From assembly GCA_023458615.1 (NCBI GenBank), contig JAEWYV010000053.1, positions 1 to 47,714 on the forward strand: a stretch of DNA of 47,714 bases, in the 5' to 3' direction. The notes under the pieces were generated by a model that had not been told where the DNA came from, ran no database searches, and saw only the letters and a list, made by a program, of their open reading frames with translations. This DNA comes from Bacillota bacterium. Its GTDB lineage: Bacteria > Bacillota > Clostridia > Christensenellales > CAG-138. How positions within the stretch are numbered: position 1 is the first letter of the stretch; the number at the start of each line of letters is the position of its first letter. This document shows positions 1-47,714 of this stretch, piece after piece. The position numbers were made by a program, and so were the translations under genes.

Positions 1-112
1 AACAGCCGGACTGAGAAGTACCCTTGGAACCTGTTGGGTCATGCCATCGAAGGAAAGTGATACATATCGCAGCTTCTTTTTGATGGTCGTCTCACTGGCG
101 ACTATTTTTTTG
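1..112 (+). promoter_or_regulatory. TPP (THI-box) riboswitch, 5' part cut by window edge, with intrinsic-terminator expression platform
   Basis: CTGAGA at 11-16, ACCCTTGGAACCTG and GGGTCATGCCATCGAAGGAA match the conserved TPP aptamer core. Hairpin 83-89/99-105 followed by T-run 105-111. Lies directly upstream of a ThiT-like gene. Confidence 0.75.
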
Positions 113-134
113 TGGAAAAAGGAGAAAACAAAAC

Positions 135-818
135 ATGGAATTCAAACTGTTCAGTAAACTTGCCTCGCTCGAAGGAATCGAGCTGACTATGCTCCTCGGC
201 GCATTGGTGGTTCTCGGCCTGCTTATCTGGGCGGTTGCGGCCTATGCCAAGCGCGCAAAGACGCAGGCGGCGGCAGCTCCCGAGACGGCTACCTCCAAGC
301 CCAGCCGCACGCAGACGCTGGTCTACGGCGCGCTCTCCATCACGCTTGCGTTTGTGCTGAGTTACTTCAAGCTCTTTTCTCTTCCGCTCGGCGGAACGAT
401 TACGTTGCTCTCCATGCTACCCATCTTCGCCTATGCAGCCTATTTCGGCCCGCTCTATGGCTATACGGCGGCGTTTGCGTTCTCGCTTTTGCAGGTGGTG
501 CAGGGGGCATACATCGTACACCCCGTGCAGTTCATTTTGGATTACTTCGTGGCGTTTACGCTGCTCGGCACGGCGGCGTTCTTCCCGAAAAATCTGCCTG
601 TCGGCGCCGCTATCGCGGGATTTCTGCGTATGATTGCGAGCACGGTTTCCGGTGCGATCTTCTTTCAGGATGTGGGTATGGAGTATGGCTTTGCCAATCC
701 GTGGGTCTATTCATTCATCTATAACTTCCTCACAATCGGCGTGGATACAATTCTCTGTGTCGTCGTCGCCGCCCTGCCGCCGGTGCAGCGGCTTTTTAAG
801 AGAGTGTTTATCAAGTAG
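135..818 (+). CDS. thiT: Thiamine ECF-transporter S component (ThiT-like) integral membrane protein
   Basis: 227-aa polytopic hydrophobic protein; GGAG SD at 121-124. Resembles ThiT by eye (LPxGGxITL...LDYxVAFxxLG pattern) and is controlled by the TPP riboswitch. Confidence 0.7.
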   Translation: MEFKLFSKLASLEGIELTMLLGALVVLGLLIWAVAAYAKRAKTQAAAAPETATSKPSRTQTLVYGALSITLAFVLSYFKLFSLPLGGTITLLSMLPIFAYAAYFGPLYGYTAAFAFSLLQVVQGAYIVHPVQFILDYFVAFTLLGTAAFFPKNLPVGAAIAGFLRMIASTVSGAIFFQDVGMEYGFANPWVYSFIYNFLTIGVDTILCVVVAALPPVQRLFKRVFIK

Positions 819-860
819 GAATGTGTTTCAAGAACGATTGATTTAAATTGTAGCAACAAA

Positions 861-893
861 GACCCCGCAGTCTATGCTGCGGGGTCTTGTTCT
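861..893 (+). terminator. Rho-independent terminator after thiT
   Basis: Perfect 10-bp stem GACCCCGCAG/CTGCGGGGTC (861-870/877-886), 6-nt loop, then TTGTTCTG. Confidence 0.8.
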
Positions 894-1078
894 GCAAAAA
901 GAGCTACAGAGTGGGTATCATACATCTTTGACAAATACGAAATATGCTATTTTAATCAAAAAGTGCGTATAATAGAGAAATACATCGGCTTACACGCAGG
1001 ATATGGCGACCGAAGCGCGGAACGACCGGATGGGGATGTTTCTGCACGGAGGTATCTTGGTAGATGAAGGGAACATAG

Positions 1079-2704
1079 ATGAGCACCGCAAAGAAACGAT
1101 TGCTGCTGGCAGATGCCGCCGTCATCCCAATGATCCCGCTTCTGTTTCTATTCAATCAAAATGCAAAATTTCTTCGCTTCTCGCAGGTGGCAATTGTTTG
1201 CCTCTGCCTTGGGGCTATATCCATCGGGCTTTTTTTGCTCTATCGTTTTATTTTTCAATCCAGCACGGTGTCGTTCATCGCGATTCTATTTCAAACCATC
1301 GCTTTATATGCCGTAAACGGGATTTATTCGTCACTCAAACCGGAATTAGCCTGGCTTATCTTTCTGCTGCCAATTCCGATCGGCTTTATTGTAGGTTATT
1401 TGTGTCGAAGGTGGTTCAAGCAAAAAGAGCAGGAGATGCTTCCCTTGCTGGCGAGTGTGTTTCTGGCGGTCATGCTGGCGCTGAATTTGCTTCCGCTGCT
1501 GAAGAACATGAACAGTGCCGATTCGGCAGGTGCTGTGAAATATAAGCAGAACTTTACGGTGAATGCCGCTGCCCCTGCACCCAATGTGTATTGGTTTCTT
1601 TGCGACGGTATGCTTGGTTTTGATGCGATGGAGCAATACTTCGGGGACAAGCAAGATGGATTGACGCAGGAATTACAAGAGCGCGGATTTGACATTGACC
1701 GCAGTGCAGCGTTTGAAGCGGGGCACTGGACGCGGATCGCCCTGCCCGCGCTCATGTGCCCGGATTATTATGACACGTATTTAGGCCAAATTCTGAAGGA
1801 TCACGAGAAGGCAAACGCATTGCGGGAGAAGACGGGAACCGGATTGGATAATGCGCGCGTCTATAATGAAACGATCAATGCATTTCAAGCAAGGGGATAT
1901 ACCACCGCGACAATCTCCATCGACGGGCCATACTTTTATCCGACTACAGATTACTTCTATTATATTGATGCGAGGTTTCGCTCGCCAAAGGACTATGTCT
2001 CCGTCCCGCAGCTTGTGCATAATCTCAAGAGTGGTGAGGCGACCTATGATGAATCCAGCCTATATGCCCATCAGCTGGGAGAGATATTTTTAGGCGGTAT
2101 TCCGGGAATCGCATACGACAAGCTCTTTCCCAACAGCGACATTGTAGAGGAGAAGCTTCAAACAGAGTTCTCAAGCGCCGGGGAGGTGCTGTTGAATAGT
2201 CCATCCGGCAAGATCAATACTGCGCTGGTGACCAGCCTGTATGATGCGATCCATTCGCCGGCGCTTGACGCGCCAAAGTTCGTTATTGTGCATAGTTTTC
2301 TCGCGCATTATCCGTTTGATCAGGATGAAAACGGCAACCCGCAAGCAAATTATTCCAGCATCCTGTCCTATCCAGGGCAGCATGCCTATGCGGGAAAGGT
2401 GCTGATTCATATGATCGATCTGATTCTGGAAGCCGATCCCGACGCCGTGATTGTCTTGCAGGCGGATCATGGGCTGCATATGTACACGGCGGAGCAGATT
2501 GAGCGTGTGCTGGGGGCCGGTTCGGCAACGAATATTTGGAACAGTGTGTTTTCCGCCATTCGTGTTCCGGCGCAATATCAAACCAGCGACGAACAATATG
2601 CGCTTGCCAACCCGTTGAACATCTCGCGCTATATCGTTAACCGCTTTGTCGGGGAGAATTATTCGTATTTGACCGATTTGGGGTTGGTGGAGGGAGCGGA
2701 TTGA
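1079..2704 (+). CDS. Membrane-anchored sulfatase/alkaline-phosphatase superfamily protein (LtaS/EptA-like)
   Basis: About 150 aa of N-terminal hydrophobic helices, then a soluble domain with VYWFLCDGM and VLQADHGLH motifs typical of sulfatase-type metal sites. Start codon choice is uncertain. Confidence 0.55.
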   Translation: MSTAKKRLLLADAAVIPMIPLLFLFNQNAKFLRFSQVAIVCLCLGAISIGLFLLYRFIFQSSTVSFIAILFQTIALYAVNGIYSSLKPELAWLIFLLPIPIGFIVGYLCRRWFKQKEQEMLPLLASVFLAVMLALNLLPLLKNMNSADSAGAVKYKQNFTVNAAAPAPNVYWFLCDGMLGFDAMEQYFGDKQDGLTQELQERGFDIDRSAAFEAGHWTRIALPALMCPDYYDTYLGQILKDHEKANALREKTGTGLDNARVYNETINAFQARGYTTATISIDGPYFYPTTDYFYYIDARFRSPKDYVSVPQLVHNLKSGEATYDESSLYAHQLGEIFLGGIPGIAYDKLFPNSDIVEEKLQTEFSSAGEVLLNSPSGKINTALVTSLYDAIHSPALDAPKFVIVHSFLAHYPFDQDENGNPQANYSSILSYPGQHAYAGKVLIHMIDLILEADPDAVIVLQADHGLHMYTAEQIERVLGAGSATNIWNSVFSAIRVPAQYQTSDEQYALANPLNISRYIVNRFVGENYSYLTDLGLVEGAD

Positions 2705-2807
2705 GGGCTGACCGTGTGGGCTGAATCCATAGAATCCTGTAGGATTGCTCTTATACTGGATTTCTAATTACAAAAAGTTCTCATTCGTTTTTGGTTAATT
2801 GCAACCG

Positions 2808-2834
2808 AAAAAAGACTCCACCGGGTCTTTTTTT
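2808..2834. terminator. A/T-flanked hairpin, possible bidirectional terminator
   Basis: AAAAAAGAC (2808-2816) pairs with GTCTTTTTT (2825-2833). The stem is GC-poor, so this is only moderately convincing. Confidence 0.4.
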
Positions 2835-2942
2835 CGTGGCAAAGAACGGTAATTTTAATAGAAATGCACCCCCTTGGGTTGAACTGAACTGAACCCCGAC
2901 GATTATACACAAATAAAGCCCCTATCGAAGGAATACTAAGAA

Positions 2943-3035
2943 TTAGATGAACTGACGTCGTTTTTCAAGTGGCGTTAGTTTTGTTTTGAGCTGAATCCAC
3001 TCATGGTTGTAGGAAAATATAAAGTTACCCTTGAG
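2943..3035 (-). pseudogene. C-terminal relic of an IS3/rve-type DDE transposase
   Basis: The last ~29 codons of the minus ORF read FSYNHEWIQLKTKLTPLEKRRQFI*, resembling the YNxxRxxxxLxxxTPxE tail of IS3-family transposases. No catalytic domain lies upstream. Confidence 0.35.
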
Positions 3036-3100
3036 CTTATTAAAAAGCAGGCATTTAGTGCATAAATGAACTGCATATCGGGCTTGCCAGGAATGGCATG

Positions 3101-3682
3101 TTAGAAAAACAAGGATACGGCGCAATACACAAGCAACAACGCCATGATGATATTGACGGGTTTACGATACCGCTGAAATAGTTTTTCGAAAACCGCCCCG
3201 AATATCGCCCAGCAGAGGCACCCCGAAGTGCCGATAACGGTCAATAGTAGCGCATATAAAAGGATATCGGTCATACTATGGTAGTAAGGGAGTATATAGG
3301 AGGACATCGCCGTTATCCCATAGAGGATGATCTTCACGTTCACAAACTGCAACAGCATCCCGGAGAGAAACGAGTTGCCTTGCGTGATGCCTGCTTTGCC
3401 TTCATGCGGGCGGTCGCGTAGAACCGTCCATGCCAAATATAGGATGTAACCCGCGCCAAGAATGACCATATAGGGCTTAATTGCGGGAATCAGATCAAAC
3501 AACAGAGACGAAAAGATGGCGCAGGCGCTCATAACGACGACAAAGCCGGTAAAGATACCAAAGAAAAATGGGATGGATCGCTTGAACCCATCGCGGCTTG
3601 CGTTTGTCATGGAGAGTAGATTGTTTGGCCCTGGCGTATACGCTGTGAGAATGGTATACGATAAAAACGCGGGAAAATTCAT
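3101..3682 (-). CDS. LysE/RhtB-family amino-acid exporter
   Basis: 193 aa with about 6 TM segments and an N-terminal signature FLSYTILTAYTPGPNNL typical of the LysE family. Divergent from a LysR regulator. Confidence 0.8.
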   Translation of the reverse strand: MNFPAFLSYTILTAYTPGPNNLLSMTNASRDGFKRSIPFFFGIFTGFVVVMSACAIFSSLLFDLIPAIKPYMVILGAGYILYLAWTVLRDRPHEGKAGITQGNSFLSGMLLQFVNVKIILYGITAMSSYILPYYHSMTDILLYALLLTVIGTSGCLCWAIFGAVFEKLFQRYRKPVNIIMALLLVYCAVSLFF

Positions 3683-3831
3683 GAAGCCTCCTGTTTATCA
3701 CGAACAATCGCAAAAGTGTGATTGCCAAGATTGTTTATGCATGCTATCATACCAGCAGCAAAAGATTCAAACAAGTTGAAATAATAGAATGAATAGTTCA
3801 ACAGAAATGAATTAATAGGAGAAATGCTGGG

Positions 3832-4716
3832 ATGGAACTAAAATACCTGAATACGTTCATGACGATCATCGAAGAAGGCAGTTTTGTGAAAGCCGCTGAG
3901 AAACTCGGGTATACGCAATCTACCATTACGTTCCAGATCGGACAGCTCGAACAGGAATTCTCCGTGCAATTATTTGAAAAGATCGGCCGGCGCATGGTGT
4001 TGACGAAAGCCGGAGAGCAAATCATGCCCTATATCACAGAGGTGCTGAACTCTGTTCGGAAGATGAAGTATTTTGAAAAGGATCTATCTTCCTGCGAGGG
4101 GGATTTGACGGTGGGCGTTGCGGAAACGCAGCTCTGCTTTTCGCTACCGGATAGACTAAAGAGATTTCATCAGGCAGCACCAAACGCGCGATTATTCCTC
4201 AAATCGATGAACTGCTATGATATCCGGGATGCGCTCATGAGCGGTTCACTGGATGTCGGCATCTTTTACAACGACGTCGGCGGATATGGTTCGAACCTGA
4301 TCGTACAGGAAATGGAAAGCAGCGAAATCGTGGTGGTCGCGTCGCCGGGCACGCAAAGACGCTTTCCAGATCTGATCACCCCTGATCAGAAGCTTTCTGC
4401 AACGTATTTGATCAATGAGCAGGACTGTATTTTCCGGCAGAAGTTTGAGCAATACCTCAACGAAAAGAGCATTACGCTAGATCACACCATCGAGCTTTGG
4501 AGCATACCAACGATCATCAATCTGGTAAAAAACGATGTTGGGATATCGTCTCTGCCCAGATTTACGGTGCAGGAAGAATTATCGCGCGGGGGACTGGTAG
4601 AGATCTCCACAGATATGAAAAATTCGCAGATAACGGCTGTATGCGCGTACCACAAGAACAAATGGGTGAGTCCATTGATGGAATTGTTTATCCAAATGTG
4701 TGTAGAACCGAGATAA
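3832..4716 (+). CDS. LysR-family transcriptional regulator
   Basis: N-terminal wHTH FVKAAEKLGYTQSTITFQIGQLEQEF, ~294 aa, classic divergent arrangement with the exporter. Confidence 0.85.
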   Translation: MELKYLNTFMTIIEEGSFVKAAEKLGYTQSTITFQIGQLEQEFSVQLFEKIGRRMVLTKAGEQIMPYITEVLNSVRKMKYFEKDLSSCEGDLTVGVAETQLCFSLPDRLKRFHQAAPNARLFLKSMNCYDIRDALMSGSLDVGIFYNDVGGYGSNLIVQEMESSEIVVVASPGTQRRFPDLITPDQKLSATYLINEQDCIFRQKFEQYLNEKSITLDHTIELWSIPTIINLVKNDVGISSLPRFTVQEELSRGGLVEISTDMKNSQITAVCAYHKNKWVSPLMELFIQMCVEPR

Positions 4717-4739
4717 CTCAAAAAGGCGAATCGATTTCT

Positions 4740-4762
4740 AACGACCTACGGGTCGTTTTATT
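4740..4762 (+). terminator. Rho-independent terminator after lysR
   Basis: AACGACC tacg GGTCGTT followed by TTATT. Confidence 0.6.
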
Positions 4763-4790
4763 ATGCCCATTTTCCTAAGGGGGTGATTCA

Positions 4791-5363
4791 TTGGCATCCG
4801 ACTTCGGACTAAAGATTGGGATCGAGGGCGAAAAAGAGTTCAAGAAAGCCCTCTCGGAGATCAAAGAGTCTGCCGTTCAAGCTGATGACGCTGGTGGGCG
4901 GTTCGACAAGCTGGGTTTGGTTGTAAAGGGCATCGGTGTCGCGCTCGGCGCGGCCATGGCGGCGATCGGTACGGCTACGATTGTGGCGGGCAAAGCGCTC
5001 GTCGATATGACGTTCAACACTGCGGCATATGCGGATGAAATGCTGACGCAGAGTTCCATCACCGGCATGAGCGTGGAACGGTTGCAAGCGTATTCGTATG
5101 CCGCCGATCTCGTGGATGTGTCTTTGGAAACCCTCACCGGCTCTATGGCGAAGAACGTGAAATCCATGTCCAACGACGCCGGTGGGAGTGCGAAGTTTGC
5201 CGAGGCATACGACAGCTTCGGAGTGTCAGTGACGAATGCGTATGCTGGAAGTCTTGATGGAATGACAAGCTATAACCGCCAAGGCTCAGACCGAGCGCTG
5301 CGGTGCGAATTCGATCACCATCCAGATGCTTTAGCTATGATAAGGAATGCAAACAACACTTGA
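4791..5363 (+). pseudogene. Truncated phage tail tape-measure protein (N-terminal relic)
   Basis: TTG start behind AAGGGGG. The N-terminal ~150 aa parallel the resident prophage TMP by eye (IGIEGEKEFKKALSEIK vs ISVKGDKEYSSALKGIK; GIGVALGAAMAAIG...AGKALVDMT...ADEML vs GIGIAIGAVAVAAV...AGKAIFDLT...ADELL). The reading frame then degenerates. No other tail genes are nearby. Confidence 0.65.
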
Positions 5364-5786
5364 AACATTCATAGCGTTTTGCATCGGTCTGATACTTCCG
5401 ACGACGACGAGCTACGACCTCGTCGGTAAGTCCAGGTTCTCCTTTATTGTAAACGAGAAGCACGTGGCTTACCGCTTTTCACGGGTCGGTTACTACAACC
5501 ACACGATTCCTGAGTGCAATGAACTCATGATTAGGCTGGGTGTTGTTCCGATAAGGGGTTCCAGACTACTCTTCAACGATACCCTATAAATCCAACGATT
5601 GCCCATTACTTCAACGATAGCTTTGAGTAGGCATCACAAAAAGCACTCGAAATTATAACCTACAGCCCCGAAGAATCTCCGTTACGGTAAGCTTTATACC
5701 GCAAACAGCAAAAAAGCGCCCGATTTATAGGATTTTTTGGCAAAGAAAAAGAACGATAACTTTCTATCAAAATTACCGTTCTTTTT

Positions 5787-5833
5787 TGGTAGCGGCGATC
5801 TGATTCGAACAGATGACACTCCGGGTATGAACC
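5787..5833. repeat. att core, distal copy (orphan 3' tRNA-Met fragment)
   Basis: TGGTAGCGGCGATCTGATTCGAACAGATGACACTCCGGGTATGAACC is identical to 46678-46724. The flanks diverge immediately on both sides. Confidence 0.85.
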
Positions 5834-5941
5834 ATACACGGTTTGCCGAAAACAATGCTCGGAGAACCGCGGAAAACGCACTAATTATGCGGGATTCTCG
5901 GGGTAGATAGGGTTTACTTGGCAGGTGGATTTCTGCGAAGT

Positions 5942-5961
5942 GGCAAGAAATTGGCAAGAAA
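5942..5961 (+). repeat. Two tandem GGCAAGAAA repeats (putative integrase arm-type sites)
   Basis: GGCAAGAAAttGGCAAGAAA; the same 20-mer recurs at 46580-46599 near the other end of the element. Confidence 0.5.
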
Positions 5962-6202
5962 AATTTTGAATGATCCTAAAGACCTAATTATATATTGGGA
6001 AAGAAAAATAAGGGGGAAACGAAAATATTAATCCCCGCACGAAAAGATATACTCTATTGTATGGACGGATATGATTGAAATATATTAATGAATACAACAA
6101 TATAGAAATGCTTTTCTTCAGAAGGATTTTCTGATCACTTGAGAAGAAGCATTATTGAAAGGTCAGATCGACAGTTATAAATCACGAATTGAAATAGCAG
6201 AA

Positions 6203-6481
6203 CTAGATTACTTGCCGTTCTTCTAATGCTAAGTTAATACCTGAATCTGTTAAATTGTTATTTGATCTTTGCTTGAAATCTAAAACGGCTTGAATAACGG
6301 ATAAATTAGAGCTGTTTAAACAAAAAGTATGCAATTCCCATTCTGATAACTCCGCTAATCCCATAATGAGTTCTCTGTAGCGATCCTTCGATGATTGTGA
6401 TATTCTTGCCTCTTGCATATTCTTCATCTCCACATTTCTTATATTTAATATATTAAGCGGTATGGTTGATTTCCTTAACAT
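6203..6481 (-). CDS. Small hypothetical protein, last gene of the minus-strand island operon
   Basis: 92-aa ORF overlapping the upstream gene by 29 nt. An alternative ATG (MQEARI...) lies 9 nt behind a GGAG. No recognisable motif. Confidence 0.45.
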   Translation of the reverse strand: MLRKSTIPLNILNIRNVEMKNMQEARISQSSKDRYRELIMGLAELSEWELHTFCLNSSNLSVIQAVLDFKQRSNNNLTDSGINLALEERQVI

Positions 6482-8039
6482 TACTCATAAAAAAAGCAGC
6501 ATCCACGCTCTCTTGTTTGAGATACAAGAATGTGGCAACTTCACACCGTAGTCGAGCTTTGCTCCTAACAAAAGGTATAATATAATCATTGCTTTTTCTA
6601 ATTATATCACGACCGGTACTAAGTTTCATTGAAAACAAATCGTAAAATCTTCTAGGACCTACTCCTGCGAATTGCTCAAATACTACCTTTAAATCATGTT
6701 CTTCATCCTCATCTTCGCCAATTGAAACTGCGTCTTTATGTAAATTGGCAGCTTTGCTTTTAAGGTAAGGTTCGATAAATACCAACCGTTTTATGCCAGC
6801 AAAAATTGCGTGACGTGCACAGTTATGGCATGGAAATGTTGTGCAATAAAGTGTTGAATCTTTCAATGACACACCTATGCGACCACAAGTCAACATGGCA
6901 GCCATCTCAGCATGAACAGCTCGACTGAACTCAGTTAAATCTTTTAGTGGTGATTGCAATAGTTGCTGTTTTAAAATATTCTTATATTCCTCCAAAGTCA
7001 TTCCTTTGTAAACATTAGAATCAAAACTGCCATAGTCGAAACTATTAACGATTTCATTAATGATAGTATCGATTTCGTGTTTGTTTGGGTCAAATCCTAA
7101 CGTATAATCACGGCTATCAGGTTTGTCATATCCTTTACGATTATCACAATATTCGACAAGATCTGTTCCTGGCCAATATTGGCCGCCTCCTGGGGCTGGT
7201 ACATCATTTGCTCCTGTCGATATGATATCACAACCATTTGCAATCACGGCGCCAACTTGGCGAGATAAATCAGCAGACCGTAATGACGAAGAATAAGCCA
7301 TAAACATTGCATACTCATCAAAAGTTGGGGTGATATAGGGGTTGCCAAAAAGCAAGTCAAGGATACGGGTTAGTTGCTTACTAATTATCGGTTGCTTATC
7401 TTTTTTTAAAATTTCCCGAGTTATATTTTTATATTTCTTTTTTTTATCTTTCCATCCTTTAAACGATAGATGAAAATCTGCGAGCTGAAAAACCCTCTTT
7501 GTATGTTGCCCATAATCTAAGCTTTCTTCTGCATCACGTTCAATCAGTCTCTCAGTCTCTTCACAATTTATGATTTTGACTTTCTCCAAATAATCCTTTC
7601 GATCATCGTCCGATTCATTGATAGCAAACAAGTAAAAGGTTGAAGTGTAGATTTCTTTAAGCTTATTAACCTCATCTTCGTGCTTTAGGGAGTCAATAAT
7701 ATATGCTACGCCTTTACTAGCATCCATTTTGCAACGGTTACTAATAACCTGTTCGGCCACACCTTGTGCCAAAATCGCGGTGCTGTATTTTCTACGCAAC
7801 TCATTCCCTGCATTCATGAGCTGCCGAGTACTAAGGTATTTATCAGCACTGAGTGGTTCAGTAAGAGTAGGTTCTAATAAATCCTTTGAAATCTTAATTA
7901 CACAAGTCTCGTAATTGAATTCTTTTAATTGATTTGACAACTCATCGATGATAATCGAATTGTCAGTCCCTACGGCACAAGCTAAAGCGATAACAATTTC
8001 TGAGAAAGCAAGATTTTTGTTTGAAATACTGTTAAGCAT
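6453..8039 (-). CDS. AvcD/Dcd-like defensive deoxycytidylate/dCTP deaminase (P-loop kinase-like N-half plus zinc deaminase C-half)
   Basis: 528 aa. C-terminal VHAEMAA...TTFPCHNCARH is the cytidine/dCMP deaminase zinc motif. The N-half has a degenerate P-loop (ALACAVGTD) and a dNMP-kinase-like IIDSLKHEDEVNKLKEIY segment. GAGGTGA SD. Confidence 0.65.
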   Translation of the reverse strand: MLNSISNKNLAFSEIVIALACAVGTDNSIIIDELSNQLKEFNYETCVIKISKDLLEPTLTEPLSADKYLSTRQLMNAGNELRRKYSTAILAQGVAEQVISNRCKMDASKGVAYIIDSLKHEDEVNKLKEIYTSTFYLFAINESDDDRKDYLEKVKIINCEETERLIERDAEESLDYGQHTKRVFQLADFHLSFKGWKDKKKKYKNITREILKKDKQPIISKQLTRILDLLFGNPYITPTFDEYAMFMAYSSSLRSADLSRQVGAVIANGCDIISTGANDVPAPGGGQYWPGTDLVEYCDNRKGYDKPDSRDYTLGFDPNKHEIDTIINEIVNSFDYGSFDSNVYKGMTLEEYKNILKQQLLQSPLKDLTEFSRAVHAEMAAMLTCGRIGVSLKDSTLYCTTFPCHNCARHAIFAGIKRLVFIEPYLKSKAANLHKDAVSIGEDEDEEHDLKVVFEQFAGVGPRRFYDLFSMKLSTGRDIIRKSNDYIIPFVRSKARLRCEVATFLYLKQESVDAAFFMSNVKEINHTA

Positions 8040-8062
8040 CTAATTCACCTCATACCGTATAA

Positions 8063-9850
8063 TTAAATTGGGGGTGGCAGAACGTTTACAAAACTGCTAG
8101 ATTCGCTTAGTAGATCTTCGGAAGGGCTATCGCTGGTGAACATCTCAAGAGCAAATTTGCAATTAAGGTATAGCTGAGATAGATATGCATACTTCCTCGC
8201 AGTAATATCAGGACTGAATTTGCTCTTGGAATGTGCCGCGTTAATTCTGTTATCAAACTCGATTTTAAGAGTTTTTTCTGCTGATAGCTTTAGTGATTCG
8301 ATACATGACACGATTCTCTTATTGCTTATTCGAGTTAGCGAATCTTTATCAATAGTCCATAGGTTACTCTTCTCCTCATCATCAAAACTTCCGATTCCAA
8401 CTTCATCGAAGAGGATTTCTACTTGTTTATCTCCTAATACTAAAAAACCATTATTGCCGTATGGTTGCTCCCCTCTTGACAAATTCTTCACTTCGAGAAA
8501 AATCAGAACACCATTTACATTTAGTAAGTTGCGTATTAATTTGAATGTATTTTCCCAATCTTCTAAAGGGATTTCATGTAACACATTCATGAGGATTACA
8601 ACGTCAAATTTTCCATAATATTTAGTAAGTTTCGATTCTTCAGTGACCAACATAATTTTTGAATCATACTGGTATTTGCGGTCAGGTTTGGGTTCATAAG
8701 CAAAATAGTTTAACTGCAAGTTGCCATTTGAGTTTTCGTATTCGCTTTTGAATGAATCCCATATCCGGCATTTTCCGGCTCCAAAGTCGAGCACTTCTAA
8801 AGGTCTATCTTTTTGTATGTCTCTTAGTTTTGTTATTGTTCTGACAAACTGTTCGTTATTGGAATTCGTGTGTTCAATAACATCTGGCGAGTAAAAACAC
8901 TCTAATATAAACTTATAGAACTGCCAGCTTTCTATTGATTTTAGAAACTCAAATACATCGATATTTTCAAGACCAACTAAACAATTAAAAGCGTTTTTAT
9001 AAATACTACTGTTACGTCGTAAAACACGGCTATTTTCAACTAAAACAATGCTTTCGAAATCAAATAAAGGTACAAGGAATAAAGAGTGTGTAGCTACCCA
9101 AACTTCACTAATACTCTCGGATTCTAACAGCAGATTCATGAGAAAAATTTGCTTTTGAGGATGGAGATGTTGTTCGGGCTCATCGATAATTACAACCAGC
9201 TTTTTATTAGAAGTAGTTTCAATAAAAAATAAAAAGAGCGTAAAATAGAACAACATCAATTCCCCAGGTGAAATCTCTGTCGCCATAAACGCATCTTCCA
9301 AAGTGCAAGTATGCACTACTTCATTATTAAAATATTTATTTACAATGATTTCGTTTTTGTCTTCTTCGAATCTTCGATTCACTAGCTCTTGAAATATTTT
9401 ATTAAATTTATCAAGTGCTGCATATGCTTTCTTTCTTTCCGCGGGAGCTTTAATTTTTGCCAACCCAAAGAAGCCTTTTATGAAATTACAGCGATCTTCA
9501 GCCTGCTCAACGACCTTTAAAAAATCACAGTAGTTTATATCGATATTTCCGTGCAGCAAATCAAAGACATAAGGATTTTTTTCTTGTTCTAAGTCTACAT
9601 CATTATCCACGATTGTGTGTTCAAAAATGTGTGGTGATATCTCTGGAAAATAAAGAGTTACTGTGACAGGATCATCTTTACTCCGTTGCGTTTTTAAATC
9701 TTCAATGGCTTTAAGGAACCTAGTTTTCCCTGCGCCATTTTCGCCAATGACTAAATTCACATCAGAATAACTGATTTCGTCAGCATTCATAATGTGATGA
9801 GCTAGAAATGTTTTTTGATCGTTTTTTGAAAAATTGACCAACTTTCTCAT
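8063..9850 (-). CDS. ABC/OLD-type ATPase fused to a class-I SAM-dependent methyltransferase-like domain
   Basis: Walker A GENGAGKT, SPGE, Walker B VVIIDEPEQHLHP, ATHS. C-half has VLDFGAGKC (motif I), FDVVILMNVLHEIP and NGVLIFLE. Confidence 0.6.
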   Translation of the reverse strand: MRKLVNFSKNDQKTFLAHHIMNADEISYSDVNLVIGENGAGKTRFLKAIEDLKTQRSKDDPVTVTLYFPEISPHIFEHTIVDNDVDLEQEKNPYVFDLLHGNIDINYCDFLKVVEQAEDRCNFIKGFFGLAKIKAPAERKKAYAALDKFNKIFQELVNRRFEEDKNEIIVNKYFNNEVVHTCTLEDAFMATEISPGELMLFYFTLFLFFIETTSNKKLVVIIDEPEQHLHPQKQIFLMNLLLESESISEVWVATHSLFLVPLFDFESIVLVENSRVLRRNSSIYKNAFNCLVGLENIDVFEFLKSIESWQFYKFILECFYSPDVIEHTNSNNEQFVRTITKLRDIQKDRPLEVLDFGAGKCRIWDSFKSEYENSNGNLQLNYFAYEPKPDRKYQYDSKIMLVTEESKLTKYYGKFDVVILMNVLHEIPLEDWENTFKLIRNLLNVNGVLIFLEVKNLSRGEQPYGNNGFLVLGDKQVEILFDEVGIGSFDDEEKSNLWTIDKDSLTRISNKRIVSCIESLKLSAEKTLKIEFDNRINAAHSKSKFSPDITARKYAYLSQLYLNCKFALEMFTSDSPSEDLLSESSSFVNVLPPPI

Positions 9851-9874
9851 ATACAGCCCCGAAGTGTTTGATTA

Positions 9875-9903
9875 AATATATAATAGTATCTAGAAAAACA
9901 CAA
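9875..9903 (-). promoter_or_regulatory. Putative sigma-70 promoter for the minus-strand island operon
   Basis: On the minus strand: TTGTGT, 17 nt, TATATT, about 25 nt upstream of the ATG at 9850. Confidence 0.35.
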
Positions 9904-9969
9904 TCTTTTTTTCTTTCTCCTGTAAGTTACTGGTGTGGCTAAGTAATGACGATTTAAAAAGCGGAAAAT

Positions 9970-9999
9970 TTGCAGTAATATCGATCTTTGTGTTATAAT
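9970..9999 (+). promoter_or_regulatory. Putative extended -10 promoter for the plus-strand island operon
   Basis: TTGCAG (9970-9975), 18 nt, TGtTATAAT (9991-9999); AGGAGG SD at 10013-10018. Confidence 0.5.
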
Positions 10000-10023
10000 A
10001 TACTATTAAATTAGGAGGCGTTT

Positions 10024-10542
10024 ATGTTTATAAAAGCTTCTTCAGAATGCGAAGCGATAGAAAGAATTAAAGATGAAAAAGCGAATATTTCGCAGGGTGA
10101 AACTTTTTATATAGAAATTCAAAAGACGGCAAGCAGAGACACTCATGTGGAACCAAATAAACAATTTTACATGCCGATAATCGACAACGGGATAAAAATA
10201 AATCAAGATATAGTTTTTTGTAGTGGCAAAAGTATTTCTATTTTTCATGAGTTTTCAACAATATTCAATAATATTGATAATATGCCACAAAGTATCGGGC
10301 CATGTACAAAAAATGTTAATGATAATAAAGAATTGACCAGCTATTACATTTCGGTTCAGAGAAAAGAGGATTTGTTAATATTAACATTGAATCTGCATCG
10401 AATTGAAGTTGAGCATTTGCCCAATATTATTCATCAATGGGATCAGCTATGTTCAAGGCTTGTAAAGCATGTGAAATATAAGAACAAAGTGAAGCTTTGT
10501 ATCATAGGAAAAACAGGTGGGGAGAAGCTTGAGTTATTTTGA
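10024..10542 (+). CDS. Hypothetical protein (first gene of five-gene operon)
   Basis: 172 aa, strong SD, AT-rich codon usage consistent with neighbours. No motif recognised. Confidence 0.6.
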   Translation: MFIKASSECEAIERIKDEKANISQGETFYIEIQKTASRDTHVEPNKQFYMPIIDNGIKINQDIVFCSGKSISIFHEFSTIFNNIDNMPQSIGPCTKNVNDNKELTSYYISVQRKEDLLILTLNLHRIEVEHLPNIIHQWDQLCSRLVKHVKYKNKVKLCIIGKTGGEKLELF

Positions 10543-10978
10543 ATTATTACACACAGAAGCCATGAAGAGCGGATGTATGCTCCGAAAATATGCAGCTCTC
10601 GTTGAAAAAAATGGAGAAGTAGTCGGTCTCGGACACGCAACGGTTCCAAACGGGATGCCTTGTGAAGAACTGGGCTTTTGCACCCGCGAGTTAGCGCAAA
10701 AAGAAGTTGACAATAATGCCGAATGTTTCGAACATTGCAGAGTGGTTCACGCAGAAGTGTGTGCCATTCTCCAAGCTGAAAGAAATCTACTTCCAGGAGC
10801 CACGTTACATTTATTAGGAATTTGTTCAGAAAACAGGCAGATATACTCAGGAGCGTTTCCATGCGCATTATGTTTAAACATTATTGAATATGTTGGAATT
10901 AGTAGAATTTGCGTCTTTAGTGCTAGAAACGAACTAACAACTTTCATATTCAAGGAGGGCGTTTGGAATGCTTTGTAA
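10517..10978 (+). CDS. ComEB/dCMP-deaminase-family zinc deaminase
   Basis: GTG start behind AGGAAAA. VVHAEVCAI...GAFPCALCLNII catalytic zinc motif, plus upstream Cys-rich segment (CEELGFCTRE...CFEHC) as in dCMP deaminases. Confidence 0.7.
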   Translation: MGRSLSYFELLHTEAMKSGCMLRKYAALVEKNGEVVGLGHATVPNGMPCEELGFCTRELAQKEVDNNAECFEHCRVVHAEVCAILQAERNLLPGATLHLLGICSENRQIYSGAFPCALCLNIIEYVGISRICVFSARNELTTFIFKEGVWNAL

Positions 10979-11813
10979 ATCAGAAATCAAGGCTATTATT
11001 GAAAAGGGAGCAGTTGTCCCAAAGCCTAATGATGACACTTGGAATAATCCTGCAAAAATCGATCTTCGATTGGGAGAACTATGCTATGTTAGTAGCGATC
11101 CGGATAATATTATAGAACTGGCAAAAGACAGCGATTCTATAATTCTTCCTCCAAATGAAGTTCTGCTATTTCAATCACTCGAGAAATTCAACTTGCCAGG
11201 TAATATCGTTGCACATATGGGCCTTCGAATGAAATACATTTCAAAAGGTCTACTTATGCCAAATGCAACTCATATTGACCCAGGTTATAAAAATTATATA
11301 TTCGGACTTATTTATAATTTATCGAATCAAAATGTCCATATATTTTACAAGGAAGCTATAGCAACTATCGAGTTCGAAGAGATTAAGTTTTCGGGACTAG
11401 AATGCTCGCTTTACGAAGGTTCCATGCAGGAAACAAACTTTAAAACCTTTGTGCAAAATAGAGTAAAAAGTTCATTAGGAATGCTTCAAAAAAGGACAAG
11501 AAAAGCGGTTAGGAATTCAGAAAGGTCATTAAGGATCGGTGGTATCGTGCTTGCTTCAATCTCAGCGGTTATAACTGCAGTCACGCTAGTAATAGCGATA
11601 CCATCAATTTTGGGAATCACAAATTACCAGGATATTGAATACGAGTGTCAAGAGAATGTTCAAAAAATAGAAGAGCTTACAGCAAGGATAGATTCTCTTG
11701 AAAAACAGGTTAAGTATTATGAGAATAACACAATTGAAACTCAAATTGATCCCAATGCGTCGGATTCCGTCGATCAAGGGCTTACTCCAGGAGGATCCGT
11801 AGATGGCCAGTAA
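10968..11813 (+). CDS. dCTP-deaminase/dUTPase-fold protein with C-terminal TM helix and coiled coil
   Basis: AAGGAGGG SD. KIDLRLG...LPPNEVLLFQSLEKFNLP...THIDPGYKNYIFGLIYN aligns by eye with Dcd. GIVLASISAVITAVTLVIAIPSILGI is a TM segment, followed by heptad-like IEELTARIDSLEKQVKYYE. Confidence 0.6.
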   Translation: MLCKSEIKAIIEKGAVVPKPNDDTWNNPAKIDLRLGELCYVSSDPDNIIELAKDSDSIILPPNEVLLFQSLEKFNLPGNIVAHMGLRMKYISKGLLMPNATHIDPGYKNYIFGLIYNLSNQNVHIFYKEAIATIEFEEIKFSGLECSLYEGSMQETNFKTFVQNRVKSSLGMLQKRTRKAVRNSERSLRIGGIVLASISAVITAVTLVIAIPSILGITNYQDIEYECQENVQKIEELTARIDSLEKQVKYYENNTIETQIDPNASDSVDQGLTPGGSVDGQ

Positions 11814-13098
11814 AGAGGTCTCTCTTTTATATTATAATGGAACTGATGCAGCGCATTTTGGTAATTCGAGAAAAGAGTTCCCCCCGATCGGATTACTTTA
11901 CCTCGCAAGTTCTCTTGAAGCTCGAGGCTATTCGGTTGCATTATATGATATTCAGATGATGAGTCCAGATCACTTGAAAAAGATTAGCAATACTGTAATA
12001 GGATTAAGCATAAACGCTAGTTATGTCGTACCATACTTCGTTGATATTATAGAAAAGTTACCCAAAGCAAGGCTAATCATAGGAGGAGGGCAGCATGTTT
12101 CTGCTTCTCCAAGAGAGAGTATAGATCAATTCAGGCTTGATTTTGCGTTTATTGGTGAGAGCGAACATACTCTTCCAGACTTCTTAGATAACTATTTAAT
12201 TAGCAACATTGGATATGAAAATATTCCCGGTATCGCATACATAAAAAATAGAGAATACAAATATACTGGATTAGCTAGTCGGGAAAAATGCTTAGACGAT
12301 CTTCCATTTCCCGCCCGACATTTACTTCCAGAGCAAGATATACTGCTTGATAAACGAATATGGGGCAAGGATATAAAAAGCGTTTCCATGATTACATCTC
12401 GGGGGTGTGTATACAATTGTAATTTTTGCGGGAACCTTTATAAATCATTTTATCATCGTTCTGCACAAAATATTGAAAACGAGATAATCCATATCGAACA
12501 ACAATATCCCGAGGCAAAGGGTATAGTTTTCTTGGATGAAAATTTGTTGTTTTGTGAAGATCATATACTCGATTTATGTAATATAATGAAGAACCATAAT
12601 TTCCTGTGGACAGCGAATGCACGCGTTGATTATATGAATGAGACTGTAGGACAAGCTATGTATTCTTCAGGCTGTGTTGAAATTAAATATGGGGTTGAGA
12701 GCGGAAGTCAGAGAATTCTGAATCGCATGAATAAAAAAATCACCTTGCGTCAAGTGGAAACTGCATTAAAGTGCTCGGCAGAAGTTGGAATATATAATAA
12801 ATGCTTCCTCTTATATGGTTATCCTGGTGATAATATGGAGAGTTCTAATGAAACGATTGCGTTTCTTCAACGAAATCGGAGATATATTAATAGAGTAAAT
12901 TTATTTGATTATACTCCATTGCCAACATCTAGAGATTACCATACATTATTGCATAAAAATTCATATCAATGGGGAGATTTCAGGATATATCGGCAGCACC
13001 AACACTGGTGGGGTTCGGATAGTGAGTACGAAGAAATGTTAAAAGGTTATTTTAATTTAAAAGAATATATCGATAAAAATTTTACAGAAGAAGTGTGA
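11803..13098 (+). CDS. Radical SAM enzyme with B12-binding-like N-terminal domain
   Basis: AGGAGGA SD. CVYNCNFCG (CxxxCxxC). N-terminal PPIGLLYLASSLEARGYSVALYD resembles the cobalamin-binding domain of class-B radical SAM enzymes. Confidence 0.7.
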   Translation: MASKEVSLLYYNGTDAAHFGNSRKEFPPIGLLYLASSLEARGYSVALYDIQMMSPDHLKKISNTVIGLSINASYVVPYFVDIIEKLPKARLIIGGGQHVSASPRESIDQFRLDFAFIGESEHTLPDFLDNYLISNIGYENIPGIAYIKNREYKYTGLASREKCLDDLPFPARHLLPEQDILLDKRIWGKDIKSVSMITSRGCVYNCNFCGNLYKSFYHRSAQNIENEIIHIEQQYPEAKGIVFLDENLLFCEDHILDLCNIMKNHNFLWTANARVDYMNETVGQAMYSSGCVEIKYGVESGSQRILNRMNKKITLRQVETALKCSAEVGIYNKCFLLYGYPGDNMESSNETIAFLQRNRRYINRVNLFDYTPLPTSRDYHTLLHKNSYQWGDFRIYRQHQHWWGSDSEYEEMLKGYFNLKEYIDKNFTEEV

Positions 13099-13103
13099 AG
13101 TAG

Positions 13104-13712
13104 ATGGAAGAAGTCATGGTAATCAATATGCAAACCTTTATGAGTCTAGTTGATGATGGACTAGAAACAAATAGTGTGTACATTGACAAAAACAAGAAAC
13201 TTCTAGATAGAATTTTAGATACACACGAATATATACCCCGAAGCGTTGCCGAACAACAAAGTAATTATAAGCAAATAATACCTTATGCGGTTTTAAGCTA
13301 CCAGGATTATTTTTTTTGCCTAACTAGATTAAAAGCTCAAACAGAAACTAGACTTCATGGGAAACTATCCATTGGTGTTGGTGGCCATATCAACCCTATC
13401 GAAGAGGAGCATCCAGAACCCGTTCTAGCAGGTCTATATAGGGAGTTGTTTGAAGAAGTCGATATTTTTACAGATTATAGCCTGAAGTATATTGGTGTTA
13501 TTTATGAAGAAAGCAGTGAAGTAAGCTGTTTTCATCTTGGTCTTTTGTTTGTATTAAACGTTGATTTTCCACGCGTTATCGTAAGAGAACACGAAAAAAT
13601 GACAGGCGATTGGGTGTCGCTGGAAAAATTAAGGACCGCTTTAAATATTGAGACTTGGTCATCGTTGATTATTCAGAATTGGAACAATATTCAAAATACA
13701 ATCGAGATATAG
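13104..13712 (+). CDS. Nudix-like hydrolase
   Basis: GGHINPIEEEHPEPVLAGLYRELFEEVDI contains E-x7-RE-x2-EE-x-(D)-I, a Nudix-box variant with an insertion after the first Gly. The start codon could lie a few codons downstream. Confidence 0.5.
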   Translation: MEEVMVINMQTFMSLVDDGLETNSVYIDKNKKLLDRILDTHEYIPRSVAEQQSNYKQIIPYAVLSYQDYFFCLTRLKAQTETRLHGKLSIGVGGHINPIEEEHPEPVLAGLYRELFEEVDIFTDYSLKYIGVIYEESSEVSCFHLGLLFVLNVDFPRVIVREHEKMTGDWVSLEKLRTALNIETWSSLIIQNWNNIQNTIEI

Positions 13713-13813
13713 GCTTTGTGTAGATTCACTGTATAATCTATAAAAGAAATACGAATTCTTTGCTTCTCCAGATTTCTATCTAGTTCTGATGTAGATTACA
13801 CGATTCTTAAGCG

Positions 13814-14110
13814 CTATTTGTATGTTAAACTCTCCCTCATCTTTCCCCACAAATCATGCACAAAACTCGGTCCTCTACCCAACGCAACACCGGTGAGCGC
13901 ATAGAGTACATACAGCAGAACAGGTTCCGTGATCTCCACCATCCCCGCAAGGAAGTTGATCTTCGCTACCACGGCGATCACAACGCCAATCCCCATACTC
14001 ACGATCTCCGCAACGGTGATCTTGCCCGCGGTCTTGTCCCAGAGGGGTTTCAGCGTCTGTACGATCGCCTCCACAAAGAGCGCTAAGATAATCAAATTTG
14101 CCAAATCCAT
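13814..14110 (-). CDS. Holin-like small membrane protein
   Basis: 98 aa with three hydrophobic segments and a charged C-terminus; last gene of the lysis cassette. Confidence 0.55.
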   Translation of the reverse strand: MDLANLIILALFVEAIVQTLKPLWDKTAGKITVAEIVSMGIGVVIAVVAKINFLAGMVEITEPVLLYVLYALTGVALGRGPSFVHDLWGKMRESLTYK

Positions 14111-14126
14111 TTCATTCTCCTTTCAT

Positions 14127-14390
14127 TTATCCCACAGCATCATCGCTGTTGATTCCTGTTGTGCTGCCCTGTCCGGTGAACGGGTTCACTCTGCCGAGGA
14201 GCAGCTTGCCTGTTTTAAGGCCGGAGCAGATAAAGATTTCCGATCCCCAGAAGCCGTACCAGAGGCGGGAATACTCCGTGTCGATCCAGAAGTCATACTT
14301 CACCCGCAGCCAAAACAGCACCGCAGTATACGCCGTGATCGCCACCATGGACAGGCAGATGAACTTCGTCAGCGTCGGTATCTTCGCCAT
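14127..14390 (-). CDS. Small membrane protein of lysis cassette (function unknown)
   Basis: 87 aa, N-terminal TM FICLSMVAITAYTAVLFWL, immediately downstream of the endolysin. Confidence 0.45.
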   Translation of the reverse strand: MAKIPTLTKFICLSMVAITAYTAVLFWLRVKYDFWIDTEYSRLWYGFWGSEIFICSGLKTGKLLLGRVNPFTGQGSTTGINSDDAVG

Positions 14391-14399
14391 GCTCCCGCC

Positions 14400-15176
14400 T
14401 CACACATTGCCGTGCAGCACTTCCGACACAAGGTCGCCGAAGAGGTAGCCGACCGATCCGTTATAATCGATCTGATACCAGTCCTCAACCACACCGTAGA
14501 TGTTAAAGACATCGTTCTTTCGTGCCTTCCCAATAATCGTGTAATCCATCCCGGGTCCGCTGCGCACATTGCACCATTTGTTGATCTCGTCCACAACGAT
14601 CTTTCCGATTACCCTTAGATTGTCGGTTTCACCGGAATCCGCCGCCCCGTTGCCGTCCTCCAGCGCCATGAGCGTGTGTCCATCGCGCAGATAGATACCG
14701 CCGCGCTTCGCCAGCTTGTCGATGCTGAGATGCGCGCTGCCACTGTAGGACTTGAACTTGCCGGTCGCCATGAGGCGGGTGCGCATATCGCCCGTGTAGC
14801 CGATAGGTGCCATGTTCAGACCTGCGAGAATATAGCAACTGAGTATGAGGCTGGAACAGTCAAAATCGCCGCGCGCGCCGGACACTACGCCGCCGTTAGC
14901 CTTGATTGAATGGAAACCTTCCCAGCGTTGCGTTTTGCCCTGCGAGTAGCCGAAGGAATCGTCTGCGCAGATCTGCTCCATATACCGCGCGGCGCGCTCC
15001 GCCATGTCGGCGTCGGTGCATTCGAGGTAATATTTCCAGACGCGCCCGGCCTTGTTCTTGGCATACCATGTTGCCAACGCGATCTCTTTTCCTGTCTGGT
15101 CGCCCGTCGTTAACCCTATGGTCTTGCCCAGCTCGTCCATGACCGCGTGACCAATTTGAATCCCCATCTCATTCAC
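14400..15176 (-). CDS. Endolysin: cysteine-peptidase-type cell-wall hydrolase plus C-terminal SH3b domain
   Basis: GDFDCSSLILSCY and DGHTLMAL (Cys/His peptidase pattern). C-terminal NVRSGPGMDYTIIGKARKNDVFNIYGVVEDWYQIDYNGSVGY is SH3b-like. Confidence 0.7.
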   Translation of the reverse strand: MNEMGIQIGHAVMDELGKTIGLTTGDQTGKEIALATWYAKNKAGRVWKYYLECTDADMAERAARYMEQICADDSFGYSQGKTQRWEGFHSIKANGGVVSGARGDFDCSSLILSCYILAGLNMAPIGYTGDMRTRLMATGKFKSYSGSAHLSIDKLAKRGGIYLRDGHTLMALEDGNGAADSGETDNLRVIGKIVVDEINKWCNVRSGPGMDYTIIGKARKNDVFNIYGVVEDWYQIDYNGSVGYLFGDLVSEVLHGNV

Positions 15177-15471
15177 CCTCTTTGTCCGTCAACAACCGAT
15201 CAAGCCGGTCGATTCGCTTGTGTGCCGAATTGGAGGAGGATTCCACCGCGGACAAACGGCTGTAGACCTCGGTGTTCACCTTGCGTTGTTCGCGCTGCTC
15301 CATCTTGATGTCGTCGATGCCGCCCTTGATATATCCAATCTCCGTGAGGATGATCCCATCCCGCTTGCCTTCCGAGCTGTCGTCGGCCTTCTTGTTGCGC
15401 GAAAACGCCAGATAGGCAAACGCGATCGACGCAATCACGCCGAAGATACCGAGTACCGCTTCCCAATTCAT
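15169..15471 (-). CDS. N-terminally membrane-anchored coiled-coil protein (lysis accessory, XhlA-like?)
   Basis: TM LGIFGVIASIAFAYLAF followed by a charged helical region. Overlaps the endolysin start by 8 nt. Confidence 0.45.
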   Translation of the reverse strand: MNWEAVLGIFGVIASIAFAYLAFSRNKKADDSSEGKRDGIILTEIGYIKGGIDDIKMEQREQRKVNTEVYSRLSAVESSSNSAHKRIDRLDRLLTDKEGE

Positions 15472-15525
15472 GTGTATGTCCTCCCAATCAAAAAGAGCCT
15501 TTCGGCTCCTGTCGCTTTCACTTTG

Positions 15526-15744
15526 TTAGGTTTGCGCTTCCAGCTCGGCAATGTGCGCCTGCAGCGCCACTATACGCTCCGCGTCAGTCATGACGATTTC
15601 GCCGTTCTGTGTGAACACACCGTTGGAATAATGATCCCCGATCGCGACCGGACGGTCTTCAACGGGAATTCCATCCATGCCTTCCGGCAGTGGTCCCACG
15701 ATCATGTTCACGACCGTTCCGTCTTCCACAATTGCATAATTCAT
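15526..15744 (-). CDS. Small phage protein, unknown function
   Basis: 72 aa, GGGAGAA SD, between tail fibre and lysis genes. Confidence 0.5.
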   Translation of the reverse strand: MNYAIVEDGTVVNMIVGPLPEGMDGIPVEDRPVAIGDHYSNGVFTQNGEIVMTDAERIVALQAHIAELEAQT

Positions 15745-15753
15745 CTGTTCTCC

Positions 15754-16686
15754 CTATGCCGCTCTCACGTTGCGCACAACGCAAATGCCGGAACCGCCAT
15801 TACCGCTGCCATATGCCGCGGCACCTGCGCCGCCGCCGCCGGAACCTGCACCGGTATTTGCGGCACAAGAATTACTCGCTGCCGCTCCGCCGCCGTTGGT
15901 TCCACCTCCTGCGCCTCCGGCTCCACCGTTTCCTGCGCTGCCACCGCCGCCACCGGCACCCGCGTATAGATCGCCCTCCGGAACGCCGAACTCCCTCGTG
16001 GAGGTTCCCTGTCCTGTGCCGGTTCCCGCCGCGTTGCCGGAGCCATTGGAGCCGTCCGAACCGCCTGCGTAGCCGGTACCCGTCGTTCCCTTGCCACCAC
16101 CGGAACCACCCGAACCGCCGCTCGAACCTGCCGAGTAGGTCAGTCCGCCTGCTCCTCCATTTGCCGTAACGCCGAACGCGCTGGTGTTTCCACCTGCATT
16201 GCCGTTTGCAGAAGTGCCGGTTGCTTTCCCGGCTCCTCCGGCACCAATCACAATCGGGTAATCGACATTGACTTCTGCGGAGATCAGCTGCGTTATCGCA
16301 AAGCCACCGGCACCGCCACCGCCTGCGGTAGACGCACCGGAGCCGCCGCCTCCAACGAGGAAAACCTGAATGTTTCCATTCAGCTTCTGAAACCGCAGCG
16401 TACCGCTCGTCAGGAACTTGATACGCCAATCGCCATTGTTATCGTCCAGCAGAATGTAGCTGCCCGTGTAGGTAAACGAGGGCAGCGTATTTTTTGCACC
16501 TGCGCCGCCGTGGACAATACCGGGACACATGAGAAACGCCGCAGCAAGCAGGAAGAATACCCTTTTCAGAAATCGCGTGCTTTGTTTCCTGCCCGGCACT
16601 ACGCGCGGCAAGAATCCGGAGATGGCGGGGAGAACAGCGCGTACCTTCTGCTGGCACCAATACCAAATCTTGAGCAGCCGTTTCAT
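15754..16686 (-). CDS. Glycine-rich tail-fibre-associated protein
   Basis: Long GGxGG/GxGxG tracts after a hydrophobic N-terminal segment. ATGA overlap with the upstream tail gene. Confidence 0.55.
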   Translation of the reverse strand: MKRLLKIWYWCQQKVRAVLPAISGFLPRVVPGRKQSTRFLKRVFFLLAAAFLMCPGIVHGGAGAKNTLPSFTYTGSYILLDDNNGDWRIKFLTSGTLRFQKLNGNIQVFLVGGGGSGASTAGGGGAGGFAITQLISAEVNVDYPIVIGAGGAGKATGTSANGNAGGNTSAFGVTANGGAGGLTYSAGSSGGSGGSGGGKGTTGTGYAGGSDGSNGSGNAAGTGTGQGTSTREFGVPEGDLYAGAGGGGGSAGNGGAGGAGGGTNGGGAAASNSCAANTGAGSGGGGAGAAAYGSGNGGSGICVVRNVRAA

Positions 16687-17633
16687 TCGTACAAATCTCC
16701 TCTCACAATGACGCGAACCGGAATATCGATCTCCGGCACATCCCCGAACGCCTCAATGGTGATGCTTCCTGCCGCCTGTCCGCCATCCTGCAGATTCGCA
16801 GCCTGATACGCATCCAGCTCATCTGTGGTAATAGGAAGTCCCGGAAACAGTTCCCACGCCGAGACCGTCGTCACGTCCGAGACGTTCAGCACATATGTGT
16901 GATCAGTCCAATTCGACGCGAGCAGCGATGCAATGACAAGAGTCGATTTTGTTGCCGCTCCAATACTCTCCGGCGGGATGGGATCATCTCCATCCTCCGC
17001 GTGCGTTCCGGCATGATTCGGCACCGCCTGCCCGGTCAGCGCCTGGATCAGTGATTGCGCCTGCGTGATCGCCGCGTTCAGCTGCGCTACCGCAACGGAG
17101 GTATCGACGGTAACGTTTTCCGTCACTATCCCGCACACCGTAGCGTCAAATCGCTCGTCCGTGATCATGCCCGCCGTGATCGCCAACGTACCCGCCGCAA
17201 CCCCGATTCGTGCGAGCGAAATCTGCCGCAGAGAAGCGTTGTTCGTGAGCGCCGGGGCAATCGGAGAAACCGCGCTTGTGCCTTTGAGAATCCTGATCTC
17301 CGGCAGCTGCGTATAGTTTGGCGTGGACCACTCGACGATCACGCGGTCGATACGGTTTAATACGCCGTCAGCCGTGTCTATTGCGAGCTGCAACAGCGCC
17401 GCCGTCGAGGCAAAGACGTCGTTCCAGAAATGGATGCCGTTCCCGTTCTGATCGGTCAGCCATCCGTCTCCGTCGGATACCGTTACCGCCATGCCGGGCG
17501 ACGTCAGCGCCGCAACAGCAAGCTCACCGGGCGCGCCGAACACGCCGCTGGTGCGCCCGTGGTGCCAGCGCATGACGTGTTCCGCGCCGATCTCCACGTT
17601 GACGTTGTTCGGATAACTCTTTATCTCTGCCAT
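16683..17633 (-). CDS. Tail fibre/receptor-binding-region protein (unknown family)
   Basis: 316 aa; position after Dit/Tal-like genes; translationally coupled on both sides. Confidence 0.45.
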   Translation of the reverse strand: MAEIKSYPNNVNVEIGAEHVMRWHHGRTSGVFGAPGELAVAALTSPGMAVTVSDGDGWLTDQNGNGIHFWNDVFASTAALLQLAIDTADGVLNRIDRVIVEWSTPNYTQLPEIRILKGTSAVSPIAPALTNNASLRQISLARIGVAAGTLAITAGMITDERFDATVCGIVTENVTVDTSVAVAQLNAAITQAQSLIQALTGQAVPNHAGTHAEDGDDPIPPESIGAATKSTLVIASLLASNWTDHTYVLNVSDVTTVSAWELFPGLPITTDELDAYQAANLQDGGQAAGSITIEAFGDVPEIDIPVRVIVRGDLYE

Positions 17634-18646
17634 GCCAGTTTCATCTCTCCAATCACCGTAATCTCCGGCTCACCCAGCACGATCGACACCGTCTCGTTCT
17701 GCGCCTGTATCGTGCGTTTCACGCCGTTAATGATCGCCGTAAACTGCATCCCAAACCGGTTGGACACGCAGCGCACGCGATCACCCATCTTGTACTTGAT
17801 GCCATACTCGCCCGGATCGACACGCACGGAGAATCCAATGCTCCGCACTCGCTTTGCCGCCTCGGCCGCGCCGGAGGCATCGAGACGCGCTTCGAAGTCG
17901 GCCTGTGGCTCGTCGTTCGCCTGCTTGAGCTTTGAATCGTGCCAGTATTCGTACCGATCGGCACCGGTCGCCGTTCCTACCGTCCGGACGATTGTTGAGC
18001 CATCCGCGAGCGTGCCGAGGACATAGATCACATTCTTGAACAGACTTTCATCGTCCTCAATCTTCAAGTCGCGCGCGGTTCCCTGCTCGTCGGAGAAGAT
18101 CACCGCTTTTGAGCCGGTCGTGAGATCGCTGCCCTTGTAGACTTCAAAGATATGTTTCCGGTTCTTGGTATCGAACGACATTCGTTGTCCCAGTTCCACC
18201 GCGTCGAGAATCGGAATGAACGCATCGAGCAGCTGTCCCCCCGAAAGGATCGCGCTGTAAGCTTCGGGCAGCGCTTGCAAAGGGGCCGTTTCTACATGCG
18301 GAAGACCACGCAGGTTGGCGGCAATCGCCGCATATACGCCGCTCTCCACCGCCAAGATTACCGCGGGCGTCGCAATGGCCCGCTTATTCAAGAGCCAGTT
18401 TGTCGTATAGCCGTTGACCGTGATCCGGTCTTGCGACGTGTCCGGCGAAACGCGCGTGACCACCATCGCCTGATTGATCTTGGTGCGAAACAAGATCGCG
18501 CCTTTGACGAGGTGGGTGATGTTGTATTTCGTCGGCGGCACAACGAGGGTGAATTTGCCGATGTCGTTGTACCATTCCTCCGTCTGGTAGGAGTTGGCGC
18601 GGATTTCGTGATACCCGGTCAGTTCCGGGTTGAAGGCAACTAGCAT
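17621..18646 (-). CDS. Siphovirus tail-tip/baseplate protein (Gp37-like minor structural protein)
   Basis: 341 aa directly after the distal tail protein. The N-terminus resembles the siphovirus Gp37-like family by eye. Confidence 0.5.
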   Translation of the reverse strand: MLVAFNPELTGYHEIRANSYQTEEWYNDIGKFTLVVPPTKYNITHLVKGAILFRTKINQAMVVTRVSPDTSQDRITVNGYTTNWLLNKRAIATPAVILAVESGVYAAIAANLRGLPHVETAPLQALPEAYSAILSGGQLLDAFIPILDAVELGQRMSFDTKNRKHIFEVYKGSDLTTGSKAVIFSDEQGTARDLKIEDDESLFKNVIYVLGTLADGSTIVRTVGTATGADRYEYWHDSKLKQANDEPQADFEARLDASGAAEAAKRVRSIGFSVRVDPGEYGIKYKMGDRVRCVSNRFGMQFTAIINGVKRTIQAQNETVSIVLGEPEITVIGEMKLAWQR

Positions 18647-19491
18647 GTTAGAATCGCCACCTTTTCGATTGCAACGTCGATACTCACCACCACATTGGAT
18701 GCGTCCTCGTCCGCCTCGGTCTTGATCAGGTTGTCGCCGACCGCCATACGCTCTAACGTACTGGTGATCTCCAGATCGCCGCGGATATCGCCGTCGATCG
18801 TGGAGGTGACGTAGGTCAGATCATGCGTGATCTCTATGGTGACCCGCTCTCCCGCCGCCATGGTGCGGTTAAGCTGCATGAATTCGCCGCTGATCGCGTT
18901 GACGAGCCGCGGATTGACGACAGGCCCTTTCGCATTGAACGTCGCGGTGAACGGGCAGGCCACCTGTCCGCTGTTTCGGATGTTGATAAACGCCGTTTCG
19001 ATCGTTTCACCGAAGCGGTAGGGCTGTGAAATGTTCCATGGAAACCGGAAGCGCGGGATCACGCCGGTGAGGATCGTCTTTGTCGCCTGATCCAGCATCC
19101 AGTAGGGATACGGGGCCAAAAGCGCAAACTGGAAGCCCGGAAACCGCAGCGTATTGTCGATCACCGGTGTAGAGGTCGGCGTGACGATCCGGTAGTATGT
19201 CCCGTTGTGATAGAGCCGCGCCCCGATATCCGGCAGCACGACCTGAAACAAGCGCTCCGCGCGCGCTTCAATCTGTGCTCTGGTGCCGAAGAGATAGCCG
19301 GTGATCGTCATGGGTACCGACTGCACTACGCGCGACTGCACCGTGGTTCCAATCTGCCCGATCCCTTGCGCTTGATTCGCGTTCACGGAGATCCCGCTCG
19401 TGCCGGTGATCGACGTGATCCGGTATCCGTTTGTTGCGCTCAGCGCGAGGGAGTCGCCGTTGTCGTTGACGTAGGTAAAGATATCTCTCAT
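18640..19491 (-). CDS. Distal tail protein (Dit)
   Basis: Immediately follows the tape measure with an ATGA start/stop overlap at 19488-19491 (the longer ORF to 19506 lacks an SD). Typical Dit position and size. Confidence 0.65.
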   Translation of the reverse strand: MRDIFTYVNDNGDSLALSATNGYRITSITGTSGISVNANQAQGIGQIGTTVQSRVVQSVPMTITGYLFGTRAQIEARAERLFQVVLPDIGARLYHNGTYYRIVTPTSTPVIDNTLRFPGFQFALLAPYPYWMLDQATKTILTGVIPRFRFPWNISQPYRFGETIETAFINIRNSGQVACPFTATFNAKGPVVNPRLVNAISGEFMQLNRTMAAGERVTIEITHDLTYVTSTIDGDIRGDLEITSTLERMAVGDNLIKTEADEDASNVVVSIDVAIEKVAILTC

Positions 19492-21758
19492 GTGGACACC
19501 GCCCATCTGCCGCGCGCAAAGGCCGCGTAGGTCGCATCCGCCGCTTCGACGGCTGTTTCCTTGTCCCTGGCGTAGATGTGGAACACATACTGCGGCGCGC
19601 CGCTGCCGGACGAACCGGTTGCATTGCCGTTCACATCCAAGTCAATGCTGGTTCCGGACAGGGTCGCCTTGACCTTGTTGATCGCGTTGGAAGCGGAAGC
19701 AAGCGCAAAGCCAAGACCGTTCTCCGCGCCGATTCCAATGCCCTGCAGCAGATAGTATCCGGTCTGGATGCCCCATTTCGAGGGAGAATGTTCGTCGAAT
19801 CCGTCCGATCCGGTGAACCAGCCCTTGATAATGTCGATTAAGCCTTTCACCTTGGATTTCAGCCATGCAATCTTGTCGTTGATGCCGTTCCAGATGCCGA
19901 CGATCAGGTCTTTACCCACATTGAAGAACTCGGATAGCTTATCCTTCACCGGCTGCGTGATGTTATCGCTCACCAGCTGTCCAATCGAGAGGAACACATC
20001 GGAGAACTTCGCCACGATACCCTCGTACATCTGCACAATCATCTCTTTACCGCTCTCCCAGAGCTGGGGAGAAGCGTCCATGAGTCCGACCGCGATGTTC
20101 AACACGATGCCGGGCAATTTCACCAGCAGCTCCGGCAGCGCCAGAATCAGTCCTTCCGCAATGGCGAGGATGATCTGTAGCGAGGCTTTGTTTAGTTCGA
20201 TAATCGTGTCGGGGTTGGTTAGAATGTTCACGATCTCCAAAATCATGCCCACGATCGACGGAATCAGCTCCGGCAGGCTCTGTGCAATTCCCTGCGCCAG
20301 CGCAATCACGATATCCAGCCCTGTCTGTATAATCAGCGGCAGGCTTTGAATGAGAAACTGCGCCAGCATGGTAACCACCTGCACGACCGCCAGCGCGATT
20401 GCGTCCGCGTTCTGCTGAATCGCGATGAAGATGCCGGTCACGATCTCGATCGCCGCGGTGACCAGCGTCGGTAGAATCTCCGGCAACAGCTCCACGACCA
20501 TGCCTGCAACCGAGGCAATCACGCTGGAGAGCACGCCCACGAAGGCAGGTGCGTTATCCGCAACCGCATCCACCGCGCGTTTGAGCTGTTCGGTGATCGC
20601 ATCCGAAATCGTCGTGATATCGGACTCCTGAAATCCGTCGGACAGCGCCGTGGTGATCGTAGACAGAATGTCCGTAATACCGCCGACCATACCGCTGACA
20701 GAAGGCAGGAACACCAGCGCAGACAAGCGCCCGGCTGTTTCGAGCCGTGCGTTGACCTGCTGCATCTGGTCGTCAAACCCGCCGAGCGCCCGAACCGCTT
20801 CATCCGAAAGAATAAGCCCTGCCGCATGCGCTTCCGCTGCGTAGCGGAGCAATGCCTCCGATCCCGCGTCGATCAGCGGCTTCATGTCCTGATACGATTT
20901 GCCAAAGATGTCCTGCGCGGCAATATCCCGCAGGGTTGCGTCCTCAATGCCGCCTAAAGCGTCGATCGTGTCGTAGAACACCTGCTCGGTCGATTTCATC
21001 TGACCGTTTGCGCCGATCATGGACACCTGAATGCCTTGAGCGACCTCGATGTAATCCTTGCCGCCCTTCACGGATTCCTTCATCGCCGCGACTACGCGGG
21101 ACATGCCCTTGGTCATATCCTCGACCTCGGTGTCGATAAAACGGGCGGCATATGCCCACTCCTGCAGCGTTTGCGCGGAAACATTCGTCTGCGCGGAGGT
21201 GGTTAAGAGTTCATCCGCCCACTTTCCGGCATTCTTCGTCAGGTCAAAGATCGCTTTTCCCGCCGCAACCGCCGCAACGGCAACCGCGCCGATCGCAATG
21301 CCGATGCCTTTGAGCGCGCCAACCGCTAGCGTTCCCGTGCTCTTGGCAAAGCTGCTCCATTTTTCGCTGAAATCGTTCGTTTTCTTGCCAGTGTTTTCGA
21401 GCGCTTCGCCGTTCTCGCGAATCTCATGCTTCGTTTCTTCCAGTGCGGCTTTGGCATGGTTCAGGTTGGTTTTCATCTGCACGTAAGCTGCGTCGGTCGG
21501 CTTCACGCCAGCTTCATCCATCCGCTGGAGCGCCTTTTCCGCCTCCGATACCGCTTTCTGCTGCTCGGTCATGGACTTGTTTAATAGGTCGCTCTTTGCT
21601 TTGAGCGCGGCGACAGAGGTGCTATTTTTACCAAACTCCGCCGTCATGACCGCCGCTTCCGAGGCGACCAGCTTCATGCTGTCCTTGATGCCCTTTAGTG
21701 CGCTGCTGTATTCCTTGTCGCCCTTGACCGAGATGGTCGGGCCGATGTTATAACCCAC
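19488..21758 (-). CDS. Tail tape-measure protein
   Basis: 756 aa, GTG start behind AGGAGG. Coiled-coil N-terminus, hydrophobic Ala/Ile/Val-rich central repeats. Follows the chaperone pair. Confidence 0.9.
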   Translation of the reverse strand: MGYNIGPTISVKGDKEYSSALKGIKDSMKLVASEAAVMTAEFGKNSTSVAALKAKSDLLNKSMTEQQKAVSEAEKALQRMDEAGVKPTDAAYVQMKTNLNHAKAALEETKHEIRENGEALENTGKKTNDFSEKWSSFAKSTGTLAVGALKGIGIAIGAVAVAAVAAGKAIFDLTKNAGKWADELLTTSAQTNVSAQTLQEWAYAARFIDTEVEDMTKGMSRVVAAMKESVKGGKDYIEVAQGIQVSMIGANGQMKSTEQVFYDTIDALGGIEDATLRDIAAQDIFGKSYQDMKPLIDAGSEALLRYAAEAHAAGLILSDEAVRALGGFDDQMQQVNARLETAGRLSALVFLPSVSGMVGGITDILSTITTALSDGFQESDITTISDAITEQLKRAVDAVADNAPAFVGVLSSVIASVAGMVVELLPEILPTLVTAAIEIVTGIFIAIQQNADAIALAVVQVVTMLAQFLIQSLPLIIQTGLDIVIALAQGIAQSLPELIPSIVGMILEIVNILTNPDTIIELNKASLQIILAIAEGLILALPELLVKLPGIVLNIAVGLMDASPQLWESGKEMIVQMYEGIVAKFSDVFLSIGQLVSDNITQPVKDKLSEFFNVGKDLIVGIWNGINDKIAWLKSKVKGLIDIIKGWFTGSDGFDEHSPSKWGIQTGYYLLQGIGIGAENGLGFALASASNAINKVKATLSGTSIDLDVNGNATGSSGSGAPQYVFHIYARDKETAVEAADATYAAFARGRWAVST

Positions 21759-21773
21759 AGGGCAACCTCCTTT

Positions 21774-22327
21774 TTACCACGGGAACATCCGGTCGATATC
21801 CGCCTGTGTTGCGTCTCTCACGGTCTTTCCGGTCGATTCCACACAGGCATCCAGGAACAGTCCTATGGTGATTTGGTCCAGTTCGGCGACGGTAAACCCC
21901 ATGCGTTTTGCCACCAGCAAATACGAGGGTACATCGATCTGTCCGCCGTCGCCGTCTACTTTTTTGACGTTTGCAAGCTCGCATTCAGAAGCGGTTTGAG
22001 CTCGCTGAAAATCTCGAAGATCGGGAACGAGACAAACGAATCGATCCAATCCTCCAAGTCCGGGGTCACCGCGTTGTCGTAGGCGCGCGCCATGGTATGC
22101 GCGATTCCGTAAAAGACCATGGTGTTCCAGTTTTTGTTGAGCTTGAACACAGGCTCTGGTTTCTTCTTGCCAAGCTTGGGCTTACCGTCCACCTGCTCGG
22201 TTCCGTCCGCCAGCGTCTGCAGATCGACAAACAGGTCACGTCCGGTCGCGTTGTAGTACCGCACAGGCAAAGACGCCGGTGCTTTGAAACCGACGTCCTG
22301 ACCAGCGATTTTTATGATTTTTTCCAT
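21774..22327 (-). CDS. Tail assembly chaperone -1 frameshift fusion (GT-like)
   Basis: The overlapping -1 frame ORF (21774-22049) continues ...KKVDGDGGQ after the slippery site and ends just before the TMP start. Confidence 0.7.
21956..22327 (-). CDS. Tail assembly chaperone (G-like, frame 0 product)
   Basis: 123 aa between the major tail protein and TMP. Ends ...TCA AAA AAG TAG. Confidence 0.8.
   Translation of the reverse strand: MEKIIKIAGQDVGFKAPASLPVRYYNATGRDLFVDLQTLADGTEQVDGKPKLGKKKPEPVFKLNKNWNTMVFYGIAHTMARAYDNAVTPDLEDWIDSFVSFPIFEIFSELKPLLNASLQTSKK
21959..21965 (-). promoter_or_regulatory. Programmed -1 ribosomal frameshift heptamer A AAA AAG
   Basis: Plus strand CTTTTTT = minus strand AAAAAAG, in the X XXY YYZ phase of frame 0, immediately 5' of the chaperone stop codon. 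Confidence 0.7.
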
Positions 22328-22333
22328 ATCGTC

Positions 22334-22897
22334 TTACACGCCCTCCACCGGCTCCTGCACAGCCGTGAACCAGCTACTGTAGACCGTCGGGTCCGTGTCG
22401 CTCTTGGTGTACATCTGCACGAGGTTGTCGCTCTCGCGCGGGCGCGCGGCAAACTTGACCTTGGTCGTATCGGGCGTTTTCGACTTTGCGGTCTTGGCTC
22501 CGATCTCCGGCCGCGCGGTCACGATGCAGTCGTACAGCGCGATCCTGCGGTTGTGCGCGTCGCCCTGAAACTGCGCCAGTAGCGCAAACTGCTTGTAGAT
22601 CTGCCCGGAATACTCCACCGCCGCCTTTTTGCCGTCCTCCTGCATAGCGAGAATCAGCGCCGCAATCGCCGCGGGAACGTAGGCGGTTTCGACCTCGCCG
22701 TCGTAGCCTTCGCTCTTGTCGATCATGGCGTAGTCCCGGTTATCCGCCTCAAACGGCTCCACGTTGCCTTTCGGGGACAGCGTGAGCGCGGTTGCGCCCG
22801 GCCAGTTGACGAGCGCGCCGTAGGAATACACGCCGTCCGTGACCGTAACGGGCGCTATGGCGAGACGGCTTACGCCATATCTGTATTTGTTTTCCAT
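22334..22897 (-). CDS. Major tail protein
   Basis: 187 aa; position upstream of the chaperone pair; resembles phi13-type major tail proteins by eye. Confidence 0.7.
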   Translation of the reverse strand: MENKYRYGVSRLAIAPVTVTDGVYSYGALVNWPGATALTLSPKGNVEPFEADNRDYAMIDKSEGYDGEVETAYVPAAIAALILAMQEDGKKAAVEYSGQIYKQFALLAQFQGDAHNRRIALYDCIVTARPEIGAKTAKSKTPDTTKVKFAARPRESDNLVQMYTKSDTDPTVYSSWFTAVQEPVEGV

Positions 22898-22905
22898 GTT
22901 TCCTC

Positions 22906-23232
22906 CTATGCCCGGCCGAATACGGCCAGTGTGGTATGGTGTTTCTGTGCGTCTGTTTCATATTCCACATACCGGCTCTCCAGCACGACGATGTCGGCTG
23001 CTTTCAGGAGCGCCTTTGCAGAGGCGATCAGAGTGCGATAGTTGCCGCCGAGGTGGAATTCGATGTTGACGTGCTCGTCGAGCACGTAATCCTCGTTGTC
23101 CGCTTCAAAGGCGCGCTCGTAATCCGGCACGAGGACATAGTGATCGACGGTGGGGCTGCCAATATACAGGCCAACGCCATGTTTGAGCTTCAGCGGCGCG
23201 AGTGCCGCGTCGATCGTTTCAAGTACCGGCAA
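22906..23232 (-). CDS. Tail completion / tail terminator-like protein
   Basis: 108 aa; the call rests on synteny between the gp10-like and major tail genes. Confidence 0.45.
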   Translation of the reverse strand: MPVLETIDAALAPLKLKHGVGLYIGSPTVDHYVLVPDYERAFEADNEDYVLDEHVNIEFHLGGNYRTLIASAKALLKAADIVVLESRYVEYETDAQKHHTTLAVFGRA

Positions 23233-23620
23233 TCTTCTTCGCCTCCTCGTCGTAGATTCGCTGCATTTCGGCGATGCACTCCGGGTCCGCCGCTGAGCAA
23301 GCGGCGTTCAGCCACGGGCGCGGCGGCTGCGCGTGTTTGCCGCTTCTGCCATGCTCGTAGACATTGACCGCCAATGCGGCTGATGTTCCGGATTCCGTTT
23401 TGCCCCTGAACTGCACCTGCGCAAACCAGCCGTATGGATTCTTACGCGCGGCTTTCATCTTCACGTACCTGGCAAACGAAGCGTTGGCGCTCTTGATCTT
23501 CGCGTAAAGAATCCGCAGCCCGGCACTGACCATGCTCTTGAGCACGCTGTCCGTGCTGTCACCGAGCTTGGAGAGCATCTGTTCATATTCGTCGAATCCC
23601 TCAAATTTCACCGTCGCCAT
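23219..23620 (-). CDS. HK97 gp10-family head-tail joining protein
   Basis: 133 aa; MATVKFEGFDEYEQMLSKLG N-terminus typical of the gp10 family; synteny. Confidence 0.65.
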   Translation of the reverse strand: MATVKFEGFDEYEQMLSKLGDSTDSVLKSMVSAGLRILYAKIKSANASFARYVKMKAARKNPYGWFAQVQFRGKTESGTSAALAVNVYEHGRSGKHAQPPRPWLNAACSAADPECIAEMQRIYDEEAKKIAGT

Positions 23621-23624
23621 GTCT

Positions 23625-23930
23625 CTACTCCGTAATCCGGCTGCAAGTCAGTTCGATCTTGTCCTGCCCGGTTTTGAAATCGCGAATAATCCGGTATTCC
23701 ACGTCGCCGTCCAGCGCGTGGTGGATCAGTTGCTGCTGCCCGTTATAGTCGATGGGGGATACCTCGAAGGTGGCGTTCACCGCGCGCCCGTTTGCGTCCG
23801 CCGCGTAAAACTCACTGCGCACCACGCTCTTCTTCTCCGCCCAGCAGGAAACGCTTGAAACAGGGGTCACCTGCTGGAACGTGTCATCCGACGGCGCTGT
23901 TTTCACCAGCGTGATCCAGTCAGCTCTCAT
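23625..23930 (-). CDS. Head closure / head-tail adaptor protein
   Basis: 101 aa; synteny; typical pattern W..V.......E...A......F.IR. Confidence 0.6.
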   Translation of the reverse strand: MRADWITLVKTAPSDDTFQQVTPVSSVSCWAEKKSVVRSEFYAADANGRAVNATFEVSPIDYNGQQQLIHHALDGDVEYRIIRDFKTGQDKIELTCSRITE

Positions 23931-24219
23931 CTGCCGTCACCGGCCTTTCCTGCAACCAGCGCTCCCGGATCGCCAGCGTGATCCACTCCGGCCTGCCGGT
24001 GGTCCGGTCGCGGCTGTTGAGATTGTCCGCGGCGAGGTTTGCCACAAGCATGCTGTCCTCAACCGTATCTTGAAGATGGATGCCCTTGTTTGTCAGTTCC
24101 GCCGCGGCCGCGCGAAGCGCACCGGTCCAGTATTCCGTCAGAGGAGCGGGTGTGGCTACACCTGCCCGGTCCATGCGCCCCATGAGTAGGGAGAGCGCCG
24201 TGGTTTCGTTATATGCCAT
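23920..24219 (-). CDS. gp6-like head-tail connector protein
   Basis: 99 aa directly after the capsid gene. Confidence 0.55.
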   Translation of the reverse strand: MAYNETTALSLLMGRMDRAGVATPAPLTEYWTGALRAAAAELTNKGIHLQDTVEDSMLVANLAADNLNSRDRTTGRPEWITLAIRERWLQERPVTADES

Positions 24220-24244
24220 ACCCGCCTCCTCCTTTCAGCATTCC

Positions 24245-25948
24245 TTACGCCTTCGGCACGGAAACGGCCTTGCCGCTCTTGATCACGCGACCTGCTGCGT
24301 CGAGCTCGACCACCGTGATGGACTTGCCTGCCGCGCAGGTGATCTGCGTGGTGCCGGAAACCAGCGCCGTGTAGCCGACCACCTTGTCGCCGGTGCTCGG
24401 GTTGAAGTCGCCAATGCGGAACTTGAGCGTGGTATTCTCTGCTTCGGCATCGGTCACCGTGAGCACGGTGTCGCCGGATGCAGTGCCTGCCGCAGCCGTG
24501 ACGCCGAGCACACCGAGTGCGGCGTTGGCGTAGTCGATCGGGAAGGTCGCGCTGACCACCGCGTCGGTGTTGTCGTAGCGCACCATGACGAACGCCTCGC
24601 CAATGACCGGTTTGCCGTCGTAGCGCGCATATCCCTTGAAGACCGTCTGGTTTTCGAGGAACTTGACGTGCTCGGACGATTCGATCTTCTGCCCTTCGCG
24701 CTCGGAGAGCAGGTAGAGCGAACCAAATCCGCCGACGATCTCGTTGTCGTCGAGCAGTTCCAGCTCTTCGACCGTGCCGCCGATCACCGGGAACGTATTG
24801 TCGCCAGCGGTGAGCAGCGCGGCCGGGATGAACGCCAGCGCCTTGGCCTTGATATCCATGTGTGTGGCGCGGTTCATGACCCAGAAGGCTTTGCCGTCGG
24901 AGTAGAGCGGGTTTGCCGCGCCCAGCGCCTTGACCAGCGCAATGAAGAACGCTGCACCGGTGCTGTCGGCGATGTTGATCTTGATGATGTTGCTCTCATG
25001 CAGGTCGGTCCATGCGCGCGCGTTGGTTTCCCAGCTGGACGGCTGTGCGGTCTGGTTCAGGCGCGTCACGATCCCGATCGGCATCTTCACACCGGTGCCG
25101 AAGAGGATGGCGCGATCGAGGCCGAGGCCGATCGCCTTGCCGAGCGCGTCCATGATCTCCGCGCCAAGATTCAGGTCGCTGTCCTCCAGATACACGTTGG
25201 AGATCGGAATCCAGCCGCCGATCATGTAGCCGTCCACCTCGATCTGGTTCAGGGTCAGATCCAGCTCGTTGAGAGAGCCGACCGCCTCAATCCAGACCGC
25301 CTCCGGGATCGCGCCCATTATGTTCTGGCGCGCTTTGCCCTTGACGCGCTTGAGGTTGACGTGCTTGACGAGCTTGGAGTACTGCGTCATATTGTCGCGC
25401 AGCACCTCCAGCATGACATCGGGAATCGTCAGCGATGTATTGGTGACGGCGCGCGTCTGGCAGCTGGAGCGGATCTGCGTTAGGAAGGTTTTCACTTCCT
25501 CACGGGCGAAGAATGCCGAACGCTCCTCGTGGGACATGCCGTAAAATTTGGTCCTGGTTACCATGCCGGGTTCCTTTCTGCTCCGATTGTCCGGGAGCGC
25601 GGGTTTGTTCTCTGCCGGGGGTGCGCTGCGCTCGTCGAGCTGCTGCACCTCGGATTCAAGGCCGGAAACGACCTCGTCCAGACGCGTCTGTTCGGTTTCG
25701 TGCGCGGTGAGCTCTTGCTCCAGCGCCGCCTGTTCCGTCTCGATGGCGGTGGCTTCCTGCTCGACCGTATCGCGCTCTTCCTGCGTCGATTCCGCGTTGA
25801 GCTCGTTCAGCGCCGCCTCCGCCGCCTGTTCGCGGGTAACGAGTGCCGTCTGCCTTTCGTCCAGAGCGGAACGACGGCTGCGGTGGTTATCCGCCGCGGT
25901 CTCGGCCGCTTCCAATCTCTTTCGCAGCATTAGCTGTTTGAGTGCCAT
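24245..25948 (-). CDS. HK97-family major capsid protein with N-terminal coiled-coil delta region and C-terminal Ig-like extension
   Basis: 567 aa. Coiled-coil ALKQLMLRKRLEAAE...; central capsid fold region follows the protease. The C-terminal ~90 aa are beta-rich (TVLTVTDAEAENTTLKF...). Confidence 0.8.
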   Translation of the reverse strand: MALKQLMLRKRLEAAETAADNHRSRRSALDERQTALVTREQAAEAALNELNAESTQEERDTVEQEATAIETEQAALEQELTAHETEQTRLDEVVSGLESEVQQLDERSAPPAENKPALPDNRSRKEPGMVTRTKFYGMSHEERSAFFAREEVKTFLTQIRSSCQTRAVTNTSLTIPDVMLEVLRDNMTQYSKLVKHVNLKRVKGKARQNIMGAIPEAVWIEAVGSLNELDLTLNQIEVDGYMIGGWIPISNVYLEDSDLNLGAEIMDALGKAIGLGLDRAILFGTGVKMPIGIVTRLNQTAQPSSWETNARAWTDLHESNIIKINIADSTGAAFFIALVKALGAANPLYSDGKAFWVMNRATHMDIKAKALAFIPAALLTAGDNTFPVIGGTVEELELLDDNEIVGGFGSLYLLSEREGQKIESSEHVKFLENQTVFKGYARYDGKPVIGEAFVMVRYDNTDAVVSATFPIDYANAALGVLGVTAAAGTASGDTVLTVTDAEAENTTLKFRIGDFNPSTGDKVVGYTALVSGTTQITCAAGKSITVVELDAAGRVIKSGKAVSVPKA

Positions 25949-26520
25949 TGATGCATCCTCTCTTTCATGTTCTTCTTCCAGAATTCGAACGACTGCGCCA
26001 TGCGAAGCGACCGCGCAACCGCCTCGGTCTTTTCGTAAGCGGGGAACGTCACGATGGAGCCCTCGTAGAGCCTAACTTCCATGATCGTCCAGTGCTGCGA
26101 TCCGTCCGGATTGATCCGGTAGTCCTCGCGCAGGATATCGAAGCCGACGGAGCACTGCGACATATCCCCTCGCTGCACCCGCGCGTACAGGTTCATGGCG
26201 TCCTGATCCCGTTCGTTGATCTCCACGATGCCCTTGAGGCCGTAGTTGTCGATCGAAAGCGACAGCGTTCCGGCTTTTGTGCGCCCCAGCACCTTGGACA
26301 CGTCATGGTTGGCAAGGCACCGCACGTCCGCGGTGAGCGCGCTGTCGAACGCATGCGCGTCGAAGCTCTCGGTGGCTCCCGGCCACATCTCGTAGACGTC
26401 GCCAAACACGGCAAAATACGTTTCGATCGTTCTCTTACCGTCCAATTCCTCTGCGCGGAACTGCGACGGTTGAAAACTGCGAATCTGCCGCTCCATGCCG
26501 CGTGTATTAGCTTCCGCCAT
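25930..26520 (-). CDS. HK97-family prohead protease
   Basis: Start chosen at ATG 26520 behind AAGGAGAA (the longer ORF overlaps the portal gene). IETYFAVFGDVY...LANHD...GTLSL matches the prohead protease pattern. Confidence 0.75.
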   Translation of the reverse strand: MAEANTRGMERQIRSFQPSQFRAEELDGKRTIETYFAVFGDVYEMWPGATESFDAHAFDSALTADVRCLANHDVSKVLGRTKAGTLSLSIDNYGLKGIVEINERDQDAMNLYARVQRGDMSQCSVGFDILREDYRINPDGSQHWTIMEVRLYEGSIVTFPAYEKTEAVARSLRMAQSFEFWKKNMKERMHQWHSNS

Positions 26521-27709
26521 CCCCGTTTTCTCCTTTCTTGCCGGACGATTCCAGCTTCTTTTGGTCACCGATTTTGGAATACGGAATGTAGTTTTCCAGA
26601 ACGGCCAGTTCGGATAACCCATCCCTTGGGTCGTAACCCAGCGCATCTCGGGCTTCGTTTCGGTCAATGATGGCTCGGTCCACCAGATTGCAGTTCACTT
26701 CGCCCAACTCTGTGATGGAGTACGCATACAGTGAGCGCGGGTTGAACCGGAAATACCAGTTCGGGGAAACGAGCAGTTTGCGTGTCAGCTCCTGTTCGAT
26801 TGCCCGTGCTATCGGTAGCACGACAATGCGAATGAAGGCGTTGAACTCATCCTGGTCAAACTTCCCGACGCCCACTAAAAAAGGCGGCACGCCAATGATG
26901 GCTGCTGCCGTCCGTTTGTCGAGATTGATGCTGTCGATGATCGCGAGGTCGTTGAGGTTCAGTGGCGCGACCTTCTCAATGGCAAACGCCTCCGCCGGAA
27001 TGAACCACGGCTGCCCATGCTCGGAACTGCTCAGGTATTGTTCCGAGAGCTTCCTGCGCCCTTCCGGAGAGGCAAACTCTTCGGTCAGCCCGTCCACCTT
27101 GACGATGATCGACGGCGCGGGGCTTTCCATGAGCGCTGCAGCGGTGGTTCTTGCCCGCGCCAGCTGTTTTGCCACGTTCTTGAGCAAGACCGCATATCCC
27201 AGCCCGCGCCACGGATGCTCCGGGTCGGGGTTGAGGACGAAGTGCAGCACCTCGTCGTGGTCGAACCGCTCTCCGCGAATCAGAAGATCATACCCATATT
27301 CATGATCAAGGATGGAGTACTTGCTCCGCGCAAGCGGTTCGATATCGTCCAGCAGGTTTCCGCGGTAGTGTGGAATCTGTACGCTGTTGCCACCGATGAT
27401 CATGTCCTTTACGATGGTTTCCACCCATGCTTTTCGGGTGATGTATTTGCAGGGCGTGATGTCCACTTTGCGGGAGAGCTCGTTCTTGATCCGCTTGTCG
27501 CCATCCCGCGCGTTTTCCATGAGGTGGATCGTCATGGAGCTGACCAGATCGGCAATGCGCTGGATCGCGGTCTGGATTTCGGGGTTCTCGCTCAGCGGCG
27601 TGTACCCGGTTAAAAGACCGTAGGTCTCCGGTGAACAGAGCCATGTCAAGCCGCTGAACGTCCGCTGCTCGTTGGGCGCGCGCGCTTTGCGCGCTTGCTT
27701 CTTTGCCAT
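26507..27709 (-). CDS. Portal protein (HK97 family)
   Basis: Start at ATG 27709 behind GGAGGAAG. About 400 aa, between terminase and protease. Confidence 0.8.
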   Translation of the reverse strand: MAKKQARKARAPNEQRTFSGLTWLCSPETYGLLTGYTPLSENPEIQTAIQRIADLVSSMTIHLMENARDGDKRIKNELSRKVDITPCKYITRKAWVETIVKDMIIGGNSVQIPHYRGNLLDDIEPLARSKYSILDHEYGYDLLIRGERFDHDEVLHFVLNPDPEHPWRGLGYAVLLKNVAKQLARARTTAAALMESPAPSIIVKVDGLTEEFASPEGRRKLSEQYLSSSEHGQPWFIPAEAFAIEKVAPLNLNDLAIIDSINLDKRTAAAIIGVPPFLVGVGKFDQDEFNAFIRIVVLPIARAIEQELTRKLLVSPNWYFRFNPRSLYAYSITELGEVNCNLVDRAIIDRNEARDALGYDPRDGLSELAVLENYIPYSKIGDQKKLESSGKKGENGDGGS

Positions 27710-27711
27710 TC

Positions 27712-29445
27712 TTATTCTTCCTCCAGCCATTTCTGGGCTTTGCGACTGCGCTCCAGCGATTCCAGCATCCTCACACAGGCGAACACCGACGCGTCGAACA
27801 CGTCGATCCTCTGCTCCGGCTCGATCTTGTCGTACTGGATCATGTCGTCCGTCTTTTCGATCGCATGCACGTTTTGCACACAGTACTCGAACGGAGCGGC
27901 GTGGCAGTAGTACAGCTGCCCGTTCTTCGCCTTGACTTCGATGTGCCGGAATCCTTCCGACTTTTTGTAGAAATACTGCGGTTGGTCAAACACCTTGAAT
28001 CCCGCCGTCTTCATGCCGATGAAATACTCGCGGCAGAACTTTCGGTCGTGCCCGATCTCCGCGATGTTAAAACCGGAAGACCGCATCTGATTGAACCAGT
28101 TGACAACCTCCGCATGGTTCACCGTGGGGTTGTTGCTCATGGTGAGCCAGCCGTCGTCCTTCCAGCCAAAGAGCGGGATATTGTCCTCGTCCGCTTTCTT
28201 GTACGCCGCTGTGATGGGAAACCAGCAGTGCGAGACGATGATGTCCACGTCCTTGTAACTGCCGTACAGCGCCGCGGTGGTCAGATCGTGCAGCCGTGAG
28301 AGGTCGGCCCCGCCGTACCACTTGACCGGGAGCTTGGCAAGCTCGGCCAGTGTCCAGCCATACTTCGCGTCACTCCTGCGGAACTCCTCCACGTCGAAAT
28401 ATGCCTTCATGGCCGAAGTGAAGATGTTCAGGCGCTTGGCTAAGAAGTCCTTTCTCTGCTGCGGATCGTTCTGTGCCTGAATGGAATCGTCCATGATCTC
28501 CGCCGGGCGGATGGACACGCCGTAGTTCGGGTTCGCTTTTTCCTGCTCGATTGCGCTGGTGTAGTCTACGTCGCCGTGCTCGTCCTCGTCCGCCTTGCAG
28601 ATGAAGATGAACAGCTGCTCGTCCGGGCAGGTACGGTTTAGCACCCGCCTGCAATATTGCAGCCGCTGATAACAAAACCCGGTCGGGTTGTCGCCGCCGG
28701 TCGTAATCCCGATGCAAAGGCGGTTACTGTACGCCTTGCCCGATTCTTTGATGACGTTGTACTGCTTCGCGCTCTTGTACGCGTGCAGCTCGTCGCAGAT
28801 CTGGATATTCGCCACCAGCGAGTCCTGCTTGTCGGGGTTGGCCGCAAGCGCCTCGATCCGGAGCGAACCGGTGACGCGCCCTTTGTCAAAGAACGTGCGC
28901 GCAATCGAGTGCTCGGCGTTGTTGTCCAGCACCCTAAACTTCCGCAGTTCGCCCATCTGATCCAGATTGAACAGGATATGGTCGAACGCCTGCCGCGCCT
29001 GTTTGAGCGCAGCTCCCACGATGTAGATGCGCGATCCGCTCCTGCGCTCCAGAAACGCCAGCGCCAGTGCCAGCGCTGCGGCGAACGGGGTCTTGCCATT
29101 CTTCCGGGCAATAAAAAGGAACGCCTCTTTAAAGCGGCGCTCCTTCGTTCCCTTGAGTCGGAACCCAAGCAGGTTGTAGACGATGAACTTCTCCCAAGGT
29201 TCGAGCAACAACGGTTTTCCCAGCAGCGGCTCGCCCCGGATCGATTCACCCTCCTTGTGGGACACGCATGTTTCGATGAACCGGATCACAAACTCCGGGT
29301 CTTTGCAGTCCAGTTCGTAGGCCGGATTCTCCAGATCGCGGAAGAACCGCTCGCACTCCTGCACCTTTTCCTTACACGCGATCTTCCGGCCTTCTACGAT
29401 GCTCCGGGCATATTCGACAACAACGTCATATCCGGTCGGCTTCAT
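27712..29445 (-). CDS. Terminase large subunit
   Basis: 577 aa; Walker A ARKNGKT, Walker B-like ICDELH; C-terminal nuclease region; synteny. Confidence 0.9.
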   Translation of the reverse strand: MKPTGYDVVVEYARSIVEGRKIACKEKVQECERFFRDLENPAYELDCKDPEFVIRFIETCVSHKEGESIRGEPLLGKPLLLEPWEKFIVYNLLGFRLKGTKERRFKEAFLFIARKNGKTPFAAALALALAFLERRSGSRIYIVGAALKQARQAFDHILFNLDQMGELRKFRVLDNNAEHSIARTFFDKGRVTGSLRIEALAANPDKQDSLVANIQICDELHAYKSAKQYNVIKESGKAYSNRLCIGITTGGDNPTGFCYQRLQYCRRVLNRTCPDEQLFIFICKADEDEHGDVDYTSAIEQEKANPNYGVSIRPAEIMDDSIQAQNDPQQRKDFLAKRLNIFTSAMKAYFDVEEFRRSDAKYGWTLAELAKLPVKWYGGADLSRLHDLTTAALYGSYKDVDIIVSHCWFPITAAYKKADEDNIPLFGWKDDGWLTMSNNPTVNHAEVVNWFNQMRSSGFNIAEIGHDRKFCREYFIGMKTAGFKVFDQPQYFYKKSEGFRHIEVKAKNGQLYYCHAAPFEYCVQNVHAIEKTDDMIQYDKIEPEQRIDVFDASVFACVRMLESLERSRKAQKWLEEE

Positions 29446-29791
29446 CTAAAAACTGGTCTAGCTTGGACTGACCCGTTCCGCCGTCACCGGTCGCACGTCT
29501 TGCCGACGGGTCAACCTGACCGAGGTACTGTTTCCCCAGCCAAATCGCCATACTGGGGTTGCGCTCCGCCAGCTTAAACTGCGAACGCAAAAGAGACGCT
29601 TTCCCATATGCCCGGAAGTGGGATTGCATCTCTTCAAAGGTCTGTTTGTATTTCTCCCGTACAAGGCGATCCAGCGTCTTTTCCGAAACGTCCATAACGG
29701 CGCAAATATCCGCCTTCGAACACTGGATTTTGCAGAGGGCTTCGAACTGCTCAAAGTCCCTGTTCGTCCATGTTTTTGGGGGTCTGGGCAT
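29426..29791 (-). CDS. Terminase small subunit
   Basis: Start at ATG 29791 behind AGGAGGG. MPRPPKTWTNRDFEQFEALC... with an HTH-like segment. Overlaps the large subunit start. Confidence 0.7.
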   Translation of the reverse strand: MPRPPKTWTNRDFEQFEALCKIQCSKADICAVMDVSEKTLDRLVREKYKQTFEEMQSHFRAYGKASLLRSQFKLAERNPSMAIWLGKQYLGQVDPSARRATGDGGTGQSKLDQFLDEADRI

Positions 29792-29917
29792 GTTCTTTCG
29801 CCCTCCTTTCTTCAGGGAGTTTTTCCCTGTACCCCCTTTTATTTTCGCGCACACTTGGAAGAGGGGATGGCCCCTGGTAGCAAAAGAGTGCTGCCGAATT
29901 GCCTTGACCGGGGGGGA

Positions 29918-30160
29918 TCAATGCCTGCCGCCCTTCTCCGGGTGTCGCTTACTGTGGCACTTATGGCAGAGCGCGATCCCGTTGCTTAAGCTGTACGCAA
30001 GGTCCGGTCGCTCTGTGATTGGTTCGATATGGTGCGCTACCTCTGCCGGTACCATGCGTCCGTATCGCTTGCAGTCCTGACAGAGGTGCTTGTCCCTGCG
30101 CATGACCGCTGCCGACCAATCACGGTGCCGCTGTTTGTTGTACGCAGGGTTTGCGGACAT
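29918..30160 (-). CDS. HNH endonuclease (terminase-associated)
   Basis: CQDC...AHHIEP...NGIALCHKCHSKRH; located just upstream of the terminase genes, as in cos-type HK97-like phages. Confidence 0.85.
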   Translation of the reverse strand: MSANPAYNKQRHRDWSAAVMRRDKHLCQDCKRYGRMVPAEVAHHIEPITERPDLAYSLSNGIALCHKCHSKRHPEKGGRH

Positions 30161-30305
30161 TTGTTATTCCTCAAGTTGTGTTTAGCACTCGCATTCTCTA
30201 CAATCTAGGACGATAATAGGGTAAAGACATCGTTATTGTTGGTCATTGGCAATTGTCGCCTTTCTCCCAACATTTAGACGATGCCTTTTTTTATTTTCGA
30301 AAAAA

Positions 30306-31475
30306 TCAAATCAGCATCGCCGTTTCCCCGGTGAACTTCTCCCACCGGTCGATGATGACGTCAACATATCGCGCGTCTTTCTCCATACAGTAGCAGGTGC
30401 GTCCGTTTTGCTCCGCTGCGATGATACTTGTGCCCGAACCGCCGAAGAGGTCCAGCACCACGTCGCCACCCTTGGTGTTGTTCTGCATCTGATAGTCGAA
30501 CAGCGGAATCGGTTTCATGGTCGGGTGCTCCTTGCTGCGCGTCGGCCGGTCGAACTCCAGCACGGTCGTCTGCTTGCGGTCGCTTGCCCAGAGGTGGCCT
30601 GCGCCTTCCTTCCATCCGTAGAGGCACGGCTCGTGCTTCCACTGATAGTCCTGCCGTCCCATGACCATGCTGTTCTTCACCCAGATCAGGCACTGGCGCA
30701 CGGTCAGCCCTGCCTCCTGCGCCGCTGCACGGAAGATGTATCCGTTCGAGTCTGCGTGCCAGATATAGAACACCGCGCCCAGCTTCATGTGTTCCTGCGC
30801 GTTGGTGAACGCCTGCACAAGAAAACTGAGGAACGAATCGTCCGACTGCACGTCGTTTTCGATGGTCAGCTCCTCCTTCGTCTTGCCCTTGTAGTCCACG
30901 TTATATGGTGGATCGGTCAACATCAAATCCGCCTGCGCGCCGTCCATGAGGAGCGCAACGTCCTCCGCGTTAGTACTATCCCCGCACATGAGGCGATGTC
31001 GACCGAGGCGATAGACCTGCCCTGCCATACTCTTTGGTGTGGTCGGCAGTTCCGGCTCATAACCGTCATCCACGGCTTCCTGCTCCAGCTCCGGCAGATC
31101 AAACCCGGTGAGCGTTACATCAAAGCCAAGATCATCCAGAAACTTCAGTTCTTCATTGAGCAGACCGATATCCCACGTTGCGTGTTCCGCGAGGTGATTG
31201 TCCGCCAGCATATACGCGCGACGCTGTGCTTCTGTCAGGTGTTCCACGAAGATGCACGGCACAGCGGTCATGCCCTCCGCGATTGCCGCGGCAAGCCGCC
31301 CGTGTCCAGCGATGATCTTTCTATCCTTATCGATCAGCAGCGGATTGACGAAGCCAAACTCACGCAGCGAGCGCCGCAGTTCCATGATCTGTTCATCGCT
31401 GTGCTTTCGGGCGTTGCGTTCGTCCGGCTTGATCTCGGCGACCGGAACTATATCGAATTTGTTGGTAATTTGCAT
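30306..31475 (-). CDS. ParB-like nuclease domain fused to N6/N4 DNA methyltransferase
   Basis: N-terminal ERNARKHSDEQIMELRRSLREFGFVNPLLI...GHGRL (ParB/Srx fold); TDPPYN catalytic motif; C-terminal FGGSGT SAM motif. Confidence 0.85.
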   Translation of the reverse strand: MQITNKFDIVPVAEIKPDERNARKHSDEQIMELRRSLREFGFVNPLLIDKDRKIIAGHGRLAAAIAEGMTAVPCIFVEHLTEAQRRAYMLADNHLAEHATWDIGLLNEELKFLDDLGFDVTLTGFDLPELEQEAVDDGYEPELPTTPKSMAGQVYRLGRHRLMCGDSTNAEDVALLMDGAQADLMLTDPPYNVDYKGKTKEELTIENDVQSDDSFLSFLVQAFTNAQEHMKLGAVFYIWHADSNGYIFRAAAQEAGLTVRQCLIWVKNSMVMGRQDYQWKHEPCLYGWKEGAGHLWASDRKQTTVLEFDRPTRSKEHPTMKPIPLFDYQMQNNTKGGDVVLDLFGGSGTSIIAAEQNGRTCYCMEKDARYVDVIIDRWEKFTGETAMLI

Positions 31476-31679
31476 GTGGCCTCCAAAACGAAAAATGACG
31501 CCCGCTGGCGTCGAAAAGATATTGAGATCAACTTTGTCTCAGCTTGGTCTCTGTAAATATTGATAATATCATTTTATCAAGTTAATACGGTTATAATCGG
31601 ACATTTTTATGATATACATTTTAAATGCAATTGTTAATATGATTACTAACTTTTTCAGCTCTAAAGTCGATATAACCTA

Positions 31680-31708
31680 TTGTTCCAAACCGCGAGATTA
31701 TCTATAAT
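31680..31708 (+). promoter_or_regulatory. Putative promoter of the lipoprotein moron
   Basis: TTGTTC, 17 nt, TATAAT (31703-31708); GGAGGA SD before the ATG at 31740. Confidence 0.4.
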
Positions 31709-31739
31709 AACTGTATGTCACTGATTAAGTGGAGGAATC

Positions 31740-32513
31740 ATGAAACACATCAATCATCTAATTAGAACTATTCTAGTAAGTGCGATTACATTTAGTTTTT
31801 TTCTTTCCCTCGCATGTGCGCCAGGAAGTATGACTGCAAGCGCAACAACGCCGGAACCAACGTCGACGGCGACAGCAACACCCACACCAGAGCCGACGCC
31901 AACGCCAACGCCAGCTGCAACACCAACACCTACTCCCATGCCTGAGTTGACTTATGAGCAAAAAAAGGCATTGTTAGGAATAAACGATGATATGACGCCT
32001 CAAATTGTAGGAACTCTTTACTGTTATAATATAACCTTTAACAATGAAAGTGGAAGAATATGGTGTGTTTCATATACGAATGAAAACGATCCAAATAAGT
32101 ATGAAATGTATAGTGTTTGTAATAGAGAATATTTATTCACACTCCAGCTTCCAGCAGGTGCTACTGGAATATTTGAATATTCGAAATATCTATTCGAATC
32201 AAGTAAGAATCTAAGAAATCTGGTATTGGTAAATTCAACCGCCATAGCTGATATGGCATCGACTTATGATATCTGGAACATTGATTATAATAACAATGGA
32301 TTTTTAAAGAATTTACAGGAGAAAACTAACCAAGACTGGGAAGCAGTTCTATATACACTTCTTTCAAAAGAGCAAATTGTCGACTTGATTATTGATTCTA
32401 CACCGCAAGATGAAATCATACCATTTTGGGTGTATACCCCCGGAGCACAAATTCCAGAAGAGTTAAAAGGAATCTACAGTGAAGAAGATTATCCACCTGC
32501 ACCAGCAGAGTAA
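31740..32513 (+). CDS. Secreted/lipoprotein-like moron protein with Thr/Pro-rich linker
   Basis: Signal-like N-terminus ending ...LSLAC, then TPEPTSTATATPTPEPTPTPTPAATPTPTP. AT-rich body, opposite orientation to the phage genes. Confidence 0.6.
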   Translation: MKHINHLIRTILVSAITFSFFLSLACAPGSMTASATTPEPTSTATATPTPEPTPTPTPAATPTPTPMPELTYEQKKALLGINDDMTPQIVGTLYCYNITFNNESGRIWCVSYTNENDPNKYEMYSVCNREYLFTLQLPAGATGIFEYSKYLFESSKNLRNLVLVNSTAIADMASTYDIWNIDYNNNGFLKNLQEKTNQDWEAVLYTLLSKEQIVDLIIDSTPQDEIIPFWVYTPGAQIPEELKGIYSEEDYPPAPAE

Positions 32514-32577
32514 CGGAAGGTATAGATAACTTAAAGCGATAAATCATCTTACTATAATCTTGCTTATAGGAGGAACC

Positions 32578-33330
32578 ATGACCCACAGCACTCGTACATT
32601 CGCCCTCGTGCTCGTAATTCTGTTCGTATGCACTGCAGGCCTCTTCGCCTGTGCCTCAGCAAACGAGGCGATTCTCGTTAACACGCCGGAACCAACGCCG
32701 ACGGCGACAGCAACACCCACACCAGAGCCGACGCCAACGCCAACTCCGGTTCCAACAACGCAAGCAGAATATGAAGAAGAATATTCAAAATTGGGGATGA
32801 TTGATTCGAATAGAGTTATACCAGGTATTAATCTGAAATTGATAGTATTTAAAACTATAGATAACTGTTATCGAATGGCATTTGGTATATCAACGGTTAA
32901 TAAATATGATAACGGAGGATCTCTTTATGATTTATTTAGTGGAGAAAAATTATTTACTTTTGATAAAAACAGTTTCCCTGCTATTTTAGATAAGCATTCA
33001 GTGGATACTGTAGCTCCTTACAATGAATCCTTGTTGCAAGCGACTTTTATTCGTTTAAGCACTCCATTAAATCAACTTCTTGATTTTCCAGAATTAGGTA
33101 TAGATTTTCCTTTGAGCCGAGAATTGTATGATATATTTGCAGCAGATGATGAAGCAGTTTTTTCTAAACAAGAACTAGGAGACATATTTCTAAAATATAT
33201 TCCGAAAGAATATAGAATGTATGGAGTGGACCTCATTCCTGGAAATCCTAATATGAGGATGACAACTTATCCAGGCCCAACAGTCAGTCCAAGCCCTAAC
33301 CCTACTTCCACAATTTCCCCTGAAAAATAA
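32578..33330 (+). CDS. Paralogous secreted/lipoprotein-like moron protein
   Basis: ATG 32578 behind AGGAGG. Signal-like N-terminus ...GLFAC, same TPEPTPTATATPTPEPTPTPTP linker (62-nt near-identical DNA stretch), divergent C-domain. Confidence 0.6.
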   Translation: MTHSTRTFALVLVILFVCTAGLFACASANEAILVNTPEPTPTATATPTPEPTPTPTPVPTTQAEYEEEYSKLGMIDSNRVIPGINLKLIVFKTIDNCYRMAFGISTVNKYDNGGSLYDLFSGEKLFTFDKNSFPAILDKHSVDTVAPYNESLLQATFIRLSTPLNQLLDFPELGIDFPLSRELYDIFAADDEAVFSKQELGDIFLKYIPKEYRMYGVDLIPGNPNMRMTTYPGPTVSPSPNPTSTISPEK

Positions 33331-33442
33331 TATAGAGAAACCGCTTGCTACATATAGAATTTGGCATAGAACACCTGATTATCCACCAATATCTGCAGAG
33401 TAGACAGAGAATTTAGCCATATCCAGTAGAAGGCCTTTTTCA

Positions 33443-33814
33443 TCAAATTTTACACAGCCTTCTACAATATCTTTCGCAGTAGTGTAACTTCTTTGATACT
33501 CTCTCCCAGCATAAGCCCTCCACATACCTGAGCCTCAACACCTTCTCCTGATTCTCCGGCAGCTTCGCCAACTCCGTATCCACGCCGACGAGCTGCTTCT
33601 CCAGCGCAATCATCTCGCCGGTCAACTCCCGCTCCAGCTCGTCCAGCTCCGCAGCATACTCCGCCAGCCGGTCGCGCGTCGGATCACTCCGGCCACACTC
33701 ACCAAGTTGGCGTTGGTTGTACTCCGCGCGGGAACGAAGCCGCTCGATGCGCTCCTGCAACGCTTCCACACGCAGCTTCTGGCGACGCACATTTTTTAGG
33801 TCATCTATCGTCAT
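33443..33814 (-). CDS. Sigma-70 region-4-like HTH protein (putative late-gene activator)
   Basis: Start at ATG 33814 behind AAAGGAGAA. LPENQEKVLRLRYVEGLCWERVSKKLHY resembles sigma region 4. Precedes the packaging module apart from the moron and methylase. Confidence 0.5.
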   Translation of the reverse strand: MTIDDLKNVRRQKLRVEALQERIERLRSRAEYNQRQLGECGRSDPTRDRLAEYAAELDELERELTGEMIALEKQLVGVDTELAKLPENQEKVLRLRYVEGLCWERVSKKLHYCERYCRRLCKI

Positions 33815-33831
33815 ATCGTTTTCTCCTTTCG

Positions 33832-34581
33832 TTACGACCACGTCGCGCTTTTTCCCGCGCGAAACTCCTCAAACGTCCGGATGCCGCGCGCAGTCCAATC
33901 CGCAGCAAGTGCGAACAGATACGCCGCCGGATCGCGAACGTTGCCAGTTTGGGTGAGCAGCACCGCTTTACGGACAAGCGGGATCTCAAACGGGAGCATT
34001 TGCCGGGCGATCGCAAGCACATCCGGCCAACGTAATTCCCGCTCCGGCTGCAACTCGCGAAAGAGCTTGTCGATCTCGTATGCGCGCGCTTTGAGAGCGC
34101 ATAGATTACACTCTGGGATATCTTCAGTTCGGATTGGATTACGGGCGCATCTGCATGCAATTGATTTCACATGTATGCAAGTGATGTTATCCACACTATC
34201 CACCGCCTTTTCGTCGAGTTCTTCCAAGCTATCCGCAGTGTCTGTACAGTTATTATTGTCTTTTGCCGGATACTTGCTCCTCTTGGCGCGAATGCTCTGG
34301 TGCTTCGACCACGACATAAGCTGCAGGATCGGTCTTCCATCTACGTTGTAGAGGTCAACAAGTCCAACAGTCGACATCGCTTGGAGCGCCTCGTCAATCA
34401 ATGCCTCGGTCACGTTCTCCAGCGGGTACATCTGACCCTTGAGTATTTTCGGGCGAGCGTCATACCGGCCGTAATCGTCCACAGTGACGATCAGGCGGAT
34501 GAAGAAATCCCGTTGAAACAACGAGAGCGATTTGTAGTCCTCGCTTCTGCAAATGCTGTCTTTGATGATTCGGTTCGGCAT
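33832..34581 (-). CDS. Phage replication protein (replisome-organizer/DnaD-like)
   Basis: 249 aa directly downstream of ssb. The N-terminus DSICRSEDYKSLSLFQRDFFIRLIVTVDDYGRYDARP resembles phage replisome organizer N-domains by eye. Confidence 0.45.
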   Translation of the reverse strand: MPNRIIKDSICRSEDYKSLSLFQRDFFIRLIVTVDDYGRYDARPKILKGQMYPLENVTEALIDEALQAMSTVGLVDLYNVDGRPILQLMSWSKHQSIRAKRSKYPAKDNNNCTDTADSLEELDEKAVDSVDNITCIHVKSIACRCARNPIRTEDIPECNLCALKARAYEIDKLFRELQPERELRWPDVLAIARQMLPFEIPLVRKAVLLTQTGNVRDPAAYLFALAADWTARGIRTFEEFRAGKSATWS

Positions 34582-34590
34582 GGCACTGCC

Positions 34591-34995
34591 TCAAAACGGG
34601 ATATCGTTGCTAGAGATATCCGTAAATCCGCTCATGTCTGGTGCATCGCCGTCCTGACGGTCCGCCGCTTCAGCCATTGTTCGTGGCGAGAGGAATTCCA
34701 CCTCGTCGGCCTGCACGTCCAACGACATCCGCGCGGAGCCATCCTTTGCATCATATTGCCGCGCTTGCAGCTCACCCACGACAGCGACCTTGCGACCTTT
34801 GGCGAGAAACCGCCCGCAGCTCTCGCCAAGCTGCCGCCATGCGCTGATGCGGAAGTAATCCGCCGGACGCTCGCCGTTCTTATCTTCGTGCCGCCGATTG
34901 ACGGCAATCGTAAACGAGCACACTGTGATGCCGCTTGGTGTAGAACGTAATTCGGGCTCACCGGTCAGGTTCCCGATAATCATGATCTTGTTCAT
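34591..34995 (-). CDS. ssb: Single-stranded DNA-binding protein
   Basis: MNKIMIIGNLTGEPELRSTPSG...FRISAWRQLGE OB-fold signature and acidic C-terminal tail ending DIPF. Confidence 0.9.
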   Translation of the reverse strand: MNKIMIIGNLTGEPELRSTPSGITVCSFTIAVNRRHEDKNGERPADYFRISAWRQLGESCGRFLAKGRKVAVVGELQARQYDAKDGSARMSLDVQADEVEFLSPRTMAEAADRQDGDAPDMSGFTDISSNDIPF

Positions 34996-35104
34996 GTGTT
35001 TCTCCTCTTATATGGCCACTGCACATCATACCGCGAGGGCAGGCACAGTTTTTCTCGTAATTCAAATGCTCCGGAATTATAAGAATCCTCTACGCTCGGA
35101 TGGC

Positions 35105-35452
35105 CTAAACGTGCCATCTCTTTTTCTTTGATTCGTTTTTACTCGTGCTGTGATTTGCCCAGTCCGCTGCGGAGCGAACGACCACGCGCCCGTCCGGCGT
35201 TGTATTGATCCCGCCGTCGCTGATCAGTTTGTTCAGGTAGGTGACACTCACACCGATCATCTTTGCAGCTGCCTTCTTCGGCAGCGTCTCGCCCCATGTC
35301 AGCACCCAGGATTCACCAATAGAGCTGCTGCTTTGCGCCGCATGCAACTTGGATGTGATTTGCCCGACCGCGTGAGACACTGTGTTTAATCCTTCGATTG
35401 CCGTTGATAGCTGTTCCTTCAGTTCTTCAAAATCGACTCTTGCAGTTTCCAT
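35105..35452 (-). CDS. HTH DNA-binding protein of early operon (excisionase/MerR-like HTH)
   Basis: LPKKAAAKMIGVSVTYLNKLISDGGI helix-turn-helix in the C-half. Confidence 0.45.
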   Translation of the reverse strand: METARVDFEELKEQLSTAIEGLNTVSHAVGQITSKLHAAQSSSSIGESWVLTWGETLPKKAAAKMIGVSVTYLNKLISDGGINTTPDGRVVVRSAADWANHSTSKNESKKKRWHV

Positions 35453-35464
35453 ACACTCGGCTCC

Positions 35465-35704
35465 TTACGCTGTTTGGTCAACCTCGTCCACCGAAAAGAG
35501 CCGCTCTAACGCTACGTCGGGGAAGAAGTCCTCGCGGATGATCTGTGCCTCGTCGAAGACAAAGCCAGTTTCGCCGCGGAGCTTTCCACAGAGGGTCTTT
35601 GGTGAAATCCCCAGCCGCTTGGCTATCACGCTTTTTTTGATTCCACGGTCATTTATCAAGCCGGAGAGCACTTGATACTTATCTTTCCTCACATTCATCA
35701 CCAT
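35465..35704 (-). CDS. Cro-like XRE-family HTH regulator
   Basis: 79 aa; KSVIAKRLGISPKTLCGKLRGE HTH; divergent from the CI-like repressor. Confidence 0.7.
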   Translation of the reverse strand: MVMNVRKDKYQVLSGLINDRGIKKSVIAKRLGISPKTLCGKLRGETGFVFDEAQIIREDFFPDVALERLFSVDEVDQTA

Positions 35705-35724
35705 CCTCGGTTATTTTATTTACC

Positions 35725-35753
35725 AATCTATCACCGCTTAATGCGATTGTCAA
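35725..35753 (-). promoter_or_regulatory. Putative early (PR-like) promoter
   Basis: Minus strand TTGACA, 17 nt, TAGATT. Confidence 0.5.
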
Positions 35754-35796
35754 TCCGAAATCGCGACTATTTTAACCATATGCGGTTATAAACTTC

Positions 35797-35825
35797 TTGA
35801 CTCGACTACATTTAAGAGCTATATT
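35797..35825 (+). promoter_or_regulatory. Putative repressor (PRM-like) promoter
   Basis: TTGACT (35797-35802), 17 nt, TATATT (35820-35825); GAGGTGAG SD before the ATG at 35843. Confidence 0.5.
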
Positions 35826-35842
35826 GTTTACGAGGTGAGATT

Positions 35843-36460
35843 ATGGGATATGAAATTATCAGCACGTACAAGAAGAAAAACCACCTGACAAACGAGGATA
35901 TTGCGAGGATGTCTGGCGTACCGAAGCCGACAATCGACAAGATTACTTCAGGCGCAACAAAAAAACCAAGTTTGGAAACCATACGCGCGATTGCAAAAGC
36001 ACTAGACCTCACACTCGACGATTTTTCAGAAGATGCCTCCAAGTCAGTAATGACACTCCCCGGTGTACTGCCGGTTCCACACATGACGAAAAAGCCCCGC
36101 CTCGGAGCGATAGCCTGCGGCGATCCAATTCTCGCGGTTGAGAACGTAGACGGTTATGACGACGTACCGGATGATATCCACTGCGATTTCACCCTAATCT
36201 GCAAAGGCGACAGCATGATTGGAGCGCGGATTCATGACGGTGATGTTGTGTACATCCGCCAGCAGCCGGACGTAGAGAATAACGAAATCGCTGCGGTCAT
36301 CATTGACGAGGAGAGTGTCACGCTCAAGCGGGTCTACCGCAACGGCGACTACCTCGTACTGCTGTCCGAGAATCCATCCTTTGCACCGATCATCATCAAC
36401 GGTGACCATACCGCCCGCATCATCGGCAAAGCGGTCGGATTCACAAGTGTATTGATATAA
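35843..36460 (+). CDS. CI/LexA-like repressor (XRE HTH plus S24 peptidase)
   Basis: N-terminal LTNEDIARMSGVPKPTIDKITSG HTH. C-terminal GDSMIGARIHDGDVVYIRQQ (Ser nucleophile) and ...VTLKRV (Lys). Confidence 0.85.
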   Translation: MGYEIISTYKKKNHLTNEDIARMSGVPKPTIDKITSGATKKPSLETIRAIAKALDLTLDDFSEDASKSVMTLPGVLPVPHMTKKPRLGAIACGDPILAVENVDGYDDVPDDIHCDFTLICKGDSMIGARIHDGDVVYIRQQPDVENNEIAAVIIDEESVTLKRVYRNGDYLVLLSENPSFAPIIINGDHTARIIGKAVGFTSVLI

Positions 36461-36475
36461 CAGCAAACAAAAAAA

Positions 36476-36506
36476 GCCGCTTCGGTGCGCTAACACCGAA
36501 AGCGGC
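36476..36506. terminator. GC-rich hairpin between repressor and integrase
   Basis: GCCGCTTCGGTG / CACCGAAAGCGGC. The uridine tract (plus-strand A-run 36469-36475) is on the minus-strand side, so its orientation as a terminator is ambiguous. Confidence 0.35.
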
Positions 36507-36581
36507 GGGTGCAGATTAAAAAACCTAAGAGAGCTTCTTTTTCTGCGCCCTCAATATACCATATTTGAGGAGGGCAACACA

Positions 36582-37664
36582 ATGGCAGCGCAAAAGAAAC
36601 GCCTGCGCGCGCAGGTTACCGTCGGCCACGATGCGGACGGAACCGCAATTTACAAGTGGGCAAATGGTCGAACCAAGAAAGAGCTCGAGGCGAACAAAGA
36701 AGAAATCCGTCGGGCACATATCAATGGAGCTGTCGCGGTTCGCCGCGACATTTTATTTGGAGATTTTGTCTCCGACTGGTACCGCGTCTACAAAGAGCCT
36801 GCCTTGAGCCCCAGCTCAAACGCGAGCTACCGGACGGTGTTGAACAAGCATCTTTTCCCAGTATTTGCAGACAAGCAAATGCGCGCAATCACCGCTCTGC
36901 AGCTACAGGCTTTCATGAATAAGCAAACCGGCCGCGGAAAGACCACGACCGGCTATATTATGAGCGTATTGACTAACTGCTTTACCCTAGCGACCGCGCA
37001 GGGTATCATCGACCGCAACCCAGCCGAGGCGCTCAAGCAACCGCGCTCGGAGCGGAACAGTCGCCGCGCGCTTACGCCGCAGGAAACGGCCGCTGTGCAG
37101 ACTATTATCGAGAACCAACAAGACGGCCTGCTGGTCGCGCTACTGTACTATACCGGCCTGCGTCGCGGCGAGGCGCTAGGATTGCGCTGGTCGGACATCA
37201 ACTTCGCCGCGCGCACCCTCAGAGTAGAGCGTGATATCGACTTTGTCACCGGCGACGTTGGAACCGTCAAAACAGCAACTTCCGTACGAACCGTACCCAT
37301 TCCGGACGCGCTGATGACCATGCTGCAGCAGAATCGCCAGATCGGCAAAGGCTACATCATCCGCGCGCCGCGCAGCGGAGAGTATTGGTCGCAGGCAACC
37401 TTCATCCGCCGTTGGCGGTTGATACAGGCCGCCCTACTCGAAGCCGCACCCGGCATTGAGGATGACGGAAAAGGCTCGATTCTCACTCCGCACTACTTCA
37501 GGCACAACTATGCTTCGATTCTTTACCGCGCGGGAGCGGATGTTTTAACCGCTCAGCAGTACCTAGGCCACGCCGATCCGGCAACGACGTTGCGCATCTA
37601 CACGCACCTCGCGGATGAAACGCAGATGAAGGATGCGGAGAAGGTGAGGAGGGCGTTTCAGTAA
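36582..37664 (+). CDS. int: Tyrosine integrase (phage integrase family)
   Basis: SAM-like N-domain plus catalytic region with TGLRRGEALGLRW (Arg), HYFRHNYAS (His-x-x-Arg), LGHADPATTLRIYTHL (His, Tyr). Confidence 0.9.
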   Translation: MAAQKKRLRAQVTVGHDADGTAIYKWANGRTKKELEANKEEIRRAHINGAVAVRRDILFGDFVSDWYRVYKEPALSPSSNASYRTVLNKHLFPVFADKQMRAITALQLQAFMNKQTGRGKTTTGYIMSVLTNCFTLATAQGIIDRNPAEALKQPRSERNSRRALTPQETAAVQTIIENQQDGLLVALLYYTGLRRGEALGLRWSDINFAARTLRVERDIDFVTGDVGTVKTATSVRTVPIPDALMTMLQQNRQIGKGYIIRAPRSGEYWSQATFIRRWRLIQAALLEAAPGIEDDGKGSILTPHYFRHNYASILYRAGADVLTAQQYLGHADPATTLRIYTHLADETQMKDAEKVRRAFQ

Positions 37665-37822
37665 GATACGTTCGATAAAAGTCCATACTCATAGCAAAGT
37701 AATTAACAGTATAAATGTCTATACCTGTTGCATTGCGAAAGTATGACGGGTTGTATATAATGAACTCAATCGGGCGGCGCACTGCCGTCCTTGGTATCGT
37801 TTACATGAGACGGGAGAATCAC

Positions 37823-39325
37823 ATGGCCGAACAAAACTCCGCCAACATCGGGTTTGAAAAGCAAATTTGGGATGCCGCTTGCGTGCTGCGCGGAAATCTC
37901 GATGCATCGGAATACAAGCAGGTCGTGCTCGGCCTGATTTTTTTAAAGTACATTTCAGATCGCTTCGACGCGCGCTATCGGGAGCTGAAAGAAGAGGGCG
38001 AGGGCTTTGAAGAGGATATTGATGAGTATACATCTCAGAACATATTCTTCGTTCCGACCGACGCACGCTGGGAGATGATTGCGCGGGCGGCGCACACCGA
38101 GGAGGTCGGCACGACGATTGACAACGCCATGCGCTCCATCGAGAAGGCAAACCGCAGACTCAAGGATATTCTGCCGAAAAACTTTGCGCGTCCAGAGCTG
38201 GACAAGCGGCGCTTAGGCGACGTGGTCGATCTCTTTACCAACATCCGCATGATGGATCACGGCGCGGAGAAGGATATCCTCGGTCGCACGTATGAATACT
38301 GTCTCTCCAATTTTGCCGCATTGGAGGGCAAGCTCGCGGGCGAGTTCTTTACGCCATCCTGCGTGGTGCGCACGCTGGTTGAGGTGCTAGAGCCGTTCAA
38401 CGGGCGCGTGTACGACCCCTGCTGCGGTAGCGGCGGCATGTTTGTGCAGAGCGCAAAATTCATTGAAAACCACAGCGGGAGCATCAACAACATCGCCGTG
38501 TATGGTCAGGACAGTAACCCGACCACATGGAAGATGTGCACCATGAACCTAGCCATCCGCGGCATCGAGGCCGATCTTGGTAAGTATAACGCGGATACGT
38601 TTTTTGACGATTGTCACCCGCTGCTACGTGCGGATTATGTGATGGCGAATCCCCCGTTTAACCTGAGCAACTGGGGCGCGGACAAGCTCAGCGGCGACAA
38701 GCGCTGGGTTTACGGTCTGCCGCCCGCAGGCAACGCCAACTATGCTTGGCTCCAGCACATGATCTATCACCTCGCGCCGGGCGGCAAGATGGGCTGCGTG
38801 CTGGCGAATGGTTCGCTTTCATCTCAATCCGGCGGCGAGGGTGAGATCCGCAAGAATTTCATTGAGGCCGATCTGGTGGAGTGCATCATCGCTATGCCTC
38901 CGCAACTCTTCTATACCACGCAGATTCCCGTTTCGCTGTGGTTTATGAGCCGGAATAAGAAACAAAAGGGTAAGACGCTGTTCATCGACGCGCGCAAGCT
39001 CGGCACGATGGTGTCGCGAAAGCTGCGTGAGTTGACGGACGCGGACATCGCGCAGATTGCCGATGCGCACCGCGCGTTTGTCGCGGGGACGCTGGAGAAC
39101 GTCAAGGGCTTCTGCGCCGTGGCGACGACGGAGGAGATCAAAAAGCAGGACTATATCCTCACGCCCGGGCGATATGTGGGCATTGAGGATGTGGAGGACG
39201 ACGGGGAACCGTTCGACGAGAAGATGCGGCGGCTGACGGAGGAATTGAGCGGGTTGTTTGAGGAGTCGCACCGATTGGAGCAAGAGATCAAGGTGCGGTT
39301 GGGGGCGATTGGATATGAGCTATAA
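37823..39325 (+). CDS. hsdM: Type I restriction-modification methyltransferase subunit
   Basis: Start at ATG 37823 behind GGGAG. N-terminal FEKQIWDAACVLRGNLDASEYKQVVLGLIFLKYISD; DPCCGSGGMF (motif I); NPPFN (motif IV). Confidence 0.9.
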   Translation: MAEQNSANIGFEKQIWDAACVLRGNLDASEYKQVVLGLIFLKYISDRFDARYRELKEEGEGFEEDIDEYTSQNIFFVPTDARWEMIARAAHTEEVGTTIDNAMRSIEKANRRLKDILPKNFARPELDKRRLGDVVDLFTNIRMMDHGAEKDILGRTYEYCLSNFAALEGKLAGEFFTPSCVVRTLVEVLEPFNGRVYDPCCGSGGMFVQSAKFIENHSGSINNIAVYGQDSNPTTWKMCTMNLAIRGIEADLGKYNADTFFDDCHPLLRADYVMANPPFNLSNWGADKLSGDKRWVYGLPPAGNANYAWLQHMIYHLAPGGKMGCVLANGSLSSQSGGEGEIRKNFIEADLVECIIAMPPQLFYTTQIPVSLWFMSRNKKQKGKTLFIDARKLGTMVSRKLRELTDADIAQIADAHRAFVAGTLENVKGFCAVATTEEIKKQDYILTPGRYVGIEDVEDDGEPFDEKMRRLTEELSGLFEESHRLEQEIKVRLGAIGYEL

Positions 39326-40340
39326 AGACACAGAGATCATCATGTTCCAGTCCGCGGACGGAGCGACAAAGATAGATGTTCGAATGGAAGATGAAACCGT
39401 TTGGCTGACGCAGGCGCAGATGGCGGAGCTATTTCAAACGACACCACAGAATATAACCCTACACATAAAGAATGTGTATTCGGAAGGTGAACTCTTTCAG
39501 GACTCAACTTGTAAGGAATACTTACAAGTTCAAAACGAAGGCGAAAGAAGCGTTTCGCGCAATGCGAAGCACTACAATCTTGACGTCATCATTGCCGTTG
39601 GGTATCGTGTGAAATCCCCGCGCGGCACACAATTCCGCATTTGGGCGACGGAGCGTTTGCGCGAGTATCTGGTCAAAGGGTTCACCATGAACGACGACCT
39701 GCTCAAACAAGCAGGCGGCGGGAATTATTGGAAAGAGCTGTTGGAGCGCATACGGGACATTCGCTCCAGTGAAAAGGTGTTTTATCGCCAATTGCTCGAT
39801 CTCTTCGCAACAAGCGTGGACTACAACGCAAAATCGGATGAATCTAAGCGGTTTTTCCAGATTGTGCAGAACAAGCTGCATTATGCCGTAAATAAACAAA
39901 CCGCGGCGGAAATCATCTTTTCCCGCGCGGATGCAGAGCAGCCCTATATGGGCATGAAGTCGTTTCGCGGGGAGCAGCCGCATAAGGAAGACGCGCTGGT
40001 TGCCAAGAATTATCTGGACGAAAAGGAGCTTGCGGTGCTGAACCGTATGGTTTCCGCGTTCTTTGATTTGGCGGAGCTGCACGCGTTGAACCACGAGCAT
40101 ATCTATATGCGGGATTGGCTGCCGCAGGTGGATGATTTTGCCGAGCGGTATGGTAAGGGCGTTTTGAAGAACGCGGGGTTGGTCAGCCGGGAAGCTGCGA
40201 TTGAGAAAGCGGCAGCGGAGTATAAAAAGTATAGTAAGCGTGTGGAGGATTTGCCGTCCGCTGCGGAGCGGGATTATCTGGCGGCGGTGAAGCAGGCGCA
40301 GAAGAAGTTGGGCGGGAAAGCCGGAGGCGAGAAGGAATGA
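39315..40340 (+). CDS. rhuM: RhuM-family protein embedded between hsdM and hsdS
   Basis: ATG 39315 overlaps the hsdM stop. ...TKIDVRMEDETVWLTQAQMAELFQTTPQNITLHIKNVYSEGEL...YNLDVIIAVGYRVKSPRGTQFRIWATERLREY is the typical RhuM signature. Confidence 0.8.
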   Translation: MSYKDTEIIMFQSADGATKIDVRMEDETVWLTQAQMAELFQTTPQNITLHIKNVYSEGELFQDSTCKEYLQVQNEGERSVSRNAKHYNLDVIIAVGYRVKSPRGTQFRIWATERLREYLVKGFTMNDDLLKQAGGGNYWKELLERIRDIRSSEKVFYRQLLDLFATSVDYNAKSDESKRFFQIVQNKLHYAVNKQTAAEIIFSRADAEQPYMGMKSFRGEQPHKEDALVAKNYLDEKELAVLNRMVSAFFDLAELHALNHEHIYMRDWLPQVDDFAERYGKGVLKNAGLVSREAAIEKAAAEYKKYSKRVEDLPSAAERDYLAAVKQAQKKLGGKAGGEKE

Positions 40341-40400
40341 GGGATTGTTCTGTTGCCTGCGGGTGGAGGTTTGGGAAAGCGGTGGAGCGGTTGGGGGTGA

Positions 40401-41639
40401 GTGGGTATGGGGAGTGATCTTTTTCCAATTTCGTCAATTGCAACAAGAATTACAAAAGGCACTACTCCTACGAGCATAGGTAGCTCGTTTGTAGAGTATG
40501 GCATAAACTTCGTAAAATCGGAGAGTATTACAGGCGCAAGAAACCTCGATCATTCAAAATTCTCACATATAGATCTAGCGACACATAATCGGTTGTTACG
40601 TTCTCAATTAGAAGAGAACGATATTCTTTTTTCAATGGCGGGCGTTTATCTGGGAAAAACGGCTATAGTTACAGAGAAAGATACTCCTGCAAATACAAAT
40701 CAAGCGGTCGCTATCATAAGAATTGATACATCAAAAGCGAATTTCAAATATGTATATTACTGGCTGTCGCAACGTTATATAACTGAGAGCGTCAACGCAG
40801 CATGTGCTCAGTCTGCTCAACCAAACATCAATCTAGCGCAAATTGGGAGTATTTTATTATGGTTACCAAACATTGAAACGCAACGTTCTATCGCCGCCAC
40901 CCTCTCCTCCCTCGACGATAAAATCGAACTAAACAACCGCATCATCGCCAACCTCGAAGCGCAGGCGCAGGCGATCTTCAAAAGCTGGTTTGTGGATTTT
41001 GAGCCATTTCAGGATGGCGAGTTTGAAGAGAGCGAGCTGGGGTTGATTCCGAAGGGATGGAGGGTTGCCCGTCTGGGAGAATTATGTGAAAGTGTCTCAA
41101 CTACACATGATTTCAAAAAGCGCAAGCTGATTTTTCTTAATACAGGAGATATAGATCAAGGTCGGTTCTTGCACTCGAACTATTCTGCTGTGGACTTAAT
41201 GCCGGGGCAAGCGAAGAAGTCAATCAAAAAGCATGATATTCTTTTTAGTGAGATCAGACCAATCAATAAACATTTTGCTTACGTGAATTTTGACTCTGAA
41301 GACTATGTTGTTTCTACAAAACTTATGGTAATAAGGAGCAAGAAGATTAACAGTAGGCGGTTATACCAGTATCTTACTAGAAAAGATGTTTTGGAAGAAT
41401 TACAAGTTGAAGCTGAGGCGCGATCAGGCACATTCCCTCAAATACGGTTTGATAATATCCAGCGAATGCTCATAGTAATAGCGTGCAAAGAAATAGAAGA
41501 GAAGTACAGCTCAATACTTGAGCCGATTTACGAACTAATAGATCAAAGGATTGATGAGAATAAACAATTAGTTATCGTTCGCGATACCCTGCTCCCCAAA
41601 CTCATGTCGGGGGAAATAGAAGTGCCGGTGGAGAGATAA
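40401..41639 (+). CDS. hsdS: Type I R-M specificity subunit
   Basis: Two AT-rich target-recognition domains separated by a GC-rich conserved helix LSSLDDKIELNNRIIANLEAQAQAIFKSWF. C-terminal RDTLLPKLMSGEIEV. Start is GTG 40401 or ATG 40407. Confidence 0.85.
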   Translation: MGMGSDLFPISSIATRITKGTTPTSIGSSFVEYGINFVKSESITGARNLDHSKFSHIDLATHNRLLRSQLEENDILFSMAGVYLGKTAIVTEKDTPANTNQAVAIIRIDTSKANFKYVYYWLSQRYITESVNAACAQSAQPNINLAQIGSILLWLPNIETQRSIAATLSSLDDKIELNNRIIANLEAQAQAIFKSWFVDFEPFQDGEFEESELGLIPKGWRVARLGELCESVSTTHDFKKRKLIFLNTGDIDQGRFLHSNYSAVDLMPGQAKKSIKKHDILFSEIRPINKHFAYVNFDSEDYVVSTKLMVIRSKKINSRRLYQYLTRKDVLEELQVEAEARSGTFPQIRFDNIQRMLIVIACKEIEEKYSSILEPIYELIDQRIDENKQLVIVRDTLLPKLMSGEIEVPVER

Positions 41640-41642
41640 AAG

Positions 41643-42248
41643 ATGGAAAATTACATCTTTCAAGTTGCAGTGCAACATGATTGGTTTGATTACGCTGCCA
41701 CAGCGGTCTCCTTGTTGATGTCTTTTGTTGCTGTTTGGATCGCAATAAGTACCGCAAGGAAACAGAACAAGATTAATCTCTTTAAGGAACGAGCGGATCT
41801 ATACTATTACTTATTTTCATATCTTCACACTTGGTCTGTTGTATTTGAAAACACATCGGGTCCAATAACAATTTCGAATGCTGTCTCAATGTTGGGTAGT
41901 TATTATGAACTACGATGGGTATCTGGATTTCTACATAGTAATTCTACCATGCAGAGCTTCAACAGTGATTACACACATGAATCACAGATTATGCTTTATG
42001 ATTTAACTACTTTAAGAAGAGTGTTTCTATTGTTTAAAATCGGGAAAAAGGATCGAAAGTATGTAAATGAGTTGCAAGCAAAAGGGGCAGCATTCACATC
42101 TTTAGCAACAGCTCTTCGATTAGGGAAATCCAAAGATGATCCAGACATTATAAAGCTTTCTCAAATGGTGATAGATTTCGACAGTATACTTTTGAAAAAC
42201 AGGGATGATTTTTTAAAACACTTAGAGGCACAACTATCCGTGATTTAA
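41643..42248 (+). CDS. Hypothetical membrane-anchored protein inserted between hsdS and hsdR
   Basis: 201 aa, AT-rich, 3-nt gap after the hsdS stop. One N-terminal TM (AATAVSLLMSFVAVWIAIS). No recognisable motif. Confidence 0.55.
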   Translation: MENYIFQVAVQHDWFDYAATAVSLLMSFVAVWIAISTARKQNKINLFKERADLYYYLFSYLHTWSVVFENTSGPITISNAVSMLGSYYELRWVSGFLHSNSTMQSFNSDYTHESQIMLYDLTTLRRVFLLFKIGKKDRKYVNELQAKGAAFTSLATALRLGKSKDDPDIIKLSQMVIDFDSILLKNRDDFLKHLEAQLSVI

Positions 42249-42264
42249 AAAAGTCGCGAACCTC

Positions 42265-42351
42265 TTGCCCTTCGCCGAATCCAACTACGAAAACTGCATC
42301 CTCCCCCTGCTGGAGGACATGGGCTACACCCGCCAGCACACAAAGAAGTAG
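42265..42351 (+). pseudogene. 5' stub of an hsdR gene
   Basis: 42265-42334 matches hsdR 43447-43516 at 66/70 nt (ATG changed to TTG). The frame runs 28 codons and stops at 42349-42351, where AT-rich DNA begins. Confidence 0.8.
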
Positions 42352-42469
42352 GCGTAATCAAAGAGATATTTTACATAAATGATTTGTAGAAACGCTTTCT
42401 AAATATATGGCAGGAAAAATAACTGTAAATGCCGTTAGCAAGCATCATTGTGATTTTTGAGGGTAATAT

Positions 42470-43444
42470 ATGATCAGTGTTTTCATTGACGCGAATATAT
42501 GGTTATCTCTATATGATTTTTCAAGCGATGATTTGGAACAATTTCGAAAGCTTGGAGACATGATAGATTCTGATGTAGAAATACTTTTCACAGAACAAGT
42601 TAGGGATGAAGTATATAGAAATCGAGAGAACAAGATCAAAGATGTTCTAGGCAAGTTTGAGAAACTTACTTTGCAGATTCCAAATATTTGCAAAGGATAT
42701 GATGAATATGATGATTTTAAGAACAGAATCCGAGACTTGTCGGATAAACACGCTTTCATATTAAGGAAAATCAAACAAGATGCAAAAGAAGGGACATTGC
42801 ATGCAGATAAAGTCATAAATTCTATCTTTGATAGAATTAAACCTCTAGGTTGTACAGCTGAAAATATCGAACATGCTAAACAGCGTTATGATAAAGGCAA
42901 TCCTCCCGGGAAAGATGGAAAATATGGAGATGCAATCAATTGGGAGATTTTACTAGAATTAGCTCCAAAAGGTGAGGATATATACTTTGTTAGCGCTGAT
43001 AAAGATTATCGATCAACACTTGATGAAACTTCGTTTAACCAATTCTTGCAGAATGAATGGAAAACAAAAAAGCAATCCAATTTATTTTTCTATCGCACAT
43101 TAAGCGATTTTATTAGTAATCATGTTAGTACTATAGAGTTGAAATCGGAAAACGAGAAGAAAGAAAGTATTGAAAAACTGCGTTGTAGCGGAAGTTTTTC
43201 TGGAACGCATCATTACATTTCTTTATTAGAACGTTATGCAACCTGGTCACCTGATCAAGTTGTCGAGTTGTGTAGTATAGCGGAAAACAATCCTCAGGTG
43301 GGATGGATAATTGGCGATGATGATGTCCAAGCATTCTACACATCCTTATTGTCGAATGGAATAGCGGACAAAGTGAAATCACCATCTGTCGATTGGGTAG
43401 TTAAAAAACTTAACGAAATTGAGAACCCAGAGAGTGAGGATTAA
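42470..43444 (+). CDS. PIN-like (DUF4935-type) domain protein inserted upstream of hsdR
   Basis: 324 aa, AT-rich, GAGGG SD. N-terminal VFIDANIW...D...E acidic pattern and later YFVSADKDY resemble PIN-like nuclease folds by eye. Confidence 0.5.
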   Translation: MISVFIDANIWLSLYDFSSDDLEQFRKLGDMIDSDVEILFTEQVRDEVYRNRENKIKDVLGKFEKLTLQIPNICKGYDEYDDFKNRIRDLSDKHAFILRKIKQDAKEGTLHADKVINSIFDRIKPLGCTAENIEHAKQRYDKGNPPGKDGKYGDAINWEILLELAPKGEDIYFVSADKDYRSTLDETSFNQFLQNEWKTKKQSNLFFYRTLSDFISNHVSTIELKSENEKKESIEKLRCSGSFSGTHHYISLLERYATWSPDQVVELCSIAENNPQVGWIIGDDDVQAFYTSLLSNGIADKVKSPSVDWVVKKLNEIENPESED

Positions 43445-43446
43445 CA

Positions 43447-46400
43447 ATGCCCTTCACCGAATCCAACTACGAAAACTGCATCCTCTCCCTGCTGGAGGAC
43501 ATGGGCTACATCCGCCTCTACGGGCCGGACGTGCCGCGCGATTACCGCGACCCACTCTATGAGGCCGCGCTTCTAGCCGCGTTGACCGTGGTCAACCCCC
43601 GCCTGCCGGAGGAAGCCCTCGCGGACGCGGTGAACCGCATCAAGGATCTCGGCGCGGGCAGCCTACTGCAAAAGAACGCCGTCTTCATGAACTATCTGCA
43701 AAACGGCGTACCCGTGCGCTATTTCGAAAAGGGCGCGGAGCGCTCCAACCTCGTCTACCTCATCGACTATGAGCACCCGGAACGCAACACCTACCACGCC
43801 ATCAACCAATGGACATTTATAGAATATTCCGAAAAGCGGCCGGATGTGGTGCTCTTCATCAACGGCCTGCCGCTGGTGGTCATCGAGCTCAAGTCCCCCT
43901 CCCGCGCGGAGACGGACGCCTCGGAAGCCTACCGCCAGATCAAGAACTACCTGCAGGAGATCCCCTCGTTCTTTGCCTACAACGCCATCTGCGCAATCAG
44001 CGACCTCTCCGCGAGCAAGGCGGGAACGATTACCGCCAGCGAAGACCGCTTTATGGAATGGAAAACCAAGGACGGCAAGGGCGAAACAAAGCTCTTTGCA
44101 GATTACGAAACCTTCTTTGAGGGCATGCTTGACCGCACGCGGCTGCTAGACATCCTAAAAAACTTCGTCTGCTTCTCCGTAGAGACGGAAGGCACGGCGA
44201 AGATTCTCGCCGCCTATCATCAGTATTTCGCGGTGAAAAAGGCGGTGGAATCCACGCGCCAGGCAACACAGACCGACGGCAAGGGCGGCGTGTTTTGGCA
44301 CACGCAGGGCAGCGGGAAGTCGCTCTCCATGGTGTTTTATGCGCATCTATTGCAGGAAGCGCTCCATTCTCCGACCATCGTCGTGCTCACCGACCGAAAC
44401 GATCTGGACGACCAGCTCTATTCGCAATTTGCCAAGTGTAAGGACTTTCTGCGGCAGACCCCCATTCAGGCGGAGAGCCGCGCGCACCTGAAGGAACTGC
44501 TCGAAGGGCGCGAGGCAAACGGCATCCTCTTCACCACCATGCAAAAGTTTGAGGAGGTTGGCGAGCCGCTCTCCAAGCGCAGAAACATCATCGTCATGGC
44601 GGACGAAGCGCACCGCGGGCAGTATGGGCTAGAAGAAAAGATCGACGCCAAGACCGGGCATGTGCAGGTTGGCACCGCGCGCATCATTCGCGACAGCCTG
44701 CCGAACGCGACGTATATCGGCTTCACGGGTACGCCGCTGAGCGAAAAGGATCGCAGCACGCGCGAGGTCTTCGGCGACTATATCGACATCTACGACATGA
44801 CGCAGGCGGTGCTGGATGGCGCGACGAAGCCGGTCTATTATGAGAGCCGCGTGATCAAGCTCAAGCTCAATCAAAAGGCGCTGGATCTCATCGACGCAGA
44901 GTATGACCGCTTCGCCGAGAATGCGGAGCAGTTCGTCATACAAAAAAGCATGCACGAGATGGGCCGCATGGATGCCGTGCTCGGCGCTGACGAGACCATT
45001 GACTCGCTGGTGCGCGATATCATTGAGCACTATGAGGACAGCCGCGCGAACCTTCTCACCGGCAAGGCGATGATCGTTGCGTATTCGCGCCCGATTGCCA
45101 TGAAGATTTACCGCCGCATTCTGCATCTTCGCCCGGCTTGGTCGGAAAAGGTGCAGGTTGTTATGACCTCCAATAACGACGACCCGGAGGATTGGCGGCA
45201 GATCATCGGCAACAGCGCGCGCAAAGCCGAGCTCGCCAAACGCTTTAAGGATAACGCAGACCCGTTCAAGATCGCCATCGTGGTCGATATGTGGCTCACG
45301 GGGTTTGATGTACCGTCTCTTGCGACGATGTACGTCTACAAACCCATGGCGGGGCATAATCTCATGCAGGCCATCGCGCGCGTCAACCGCGTGTTCGGGG
45401 ACAAGGAAGGCGGCCTCGTGGTGGACTATGTTGGCATCGCCGCCGCGCTCAAGCAGGCGATGAATGACTATACCCAGCGTGACCGCAGCAACTACGGCGA
45501 GATGGACATCGCGAAAGCGGCATATCCGAAGTTTCGCGAGAAGTTGGAGGTCTGCCGGAGCCTGCTGCACGGGTTTGAATACAATCGTTTTCTCAACGGA
45601 AGCGATCAGGAGCGCGCAAAGAGCATCACCGGCGGCGTGAACTTCCTGCTGGCGCGCGAGAAGGAGAAAGAGAAGGAAGCATTCATCAAGGAAGCGCTCC
45701 TGTTGCGGCAGGCGCTCTCGCTCTGCGGTAGCCTCGCGAATCGCGAGCAGCGATTTGAGGCGGCGTTTTTCGAGTCGTTGCGGACGCTTCTAGTGCGCCT
45801 CATGGCGGGCGGCGTCGGCGGAAAGCCATATTCACTCGGCGAGATCAACGCGCGCATCAATGATCTGCTCAAGGCAAGCGTGCAGAGCAGCGGCGTGCTC
45901 AACCTGTTTTCGGACGTGAAGGAATCGCTCTCGCTCTTTGATCCGAACTTCCTCGCCGAAATCGCTAAGATGAAGGAGAAGAACCTCGCGATAGAGATTT
46001 TGCGCAAGCTTATCGCCGAGCAGGTGACGGTTTATAAGCGCACGAACTTGGTGAAATCCGAAAAGTTCTCCGAATTGATTCAGCGAACCATGAACGCGTA
46101 TTTCAACGGCTTGTTGACCAACGAGGAAGTCATCGCAGAACTACTCAAGATGGCCGACCTTATGGCGCAGGCGAGCGCGGAAGGCGCGCAGCTTGGGTTG
46201 ACCGCAGAGGAGACCGCATTTTACGACGCACTGACCAAGCCGGAGGCGGTCAAGGACTTCTATCAAAACGACGAACTTGTCGCGATCACAAAAGAGCTCA
46301 CCGATATGCTCCGTAAGAGTCGCACCATAGACTGGCAAAAGAAAGAGACCGCGCGTGCGAAGATGCGCAGCATGGTCAAACGGTTGCTCAAGAAATATCA

Positions 46401-46479
46401 TTACCCGCCCGAAGGGCTGGACGACGCACTGAGCATCGTTATCAGTCAGTGCGAGATGTGGACGGAGAATGCGGATTAA
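43447..46479 (+). CDS. hsdR: Type I restriction endonuclease/translocase subunit
   Basis: 1010 aa. N-terminal nuclease region (RPDVVLFINGLPLVVIELK), helicase motifs HTQGSGKS, MADEAHRGQ, GFTGTPL, and C-terminal helical domain. Confidence 0.92.
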   Translation: MPFTESNYENCILSLLEDMGYIRLYGPDVPRDYRDPLYEAALLAALTVVNPRLPEEALADAVNRIKDLGAGSLLQKNAVFMNYLQNGVPVRYFEKGAERSNLVYLIDYEHPERNTYHAINQWTFIEYSEKRPDVVLFINGLPLVVIELKSPSRAETDASEAYRQIKNYLQEIPSFFAYNAICAISDLSASKAGTITASEDRFMEWKTKDGKGETKLFADYETFFEGMLDRTRLLDILKNFVCFSVETEGTAKILAAYHQYFAVKKAVESTRQATQTDGKGGVFWHTQGSGKSLSMVFYAHLLQEALHSPTIVVLTDRNDLDDQLYSQFAKCKDFLRQTPIQAESRAHLKELLEGREANGILFTTMQKFEEVGEPLSKRRNIIVMADEAHRGQYGLEEKIDAKTGHVQVGTARIIRDSLPNATYIGFTGTPLSEKDRSTREVFGDYIDIYDMTQAVLDGATKPVYYESRVIKLKLNQKALDLIDAEYDRFAENAEQFVIQKSMHEMGRMDAVLGADETIDSLVRDIIEHYEDSRANLLTGKAMIVAYSRPIAMKIYRRILHLRPAWSEKVQVVMTSNNDDPEDWRQIIGNSARKAELAKRFKDNADPFKIAIVVDMWLTGFDVPSLATMYVYKPMAGHNLMQAIARVNRVFGDKEGGLVVDYVGIAAALKQAMNDYTQRDRSNYGEMDIAKAAYPKFREKLEVCRSLLHGFEYNRFLNGSDQERAKSITGGVNFLLAREKEKEKEAFIKEALLLRQALSLCGSLANREQRFEAAFFESLRTLLVRLMAGGVGGKPYSLGEINARINDLLKASVQSSGVLNLFSDVKESLSLFDPNFLAEIAKMKEKNLAIEILRKLIAEQVTVYKRTNLVKSEKFSELIQRTMNAYFNGLLTNEEVIAELLKMADLMAQASAEGAQLGLTAEETAFYDALTKPEAVKDFYQNDELVAITKELTDMLRKSRTIDWQKKETARAKMRSMVKRLLKKYHYPPEGLDDALSIVISQCEMWTENAD

Positions 46480-46579
46480 TTCCAACAGAATTTTTAACAT
46501 TTTCCTATGTGAAAATAGAAGTTAGATACATCAGTCCCCGGCTCTACCCAGTTTGAAGCCTAAAAACGCCCTCAATCCG

Positions 46580-46610
46580 GGCAAGAAATTGGCAAGAAAG
46601 GGGCAAGAAA
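46580..46610 (+). repeat. Three tandem GGCAAGAAA repeats (putative integrase arm-type sites)
   Basis: GGCAAGAAAttGGCAAGAAAggGGCAAGAAA, 68-98 bp from the att core, same orientation as the two copies at 5942-5961. Confidence 0.5.
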
Positions 46611-46650
46611 ATCCGCATTATCGTACGTGATCGTACGAGAGGTGATATAG

Positions 46651-46677
46651 AAAAAAGCCCCGAAATCGGGGCTTTTC
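46651..46677 (-). terminator. Rho-independent terminator immediately after the tRNA 3' end
   Basis: Minus strand: AAGCCCCG attt CGGGGCTT followed by TTTTTT. Confidence 0.7.
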
Positions 46678-46754
46678 TGGTAGCGGCGATCTGATTCGAA
46701 CAGATGACACTCCGGGTATGAACCGAATGCTCTAGCCAGCTGAGCTACGCCGCC
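46678..46754 (-). tRNA. tRNA with CAU anticodon (elongator Met, or Ile2 if lysidine-modified), CCA encoded
   Basis: The reverse complement GGCGGCGTAGCTCAGCTGGCTAGAGCATTCGGTTCATACCCGGAGTGTCATCTGTTCGAATCAGATCGCCGCTACCA folds by hand into a cloverleaf. Acceptor stem is 7 bp with G1-U72; U8, A14, GG in the D loop, anticodon loop UUCAUAC, TTCGAAT T-loop. Confidence 0.9.
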
Positions 46755-47013
46755 ATATTCGCTTGTTTGTGCCGATTTTAGCGGCACATGGTGTATTATA
46801 ACCGCCTGATTCCCCGCTGTCAATACCAAGATATTACGATCATTTTACAGGATAAAAACGCAAAAATCATATATTTTTTATCGATATATGGGCGTTATGC
46901 CGCTCTTGCGGCTTTTCTTGGCGCACGCGGCATGATACAATCTACAAGTGGAAGATTACCCGCTTGTTTCCCGCGTGGAAACGGTCGGTTTGGATTCGAT
47001 CAAGGAGGAACCA

Positions 47014-47714
47014 ATGATTCGCTATCACGCCCATCCGGTCACACTCAAAAACGGAAAACCGCACGCTGCAGACAAATCCAGCGCCGCCGCGCGGGAGAAA
47101 ACAATCGCCTATTCCATTCTCCGCGCGCACAATGCCTCCGGAGATATGGAGCAGCTGCGCCTTCGCTTTGACGCGCTGATTTCTCACGACATCACCTATG
47201 TTGGCATCATCCAAACCGCGCGGGCCAGCGGCTTAACCGAATTCCCCGTGCCGTATGCCATGACCAACTGCCACAATAGCCTCTGCGCCGTCGGCGGAAC
47301 CATCAACGAGGACGACCACGTCTTCGGCCTCTCCGCTGCAAAAAAATATGGCGGCATCTATGTGCCCGCCAACCTCAGCGTCATCCATAGCTACGCGCGC
47401 GAGGAGCTCGCCGGCTGCGGACGCATGATATTGGGTTCGGACAGCCACACGCGCTATGGCGCTCTGGGTACGCTTGCCATTGGCGAAGGCGGGCCGGAGC
47501 TCGTCAAGCAACTCCTGAAAAACACCTACGATATCGCTGCGCCGGAGGTGGTGCTCTGTTATGTAACGGGTAAGCCGCGCCGCGGCGTTGGCCCGCATGA
47601 CGTTGCCCTTGCGCTCGTCAAGGAAGCGTTTGCCGAAGGGCGCGCCAAGAATAAGATTCTGGAGTTCGTCGGCCCGGGCATTGCGCATCTTTCGGCGGAC
47701 TATCGCAACGGCGT
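47014..47714 (+). CDS. Aconitase-family hydratase, N-terminal part (runs off window)
   Basis: ATG 47014 behind AAGGAGG. My translation: [15 protein letters not shown]...AYSILRAHN...[13 protein letters not shown]...[23 protein letters not shown], with the GSDSHT Fe-S ligand region of aconitases. Absent from the ORF track because no stop lies in the window. Confidence 0.7.

Follow-up and report, generated by a model that had tools for sequence, protein, structure and literature searches.

At one end of a prophage in a Bacillota bacterium (Christensenellales, CAG-138), two divergent operons share a single AT-rich island, and the question raised by this locus is whether they form one system or two. 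The window analysed here is the whole 47,714-nt stretch of contig JAEWYV010000053.1 (assembly GCA_023458615.1). An initial annotation, made from the letters alone, had suggested that the operons might be functionally linked, either as one system with two arms or as a system plus its self-protection. We now consider it probable, with some reservation, that the island is not one system, and that the slot holds two independently mobile AT-rich modules pointing away from each other: module A (6203-9850, minus strand), an AvcD-type depletion defence, and module B (10024-13712, plus strand), a candidate pyrimidine-nucleotide cassette (Table 1).

Table 1. Features of the cargo island and of the two prophage ends.
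Feature	Coordinates	Strand	Basis
att core, lysis-side copy	5786..5834	.	49 bp identical to 3' part of tRNA-Met
Two GGCAAGAAA repeats, left island edge	5942..5961	+	exact copies 5942-5950, 5953-5961
AT-rich cargo island	5968..13813	.	windowed G+C
Small ORF directly after deaminase gene, candidate partner	6203..6481	-	position + motif
AvcD-family anti-phage dCTP deaminase, 528 aa	6453..8039	-	NCBIfam, PADLOC, Pfam
ABC/OLD-type ATPase (AAA_21/AAA_15) + class I SAM methyltransferase fusion, 595 aa	8063..9850	-	Pfam
Divergent intergenic region, 173 bp	9851..10023	.	ORF coordinates
Orphan first gene of right operon (u172), 172 aa	10024..10542	+	ORF
Small zinc deaminase, dCMP-deaminase type, 153 aa	10517..10978	+	Pfam dCMP_cyt_deam_1 1.3e-9
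Dcd/dUTPase-fold domain (residues 1-150), one transmembrane helix, C-terminal coiled coil; 281 aa	10968..11813	+	Pfam DCD 1.2e-15
B12-binding-domain radical SAM enzyme, 431 aa	11803..13098	+	Pfam B12-binding 1.4e-12, Radical_SAM 6.5e-15
Nudix-like phosphoesterase, TM1382 family, 202 aa	13104..13712	+	PDB 3e57 (TM1382) 2e-42, whole length
98-aa ORF (holin of the initial annotation), right island edge	13814..14110	-	ORF list
tRNA-Met(cat), integration target at opposite prophage end	46678..46754	-	ARAGORN

Composition and setting of the island

The abrupt switch in composition reported by the initial annotation is borne out by windowed G+C: the island has 35.6% G+C vs. 57.8% for the prophage core (13814-31500), and 500-bp windows from the two sets show zero overlap (island maximum 0.408, core minimum 0.514). 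The two 60-nt lines that it had quoted contain, on recount, exactly 13 and 38 G+C. The proposed edges likewise hold, as steps over 100-150 bp coincide with both: G+C changes from 0.49 (5851-5950) to 0.31 (5951-6050) at the two GGCAAGAAA copies on the left, and from 0.31 (13701-13800) to 0.48-0.52 (13801-13950) at the stop of the 98-aa ORF on the right. This ORF had zero matches in a Pfam search, and its DNA is 71-84% identical to that of sister prophages; the endolysin gene (14400-15176) matches Pfam ELLD (8.8e-46) and SH3_3.

Within the island, ORF coordinates agree with two divergent operons and their 173-bp gap, and Pfam matches at all three of the relevant ORFs confirm two zinc deaminase folds and one Dcd/dUTPase fold. 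The minus-strand operon runs from the ATPase-methyltransferase gene through the 528-aa deaminase gene to the small ORF, and the plus-strand operon from u172 through the genes for the small deaminase, the Dcd-like protein and the radical SAM enzyme to that for the Nudix-like protein. In the gap, AGGAGG precedes the ATG at 10024 by 5 nt, with TGTTATAAT upstream of it, and a consensus promoter scan returned no more sites than in shuffled sequence.

The prophage is ~41 kb long and integrated at tRNA-Met. The att core had been placed at the GGCAAGAAA repeats, which in fact lie 108 bp inside it: aligning 5740-5860 with 46630-46760 yields a core identical to the 3' part of tRNA-Met(cat), and this stretch also matches 46672-46724 and tRNA genes of relatives. 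Three further GGCAAGAAA copies (46580-46610) stand beside the other att copy, so that the repeats occur inside both prophage ends. The repeat stretch beside att is kept in sister prophages (93-100% identity over 25-30 bp, and at one further place 86% over 43 bp). We infer that these repeats are putative arm-type sites of the integrase. The cargo slot is bounded by the att-proximal repeats on one side and by the lysis genes on the other.

DNA from the island interior is absent from 40 related genomes except for one 41-nt match (E 5.6e-4); matches to the holin and to the att region do occur in this set. At six places in related genomes where the holin is matched and att or the repeats are matched close by, other genes adjoin the holin: Vsr, a Dcm-type methylase and MzaB-E in G021, two type I restriction-modification sets in G020 (with a two-component system and NAGPA genes at a third place in this genome), and polysaccharide clusters in G006 and G024. 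The earlier proposal of horizontally acquired cargo at the prophage end thus stands, and the island is foreign DNA carried in a prophage slot of variable content.

Module A, an apparent variant of AvcD-type defence

AvcD-family enzymes convert dC to dU nucleotides upon phage shutdown of the host, and phage DNA synthesis is starved. The 528-aa protein of module A passes the curated cut-off for the family (NCBIfam NF041025, 429.2 bits vs. 400) over the whole profile (positions 1-434 of 437), matches the PADLOC model "dCTPase" (1.5e-150) and Pfam dCMP_cyt_deam_1 (4.5e-16), and contains the HAE and PCxxC motifs; as in described members, it is carried on a mobile element. In the AvcID system as presented in PMC10511110, AvcD performs the dC to dU conversion and AvcI is an RNA antitoxin. 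Module A differs in that the 23 bp between the ATPase-methyltransferase gene and the deaminase gene leave no space for an RNA gene upstream (an Rfam scan of the island gave zero matches), and in its tie to the ATPase-methyltransferase and a ~70-aa protein, both missing from the other AvcD loci examined. Among 398 other genomes of the class, two above-cut-off AvcD genes lie in genomes without an ATPase-methyltransferase match, and AvcD genes on viral contigs have neither this nor the small-ORF partner; the partners are therefore not general to the AvcD family.

The 595-aa fusion protein (Pfam AAA_21 3.9e-14, Methyltransf_23 7e-8) belongs to a family of ~150 clusters at 29-46% identity. Its nearest PADLOC models are AriA, PtuA and GajA, and its nearest solved structures AriA, a chain named only "AAA family ATPase", and GajA. 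The best matches of its N-terminal half are AriA of PARIS, GajA of Gabija and PtuA of Septu and retrons (PADLOC AriA 2.2e-16; PDB AriA, GajA, PtuA), but in place of a paired Toprim or HNH nuclease it has a fused class I SAM methyltransferase, and its neighbour is a deaminase.

The small ORF is 92 aa as listed, or 74 aa with Met19 (base 6427) as the start, and has no Pfam or PADLOC match. Two metagenome loci that also hold the module A genes together (L126 and L127; ATPase-methyltransferase 41% and 38%, AvcD 46% and 48% identical to the window) have ORFs of 69-70 aa in the equivalent position, and all three small ORFs share the motif W-x-[LIV]-x3-C-[LIV]-[DN]-x-S-[DN]-[LIV], found only at these three places in 302 loci (3.74 Mb, six frames). 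Complex prediction for the deaminase and the small protein scored 0.37 (best of three controls 0.00), which is weak support given that, of 157 solved complexes and 215 mismatched pairs, 116 and 2 respectively attain the mark used, and that scores of 0.60 or less account for only 18 of the solved complexes and for both passing mismatches. Runs agreed in at least 66% of contacts, with a partner pLDDT of at least 58.

Could the ATPase-methyltransferase be a stand-alone, one-gene defence with avcD as a chance neighbour, the small ORF not being a gene? No AvcD gene occurs in the flanking DNA examined for more distant fusions (24-31% identity), one of which is a lone AT-rich gene (L138) and another of which follows an HD-domain protein (L145); gene orientation also varies, as the two genes are divergent in L126 and L127 and co-directional in the window, and the complex score is low. 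Against this, the three-gene neighbourhood is kept in all three loci where the fusion protein is at least 38% identical, even though protein identity has fallen to 38-51% and the flanks are wholly different, and the small-ORF motif is unique to these loci. We regard a chance neighbourhood as rather doubtful, and class module A, on its profile matches and gene content, as a variant of known AvcD-type defence with new partner genes. Its deaminase would convert dC to dU nucleotides at phage-induced host shutdown and so starve phage DNA synthesis, and the ATPase-methyltransferase and the ~70-aa protein may control it in place of, or beside, an AvcI RNA antitoxin.

Module B, a rare cassette with a B12-domain radical SAM enzyme

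Among 79 loci fetched via the radical SAM gene, four carry the module B core in the same gene order and without module A, which gives five copies in all. The orphan u172 is missing from all 79, including the four other cassette copies; it has no family match in Pfam, PADLOC or NCBIfam, and a search of 1.84 billion representative proteins yielded, besides u172 itself, a single match, to a cadherin-repeat protein. Its ESM Atlas model, a weak one (pLDDT 0.56), is nearest to thymidylate-synthase-family models (TM-score 0.62-0.68), and its AlphaFold2 model is unusable (pLDDT 48).

All five orthologues of the small deaminase keep HAE, PCxxC and four additional Cys unchanged, and the nearest solved structures of this protein are dCMP deaminases. 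The Dcd domain is followed in 5/5 aligned orthologues by a hydrophobic stretch and then a coiled-coil-like tail; its nearest solved structures are 155-156-aa "dCTP deaminase" chains (4e-23), and since LRM-x3-K/R replaces the RSSLAR of the nearest solved relative, this protein may be a nucleotide binder and not a deaminase. Both share folds and zinc-deaminase motifs with the housekeeping enzymes Dcd (TIGR02274) and ComEB but fall below the equivalog cut-offs (62.3 vs. 92.8 and 19.2 vs. 219 bits), and they add a membrane anchor and coiled coil in the first case and the four extra invariant Cys in the second. The radical SAM enzyme has invariant C202, C206 and C209 and reaches no NCBIfam equivalog (best 112.5 bits vs. 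a cut-off of 750). In the Nudix-like protein R-E-L-x-E-E is invariant in 5/5 orthologues, of which that of L017 passes Pfam NUDIX (23.7 bits vs. 21.1). Its family, named "predicted NUDIX family phosphoesterase" by the sources, is very large and occurs in unrelated contexts too, which counts against a defence reading.

In the radical SAM tree, a single clade (34 rows, SH-aLRT 97) unites the window with the four cassette loci and 29 close proteins. A neighbour clade belongs to operons of a radical SAM enzyme, a TIR protein of CAP12/Pycsar type and an HD protein, one of which has TOTE primase-helicase and Schlafen/AlbA_2 genes next to it. Across the wider family (72 of 79 loci analysed, neighbours named from one representative per cluster), adjoining genes are AlkZ-like in 38 loci, thymidylate-kinase-like in 21 and MazG in 19. 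As for the cassette itself, the L019 copy has an Eco57I-like methylase, an SMC-like ATPase, a helicase, a transposase and an integrase as neighbours, two of the five copies (L018 and L052) sit among housekeeping genes with no defence neighbour, and the L017 locus is too short to show context.

PADLOC (E 0.01 or better) returned for module B only PDC-M51A, a weak generic radical SAM match (2.4e-8). The pairing of a radical SAM enzyme with nucleotide handlers (thymidylate-kinase-like, MazG and Nudix in the wider clade) in a mobile or defence-island setting recalls prokaryotic viperins (pVip) and their nucleotide kinases, from which module B differs by its B12-binding domain and by this PADLOC result. 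OxsA, of oxetanocin A biosynthesis, is an HD phosphohydrolase and the partner of OxsB. OxsB is a B12-dependent radical SAM enzyme acting on a deoxynucleotide (PMC12931638), and module B likewise combines a B12-domain radical SAM enzyme with a phosphohydrolase-type partner, but OxsB is 744 aa long with extra domains, the module B partner is a Nudix protein, and AprD4 and QCMT match the module B enzyme better (both ~1e-24; OxsB, PDB 5ul2, 3.7e-17). Because AprD4, QCMT and OxsB perform three different chemistries, the reaction is not readable from these relatives. At the level of sequence, then, module B is a rare cassette matching no described system.

One system or two modules

A single system, with one operon, for instance, modifying or depleting the pyrimidine pool and its counterpart protecting the host, would fit with both operons acting on dC nucleotides around a common divergent control region, with their similar G+C (35.7% and 36.2%), and with the presence of relatives of both modules in Bacillota metagenome genomes. 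The modules were never found together elsewhere, however (0/4 cassette loci, 0/2 module A loci). The four cassette loci have neither an AvcD-type gene nor an ATPase-methyltransferase adjoining; the 79 radical SAM loci hold no full AvcD gene, the three AvcD matches being the small deaminase, and one ATPase-only match (3e-5). Conversely, L126 and L127 have no module B gene within 6-8 kb on each side. The two zinc deaminases are only 27% identical over 92 residues, in the catalytic core alone, and the same slot of sister prophages holds unrelated cargo. Copies of both modules elsewhere are all AT-rich inserts amid richer surroundings. The operons thus travel independently, a pattern that the initial annotation had itself named as speaking against its proposal, and the one-system reading is for this reason not supported; we consider it very unlikely. 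Functional synergy between two neighbouring dC-nucleotide modules is possible.

Possible role of module B

Module B might instead serve phage or host nucleotide metabolism or DNA modification, for instance by folate-independent formation of C5-modified dUMP or dCMP for prophage DNA, or by auxiliary dTMP supply. The Dcd-like protein, the dCMP deaminase and the Nudix enzyme all converge on dUMP, as do phage pyrimidine hypermodification pathways, and both the thymidylate-synthase likeness of the u172 model and the two copies amid housekeeping genes agree with such a role. We nevertheless find it unlikely: kinase, polymerase and transferase genes are all missing from the cassette, the 80 viral-contig loci that encode B12 radical SAM enzymes contain no other cassette gene (radical SAM identity at most 30%), the cassette forms AT-rich inserts in the chromosomes of bacteria from different phyla, and u172 is confined to the window copy and poorly modelled. 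Improbable, too, is a nucleotide-derived signal, with the radical SAM product as messenger and the membrane-anchored Dcd-like protein as effector or receptor. The CAP12/Pycsar-type TIR effector of the neighbour clade, and the transmembrane helix and missing RSS-type motif of the Dcd-like protein, are in line with signalling, but we know of no radical SAM enzyme that acts as a signal synthase, two further catalytic enzymes in the cassette have intact active-site motifs, and one transmembrane helix is poorly suited to forming a pore.

Our best guess is that module B converts or modifies pyrimidine deoxynucleotides and thereby blocks phage replication. The two deaminase-type proteins and the Nudix enzyme would funnel dC nucleotides towards dU mononucleotides, and the radical SAM enzyme could then modify a pyrimidine (deoxy)nucleotide by radical chemistry, the outcome being dCTP loss, a modified nucleotide unusable for phage replication, or both. 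On this reading, module B is a candidate for a new defence system.

An AT-rich island at one end of the prophage

The 3' 49 bp of the sole tRNA gene found, tRNA-Met(cat), are repeated in alignment at the far end of the prophage, and the pair serves as the att sites of a roughly 41-kb element. Just inside both copies lie GGCAAGAAA repeats, two on the island side, where the initial annotation had placed them, and three on the tRNA side; the stretch bearing them is kept beside att in same-genus sister prophages (DNA search), and they are probably arm-type integrase sites. The element encodes an integrase and a CI-like repressor; type I restriction-modification genes, accompanied by RhuM and PIN genes, lie between integrase and tRNA (37715-46479). 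With this set at the tRNA side and the AT-rich island at the other, cargo is carried at both ends of the element. The hsd set is broken up by a RhuM-family gene, a 201-aa ORF and a PIN_12 gene, and its middle part is AT-rich. A second AT-rich patch inside the prophage adjoins a ParB-N plus N6/N4 DNA methylase gene, and its two ORFs (257 and 256 aa) have no Pfam match.

The source genome is an 80%-complete metagenome-assembled genome. The abrupt switch in composition that had been read by eye from the sequence is borne out by windowed G+C, which is 54-63% in the prophage body and falls to 31-41% over the interval of about 5960-13810. Overall, the island has 35.6% G+C vs. 57.8% for the core (13814-31500), the 500-bp windows have disjoint ranges (island maximum 0.408, core minimum 0.514), and the two 60-nt lines originally quoted hold exactly 13 and 38 G+C. 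The gene layout also agrees with the first description: two divergent operons, here termed modules A and B, are separated by 173 bp, and Pfam resolves the proposed deaminase-related trio into two zinc-deaminase domains and one DCD domain. The DNA of 5000-14500 matched neither E. coli genomes nor phage records, and a promoter and terminator scan was uninformative, because shuffled sequence yields comparable counts (28 and 4 sites vs. 31.4 +/- 5.7 and 5.7 +/- 2.7).

Features of the prophage element and its AT-rich island
Feature	Position	Strand	Remark
att site, island side	5786-5834
GGCAAGAAA repeats, island side	5942-5950, 5953-5961		within 5942-5961
AT-rich island	5968-13813
Module A, small ORF	6203-6481	minus	ORF call
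Module A, deaminase	6453-8039	minus	ORF call
Module A, ATPase-methyltransferase	8063-9850	minus	ORF call
Module B	10024-13712	plus	five ORFs (ORF calls)
98-aa ORF (holin)	13814-14110	minus	right edge of island
ParB-N plus N6/N4 DNA methylase	30306-31475
Second AT-rich patch	31740-33330		38% G+C
CI-like repressor	35843-36460		inside element
Integrase	36582-37664		inside element
HsdM	37715-39325
RhuM-family gene	39258-40340
HsdS	40401-41639
AT-rich middle of hsd set	40401-43446		38% G+C
PIN_12 gene	42470-43444
HsdR	43447-46479
GGCAAGAAA repeats, tRNA side	46580-46610
tRNA-Met(cat)	46678-46754	minus

The island occupies a variable cargo slot

When 40 related genomes were searched at the DNA level, the att region and the 98-aa ORF at the right edge of the island, first annotated as a holin, were each matched many times, and the island interior was absent except for one 41-nt match (E 5.6e-4). 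Eight places matching the holin were fetched, and the six with att or repeat matches nearby were annotated. One genome (G021) has Vsr, a Dcm-type methylase and MzaB-E in the slot, and two others (G006, G024) have polysaccharide clusters. Genome G020 holds three copies of the prophage family, and the content adjoining its three holin matches (L009, L011, L012) differs in each: two slots contain type I restriction-modification, and the third, whose G+C is normal, has NAGPA genes and a two-component system. A candidate MADS-like system in G006 (L015), raised by weak PADLOC matches, was ruled out, as Pfam identifies a polysaccharide and ABC-2 export cluster. Known defence systems occupy the slot in three of the six comparators. 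The site next to the holin is a variable cargo slot, a fixed position where one prophage family exchanges cargo for defence and for surface modification.

Module A is a variant of the AvcD system

The 528-aa protein of module A scores 429.2 bits against NF041025 (anti-phage dCTP deaminase, AvcD; cut-off 400, a whole-protein score that takes in the N-terminal and deaminase domains), aligned over profile positions 1-434 of 437, and matches the PADLOC dCTPase model at 1.5e-150. The zinc-deaminase motifs HAE and PCxxC are present (VHAEMAAM, FPCHNC) and invariant in a three-sequence alignment. By the NCBI curated model and PADLOC, this protein is an anti-phage dCTP deaminase. The abstract of PMC10511110 describes AvcD-family proteins as converting dC to dU once host transcription stops, and module A would take over this published mechanism. 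In AvcID, a type III toxin-antitoxin, an AvcI-type small RNA antitoxin lies beside the gene; in the window only 23 bp lie upstream of avcD, and Rfam, which may hold no AvcI model, has no match within 5500-14300.

The gene upstream of avcD encodes a 595-aa protein in which an ABC/OLD-type ATPase (nearest AriA, PtuA and GajA) is fused with a SAM methyltransferase. PARIS, Gabija and Septu pair such an ATPase with a nuclease (AriB Toprim, GajB and PtuB HNH, respectively), whereas PADLOC finds ATPase matches only in module A and no nuclease partner; the neighbours of the fusion gene are the deaminase and a small ORF without a family match in Pfam or PADLOC. Relatives of the fusion form about 150 clusters at 29-46% identity, none with a functional name, and no copy was found in 398 other genomes of the class. 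Among viral contigs, a single-protein query returned no true relative, and an alignment query returned generic ATPase matches plus one 27% match. A metagenome scan with the fusion gave 80 loci; of these and one viral-contig locus taken together, 22 cover the methyltransferase half.

At the two closest of these loci (L126, L127), avcD at 46-48% identity directly adjoins the fusion gene, head to head, and a 69-70-aa ORF immediately follows the deaminase stop, as in the window. The small ORFs of the three loci share a motif, by construction, and the informative part is its absence elsewhere in 302 loci (3.74 Mb, six frames). The flanking DNA examined of distant fusion proteins has no avcD, and the AvcD genes at other loci examined have neither the ATPase-methyltransferase nor the small ORF. 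A predicted complex of deaminase and small protein scored 0.37 (best control 0.00), a level at which false passes outnumber true ones except for pairings that were likely beforehand, and weakly supports that pairing. We conclude that the AvcD sub-clade of the window, L126 and L127 represents a three-gene form of the AvcD system, with two partner proteins whose roles we infer; module A is a new variant of a system that is itself already known. Module A suggests that protein partners, and not an RNA antitoxin alone, can control deaminases of the AvcD type.

At one further locus (L145, 5602-9605), the gene of a distant ATPase-methyltransferase (26% identity) comes after an HD-domain gene of 770 aa and overlaps it, an arrangement that hints at pairing of the fusion protein with differing effectors.

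Module B contains a cassette around a B12-type radical SAM protein

Module B opens with an orphan 172-aa gene (u172), followed by a four-gene cassette encoding a small zinc deaminase, a Dcd-like, a radical SAM and a Nudix-like protein. For u172, the ESM Atlas lead is thymidylate-synthase-like, and a single-sequence AlphaFold2 model has a pLDDT of 48. Its sole match in the representative library, a 3082-aa cadherin and FG-GAP repeat protein, was set aside as a summed chance match to repeats. The zinc deaminase retains HAE, PCxxC and four extra Cys within the cassette. The Dcd-like protein passes the Pfam DCD cut-off (58.4 bits vs. 27) and falls below that of the Dcd equivalog TIGR02274 (62.3 vs. 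92.8). In dCTP deaminase Dcd, R-S-S-x-x-R is a nucleotide-binding stretch; the nearest solved chain reads RSSLAR there, whereas the cassette profile reads LRM-x3-K/R and departs from that pattern. A literature search on PDB entries 8Y1W, 9LN0 and 9LN3 found only unrelated papers. Each of the five copies has a hydrophobic stretch and then a coiled-coil-like tail behind its Dcd-like domain. The helix of the window copy is flanked by basic residues on its N-terminal side and acidic residues on its C-terminal side, which suggests an N-in, C-out topology.

The radical SAM protein matches Pfam B12-binding (47.9 bits, cut-off 32.1) and Radical_SAM (56.1, cut-off 29.5), and the cysteines of its CxxxCxxC cluster motif (C202, C206, C209) are invariant in 45 sequences. 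By sequence it qualifies as a B12-binding (class B) radical SAM enzyme, with predicted cobalamin binding. No named B12 subfamily (PhpK, ApyD, HpnJ, AprD4, BchE and others) reached its cut-off, all 24 matches being far below, the best of them ApyD (112.5 bits vs. 750). The nearest solved relatives carry out differing chemistries, namely dehydration (AprD4), methylation (QCMT) and ring contraction (OxsB). No pVip model matched, PADLOC returning only PDC-M51A (2.4e-8) for this protein, and Ophion (radical SAM, PHP, PRTase; bioRxiv 10.1101/2025.09.30.679545) is a system distinct from module B.

The Nudix-like protein is related over its full length to Thermotoga TM1382 (PDB 3e57, 2e-42) and belongs to a very large family named 'predicted NUDIX family phosphoesterases'. 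Its R-E-L-x-E-E motif is invariant in 5/5 copies; the window copy has no Pfam NUDIX match at E <= 0.01, and the orthologue at L017 scores 23.7 bits (cut-off 21.1). Within the class, the family occurs in 3/299 other genomes, the cassette being missing at both loci inspected. In two other genomes of the class (L292, 4099-6733; L293, 4258-6800), the TM1382-type gene converges with an adjoining 627-aa ORF on the opposite strand.

Distribution and relatives of the cassette

Even its closest relatives share only about 50% identity with the radical SAM protein. A scan with one genome per species gave 79 loci, and four of them have the gene order of the window (deaminase, Dcd-like, radical SAM, Nudix-like), three in Bacillota (L017, L018, L052) and one in Bacteroidota (L019). 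In viral contigs, a search with the radical SAM clade gave 80 loci, all at <=30% identity and none with other cassette genes.

Among the 72 analysable loci of the 79, with each neighbour cluster named from one representative, the recurrent neighbours are an AlkZ-like glycosylase (38), a thymidylate-kinase-like protein (21) and MazG (19), followed by CYTH (5), Nudix (3) and a Pycsar-type TIR plus HD protein (2). A 102-row tree groups the window with the four cassette loci and 29 close proteins in a single clade (SH-aLRT 97), which adjoins TIR-HD operons and is nested in the AlkZ, kinase and MazG group; this was a quick search with several long branches, and its deeper joins are unsure. Together, the neighbours and the tree suggest a nucleotide substrate and, in part of the family, a link to conflict systems.

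Two Bacteroidota loci (L055, 9998-13389; L056, 9998-13370) carry an operon of radical SAM, CAP12/Pycsar-type TIR and HD protein, which in L055 adjoins TOTE AEP primase-helicase and Schlafen/AlbA_2 genes. An operon of thymidylate-kinase-like protein, B12-domain radical SAM, AlkZ-like glycosylase and MazG is widespread in Actinomycetota and other phyla (L020-L095, e.g., L078, 10001-12912), and a limited literature search found no paper on it.

Possible functions of module B

In the favoured reading, inferred at every step from domain content and neighbourhoods, module B would convert pyrimidine deoxynucleotides and add a radical modification, and phage replication would be deprived of usable dCTP or poisoned. 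Less probably, module B could be a DNA-modification or metabolic pathway, or a signalling system. The contexts of the cassette vary: two loci (L018, L052) have housekeeping neighbours, L018 being an insert of 36-39% G+C in surroundings of 49-56%, and L019 lies among an Eco57I-like methylase, an SMC-like ATPase, a helicase, a transposase and an integrase. No PADLOC system was matched by module B. Another, improbable rival would make both modules one joint system, as the initial annotation had allowed. Across the 79 radical SAM loci, u172, the module A small ORF and a true AvcD gene were each found at none.

Extending the nucleotide-directed reading, module B and its wider clade might form a second, viperin-independent route to antiviral or immune nucleotides, a proposal that we consider improbable. 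The B12-domain radical SAM protein would make a modified pyrimidine (deoxy)nucleotide, with the cassette deaminases and Nudix protein providing or cleaning up its substrate; an effector would read the product in the TIR-HD sister operons, and in the Actinomycetota kinase/MazG/AlkZ-like operons a DNA glycosylase would guard against it. A limited literature search found no published description of the cassette, which the supplementary candidate lists of defence-discovery papers may include.

Depletion and poisoning of nucleotides are two of the more recent themes in phage defence. Module B offers a compact four-gene cassette around a B12-type radical SAM enzyme whose relatives are tied, in many phyla, to nucleotide kinases, pyrophosphatases, a DNA glycosylase or a TIR effector, and its product, once found, could lead to modified nucleotides of a new class.

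Follow-up and report, generated by a model that had tools for sequence, protein, structure and literature searches.

Gene content and setting of the locus

The window (the whole 47,714-nt stretch of DNA analysed here) contains three minus-strand ORFs, at 8063–9850, 6453–8039 and 6203–6481, which we read from the sequence exactly where a first-pass annotation had drawn them. The first (8063–9850, minus strand) encodes a 595-aa fusion of an ABC-ATPase to a class-I SAM-methyltransferase (ATPase-MTase), recognized from Pfam, its homologues and an AlphaFold model; the second (6453–8039, minus strand) encodes a 528-aa anti-phage dCTP deaminase of the AvcD/DCD family, recognized from NCBIfam, PADLOC, sequence identity and catalytic residues; and the third, with its start corrected as described below (6203–6418, minus strand), encodes a 71-aa partner protein, recognized from its conserved position, its dN/dS and its three predicted helices. 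Only 23 nt (8040–8062, minus strand) lie upstream of the deaminase, between its start and the ATPase-MTase stop, and this junction, read directly from the sequence, holds the Shine-Dalgarno sequence GAGGTGA (8045–8051) that the annotation had noted, 5 nt before the deaminase ATG. Upstream of the cassette is an AT-rich, divergent intergenic region of 173 nt (9851–10023), presumably its promoter region; a consensus promoter scan gave no convincing site.

The cassette sits just beyond a prophage lysis cassette, in a low-GC island (~35% GC at 6.0–14.0 kb) flanked by 45–51% GC to the left and by 55–61% GC in the prophage to the right. We favour the view that the locus is accessory cargo carried at the prophage end, with the same modest confidence that we attach to our explanation as a whole. 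Rfam yielded no family match within the island; we found no Rfam model for the AvcI RNA itself, so an RNA partner may be missed by this search.

A defensive dCTP deaminase with an added lysine-rich segment

Upon infection, deaminases of this family turn dCTP/dCMP into deoxyuridine nucleotides, starving phage DNA synthesis. The 528-aa protein scored 429.2 bits against NCBIfam NF041025 (cut-off 400), with residues 14–473 covering profile positions 1–434 of 437, matched the PADLOC dCTPase profile at 1.5e–150, and was 42–45% identical to NCBI-named anti-phage dCTP deaminases. By sequence comparison, then, it belongs to the defensive dCTP deaminases (AvcD/DCD) and groups with the anti-phage enzymes rather than the housekeeping ones, as the annotation had proposed. 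The setting points the same way: the accessory island beside the prophage lysis cassette, together with the Hachiman and NACHT genes that adjoin the homologue at locus L192, argues for a defence context.

The protein combines an N-terminal, lysine-less P-loop/kinase-like domain with a C-terminal zinc deaminase (Pfam dCMP_cyt_deam_1, 59 bits vs. a cut-off of 25). Both deaminase motifs picked out earlier are present, and all their residues are invariant in our deaminase alignment (A5): the zinc-binding/catalytic HAE (H376, A377, E378; 6906–6914, minus strand) and the zinc-binding PCHNC (P403-C404-H405-N406-C407; 6819–6833, minus strand). The degenerate P-loop is likewise real, but the same alignment shows it to be a family-wide trait rather than a local peculiarity, since ALACAVGTD here aligns to the family-wide GxxxAVGT, with G24 invariant. 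What does set the protein apart is a Lys-rich insertion, SFKGWKDKKKKYKNITREILKKDKQ, at about residues 193–217 between the two domains (7389–7463, minus strand), which the alignment places in six of six deaminases of the three-gene type and in none of seven stand-alone ones; it may be a docking or modification site. Homologues of the deaminase number >5,000. Among the characterised ones, the 576-aa deaminase of E. coli AW1.7 defends as a single cloned gene with its native promoter, and mutation of its P-loop-like nucleotide-binding motif abolished defence (Tal et al. preprint). Given that characterised members can defend when cloned alone, not every deaminase of the family needs partners.

A small protein encoded downstream of the deaminase

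The annotation had given the third ORF 92 aa, overlapping the deaminase end by 29 nt. Its product is most likely 71 aa instead, beginning at M22 (ATG at 6418), 34 nt after the deaminase stop; a GGAG at 6428–6431 lies nine nt upstream of this ATG, and public gene callers likewise give the 71-aa product (P0132). All related loci have a homologous small ORF immediately after the deaminase, encoding a protein of ~55–70 aa; in the L194 and L197 types its start lies 1–2 nt beyond the deaminase stop, and elsewhere the spacing ranges from a few-nt overlap up to ~100 nt. The family comprises 27 clusters at 90% identity, with 52 representatives at 50% identity. Searches of the small protein against Pfam, NCBIfam and PDB gave no match to any known family or fold; its predicted structure has three helices (mean pLDDT 65.5).

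Its reach goes beyond this clade. Of six related ‘single-gene’ deaminases, five are followed by a small ORF with the core motif WPxWK, which takes the variant form LSEWEL in the present protein; one of these ORFs is annotated as hypothetical in E. coli O157:H7. The core recurs downstream of deaminases in E. coli O157, Dickeya, Vibrio, Photobacterium-type and Tautonia genomes of very different GC, against a background of 39 six-frame matches per 2.3 Mb; deaminases of the E. coli L205 type have no such small ORF. This recurrence despite differing GC, together with dN/dS values of 0.11–0.28, i.e., purifying selection, indicates that the small ORF encodes a genuine protein. The family HMM did not detect the proteobacterial WPxWK ORFs, and the proposed homology between these and the Firmicute family rests on the short motif plus position. 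Thus the small ORF, as the annotation had suspected, is a conserved partner of the deaminase, but it is no speciality of this clade, given the WPxWK ORFs after so many ‘single-gene’ deaminases.

The small protein would regulate the deaminase as a stoichiometric subunit, most likely by inhibiting it in the manner of an antitoxin. Its task would then match that of the AvcI RNA in Vibrio AvcID, namely to keep the deaminase inactive until the small protein is removed or displaced by infection. This role is suggested by copies found without a deaminase (L200/L201, in a phage-like region, with a sufficiently long contig for only one of these orphan contexts) and by multi-repeat and fused forms of the protein; a search of IMG/VR confirmed no relative. 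The reverse sign is the best of the alternatives, namely that the small protein is a positive factor needed for firing (a trigger-sensing adaptor, allosteric activator or assembly chaperone) and the ATPase-MTase a negative regulator or second sensor. A translationally coupled gene downstream of the effector would be expected of an obligate subunit no less than of an antitoxin, different phyla retain the protein at deaminase loci that otherwise consist of a single gene, and neither its sequence nor its predicted fold gave it an antitoxin identity. We nonetheless hold this alternative to be rather unlikely: copies that lie apart from any deaminase, whether orphan, multi-repeat or fused, are easier to understand as mobile-element decoys or inhibitors, and the sole regulator of defensive dCTP deaminases known to us, the Vibrio AvcI RNA, is an inhibitor.

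Conservation and co-evolution of the three genes

The annotation had turned on whether the ATPase-MTase neighbour is conserved in the deaminase clade. It is: the deaminase and small protein were adjacent to it in all 17 fetched loci whose ATPase-MTase is intact and ≥38% identical, representing about nine sequence types that have diverged to 36–60% identity and whose flanking genes differ completely between loci. Among 51 loci with more distant ATPase-MTases (≤34% identity), none had the deaminase or the small protein. The only two exceptions to the three-gene set are both degraded, one (L198) with a breakpoint 56 nt inside the deaminase gene, the other (L018) with an internally deleted ATPase-MTase. 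Two gene orders were seen in the 17 loci, either co-directional as here or with the ATPase-MTase head-to-head with an operon of the deaminase and small gene; the multi-gene module of the annotation was borne out, while its strict three-gene operon proved to be a minority layout, most relatives being head-to-head.

The identity matrices of the three proteins were strongly correlated (r = 0.97, 0.95 and 0.93; Spearman 0.80–0.83; Mantel P = 2e–4 for the two protein pairs tested), values that are inflated by near-identical pairs and that simple co-inheritance on one mobile cassette would also produce. By these comparisons the two partners are conserved with the deaminase and co-evolve with it; the 17/17 adjacency, this co-evolution and the family placement of the deaminase support the earlier suggestion of a multi-gene AvcD/Dcd variant.

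Correlated divergence through co-inheritance also suits a rival proposal, in which the ATPase-MTase works by itself as a single-gene system, whether in defence or in another role, and shares a mobile cassette with the deaminase and small-protein pair but does not interact with them functionally. Defence genes do cluster in islands, deaminases of this family can work alone, and the distant ATPase-MTases stand beside unrelated genes with no deaminase at all, so the fusion can function independently. For the present clade, mere linkage is improbable: adjacency holds in 17/17 loci through the divergence, two gene orders and differing flanks just described; the co-directional loci are tightly packed (gaps of 23 nt here and 13 nt in L191, start/stop overlap in L192); the Lys-rich insertion occurs only where the ATPase-MTase is present; and where the ATPase-MTase was lost (L198) the deaminase is truncated too.

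The ATPase-methyltransferase fusion

The fusion consists of an ABC-type ATPase (residues 1 to ~295), a helical linker, a class-I SAM methyltransferase (~330–505) and long C-terminal helices (~510–572). Pfam recognizes the ATPase as AAA_21 (53.8 bits vs. cut-off 27) and AAA_15 (43.3 vs. 32.1). The methyltransferase assignment of the second half, made earlier by eye, is upheld by Methyltransf_23 (32.8 bits vs. 27), by motif I and by Foldseek. More than 100 clusters of full-length homologues keep all ATPase and MTase motifs, so that those quoted in the annotation are invariant in the forms GxNGxGKT (Walker A), SPGE, DEPExHxHP (Walker B), AxHS, LDxGxG and NxLHE. The invariant residues include G36-N38-G39-G41-K42-T43, S194-P195-G196-E197, D223-E224-P225-E226 and H255 of the ATPase and L354-D355-x-G357 of MTase motif I, with G359 conserved in ≥90%.

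The AlphaFold model has a mean pLDDT of 77.5, and its MTase domain matched many SAM-MTases in Foldseek at probability 1.0, with low TM-scores (0.3–0.47). The closest folds are small-molecule, sugar-nucleotide and lipid MTases, in matches spanning many unrelated enzymes; among the top ones are KijD1 and MtmC, two dTDP-sugar C-methyltransferases with nucleotide-linked substrates. We rejected a DNA methyltransferase: by inspection the conserved columns read NVLHE and GEQP, with no DPPY/NPPY or PC, and the top folds are not DNA MTases. A broader proposal, that the domain is no regulator and acts on nucleotides or nucleic acid as effector chemistry or self-protection (e.g., methylating a deoxyuridine or deoxycytidine nucleotide, or marking host DNA or RNA), could draw on KijD1, MtmC and the invariant SAM-binding motifs, which suggest real catalysis, but is very improbable given the low TM-scores and scattered matches, the missing DPPY/NPPY or PC, and the fusion to an OLD/AriA-type ABC-ATPase, which points to sensing or scaffolding.

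The nearest solved relatives of the ATPase are retron Eco8 OLD, AriA, PtuA and GajA, all of them defence ABC-ATPases paired with effectors. Domain searches found no nuclease in the protein or its neighbours, in agreement with the annotation. Membership in PARIS, Septu, Gabija or OLD systems was rejected, as the locus has no Toprim, DUF4435 or HNH domain and the PtuA, Eco8 and MADS3 profiles scored just 22–31 bits against NCBIfam cut-offs of 250–500 (PtuA 22 vs. 500, MADS3 31 vs. 420). At most, then, the ATPase-MTase works like these systems, without being a member of any.

Proposed mode of action

On balance we favour, by a narrow margin over doubt, a prophage-borne three-gene anti-phage nucleotide-depletion cassette, in which the deaminase would be the effector, the small protein a regulatory or antitoxin-like subunit and the ATPase-MTase a clade-specific sensor or controller. 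The two conserved partner genes probably control when the deaminase fires. The sensor-like part given to the ATPase follows from its solved relatives, all of which partner effectors: like AriA, PtuA and GajA, the ATPase-MTase would bind the effector complex, and ATP binding or hydrolysis upon a phage cue would release or activate the effector. Its SAM-binding domain may methylate a component of the complex, a candidate being the Lys-rich insertion unique to these deaminases, or may instead report the SAM/nucleotide state of the cell. Clover provides a precedent for a partner that restrains a nucleotide-depleting effector (PMC12265719), and AvcI one for an inhibitor of the deaminase (PMC10511110, PMC12409362).

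A more specific version is possible, though we consider it doubtful: the widespread WPxWK protein would be the missing protein antitoxin of dCTP deaminases, its orphans and repeats would be anti-defence decoys carried by mobile elements, and the ATPase-MTase would be the infection sensor of one gut-bacterial clade, tying release of the deaminase to ATP hydrolysis and to either methylation or the sensing of SAM.

Relation to known systems

With DCD (Tal et al.; E. coli AW1.7/U09; NF041025, PADLOC dCTPase) the cassette shares the deaminase family, its two-domain architecture, its catalytic and nucleotide-binding motifs and its occurrence in defence or mobile-element contexts; DCD was described and assayed as a lone gene under its native promoter, whereas here there are two conserved protein partners and a Lys-rich insertion. 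AvcID of Vibrio cholerae, a type III toxin-antitoxin of AvcD and the small RNA AvcI, has the same effector family and the same concept, which we infer here from the genes, of a toxic deaminase checked by a small adjacent gene product and freed on infection. However, AvcI is a non-coding RNA adjacent to avcD, whereas the small partner here is a downstream-encoded protein under purifying selection, and an ATPase-MTase is present as well.

PARIS (AriA/AriB), Septu and retron PtuA/PtuB, Gabija GajA and retron Eco8 OLD have the same AAA_15/AAA_21 ATPase class and the same logic, as judged here from gene content, in which the ABC-ATPase and the toxic effector are separate partner proteins; the present locus differs in having no nuclease, an ATPase fused to a SAM methyltransferase, and a nucleotide deaminase as effector. 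Clover (CloA dGTPase and CloB nucleotidyltransferase) similarly joins an effector that depletes the nucleotide pool to a controlling accessory enzyme, but its proteins are unrelated and its regulator makes an inhibitory nucleotide signal, in place of which there are here an ATPase-MTase and a third, small protein (PMC12265719).

A 2026 review lists infection sensing by defensive dCTP deaminases as still unknown (PMC13276650), and two conserved protein partners could supply the answer. We found neither the small protein nor the ATPase-MTase described, whether in publications or in curated libraries of protein families. If the proposed roles are correct, the ABC-ATPase sensor paradigm of PARIS, Septu and Gabija would extend from nucleases to a nucleotide-depleting effector, with a methyltransferase added, and OLD/AriA-type ATPases would gain a new sensor-effector pairing. 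Defence-annotation tools that call the dCTP deaminase as a single-gene system probably miss parts of it; in P4-like satellites of E. coli O157:H7, the counterpart of the small protein sits beside the deaminase as an annotated ‘hypothetical protein’.

Cassette layout and genomic setting

The three minus-strand ORFs drawn in the first-pass annotation were all recovered. The first encodes the ATPase-MTase, a fusion of an ABC-ATPase to a class-I SAM-methyltransferase (8063-9850, 595 aa; Pfam AAA_21, AAA_15 and Methyltransf_23, each above curated cut-offs), and the second the deaminase (6453-8039, 528 aa; Pfam dCMP_cyt_deam_1 above its curated cut-off). The 23-nt junction between these two genes is as described, with GAGGTGA 5 nt upstream of the deaminase ATG. 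The third ORF (6203-6481) had been read as a 92-aa product overlapping the deaminase end; we moved its start to M22, which places a 71-aa gene at 6203-6418, 34 nt past the deaminase stop, because a GGAG lies 9 nt 5' of the ATG at 6418 (the same GGAG abuts the ATG at 6427 without spacing) and because public gene callers also give the 71-aa product (P0132).

A low-GC island of ~8 kb contains the cassette (~35% GC vs. 45-51% to the left and 55-61% in the prophage to the right). The island adjoins the prophage lysis genes, just beyond them; the terminase, portal, major head, tape-measure and lysin genes of the prophage occupy the minus strand from ~29.4 kb to 13.8 kb. The setting is a prophage and defense-island context. 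A repeat search found no direct repeats flanking the island, an Rfam search found no RNA family within it, and a consensus scan for promoters and terminators was uninformative, yielding fewer sites than in shuffled sequence.

The effector belongs to a known family, the anti-phage dCTP deaminases

Assignment of the 528-aa protein to the AvcD/Dcd type held up. It scores 429.2 bits with NCBIfam NF041025, 'anti-phage dCTP deaminase' (cut-off 400), and 1.5e-150 with the PADLOC dCTPase model; it is 42-45% identical to NCBI-named anti-phage dCTP deaminases of Dickeya, Photobacterium, Serratia and Tautonia; and it keeps the HAE and PCHNC motifs that are invariant in a 13-sequence alignment of deaminases. 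On these grounds it belongs to the anti-phage dCTP deaminase family, for which we counted >5,000 homolog clusters at E <= 1e-10. A housekeeping dCMP deaminase or kinase is ruled out by the NCBIfam and PADLOC scores and the genomic context. The degenerate P-loop noted earlier in the N-terminal half is indeed present (GxxxAVGT, lacking lysine), but the alignment shows it to be the family norm and nothing special to this copy. In the E. coli AW1.7 deaminase, a 576-aa enzyme cloned alone under its native promoter, Tal et al. found the P-loop-like motif and the zinc site both required for defense (10.1101/2021.04.26.441389). We found no full-length relative in the PDB. Common to the deaminases found in trios is a Lys-rich insertion of ~8-20 aa between the two domains, which is absent from all seven stand-alone deaminases in the alignment.

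Conservation of the trio

Loci were taken from representative genomes, metagenomes, viral contigs and source assemblies, and all were scored uniformly. The deaminase and small-protein genes adjoin an intact ATPase-MTase gene in 17 of the 17 loci at >=38% identity, which amount to ~9 distinct sequence types (Lachnospiraceae, Muribaculaceae, Acutalibacter and gut metagenome contigs), and adjoin none of the 51 ATPase-MTase relatives at <=34% identity. The check set in the first-pass annotation, whether the ATPase-MTase neighbor is conserved in the deaminase clade, thus has a positive outcome. One trio is carried by an isolate, Acutalibacter sp. JLR.KK004 (GCA_036941085.1). A same-strand ORF of 50-72 aa lies 3' of the deaminase in every trio locus. 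The co-directional order ATPase-MTase, deaminase, small gene is found in three sequence types, the window among them, where the first two genes are separated by 23 nt or 13 nt or overlap at start and stop; in the other six the ATPase-MTase gene is head-to-head with an operon of the deaminase and small genes. Flanking genes are wholly different from locus to locus. Pairwise-identity matrices of the three proteins correlate (r = 0.97, 0.95 and 0.93; Spearman 0.80-0.83; Mantel P = 2e-4 for the two protein pairs tested), values that are inflated by near-identical pairs and of a kind that co-inheritance by itself also gives. Indirect support for the partnership came from 29 exact size coincidences between contigs in the ATPase-MTase and deaminase match lists. 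The trio is a conserved module whose members co-evolve.

Two loci were apparent exceptions. L198 had been a candidate for a natural deaminase and small-protein locus free of ATPase-MTase; its homology to sister loci starts 56 nt inside the deaminase gene, so that the loss of the ATPase-MTase also took most of the deaminase P-loop motif, and we regard it as a truncation remnant. At L018 the ATPase-MTase gene is internally deleted.

The ATPase-MTase family

The fusion is a real protein family, with >100 clusters of full-length homologs at 30-46% identity, among which the fullest existing name is 'AAA family ATPase'. The Walker A, SPGE, DEPExHxHP, AxHS, MTase motif I, NxLHE and GEQP motifs are invariant throughout. 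Among solved structures, retron Eco8 OLD, PARIS AriA, PtuA and GajA come closest to the ATPase domain, and the best PADLOC matches are AriA, PtuA, GajA and HEC-01A, none of which reaches into the MTase domain; NCBIfam matches all fall far under cut-offs. The AlphaFold model (mean pLDDT 77.5) has an ABC-ATPase joined through a helical linker to a Rossmann-type MTase, with long helices at the C terminus. Foldseek groups the MTase domain, at low TM-scores, with small-molecule, sugar-nucleotide and lipid MTases (KijD1, MtmC, O-MTases, cyclopropane synthases and METTL6 among the matches), and no DNA-MTase motif is evident in it.

Distant relatives of the fusion neighbor genes for serine dehydratase, TatD, multicopper oxidase, RNR and TadA-like proteins. 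Since these neighbors are unrelated, the idea that such relatives carry interchangeable effectors is unsupported; the pattern argues instead that the fusion is an independent unit, recruited to the deaminase by one lineage. Only one distant relative has a tightly coupled neighbor: at L007 (7899-12685, a Treponema MAG) an 11-nt gap separates the gene of the 28%-identical relative from a downstream gene for a 941-aa HD-domain protein without PADLOC matches; this could be a different pairing of ATPase-MTase and phosphohydrolase.

The small protein

Between related loci the small gene shows dN/dS of 0.11-0.28 (with dS near saturation), which establishes it as protein-coding. The family core reads ...L[IL]xxIxxWP[DE]WK[IL]xx[LF]C[LI]DxSD[LI]..., and the window copy falls in a sub-branch marked by LSEWEL[RH][ST]FCL...VIQxVL[DE][FY]K, together with P0289, P0296, P0299, P0309 and P0317. 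Profile searches gave 27 clusters at the 90% identity level and 52 representatives at the 50% level; Pfam, NCBIfam and PADLOC gave no match. A three-helix structure is predicted (mean pLDDT 65.5), in which the conserved core sits where helix 1 turns into helix 2, and a fold search returned no structural match below E = 2.5.

Some members stand apart from any deaminase. P0147, an unmistakable member (L200, 5999-6175; L201, 209-385), lies in a phage-like run of ~25 co-directional, mostly small ORFs that includes three PHROG matches, a T4_Y16D domain and a SNF2-type helicase, and no deaminase gene occurs within 6 kb of it; near-identity searches of the L200 element against phages and plasmids gave no close match. 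There are also repeat forms (P0283 with three copies, P0302 and P0304 with two each) and fusions (P0294, P0308 and P0314); two of these repeat or fusion forms were traced to ~1-kb contigs, with no deaminase 5' of either. Such orphan and repeat forms are suggestive, if thinly, of anti-defense decoys. Scans of viral contigs for the small protein, the deaminase and the radical-SAM gene of the neighboring operon (see below) gave nothing useful, in the first small-protein scan partly because matches were checked against the divergent window copy.

Accessory genes beside other deaminases

Six 'stand-alone' deaminases of 41-45% identity were compared; in five, a small same-strand ORF bearing the core motif WPxWK overlaps or abuts the deaminase stop. 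These ORFs lie 3' of the deaminase in Dickeya (DWPAWKQ), a Photobacterium-type contig (SWPTWKQ), Tautonia (SWPEWKQ) and, unannotated, a Vibrio nigripulchritudo plasmid (SWPAWKQ), and 2 nt past the deaminase stop in a P4-like satellite of E. coli O157:H7 (EWPEWKK, hypothetical protein WP_000021256.1). Background for the motif is low, with only 39 occurrences in six-frame translation of 2.3 Mb, many of them true copies. The deaminase and WPxWK unit was present in 12 of 5,426 complete E. coli genomes. An HMM of the Firmicute small proteins did not detect the proteobacterial ORFs, so their homology rests on motif and position; judged in this way, the small protein reaches beyond the ATPase-MTase clade. 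The sixth locus (L205, E. coli) has no WPxWK ORF; its 589-aa deaminase is extended at the N terminus, and the gene is preceded by a 520-nt gap.

For deaminases at <=35% identity the neighbors differ, and some loci have no annotated accessory ORF. At four loci (L208, L210, L211 and L213, from E. coli and Klebsiella plasmids and an E. coli ICE) an ORF of ~60 aa lies 13-40 nt upstream of the deaminase; its products are helical, Lys/Glu-rich and all end in Trp (...IIW, ...ITW, ...LKW), and it may be a further accessory protein or mark an AvcI-like RNA region. A candidate for a third kind of partner is a hypothetical ORF of ~175 aa that overlaps the deaminase stop by 4-8 nt on alphaproteobacterial plasmids of Rhizobium and Pseudosulfitobacter (L214, 3536-4075; L215, 3631-4149). 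L208 represents many ~4.6-kb ColE1-type plasmids of Klebsiella pneumoniae with the deaminase, here bearing a C-terminal (PV)n repeat tail, as essentially sole cargo. From these varied neighbors the family appears to have several alternative accessory genes; the searchable literature describes no regulator other than AvcI, the RNA that inhibits AvcD in Vibrio.

Proposed working

On infection, dCTP deaminase of this family depletes deoxycytidine nucleotides (10.1101/2021.04.26.441389). We propose that the small protein would act as a stoichiometric regulatory subunit of the deaminase, most likely an inhibitor by analogy with AvcI, and the ATPase-MTase as sensor or controller by analogy with AriA, PtuA and GajA. 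Precedent for such control exists in Clover, where a nucleotide-depleting effector (the dGTPase CloA) is held back by a partner enzyme (the nucleotidyltransferase CloB; PMC12265719). The rival reading of the small protein as an activator would suit its position 3' of the deaminase; the AvcI analogy favors inhibition. The MTase domain may methylate a cassette component, with the Lys-rich insertion peculiar to this clade as a candidate, or may read SAM or nucleotide state; with sugar-nucleotide enzymes among its Foldseek relatives, it might instead take part in nucleotide chemistry. That the ATPase-MTase is merely linked to the deaminase, without interaction, would be consistent with correlation through co-inheritance, and is to be weighed against the unbroken adjacency of the trio.

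The effector is already known, and no new principle is involved. Neither the trio nor the ATPase-MTase family nor the small partner is represented in PADLOC 2.0, NCBIfam 20 or Pfam, and we found no description of the trio or of either partner in a literature search whose coverage left out most subscription-journal papers, so that absence there is not proof. The trio offers a concrete and easily tested way into the question of how dCTP-deaminase defense is regulated and triggered, and a 'single-gene' deaminase system frequently comes with one or more partners that have been overlooked.

Other observations in the window and at related loci

Divergent from the cassette and in the same low-GC island is a five-gene operon (10024-13712, plus strand) encoding a 172-aa unknown, a 153-aa dCMP-deaminase-like protein, a 281-aa protein of dCTP-deaminase/dUTPase fold (with a weak sub-threshold DivIC septum-formation match in its C-terminal segment, hydrophobic by eye), a 431-aa B12-binding radical-SAM enzyme (weak PADLOC PDC-M51A) and a 202-aa TM1382-like/NUDIX-like protein. 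It is a second, unrelated set of deoxycytidine-nucleotide enzymes, head-to-head with the AvcD-type cassette, and could be a nucleotide-modifying defense or DNA-modification module; no other trio locus has it alongside. At the left edge of the island (4791-5363, plus strand) a 190-aa fragment resembling a tail tape-measure N-terminus seems to be left over from another prophage or from a rearrangement. Within the prophage, a third low-GC patch (31740-33330, ~37% GC) contains two ORFs of ~256 aa, neither matched by Pfam or PADLOC, that may be additional accessory genes.

A type I restriction-modification system spans 37715-46479 (HsdM-like MTase, 37715-39325; HsdS, 40401-41639; HsdR-like helicase, 43447-46479), with two low-GC genes between HsdS and HsdR, for a 201-aa unknown (41643-42248) and a PIN_12/PADLOC PDC-S34 protein (42470-43444); a tRNA-Met follows at 46678-46754. 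On a gut metagenome contig (L192, 1-9561) a trio lies directly after Hachiman (HamA and helicase) and a NACHT/pentapeptide protein, in a compact defense island.

Follow-up and report, generated by a model that had tools for sequence, protein, structure and literature searches.

A rare, low-GC gene cassette as a candidate nucleotide-targeting immune system

Four of the five genes in a short AT-rich run of the window (the whole 47,714-nucleotide stretch of contig JAEWYV010000053.1 that was analysed) belong to a conserved, rare, low-GC cassette that encodes a small deaminase, a membrane protein with a Dcd/dUTPase fold, a B12-domain radical SAM enzyme and a Nudix-like protein. We tentatively favour the idea, at a little short of an even chance, that this cassette is a mobile antiviral system that targets deoxypyrimidine nucleotides; its function in defence, and any chain-terminating or signalling chemistry, are what we infer from the sequences of its genes. 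The sequence-only reading of this DNA had found no match to a named defence system or pathway, and none emerged among PADLOC models, NCBIfam equivalogs or the literature found.

The locus and the distribution of the cassette

The five ORFs, all on the forward strand and overlapping, span positions 10,024–13,712: ORF1 (10,024–10,542; 172 aa), ORF2 (10,517–10,978; 153 aa, with a GTG start), ORF3 (10,968–11,813; 281 aa), ORF4 (11,803–13,098; 431 aa) and ORF5 (13,104–13,712; 202 aa, or 198 aa from the start at 13,116 in the public gene call). The sequence-only reading had described a five-gene AT-rich run with junctions of 26-, 11- and 11-nt overlaps and then a 5-nt gap; we recovered this layout together with every motif that it had named. 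AGGAGG-type Shine-Dalgarno sequences lie, as claimed, upstream of 10,024, 10,968 and 11,803 (ORF1, ORF3 and ORF4), that of ORF1 (AGGAGG, 10,013–10,018) being strong; those of ORF2 and ORF5 are weak. The extended –10 promoter that had been proposed is present in letters and spacing on the forward strand at 9,970–9,999 (TTGCAG at 9,970–9,975, an 18-nt spacer and TGtTATAAT, with TG at 9,991–9,992 and TATAAT at 9,994–9,999). However, its –35 hexamer matches at only three of six positions, so that a consensus scan did not list the site, and because the number of promoter-like matches in this AT-rich region does not exceed the chance level (20 versus 14.9 ± 4.1 in shuffles), we regard a promoter here as plausible but unproven. 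Downstream of ORF5 we detected no intrinsic terminator.

The deaminase, the Dcd-fold transmembrane protein and the B12-domain radical SAM enzyme occur in the same order at about ten independent loci, namely the window, L005, L006/L007, L024, L008-10, L013/L018 (Draconibacterium), L015 (Herbinix), L017 (Peptostreptococcaceae), L026 and L027. The hosts belong to the Firmicutes and Bacteroidota (Clostridia, Peptostreptococcaceae, Herbinix and Draconibacterium). The search of 185,579 species genomes (GTDB, one genome per species) yielded just four loci and that of JGI metagenome contigs six, and in nearly every locus the GC content of the cassette is below that of its flanks. Thus the co-occurrence that the sequence-only reading had suggested looking for exists for the core in unrelated genomes, although the five-gene unit it described does not hold as such: ORF1 is an orphan, most of the loci include an ORF5-like gene, and four loci have a papain-like fifth gene that is missing from the window. 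Moreover, each variant of the Dcd-fold transmembrane protein has a cytosine deaminase, of one or the other fold, as its partner (L001, L022 and L028).

We consider it very unlikely that these are housekeeping genes for pyrimidine salvage or house-cleaning that have clustered by chance. Each fold does have housekeeping members (Dcd, Dut, ComEB and MutT), but the frequency of four loci among 185,579 species genomes, the wide margin by which every curated equivalog cut-off is missed, the foreign GC content, the mobile-element contexts and a membrane-anchored Dcd fold that lacks the catalytic Glu all speak against it.

The leader gene, the deaminase and the membrane protein

The sequence-only reading had recognised nothing in ORF1, and neither did our searches: it has no family in Pfam, NCBIfam, PADLOC or PHROG, and HMMER, run exhaustively over 1.84 billion representative proteins, returned no credible relative, the matches being ORF1 itself and a 3082-aa cadherin/FG-GAP-like protein whose match is driven by repeats. 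ORF1 is also unrelated to the fifth, papain-like gene that other loci carry (hhalign probability 0.1). (Note that the AF2 model of ORF1, with a pLDDT of 48, was unusable.) On these searches ORF1 is an orphan leader gene outside the conserved cassette; it may have been added in this lineage, perhaps as a regulator or sensor.

By its sequence, ORF2 is a small CDA-fold zinc deaminase of the dCMP/dCTP-deaminase type with intact catalytic residues (Pfam dCMP_cyt_deam_1, 1.3e-9). It carries an HAE motif (H78-A79-E80; 10,748–10,756), a PCxxC motif (P115-C116-x2-C119; 10,859–10,873) and a second site comprising C20, C49, C55 and C74, four Cys residues that are all invariant as defined on the 10-locus alignment A7. 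These motifs had led to the label ComEB-type deaminase; the motifs and the Cys cluster stand, but the antiphage-deaminase model outscores ComEB, with ORF2 far under both cut-offs (38 bits for NCBIfam antiphage_deaminase, where the cut-off is 400 bits). ORF2 shares the CDA-fold core with AvcD (deaminase region of PADLOC 'dCTPase', 1.8e-9; NCBIfam NF041025, 9.1e-10), and the proposed outcome, loss of dCTP, would be the same. ORF2 covers only positions 354–483 of the 630 in the profile, however, and lacks the N-terminal nucleotide-binding/kinase-like domain; furthermore, AvcD is a single-gene system, whereas ORF2 is always found with the Dcd-fold membrane protein and the radical SAM enzyme. We envisage that ORF2 would deaminate a deoxycytidine nucleotide to its uracil form.

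In ORF3, a Dcd/dUTPase-fold N-domain (residues ~1–165; 10,968–11,462) is followed by a single TM helix (residues ~190–216; 11,535–11,615) and a C-terminal coiled coil (residues ~220–254; 11,625–11,729; DivIC-like, 8.7e-4), an architecture kept in all homologues. The predicted topology is N-in/C-out, with a charge of +6 before the helix and –5 after it. The membrane Dcd-dUTPase fold that had been read from the translation is therefore supported (Pfam DCD PF22769, 1.2e-15), but a Dcd-type deaminase was rejected: at the position of the catalytic Glu the ORF3 family has Leu or Met (FG[L/M][I/L]YN), where TLE stands in genuine Dcd enzymes (4xjc, 2qxx and those encoded in L001 and L028). The score against TIGR02274 is 62 bits (cut-off 92.8 bits). 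The same column is also non-acidic in the best PDB relatives, 2yzj ('dUTPase') and 8y1w and 9ln0 (deposited as 'dCTP deaminase'). These Glu-less Dcd-like dUTPases, along with bifunctional Dcd-dUTPases, are the best relatives of the N-domain (1e-22 with the family profile) and share with it Asp-Pro-Gly-aromatic and Ser/Thr-Leu-Lys/Arg motifs and a Tyr-x-Gly arm. They are soluble proteins of 155–170 aa, whereas ORF3 adds a linker, the TM helix and the coiled coil and belongs to a four-gene cassette. Because ORF3 resembles Glu-less archaeal-type dUTPases, it is probably a dNTP pyrophosphatase and not a deaminase. (The structure model of ORF3 was too poor for use.) Membrane-tethered, probably trimeric and with a dUTPase-type Asp-x-x-Tyr motif intact, ORF3 would convert dUTP and/or dCTP to the monophosphate and PPi, and this hydrolysis would make the drain of dCTP irreversible without flooding the cell with dUTP.

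Draining of the pool does not explain the membrane anchor and the outward coiled coil. An alternative that we consider unlikely is abortive infection by a signal and an effector, in which the Glu-less domain of ORF3 would be a nucleotide sensor and not an enzyme; the deaminase, radical SAM and Nudix proteins would make or remove a modified nucleotide ligand, and the bound ORF3 trimer would disrupt the membrane. ORF3 has indeed lost the deaminase catalytic residues yet kept nucleotide-binding motifs, its TM helix and coiled coil are conserved in every homologue, and it is common to cassettes with differing enzyme partners (L001, L022, L028 and L032); nucleotide-signalling defences such as CBASS and Pycsar commonly use TM effectors. 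However, a protein with one TM helix and an acidic, outward-facing coiled coil is not obviously a pore former, the dUTPase-type Asp/Glu-x-x-Tyr motif that ORF3 retains fits catalysis, and the cassette contains no sensor or cyclase-type signal generator.

The radical SAM enzyme and the Nudix-like protein

ORF4 had been read as a B12-type radical SAM enzyme with the motif CVYNCNFCG. Pfam agrees, placing a B12-binding-type Rossmann domain at residues 21–127 (11,863–12,183; 1.4e-12) and a radical SAM core at residues 196–355 (6.5e-15), and the Cys motif C202-x3-C206-x2-C209 lies at 12,406–12,429. Its ortholog tier is 40–50% identical. No NCBIfam equivalog is matched at cut-off (the best are ApyD, PhpK and MJ_0865-type), and the family profile finds QCMT/MgmA (9ccb, 1.9e-26), AprD4 (3.5e-25), OxsB (6e-19) and TokK (5.9e-11) in the PDB. 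QCMT/MgmA, the closest solved structure, has the same two-domain layout, but it is a B12-dependent radical SAM glutamine C-methyltransferase that modifies protein in methanogens, whereas the partners of ORF4 are nucleotide enzymes, and ORF4 scores 83 bits where the TIGR04014 cut-off is 360. Like ORF4, prokaryotic viperins (pVips) are radical SAM enzymes in defence-type contexts. Some pVips are paired with or fused to NMP-kinase-like genes, and likewise distant ORF4 relatives are fused to or adjoin cytidylate-/thymidylate-kinase-like genes, MazG or an AlkZ-like glycosylase; a modified pyrimidine nucleotide is a possible common logic. Unlike pVips, ORF4 has an N-terminal B12-binding-type domain and falls into the OxsB/TokK/QCMT structural class, and it matches no PADLOC viperin model at E ≤ 1. 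Simple dCTP depletion needs no radical SAM enzyme. ORF4 may carry out radical methylation or rearrangement of one of these pyrimidine nucleotides, which would either render the drain irreversible or give a replication-poisoning analogue.

OxsB, the B12-domain radical SAM enzyme of oxetanocin A biosynthesis, works on a deoxynucleotide in concert with a phosphohydrolase, OxsA. Its place among the nearest solved structures to the ORF4 family raises the improbable alternative that the cassette makes a modified pyrimidine nucleoside or nucleotide, antibiotic-like (compare oxetanocin A) or signalling, with the deaminase as a tailoring or self-resistance enzyme. Consistent with biosynthesis, SurE nucleotidase and isochorismatase-family hydrolase genes, which could mean metabolism, follow the cassette in L006 and L024; AlkZ-like glycosylases, which are self-resistance genes in natural-product clusters, adjoin distant ORF4 relatives; and the variant L001 holds a radical SAM-aminotransferase fusion, an AIRS/PurM-like enzyme and a leading gene without a family match that we take from its sequence to be NusG-like. 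On the other hand, the similarity of OxsB to ORF4 is remote, OxsB is a 744-aa protein with extra domains and a purine substrate, and its partner is an HD-domain enzyme, of which the cassette has no counterpart, ORF4 being accompanied by Nudix, Dcd-fold and deaminase proteins. Moreover, the cassette has just 3–5 genes and no exporter or regulator, it sits on a prophage island beside AvcD and elsewhere in restriction-modification- or integrase-rich islands, and its very sparse, patchy spread and low GC content are typical of defence cargo.

ORF5 is, from its conserved sequence, a COG4112/TM1382-type Nudix-fold protein with conserved catalytic glutamates. The Nudix-like box seen earlier is borne out by matches to PDB 3e57/TM1382 (4.6e-18) and phrog_8902 (1e-35), even though the Pfam NUDIX score of just 15.5 bits is under the cut-off; 3e57/TM1382 has been placed in the Nudix homology clan with its function undetermined (PMC5389931). 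Invariant in the family (alignment A8) are the Nudix-box part [R/K]E114-L-x-E117-E118 (13,440–13,460) and G93-G94-H95-x-N97-P98, and some of the 447 homologues are annotated 'predicted NUDIX family phosphoesterase'. ORF5 would hydrolyse a possibly modified nucleoside di- or triphosphate, either as one of the steps of the pathway or for self-protection.

Many lytic phages carry relatives of ORF5 (48 records), presumably for their own nucleotide metabolism, and this counts against the antiviral reading. Phage nucleotide modules typically include dCTPase/dUTPase-fold enzymes, dCMP deaminases and COG4112 Nudix proteins (PHROG matches), and the cassette in the window is physically joined to a prophage. 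It might then serve the nucleotide metabolism of a phage or element, as the T4 dCTPase/dCMP-deaminase module does, reshaping the pool so that the element could put a modified base into its own DNA (for hypermodification or anti-restriction) or obtain more dTTP. We think this quite unlikely. There are no relatives of ORF4 in 2.9 M IMG/VR contigs or in 50,697 GenBank phages, which argues against a phage metabolic module, and IMG/VR holds no Dcd-fold transmembrane protein, the matches there being short Dcd-like genes (157 aa) that lack a TM helix. Similar DNA was not found in phage records, and most cassette loci are chromosomal and outside prophages. Furthermore, Pfam and NCBIfam searches found no thymidylate-synthase-like hydroxymethylase, nucleotide kinase, DNA transferase or polymerase in the cassette, which in the window is 20 GC points under the prophage and runs opposite to late-gene transcription.

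Neighbouring genes and proposed function

The cassette lies in a defence-rich island of 36% GC at the lysis end of the prophage, with phage DNA (lysis genes) of 57% GC to its right. As context, a true AvcD-type anti-phage dCTP deaminase (6,453–8,039, reverse strand; PADLOC dCTPase, 1.5e-150; Pfam dCMP_cyt_deam_1, 4.5e-16) lies 2.5 kb off in the same island. Also as context, an AAA_21/AAA_15 ATPase (AriA/PtuA/GajA-like; Pfam and PADLOC) fused to a class I SAM methyltransferase domain (8,063–9,850, reverse strand) is divergent to the cassette and absent from every other cassette locus. Elsewhere, the Draconibacterium loci have a type IIG restriction-modification gene, an SMC-like ATPase, a Cas3/PbeA-like helicase and an integrase as neighbours; L005 has an integrase, a transposase, PemK and a recombinase; and in Paenibacillus (L028) a sister cassette without the radical SAM gene lies between a McrBC-like gene (PDC-M26A, 1e-36) and PDC-M11A (2.5e-222). 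Several loci are without defence neighbours, which counts against an antiviral function: L008-10 have an ABC transporter on one side and an HTH-MazE/hydrolase pair on the other, and the Herbinix locus (L015) lies by ABC transporters and purA.

The antiviral reading draws on the conserved co-occurrence of the genes, their rare and patchy spread, foreign GC content and defence or mobile-element neighbours, and on the nucleotide theme of the partner proteins and their conserved catalytic residues. Under that reading, the locus would be a horizontally mobile conflict cassette, most likely anti-phage, that targets the deoxypyrimidine nucleotide pool and makes up cargo at the prophage's lysis end. 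Because it recurs in distant bacteria, often beside known anti-phage genes, the cassette is a credible candidate for a new nucleotide-targeting immune system.

Layout and genomic setting of the operon

The sequence-only reading had delimited five genes, and ORF calling returned the same coordinates for each, all on the forward strand: ORF1 (10024-10542, 172 aa), ORF2 (10517-10978, 153 aa, with a GTG start), ORF3 (10968-11813, 281 aa), ORF4 (11803-13098, 431 aa) and ORF5 (13104-13712, 202 aa; the public gene call starts at 13116). The overlaps of 26, 11 and 11 nt and the 5-nt gap ahead of ORF5 were likewise recovered, as were AGGAGG-type Shine-Dalgarno sequences ahead of ORF1, ORF3 and ORF4. 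(Note that the Shine-Dalgarno sequences of ORF2 and ORF5 are weak.) The extended -10 promoter described in the same reading fared less well; TTGCAG, an 18-nt spacer and TGtTATAAT can be read at 9970-9999, but the -35 element matches at only 3 of 6 positions, and promoter-like matches in the AT-rich DNA (20) are not commoner than in shuffles (14.9 +/- 4.1). The promoter is thus plausible, without statistical support. No terminator was detected 3' of ORF5, and an Rfam scan of 5300-14200 returned no riboswitch or other RNA.

The cassette, by which we mean the ORF2, ORF3 and ORF4 types, usually with an ORF5-like gene, has a GC content of 36% and forms part of an AT-rich island of ~8 kb (roughly 6000-13800) that lies directly against phage DNA of 57% GC. 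Because positions 1-4716 hold ordinary cellular genes (including a thiamine transporter, LysE and LysR), leftward phage genes start at 13814 (a holin-like ORF, an endolysin with ELLD and SH3 domains matched at 8.8e-46, and structural genes) and an integrase is encoded at 36582-37664, the island is placed at the lysis-module end of a prophage-like region. At the opposite end of this region, 36582-46754 is a second defence cluster, in which the integrase is followed by a type I restriction-modification locus (hsdM, 37715-39325; hsdS, 40401-41639; hsdR, 43447-46479), interrupted by a RhuM-family gene, a gene for a 201-aa protein without assignment and one for a PIN_12 protein, and then by tRNA-Met (46678-46754). 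No att-like direct repeats longer than 14 nt were found between the island and the integrase end, and a DNA-level search of the cassette against phage records gave no match. Two other stretches deserve mention in their own right. A 190-aa ORF at 4791-5363 (forward strand), which has no Pfam match and an N-terminus that by eye resembles the beginning of a tail tape measure protein, may be left over from an older prophage that occupied this site. A second AT-rich patch (31740-33330, forward strand, 37% GC) holds two ORFs of ~256 aa without a Pfam family and adjoins a ParB_N-N6/N4 DNA methyltransferase gene at 30306-31475 (reverse strand).

Within the island, two genes on the reverse strand diverge from the operon. 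The first (6453-8039) encodes a 528-aa AvcD-type anti-phage dCTP deaminase, a full-length match to the PADLOC dCTPase model (E 1.5e-150); the second (8063-9850) encodes a 595-aa fusion of an AAA_21/AAA_15 ATPase, which is AriA/PtuA/GajA-like (1e-16 to 1e-13), to a class I SAM methyltransferase. The presence of these two genes means that the immediate neighbourhood of the operon is defence cargo. The architecture of the fusion is unusual for its ATPase class, no nuclease partner for it is visible, and it could be a separate candidate defence gene. (A 92-aa ORF at 6203-6481 overlaps the 3' end of the AvcD-type gene.)

Assignment of the five proteins

ORF2 is a small CDA-fold deaminase (Pfam, 1.3e-9) in which the previously noted zinc-site motifs, H78-A79-E80 and P115-C116-x2-C119, are invariant across 10 loci. 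C20, C49, C55 and C74 are also invariant across these loci and probably form a second metal site. An earlier description of ORF2 as ComEB-type gives way to a different one, since the protein fits the deaminase part of the anti-phage dCTP deaminase model better than it fits ComEB (9.1e-10 vs 9.3e-4). It shares the H-A-E and P-C-x-x-C zinc ligands of the AvcD deaminase domain but is without the N-terminal nucleotide-binding domain of AvcD, covering only positions 354-483 of 630 in the PADLOC model and 327-383 of 437 in the NCBIfam model, and it lies far under every curated cut-off (38 bits vs the 400-bit NCBIfam cut-off for the anti-phage deaminase).

ORF3 begins with a domain of Dcd/dUTPase fold (PF22769, 1.2e-15), followed by a linker, a single, strongly hydrophobic helix at ~190-216 and a coiled coil; we refer to proteins of this kind as Dcd-TM. 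From the charge on either side of the helix (+6 before, -5 after), the enzyme-like domain is predicted to face the cytoplasm and the coiled coil the exterior. In every Dcd-TM family member the column that holds the catalytic Glu of dCTP deaminase (E138 in E. coli numbering) is Leu or Met and the Ser/Arg motif is altered too, whereas the same column is Glu, within T-L-E, in 4xjc, in 2qxx and in the conventional Dcd and DcdB proteins encoded at two related loci (L001 and L028). ORF3 scores 62.3 bits against the Dcd model TIGR02274, under the curated cut-off of 92.8 bits. The nearest solved relatives are 8y1w and 9ln0, entries of 155-156 aa that carry the name dCTP deaminase and that the family profile finds at E 1e-22, with 2yzj, a named dUTPase, also among the best, and all three have the Glu-less column and the altered Ser/Arg motif of ORF3. 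Thermococcales and Sulfolobales are known to have Dcd-like dUTPases of similar length. D104-P-G-Y107, which corresponds to the Asp of dUTPase motif III with its sugar-screening aromatic residue, is conserved (the Asp being Glu in one homologue, P0002), as is a Y149-x-G151 arm; canonical dUTPase motif V is not recognisable. Because the Glu is lost and D104/Y107 and Y149-x-G151 are retained, we conclude from its sequence that ORF3 is not a deaminase and reassign it to a dUTPase-like role, in which a 2'-deoxypyrimidine triphosphate is most likely bound and probably hydrolysed.

ORF4 has both hallmarks of class B (cobalamin-dependent) radical SAM enzymes, an N-terminal B12-binding Rossmann-type domain (PF02310, 47.9 bits; cut-off 32.1) and a radical SAM core (PF04055, 56.1 bits) with an invariant CxxxCxxC motif (C202/C206/C209). 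Searched against the PDB, the ORF4 family profile matched QCMT/MgmA (9ccb, so named in the literature; 1.9e-26), AprD4 (3.5e-25), OxsB (6e-19) and TokK (5.9e-11). No curated NCBIfam equivalog was reached. The four enzymes comprise two methylases, one dehydratase (AprD4, which does not methylate) and one deoxyadenosine-phosphate ring-contracting enzyme. Since relatives differ in their chemistry, and AprD4, which is close in sequence, is non-methylating, the reaction of ORF4, including cobalamin binding and methyl transfer, lies beyond what homology can tell. Small-molecule biosynthesis by the cassette we hold to be improbable. The similarity to OxsB itself is remote (1.4e-5 with the single sequence, 6e-19 with the profile), and OxsA, the HD-domain phosphohydrolase partner of OxsB, is missing, no HD-domain gene being present at any cassette locus. 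Unlike prokaryotic viperins, ORF4 has a B12 domain, and no PADLOC viperin model matches it at E <= 1.

ORF5 is a member of COG4112, a family named 'predicted NUDIX family phosphoesterase', and matches TM1382 (PDB 3e57) at 4.6e-18, a protein placed in the Nudix clan without assigned function (PMC5389931). In the family alignment [R/K]-E114-L-x-E117-E118 and G-G-H-x-N-P are invariant; the distance of the Nudix box from the conserved Gly exceeds the canonical one by ~5 residues, the upstream Glu varies and the Pfam NUDIX score is 15.5 bits (cut-off 21.1). Relatives of ORF5 on their own are common in Staphylococcus and Bacillus phages. For ORF1, no credible relative emerged when 1.84 billion representatives were scanned with HMMER in filter-only mode; besides ORF1 itself the one match was a giant cadherin/FG-GAP-like protein, which we rejected as repeat-inflated and spurious. 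AlphaFold2 models of ORF1 (single sequence, pLDDT 48) and ORF3 (3-sequence alignment, pLDDT 49.5) were too poor for fold searches.

The sequence-only reading could match the operon to no named defence system, and PADLOC, run on ORF1-5, agrees in giving no system-level match. In particular, ORF1, ORF3 and ORF5 had zero matches, and ORF4 matched PDC-M51A alone (2.4e-8), and there just across the generic core of radical SAM enzymes.

Recurrence and variants of the cassette

A tier of ORF4 orthologs stands out clearly at 40-50% identity. In all readable contexts of this tier (loci L005, L006/L007, L024, L008-10, L015, L017, L026 and L027) an ORF2-like deaminase gene and then a Dcd-TM gene lie upstream of the ORF4-like gene in the same order, and this order is shared by L013/L018 from Draconibacterium, where the radical SAM enzyme is only 36% identical to ORF4. 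An ORF5-like gene follows 3' in all of these loci but the mouse-gut L008-10 and L026. Four loci (L005, L013, L017 and L027) add a gene of ~180 aa, missing from the window, whose product has an invariant Cys and a Gly-His motif and weakly resembles papain-fold Alr0975 (E 0.024). (A profile comparison of ORF1 with this papain-like fifth gene was negative.) The predicted co-occurrence of the ORF2, ORF3 and ORF4 types is thus borne out in unrelated loci; the idea of a five-gene conserved unit has to be trimmed, because ORF1 stands outside it.

The named hosts (Herbinix, Clostridiales, Peptostreptococcaceae and Draconibacterium) give a patchy, cross-phylum spread, the cassette is rare (4 loci among 185,579 species genomes) and its GC content is under that of its flanks at almost all loci. 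A housekeeping role, for which so sporadic an element would be an odd vehicle, is in our estimation very improbable. We also set aside the idea that ORF4 is a folate-independent thymidylate synthase, which is chemically unnecessary and misfits the mobile, sporadic distribution.

Known or candidate defence genes directly flank the cassette in the window (the AvcD-type gene) and in L013/L018, and flank a sister cassette from Paenibacillus woosongensis (L028), which sits between a McrBC-like module and PDC-M11A/ASCH. In particular, L013/L018 are bordered by a type IIG restriction-modification enzyme, an SMC-like ATPase, a Cas3/PbeA-like helicase and an integrase. Integrase, transposase, PemK and recombinase genes surround L005, and L006 adjoins a C5 DNA methylase and a radical SAM/DUF4130 pair. 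No defence-type neighbours were found at L008-10, L015 and L022, and the evidence from neighbours is qualitative. The cassette is undescribed in PADLOC v2 models, NCBIfam names and the non-subscription literature searched. It is real, conserved, rare and unannotated, and it occurs in a defence-island setting.

Nucleotide metabolism or DNA hypermodification in the service of the mobile element would also suit a prophage end, and this we consider quite unlikely. A thymidylate-synthase-like hydroxymethylase, a nucleotide or 5-hmdU DNA kinase and DNA transferases, as used in hypermodification, are absent from ORF1-5 and their conserved neighbours. Moreover, ORF4 relatives are absent from IMG/VR (2.9 M contigs) and from 50,697 GenBank phages, and Dcd-TM proteins are absent from IMG/VR, which argues against a phage-metabolic role.

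Dcd-TM proteins also occur in other company. At L001 (767-5487) the partners are a radical SAM enzyme fused to a DegT aminotransferase, an AIRS/PurM-like enzyme and a canonical Dcd (the gene at the head of this cluster reads as NusG-like by eye, with no family match recorded); at L022 (9959-13730) they are a class I SAM methyltransferase and a protein of 726 aa that has a CDA deaminase domain at its C-terminus. The sister cassette L028 (CP126084, 3440-7170) has no radical SAM enzyme and consists of a shorter Dcd-TM, then a Glu-containing Dcd, an ORF5 homologue (39% identity) and a papain-like gene. (This locus also holds genes for a 259-aa TM protein and an 84-aa protein that reads as MazG-like by eye.) Among these three variants the pairing of Dcd-TM with a cytosine deaminase, of either fold, is invariant, which suggests that the chemistry they share is the conversion of dC to dU nucleotides. 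On a Rhizobium leguminosarum plasmid (L032, NZ_CP007047, 5497-6648) a Dcd-fold protein that lacks the Glu and ends in a TM helix follows a protein of 137 aa that looks all-helical, and adjoins a uracil-DNA glycosylase, a C1 peptidase and an HTH/ImmA-IrrE pair; this locus yielded no deaminase partner.

Distant relatives of ORF4 (31-32% identical) lie among nucleotide genes. One from Frankia (P0074) is fused to a cytidylate-kinase-like domain, one from Burkholderia stagnalis (L011, 5125-9605) adjoins genes for thymidylate-kinase-like and AlkZ-like (DNA glycosylase) proteins, and one from Pseudofrankia (L035, 6242-9915) adjoins cytidylate-kinase-like, AlkZ-like and MazG genes in a cluster near a pPIWI-RE nuclease and a transposase. 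This company supports a nucleotide substrate for the ORF4 clade, with the exception of one Clostridial relative that stands alone among sporulation genes. Clusters of the Burkholderia/Frankia type may constitute a separate nucleotide-modifying conflict system.

Possible functions

From the observed fold assignments, conserved catalytic residues, architecture, co-occurrence and context we tentatively hypothesise, at somewhat short of an even chance, that the cassette is an antiviral system that targets the nucleotide pool. ORF2 would deaminate a deoxycytidine nucleotide, and ORF3 would act as a membrane-tethered, presumably trimeric, dUTPase-like enzyme that hydrolyses dUTP and/or dCTP, such that the two jointly drain dCTP to dUMP; ORF4 would carry out a radical transformation of a pyrimidine nucleotide, and ORF5 would hydrolyse a (possibly modified) nucleoside polyphosphate. 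The output might be depletion, a toxic analogue or a signal. That the cassette instead works as a sensor and effector of abortive infection seems to us unlikely. Judged by sequence, the cassette falls outside the AvcD, Dcd, viperin, OxsAB and hypermodification pathways; by analogy, its likely logic resembles that of nucleotide-depleting and nucleotide-modifying defences.

A more specific form of the antiviral hypothesis, which we rate as rather unlikely, is a genuinely new route to antiviral nucleotides, with a radical SAM enzyme of the cobalamin type at its core in place of viperin. The Dcd-TM trimer and the small deaminase would channel dCTP into a uracil or cytosine deoxynucleotide, from which ORF4 would make a polymerase-poisoning analogue (by C-methylation or sugar rearrangement, for example), and the Nudix enzyme ORF5 would limit self-toxicity. 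The Burkholderia/Frankia clusters of kinase, radical SAM, AlkZ-like and MazG genes would then represent a second branch.

To our knowledge, the nucleotide-based immunity described so far consists of AvcD/dCTP deaminases, dGTPases and viperins. Should the cassette prove antiviral, it would bring to such immunity a new enzyme class, the cobalamin-type radical SAM enzymes, and a new architecture, a membrane-anchored protein of dUTPase fold. A new nucleotide analogue of natural origin could come to light as well, of direct interest to antiviral chemistry like ddhCTP and oxetanocin. Independently of any antiviral role, a family of membrane proteins with a Glu-less Dcd fold, paired with a cytosine deaminase (L032 excepted), and a clade of B12-radical SAM enzymes that keep company with nucleotide enzymes are unannotated biology, and the two offer several enzymology targets that are open to testing.
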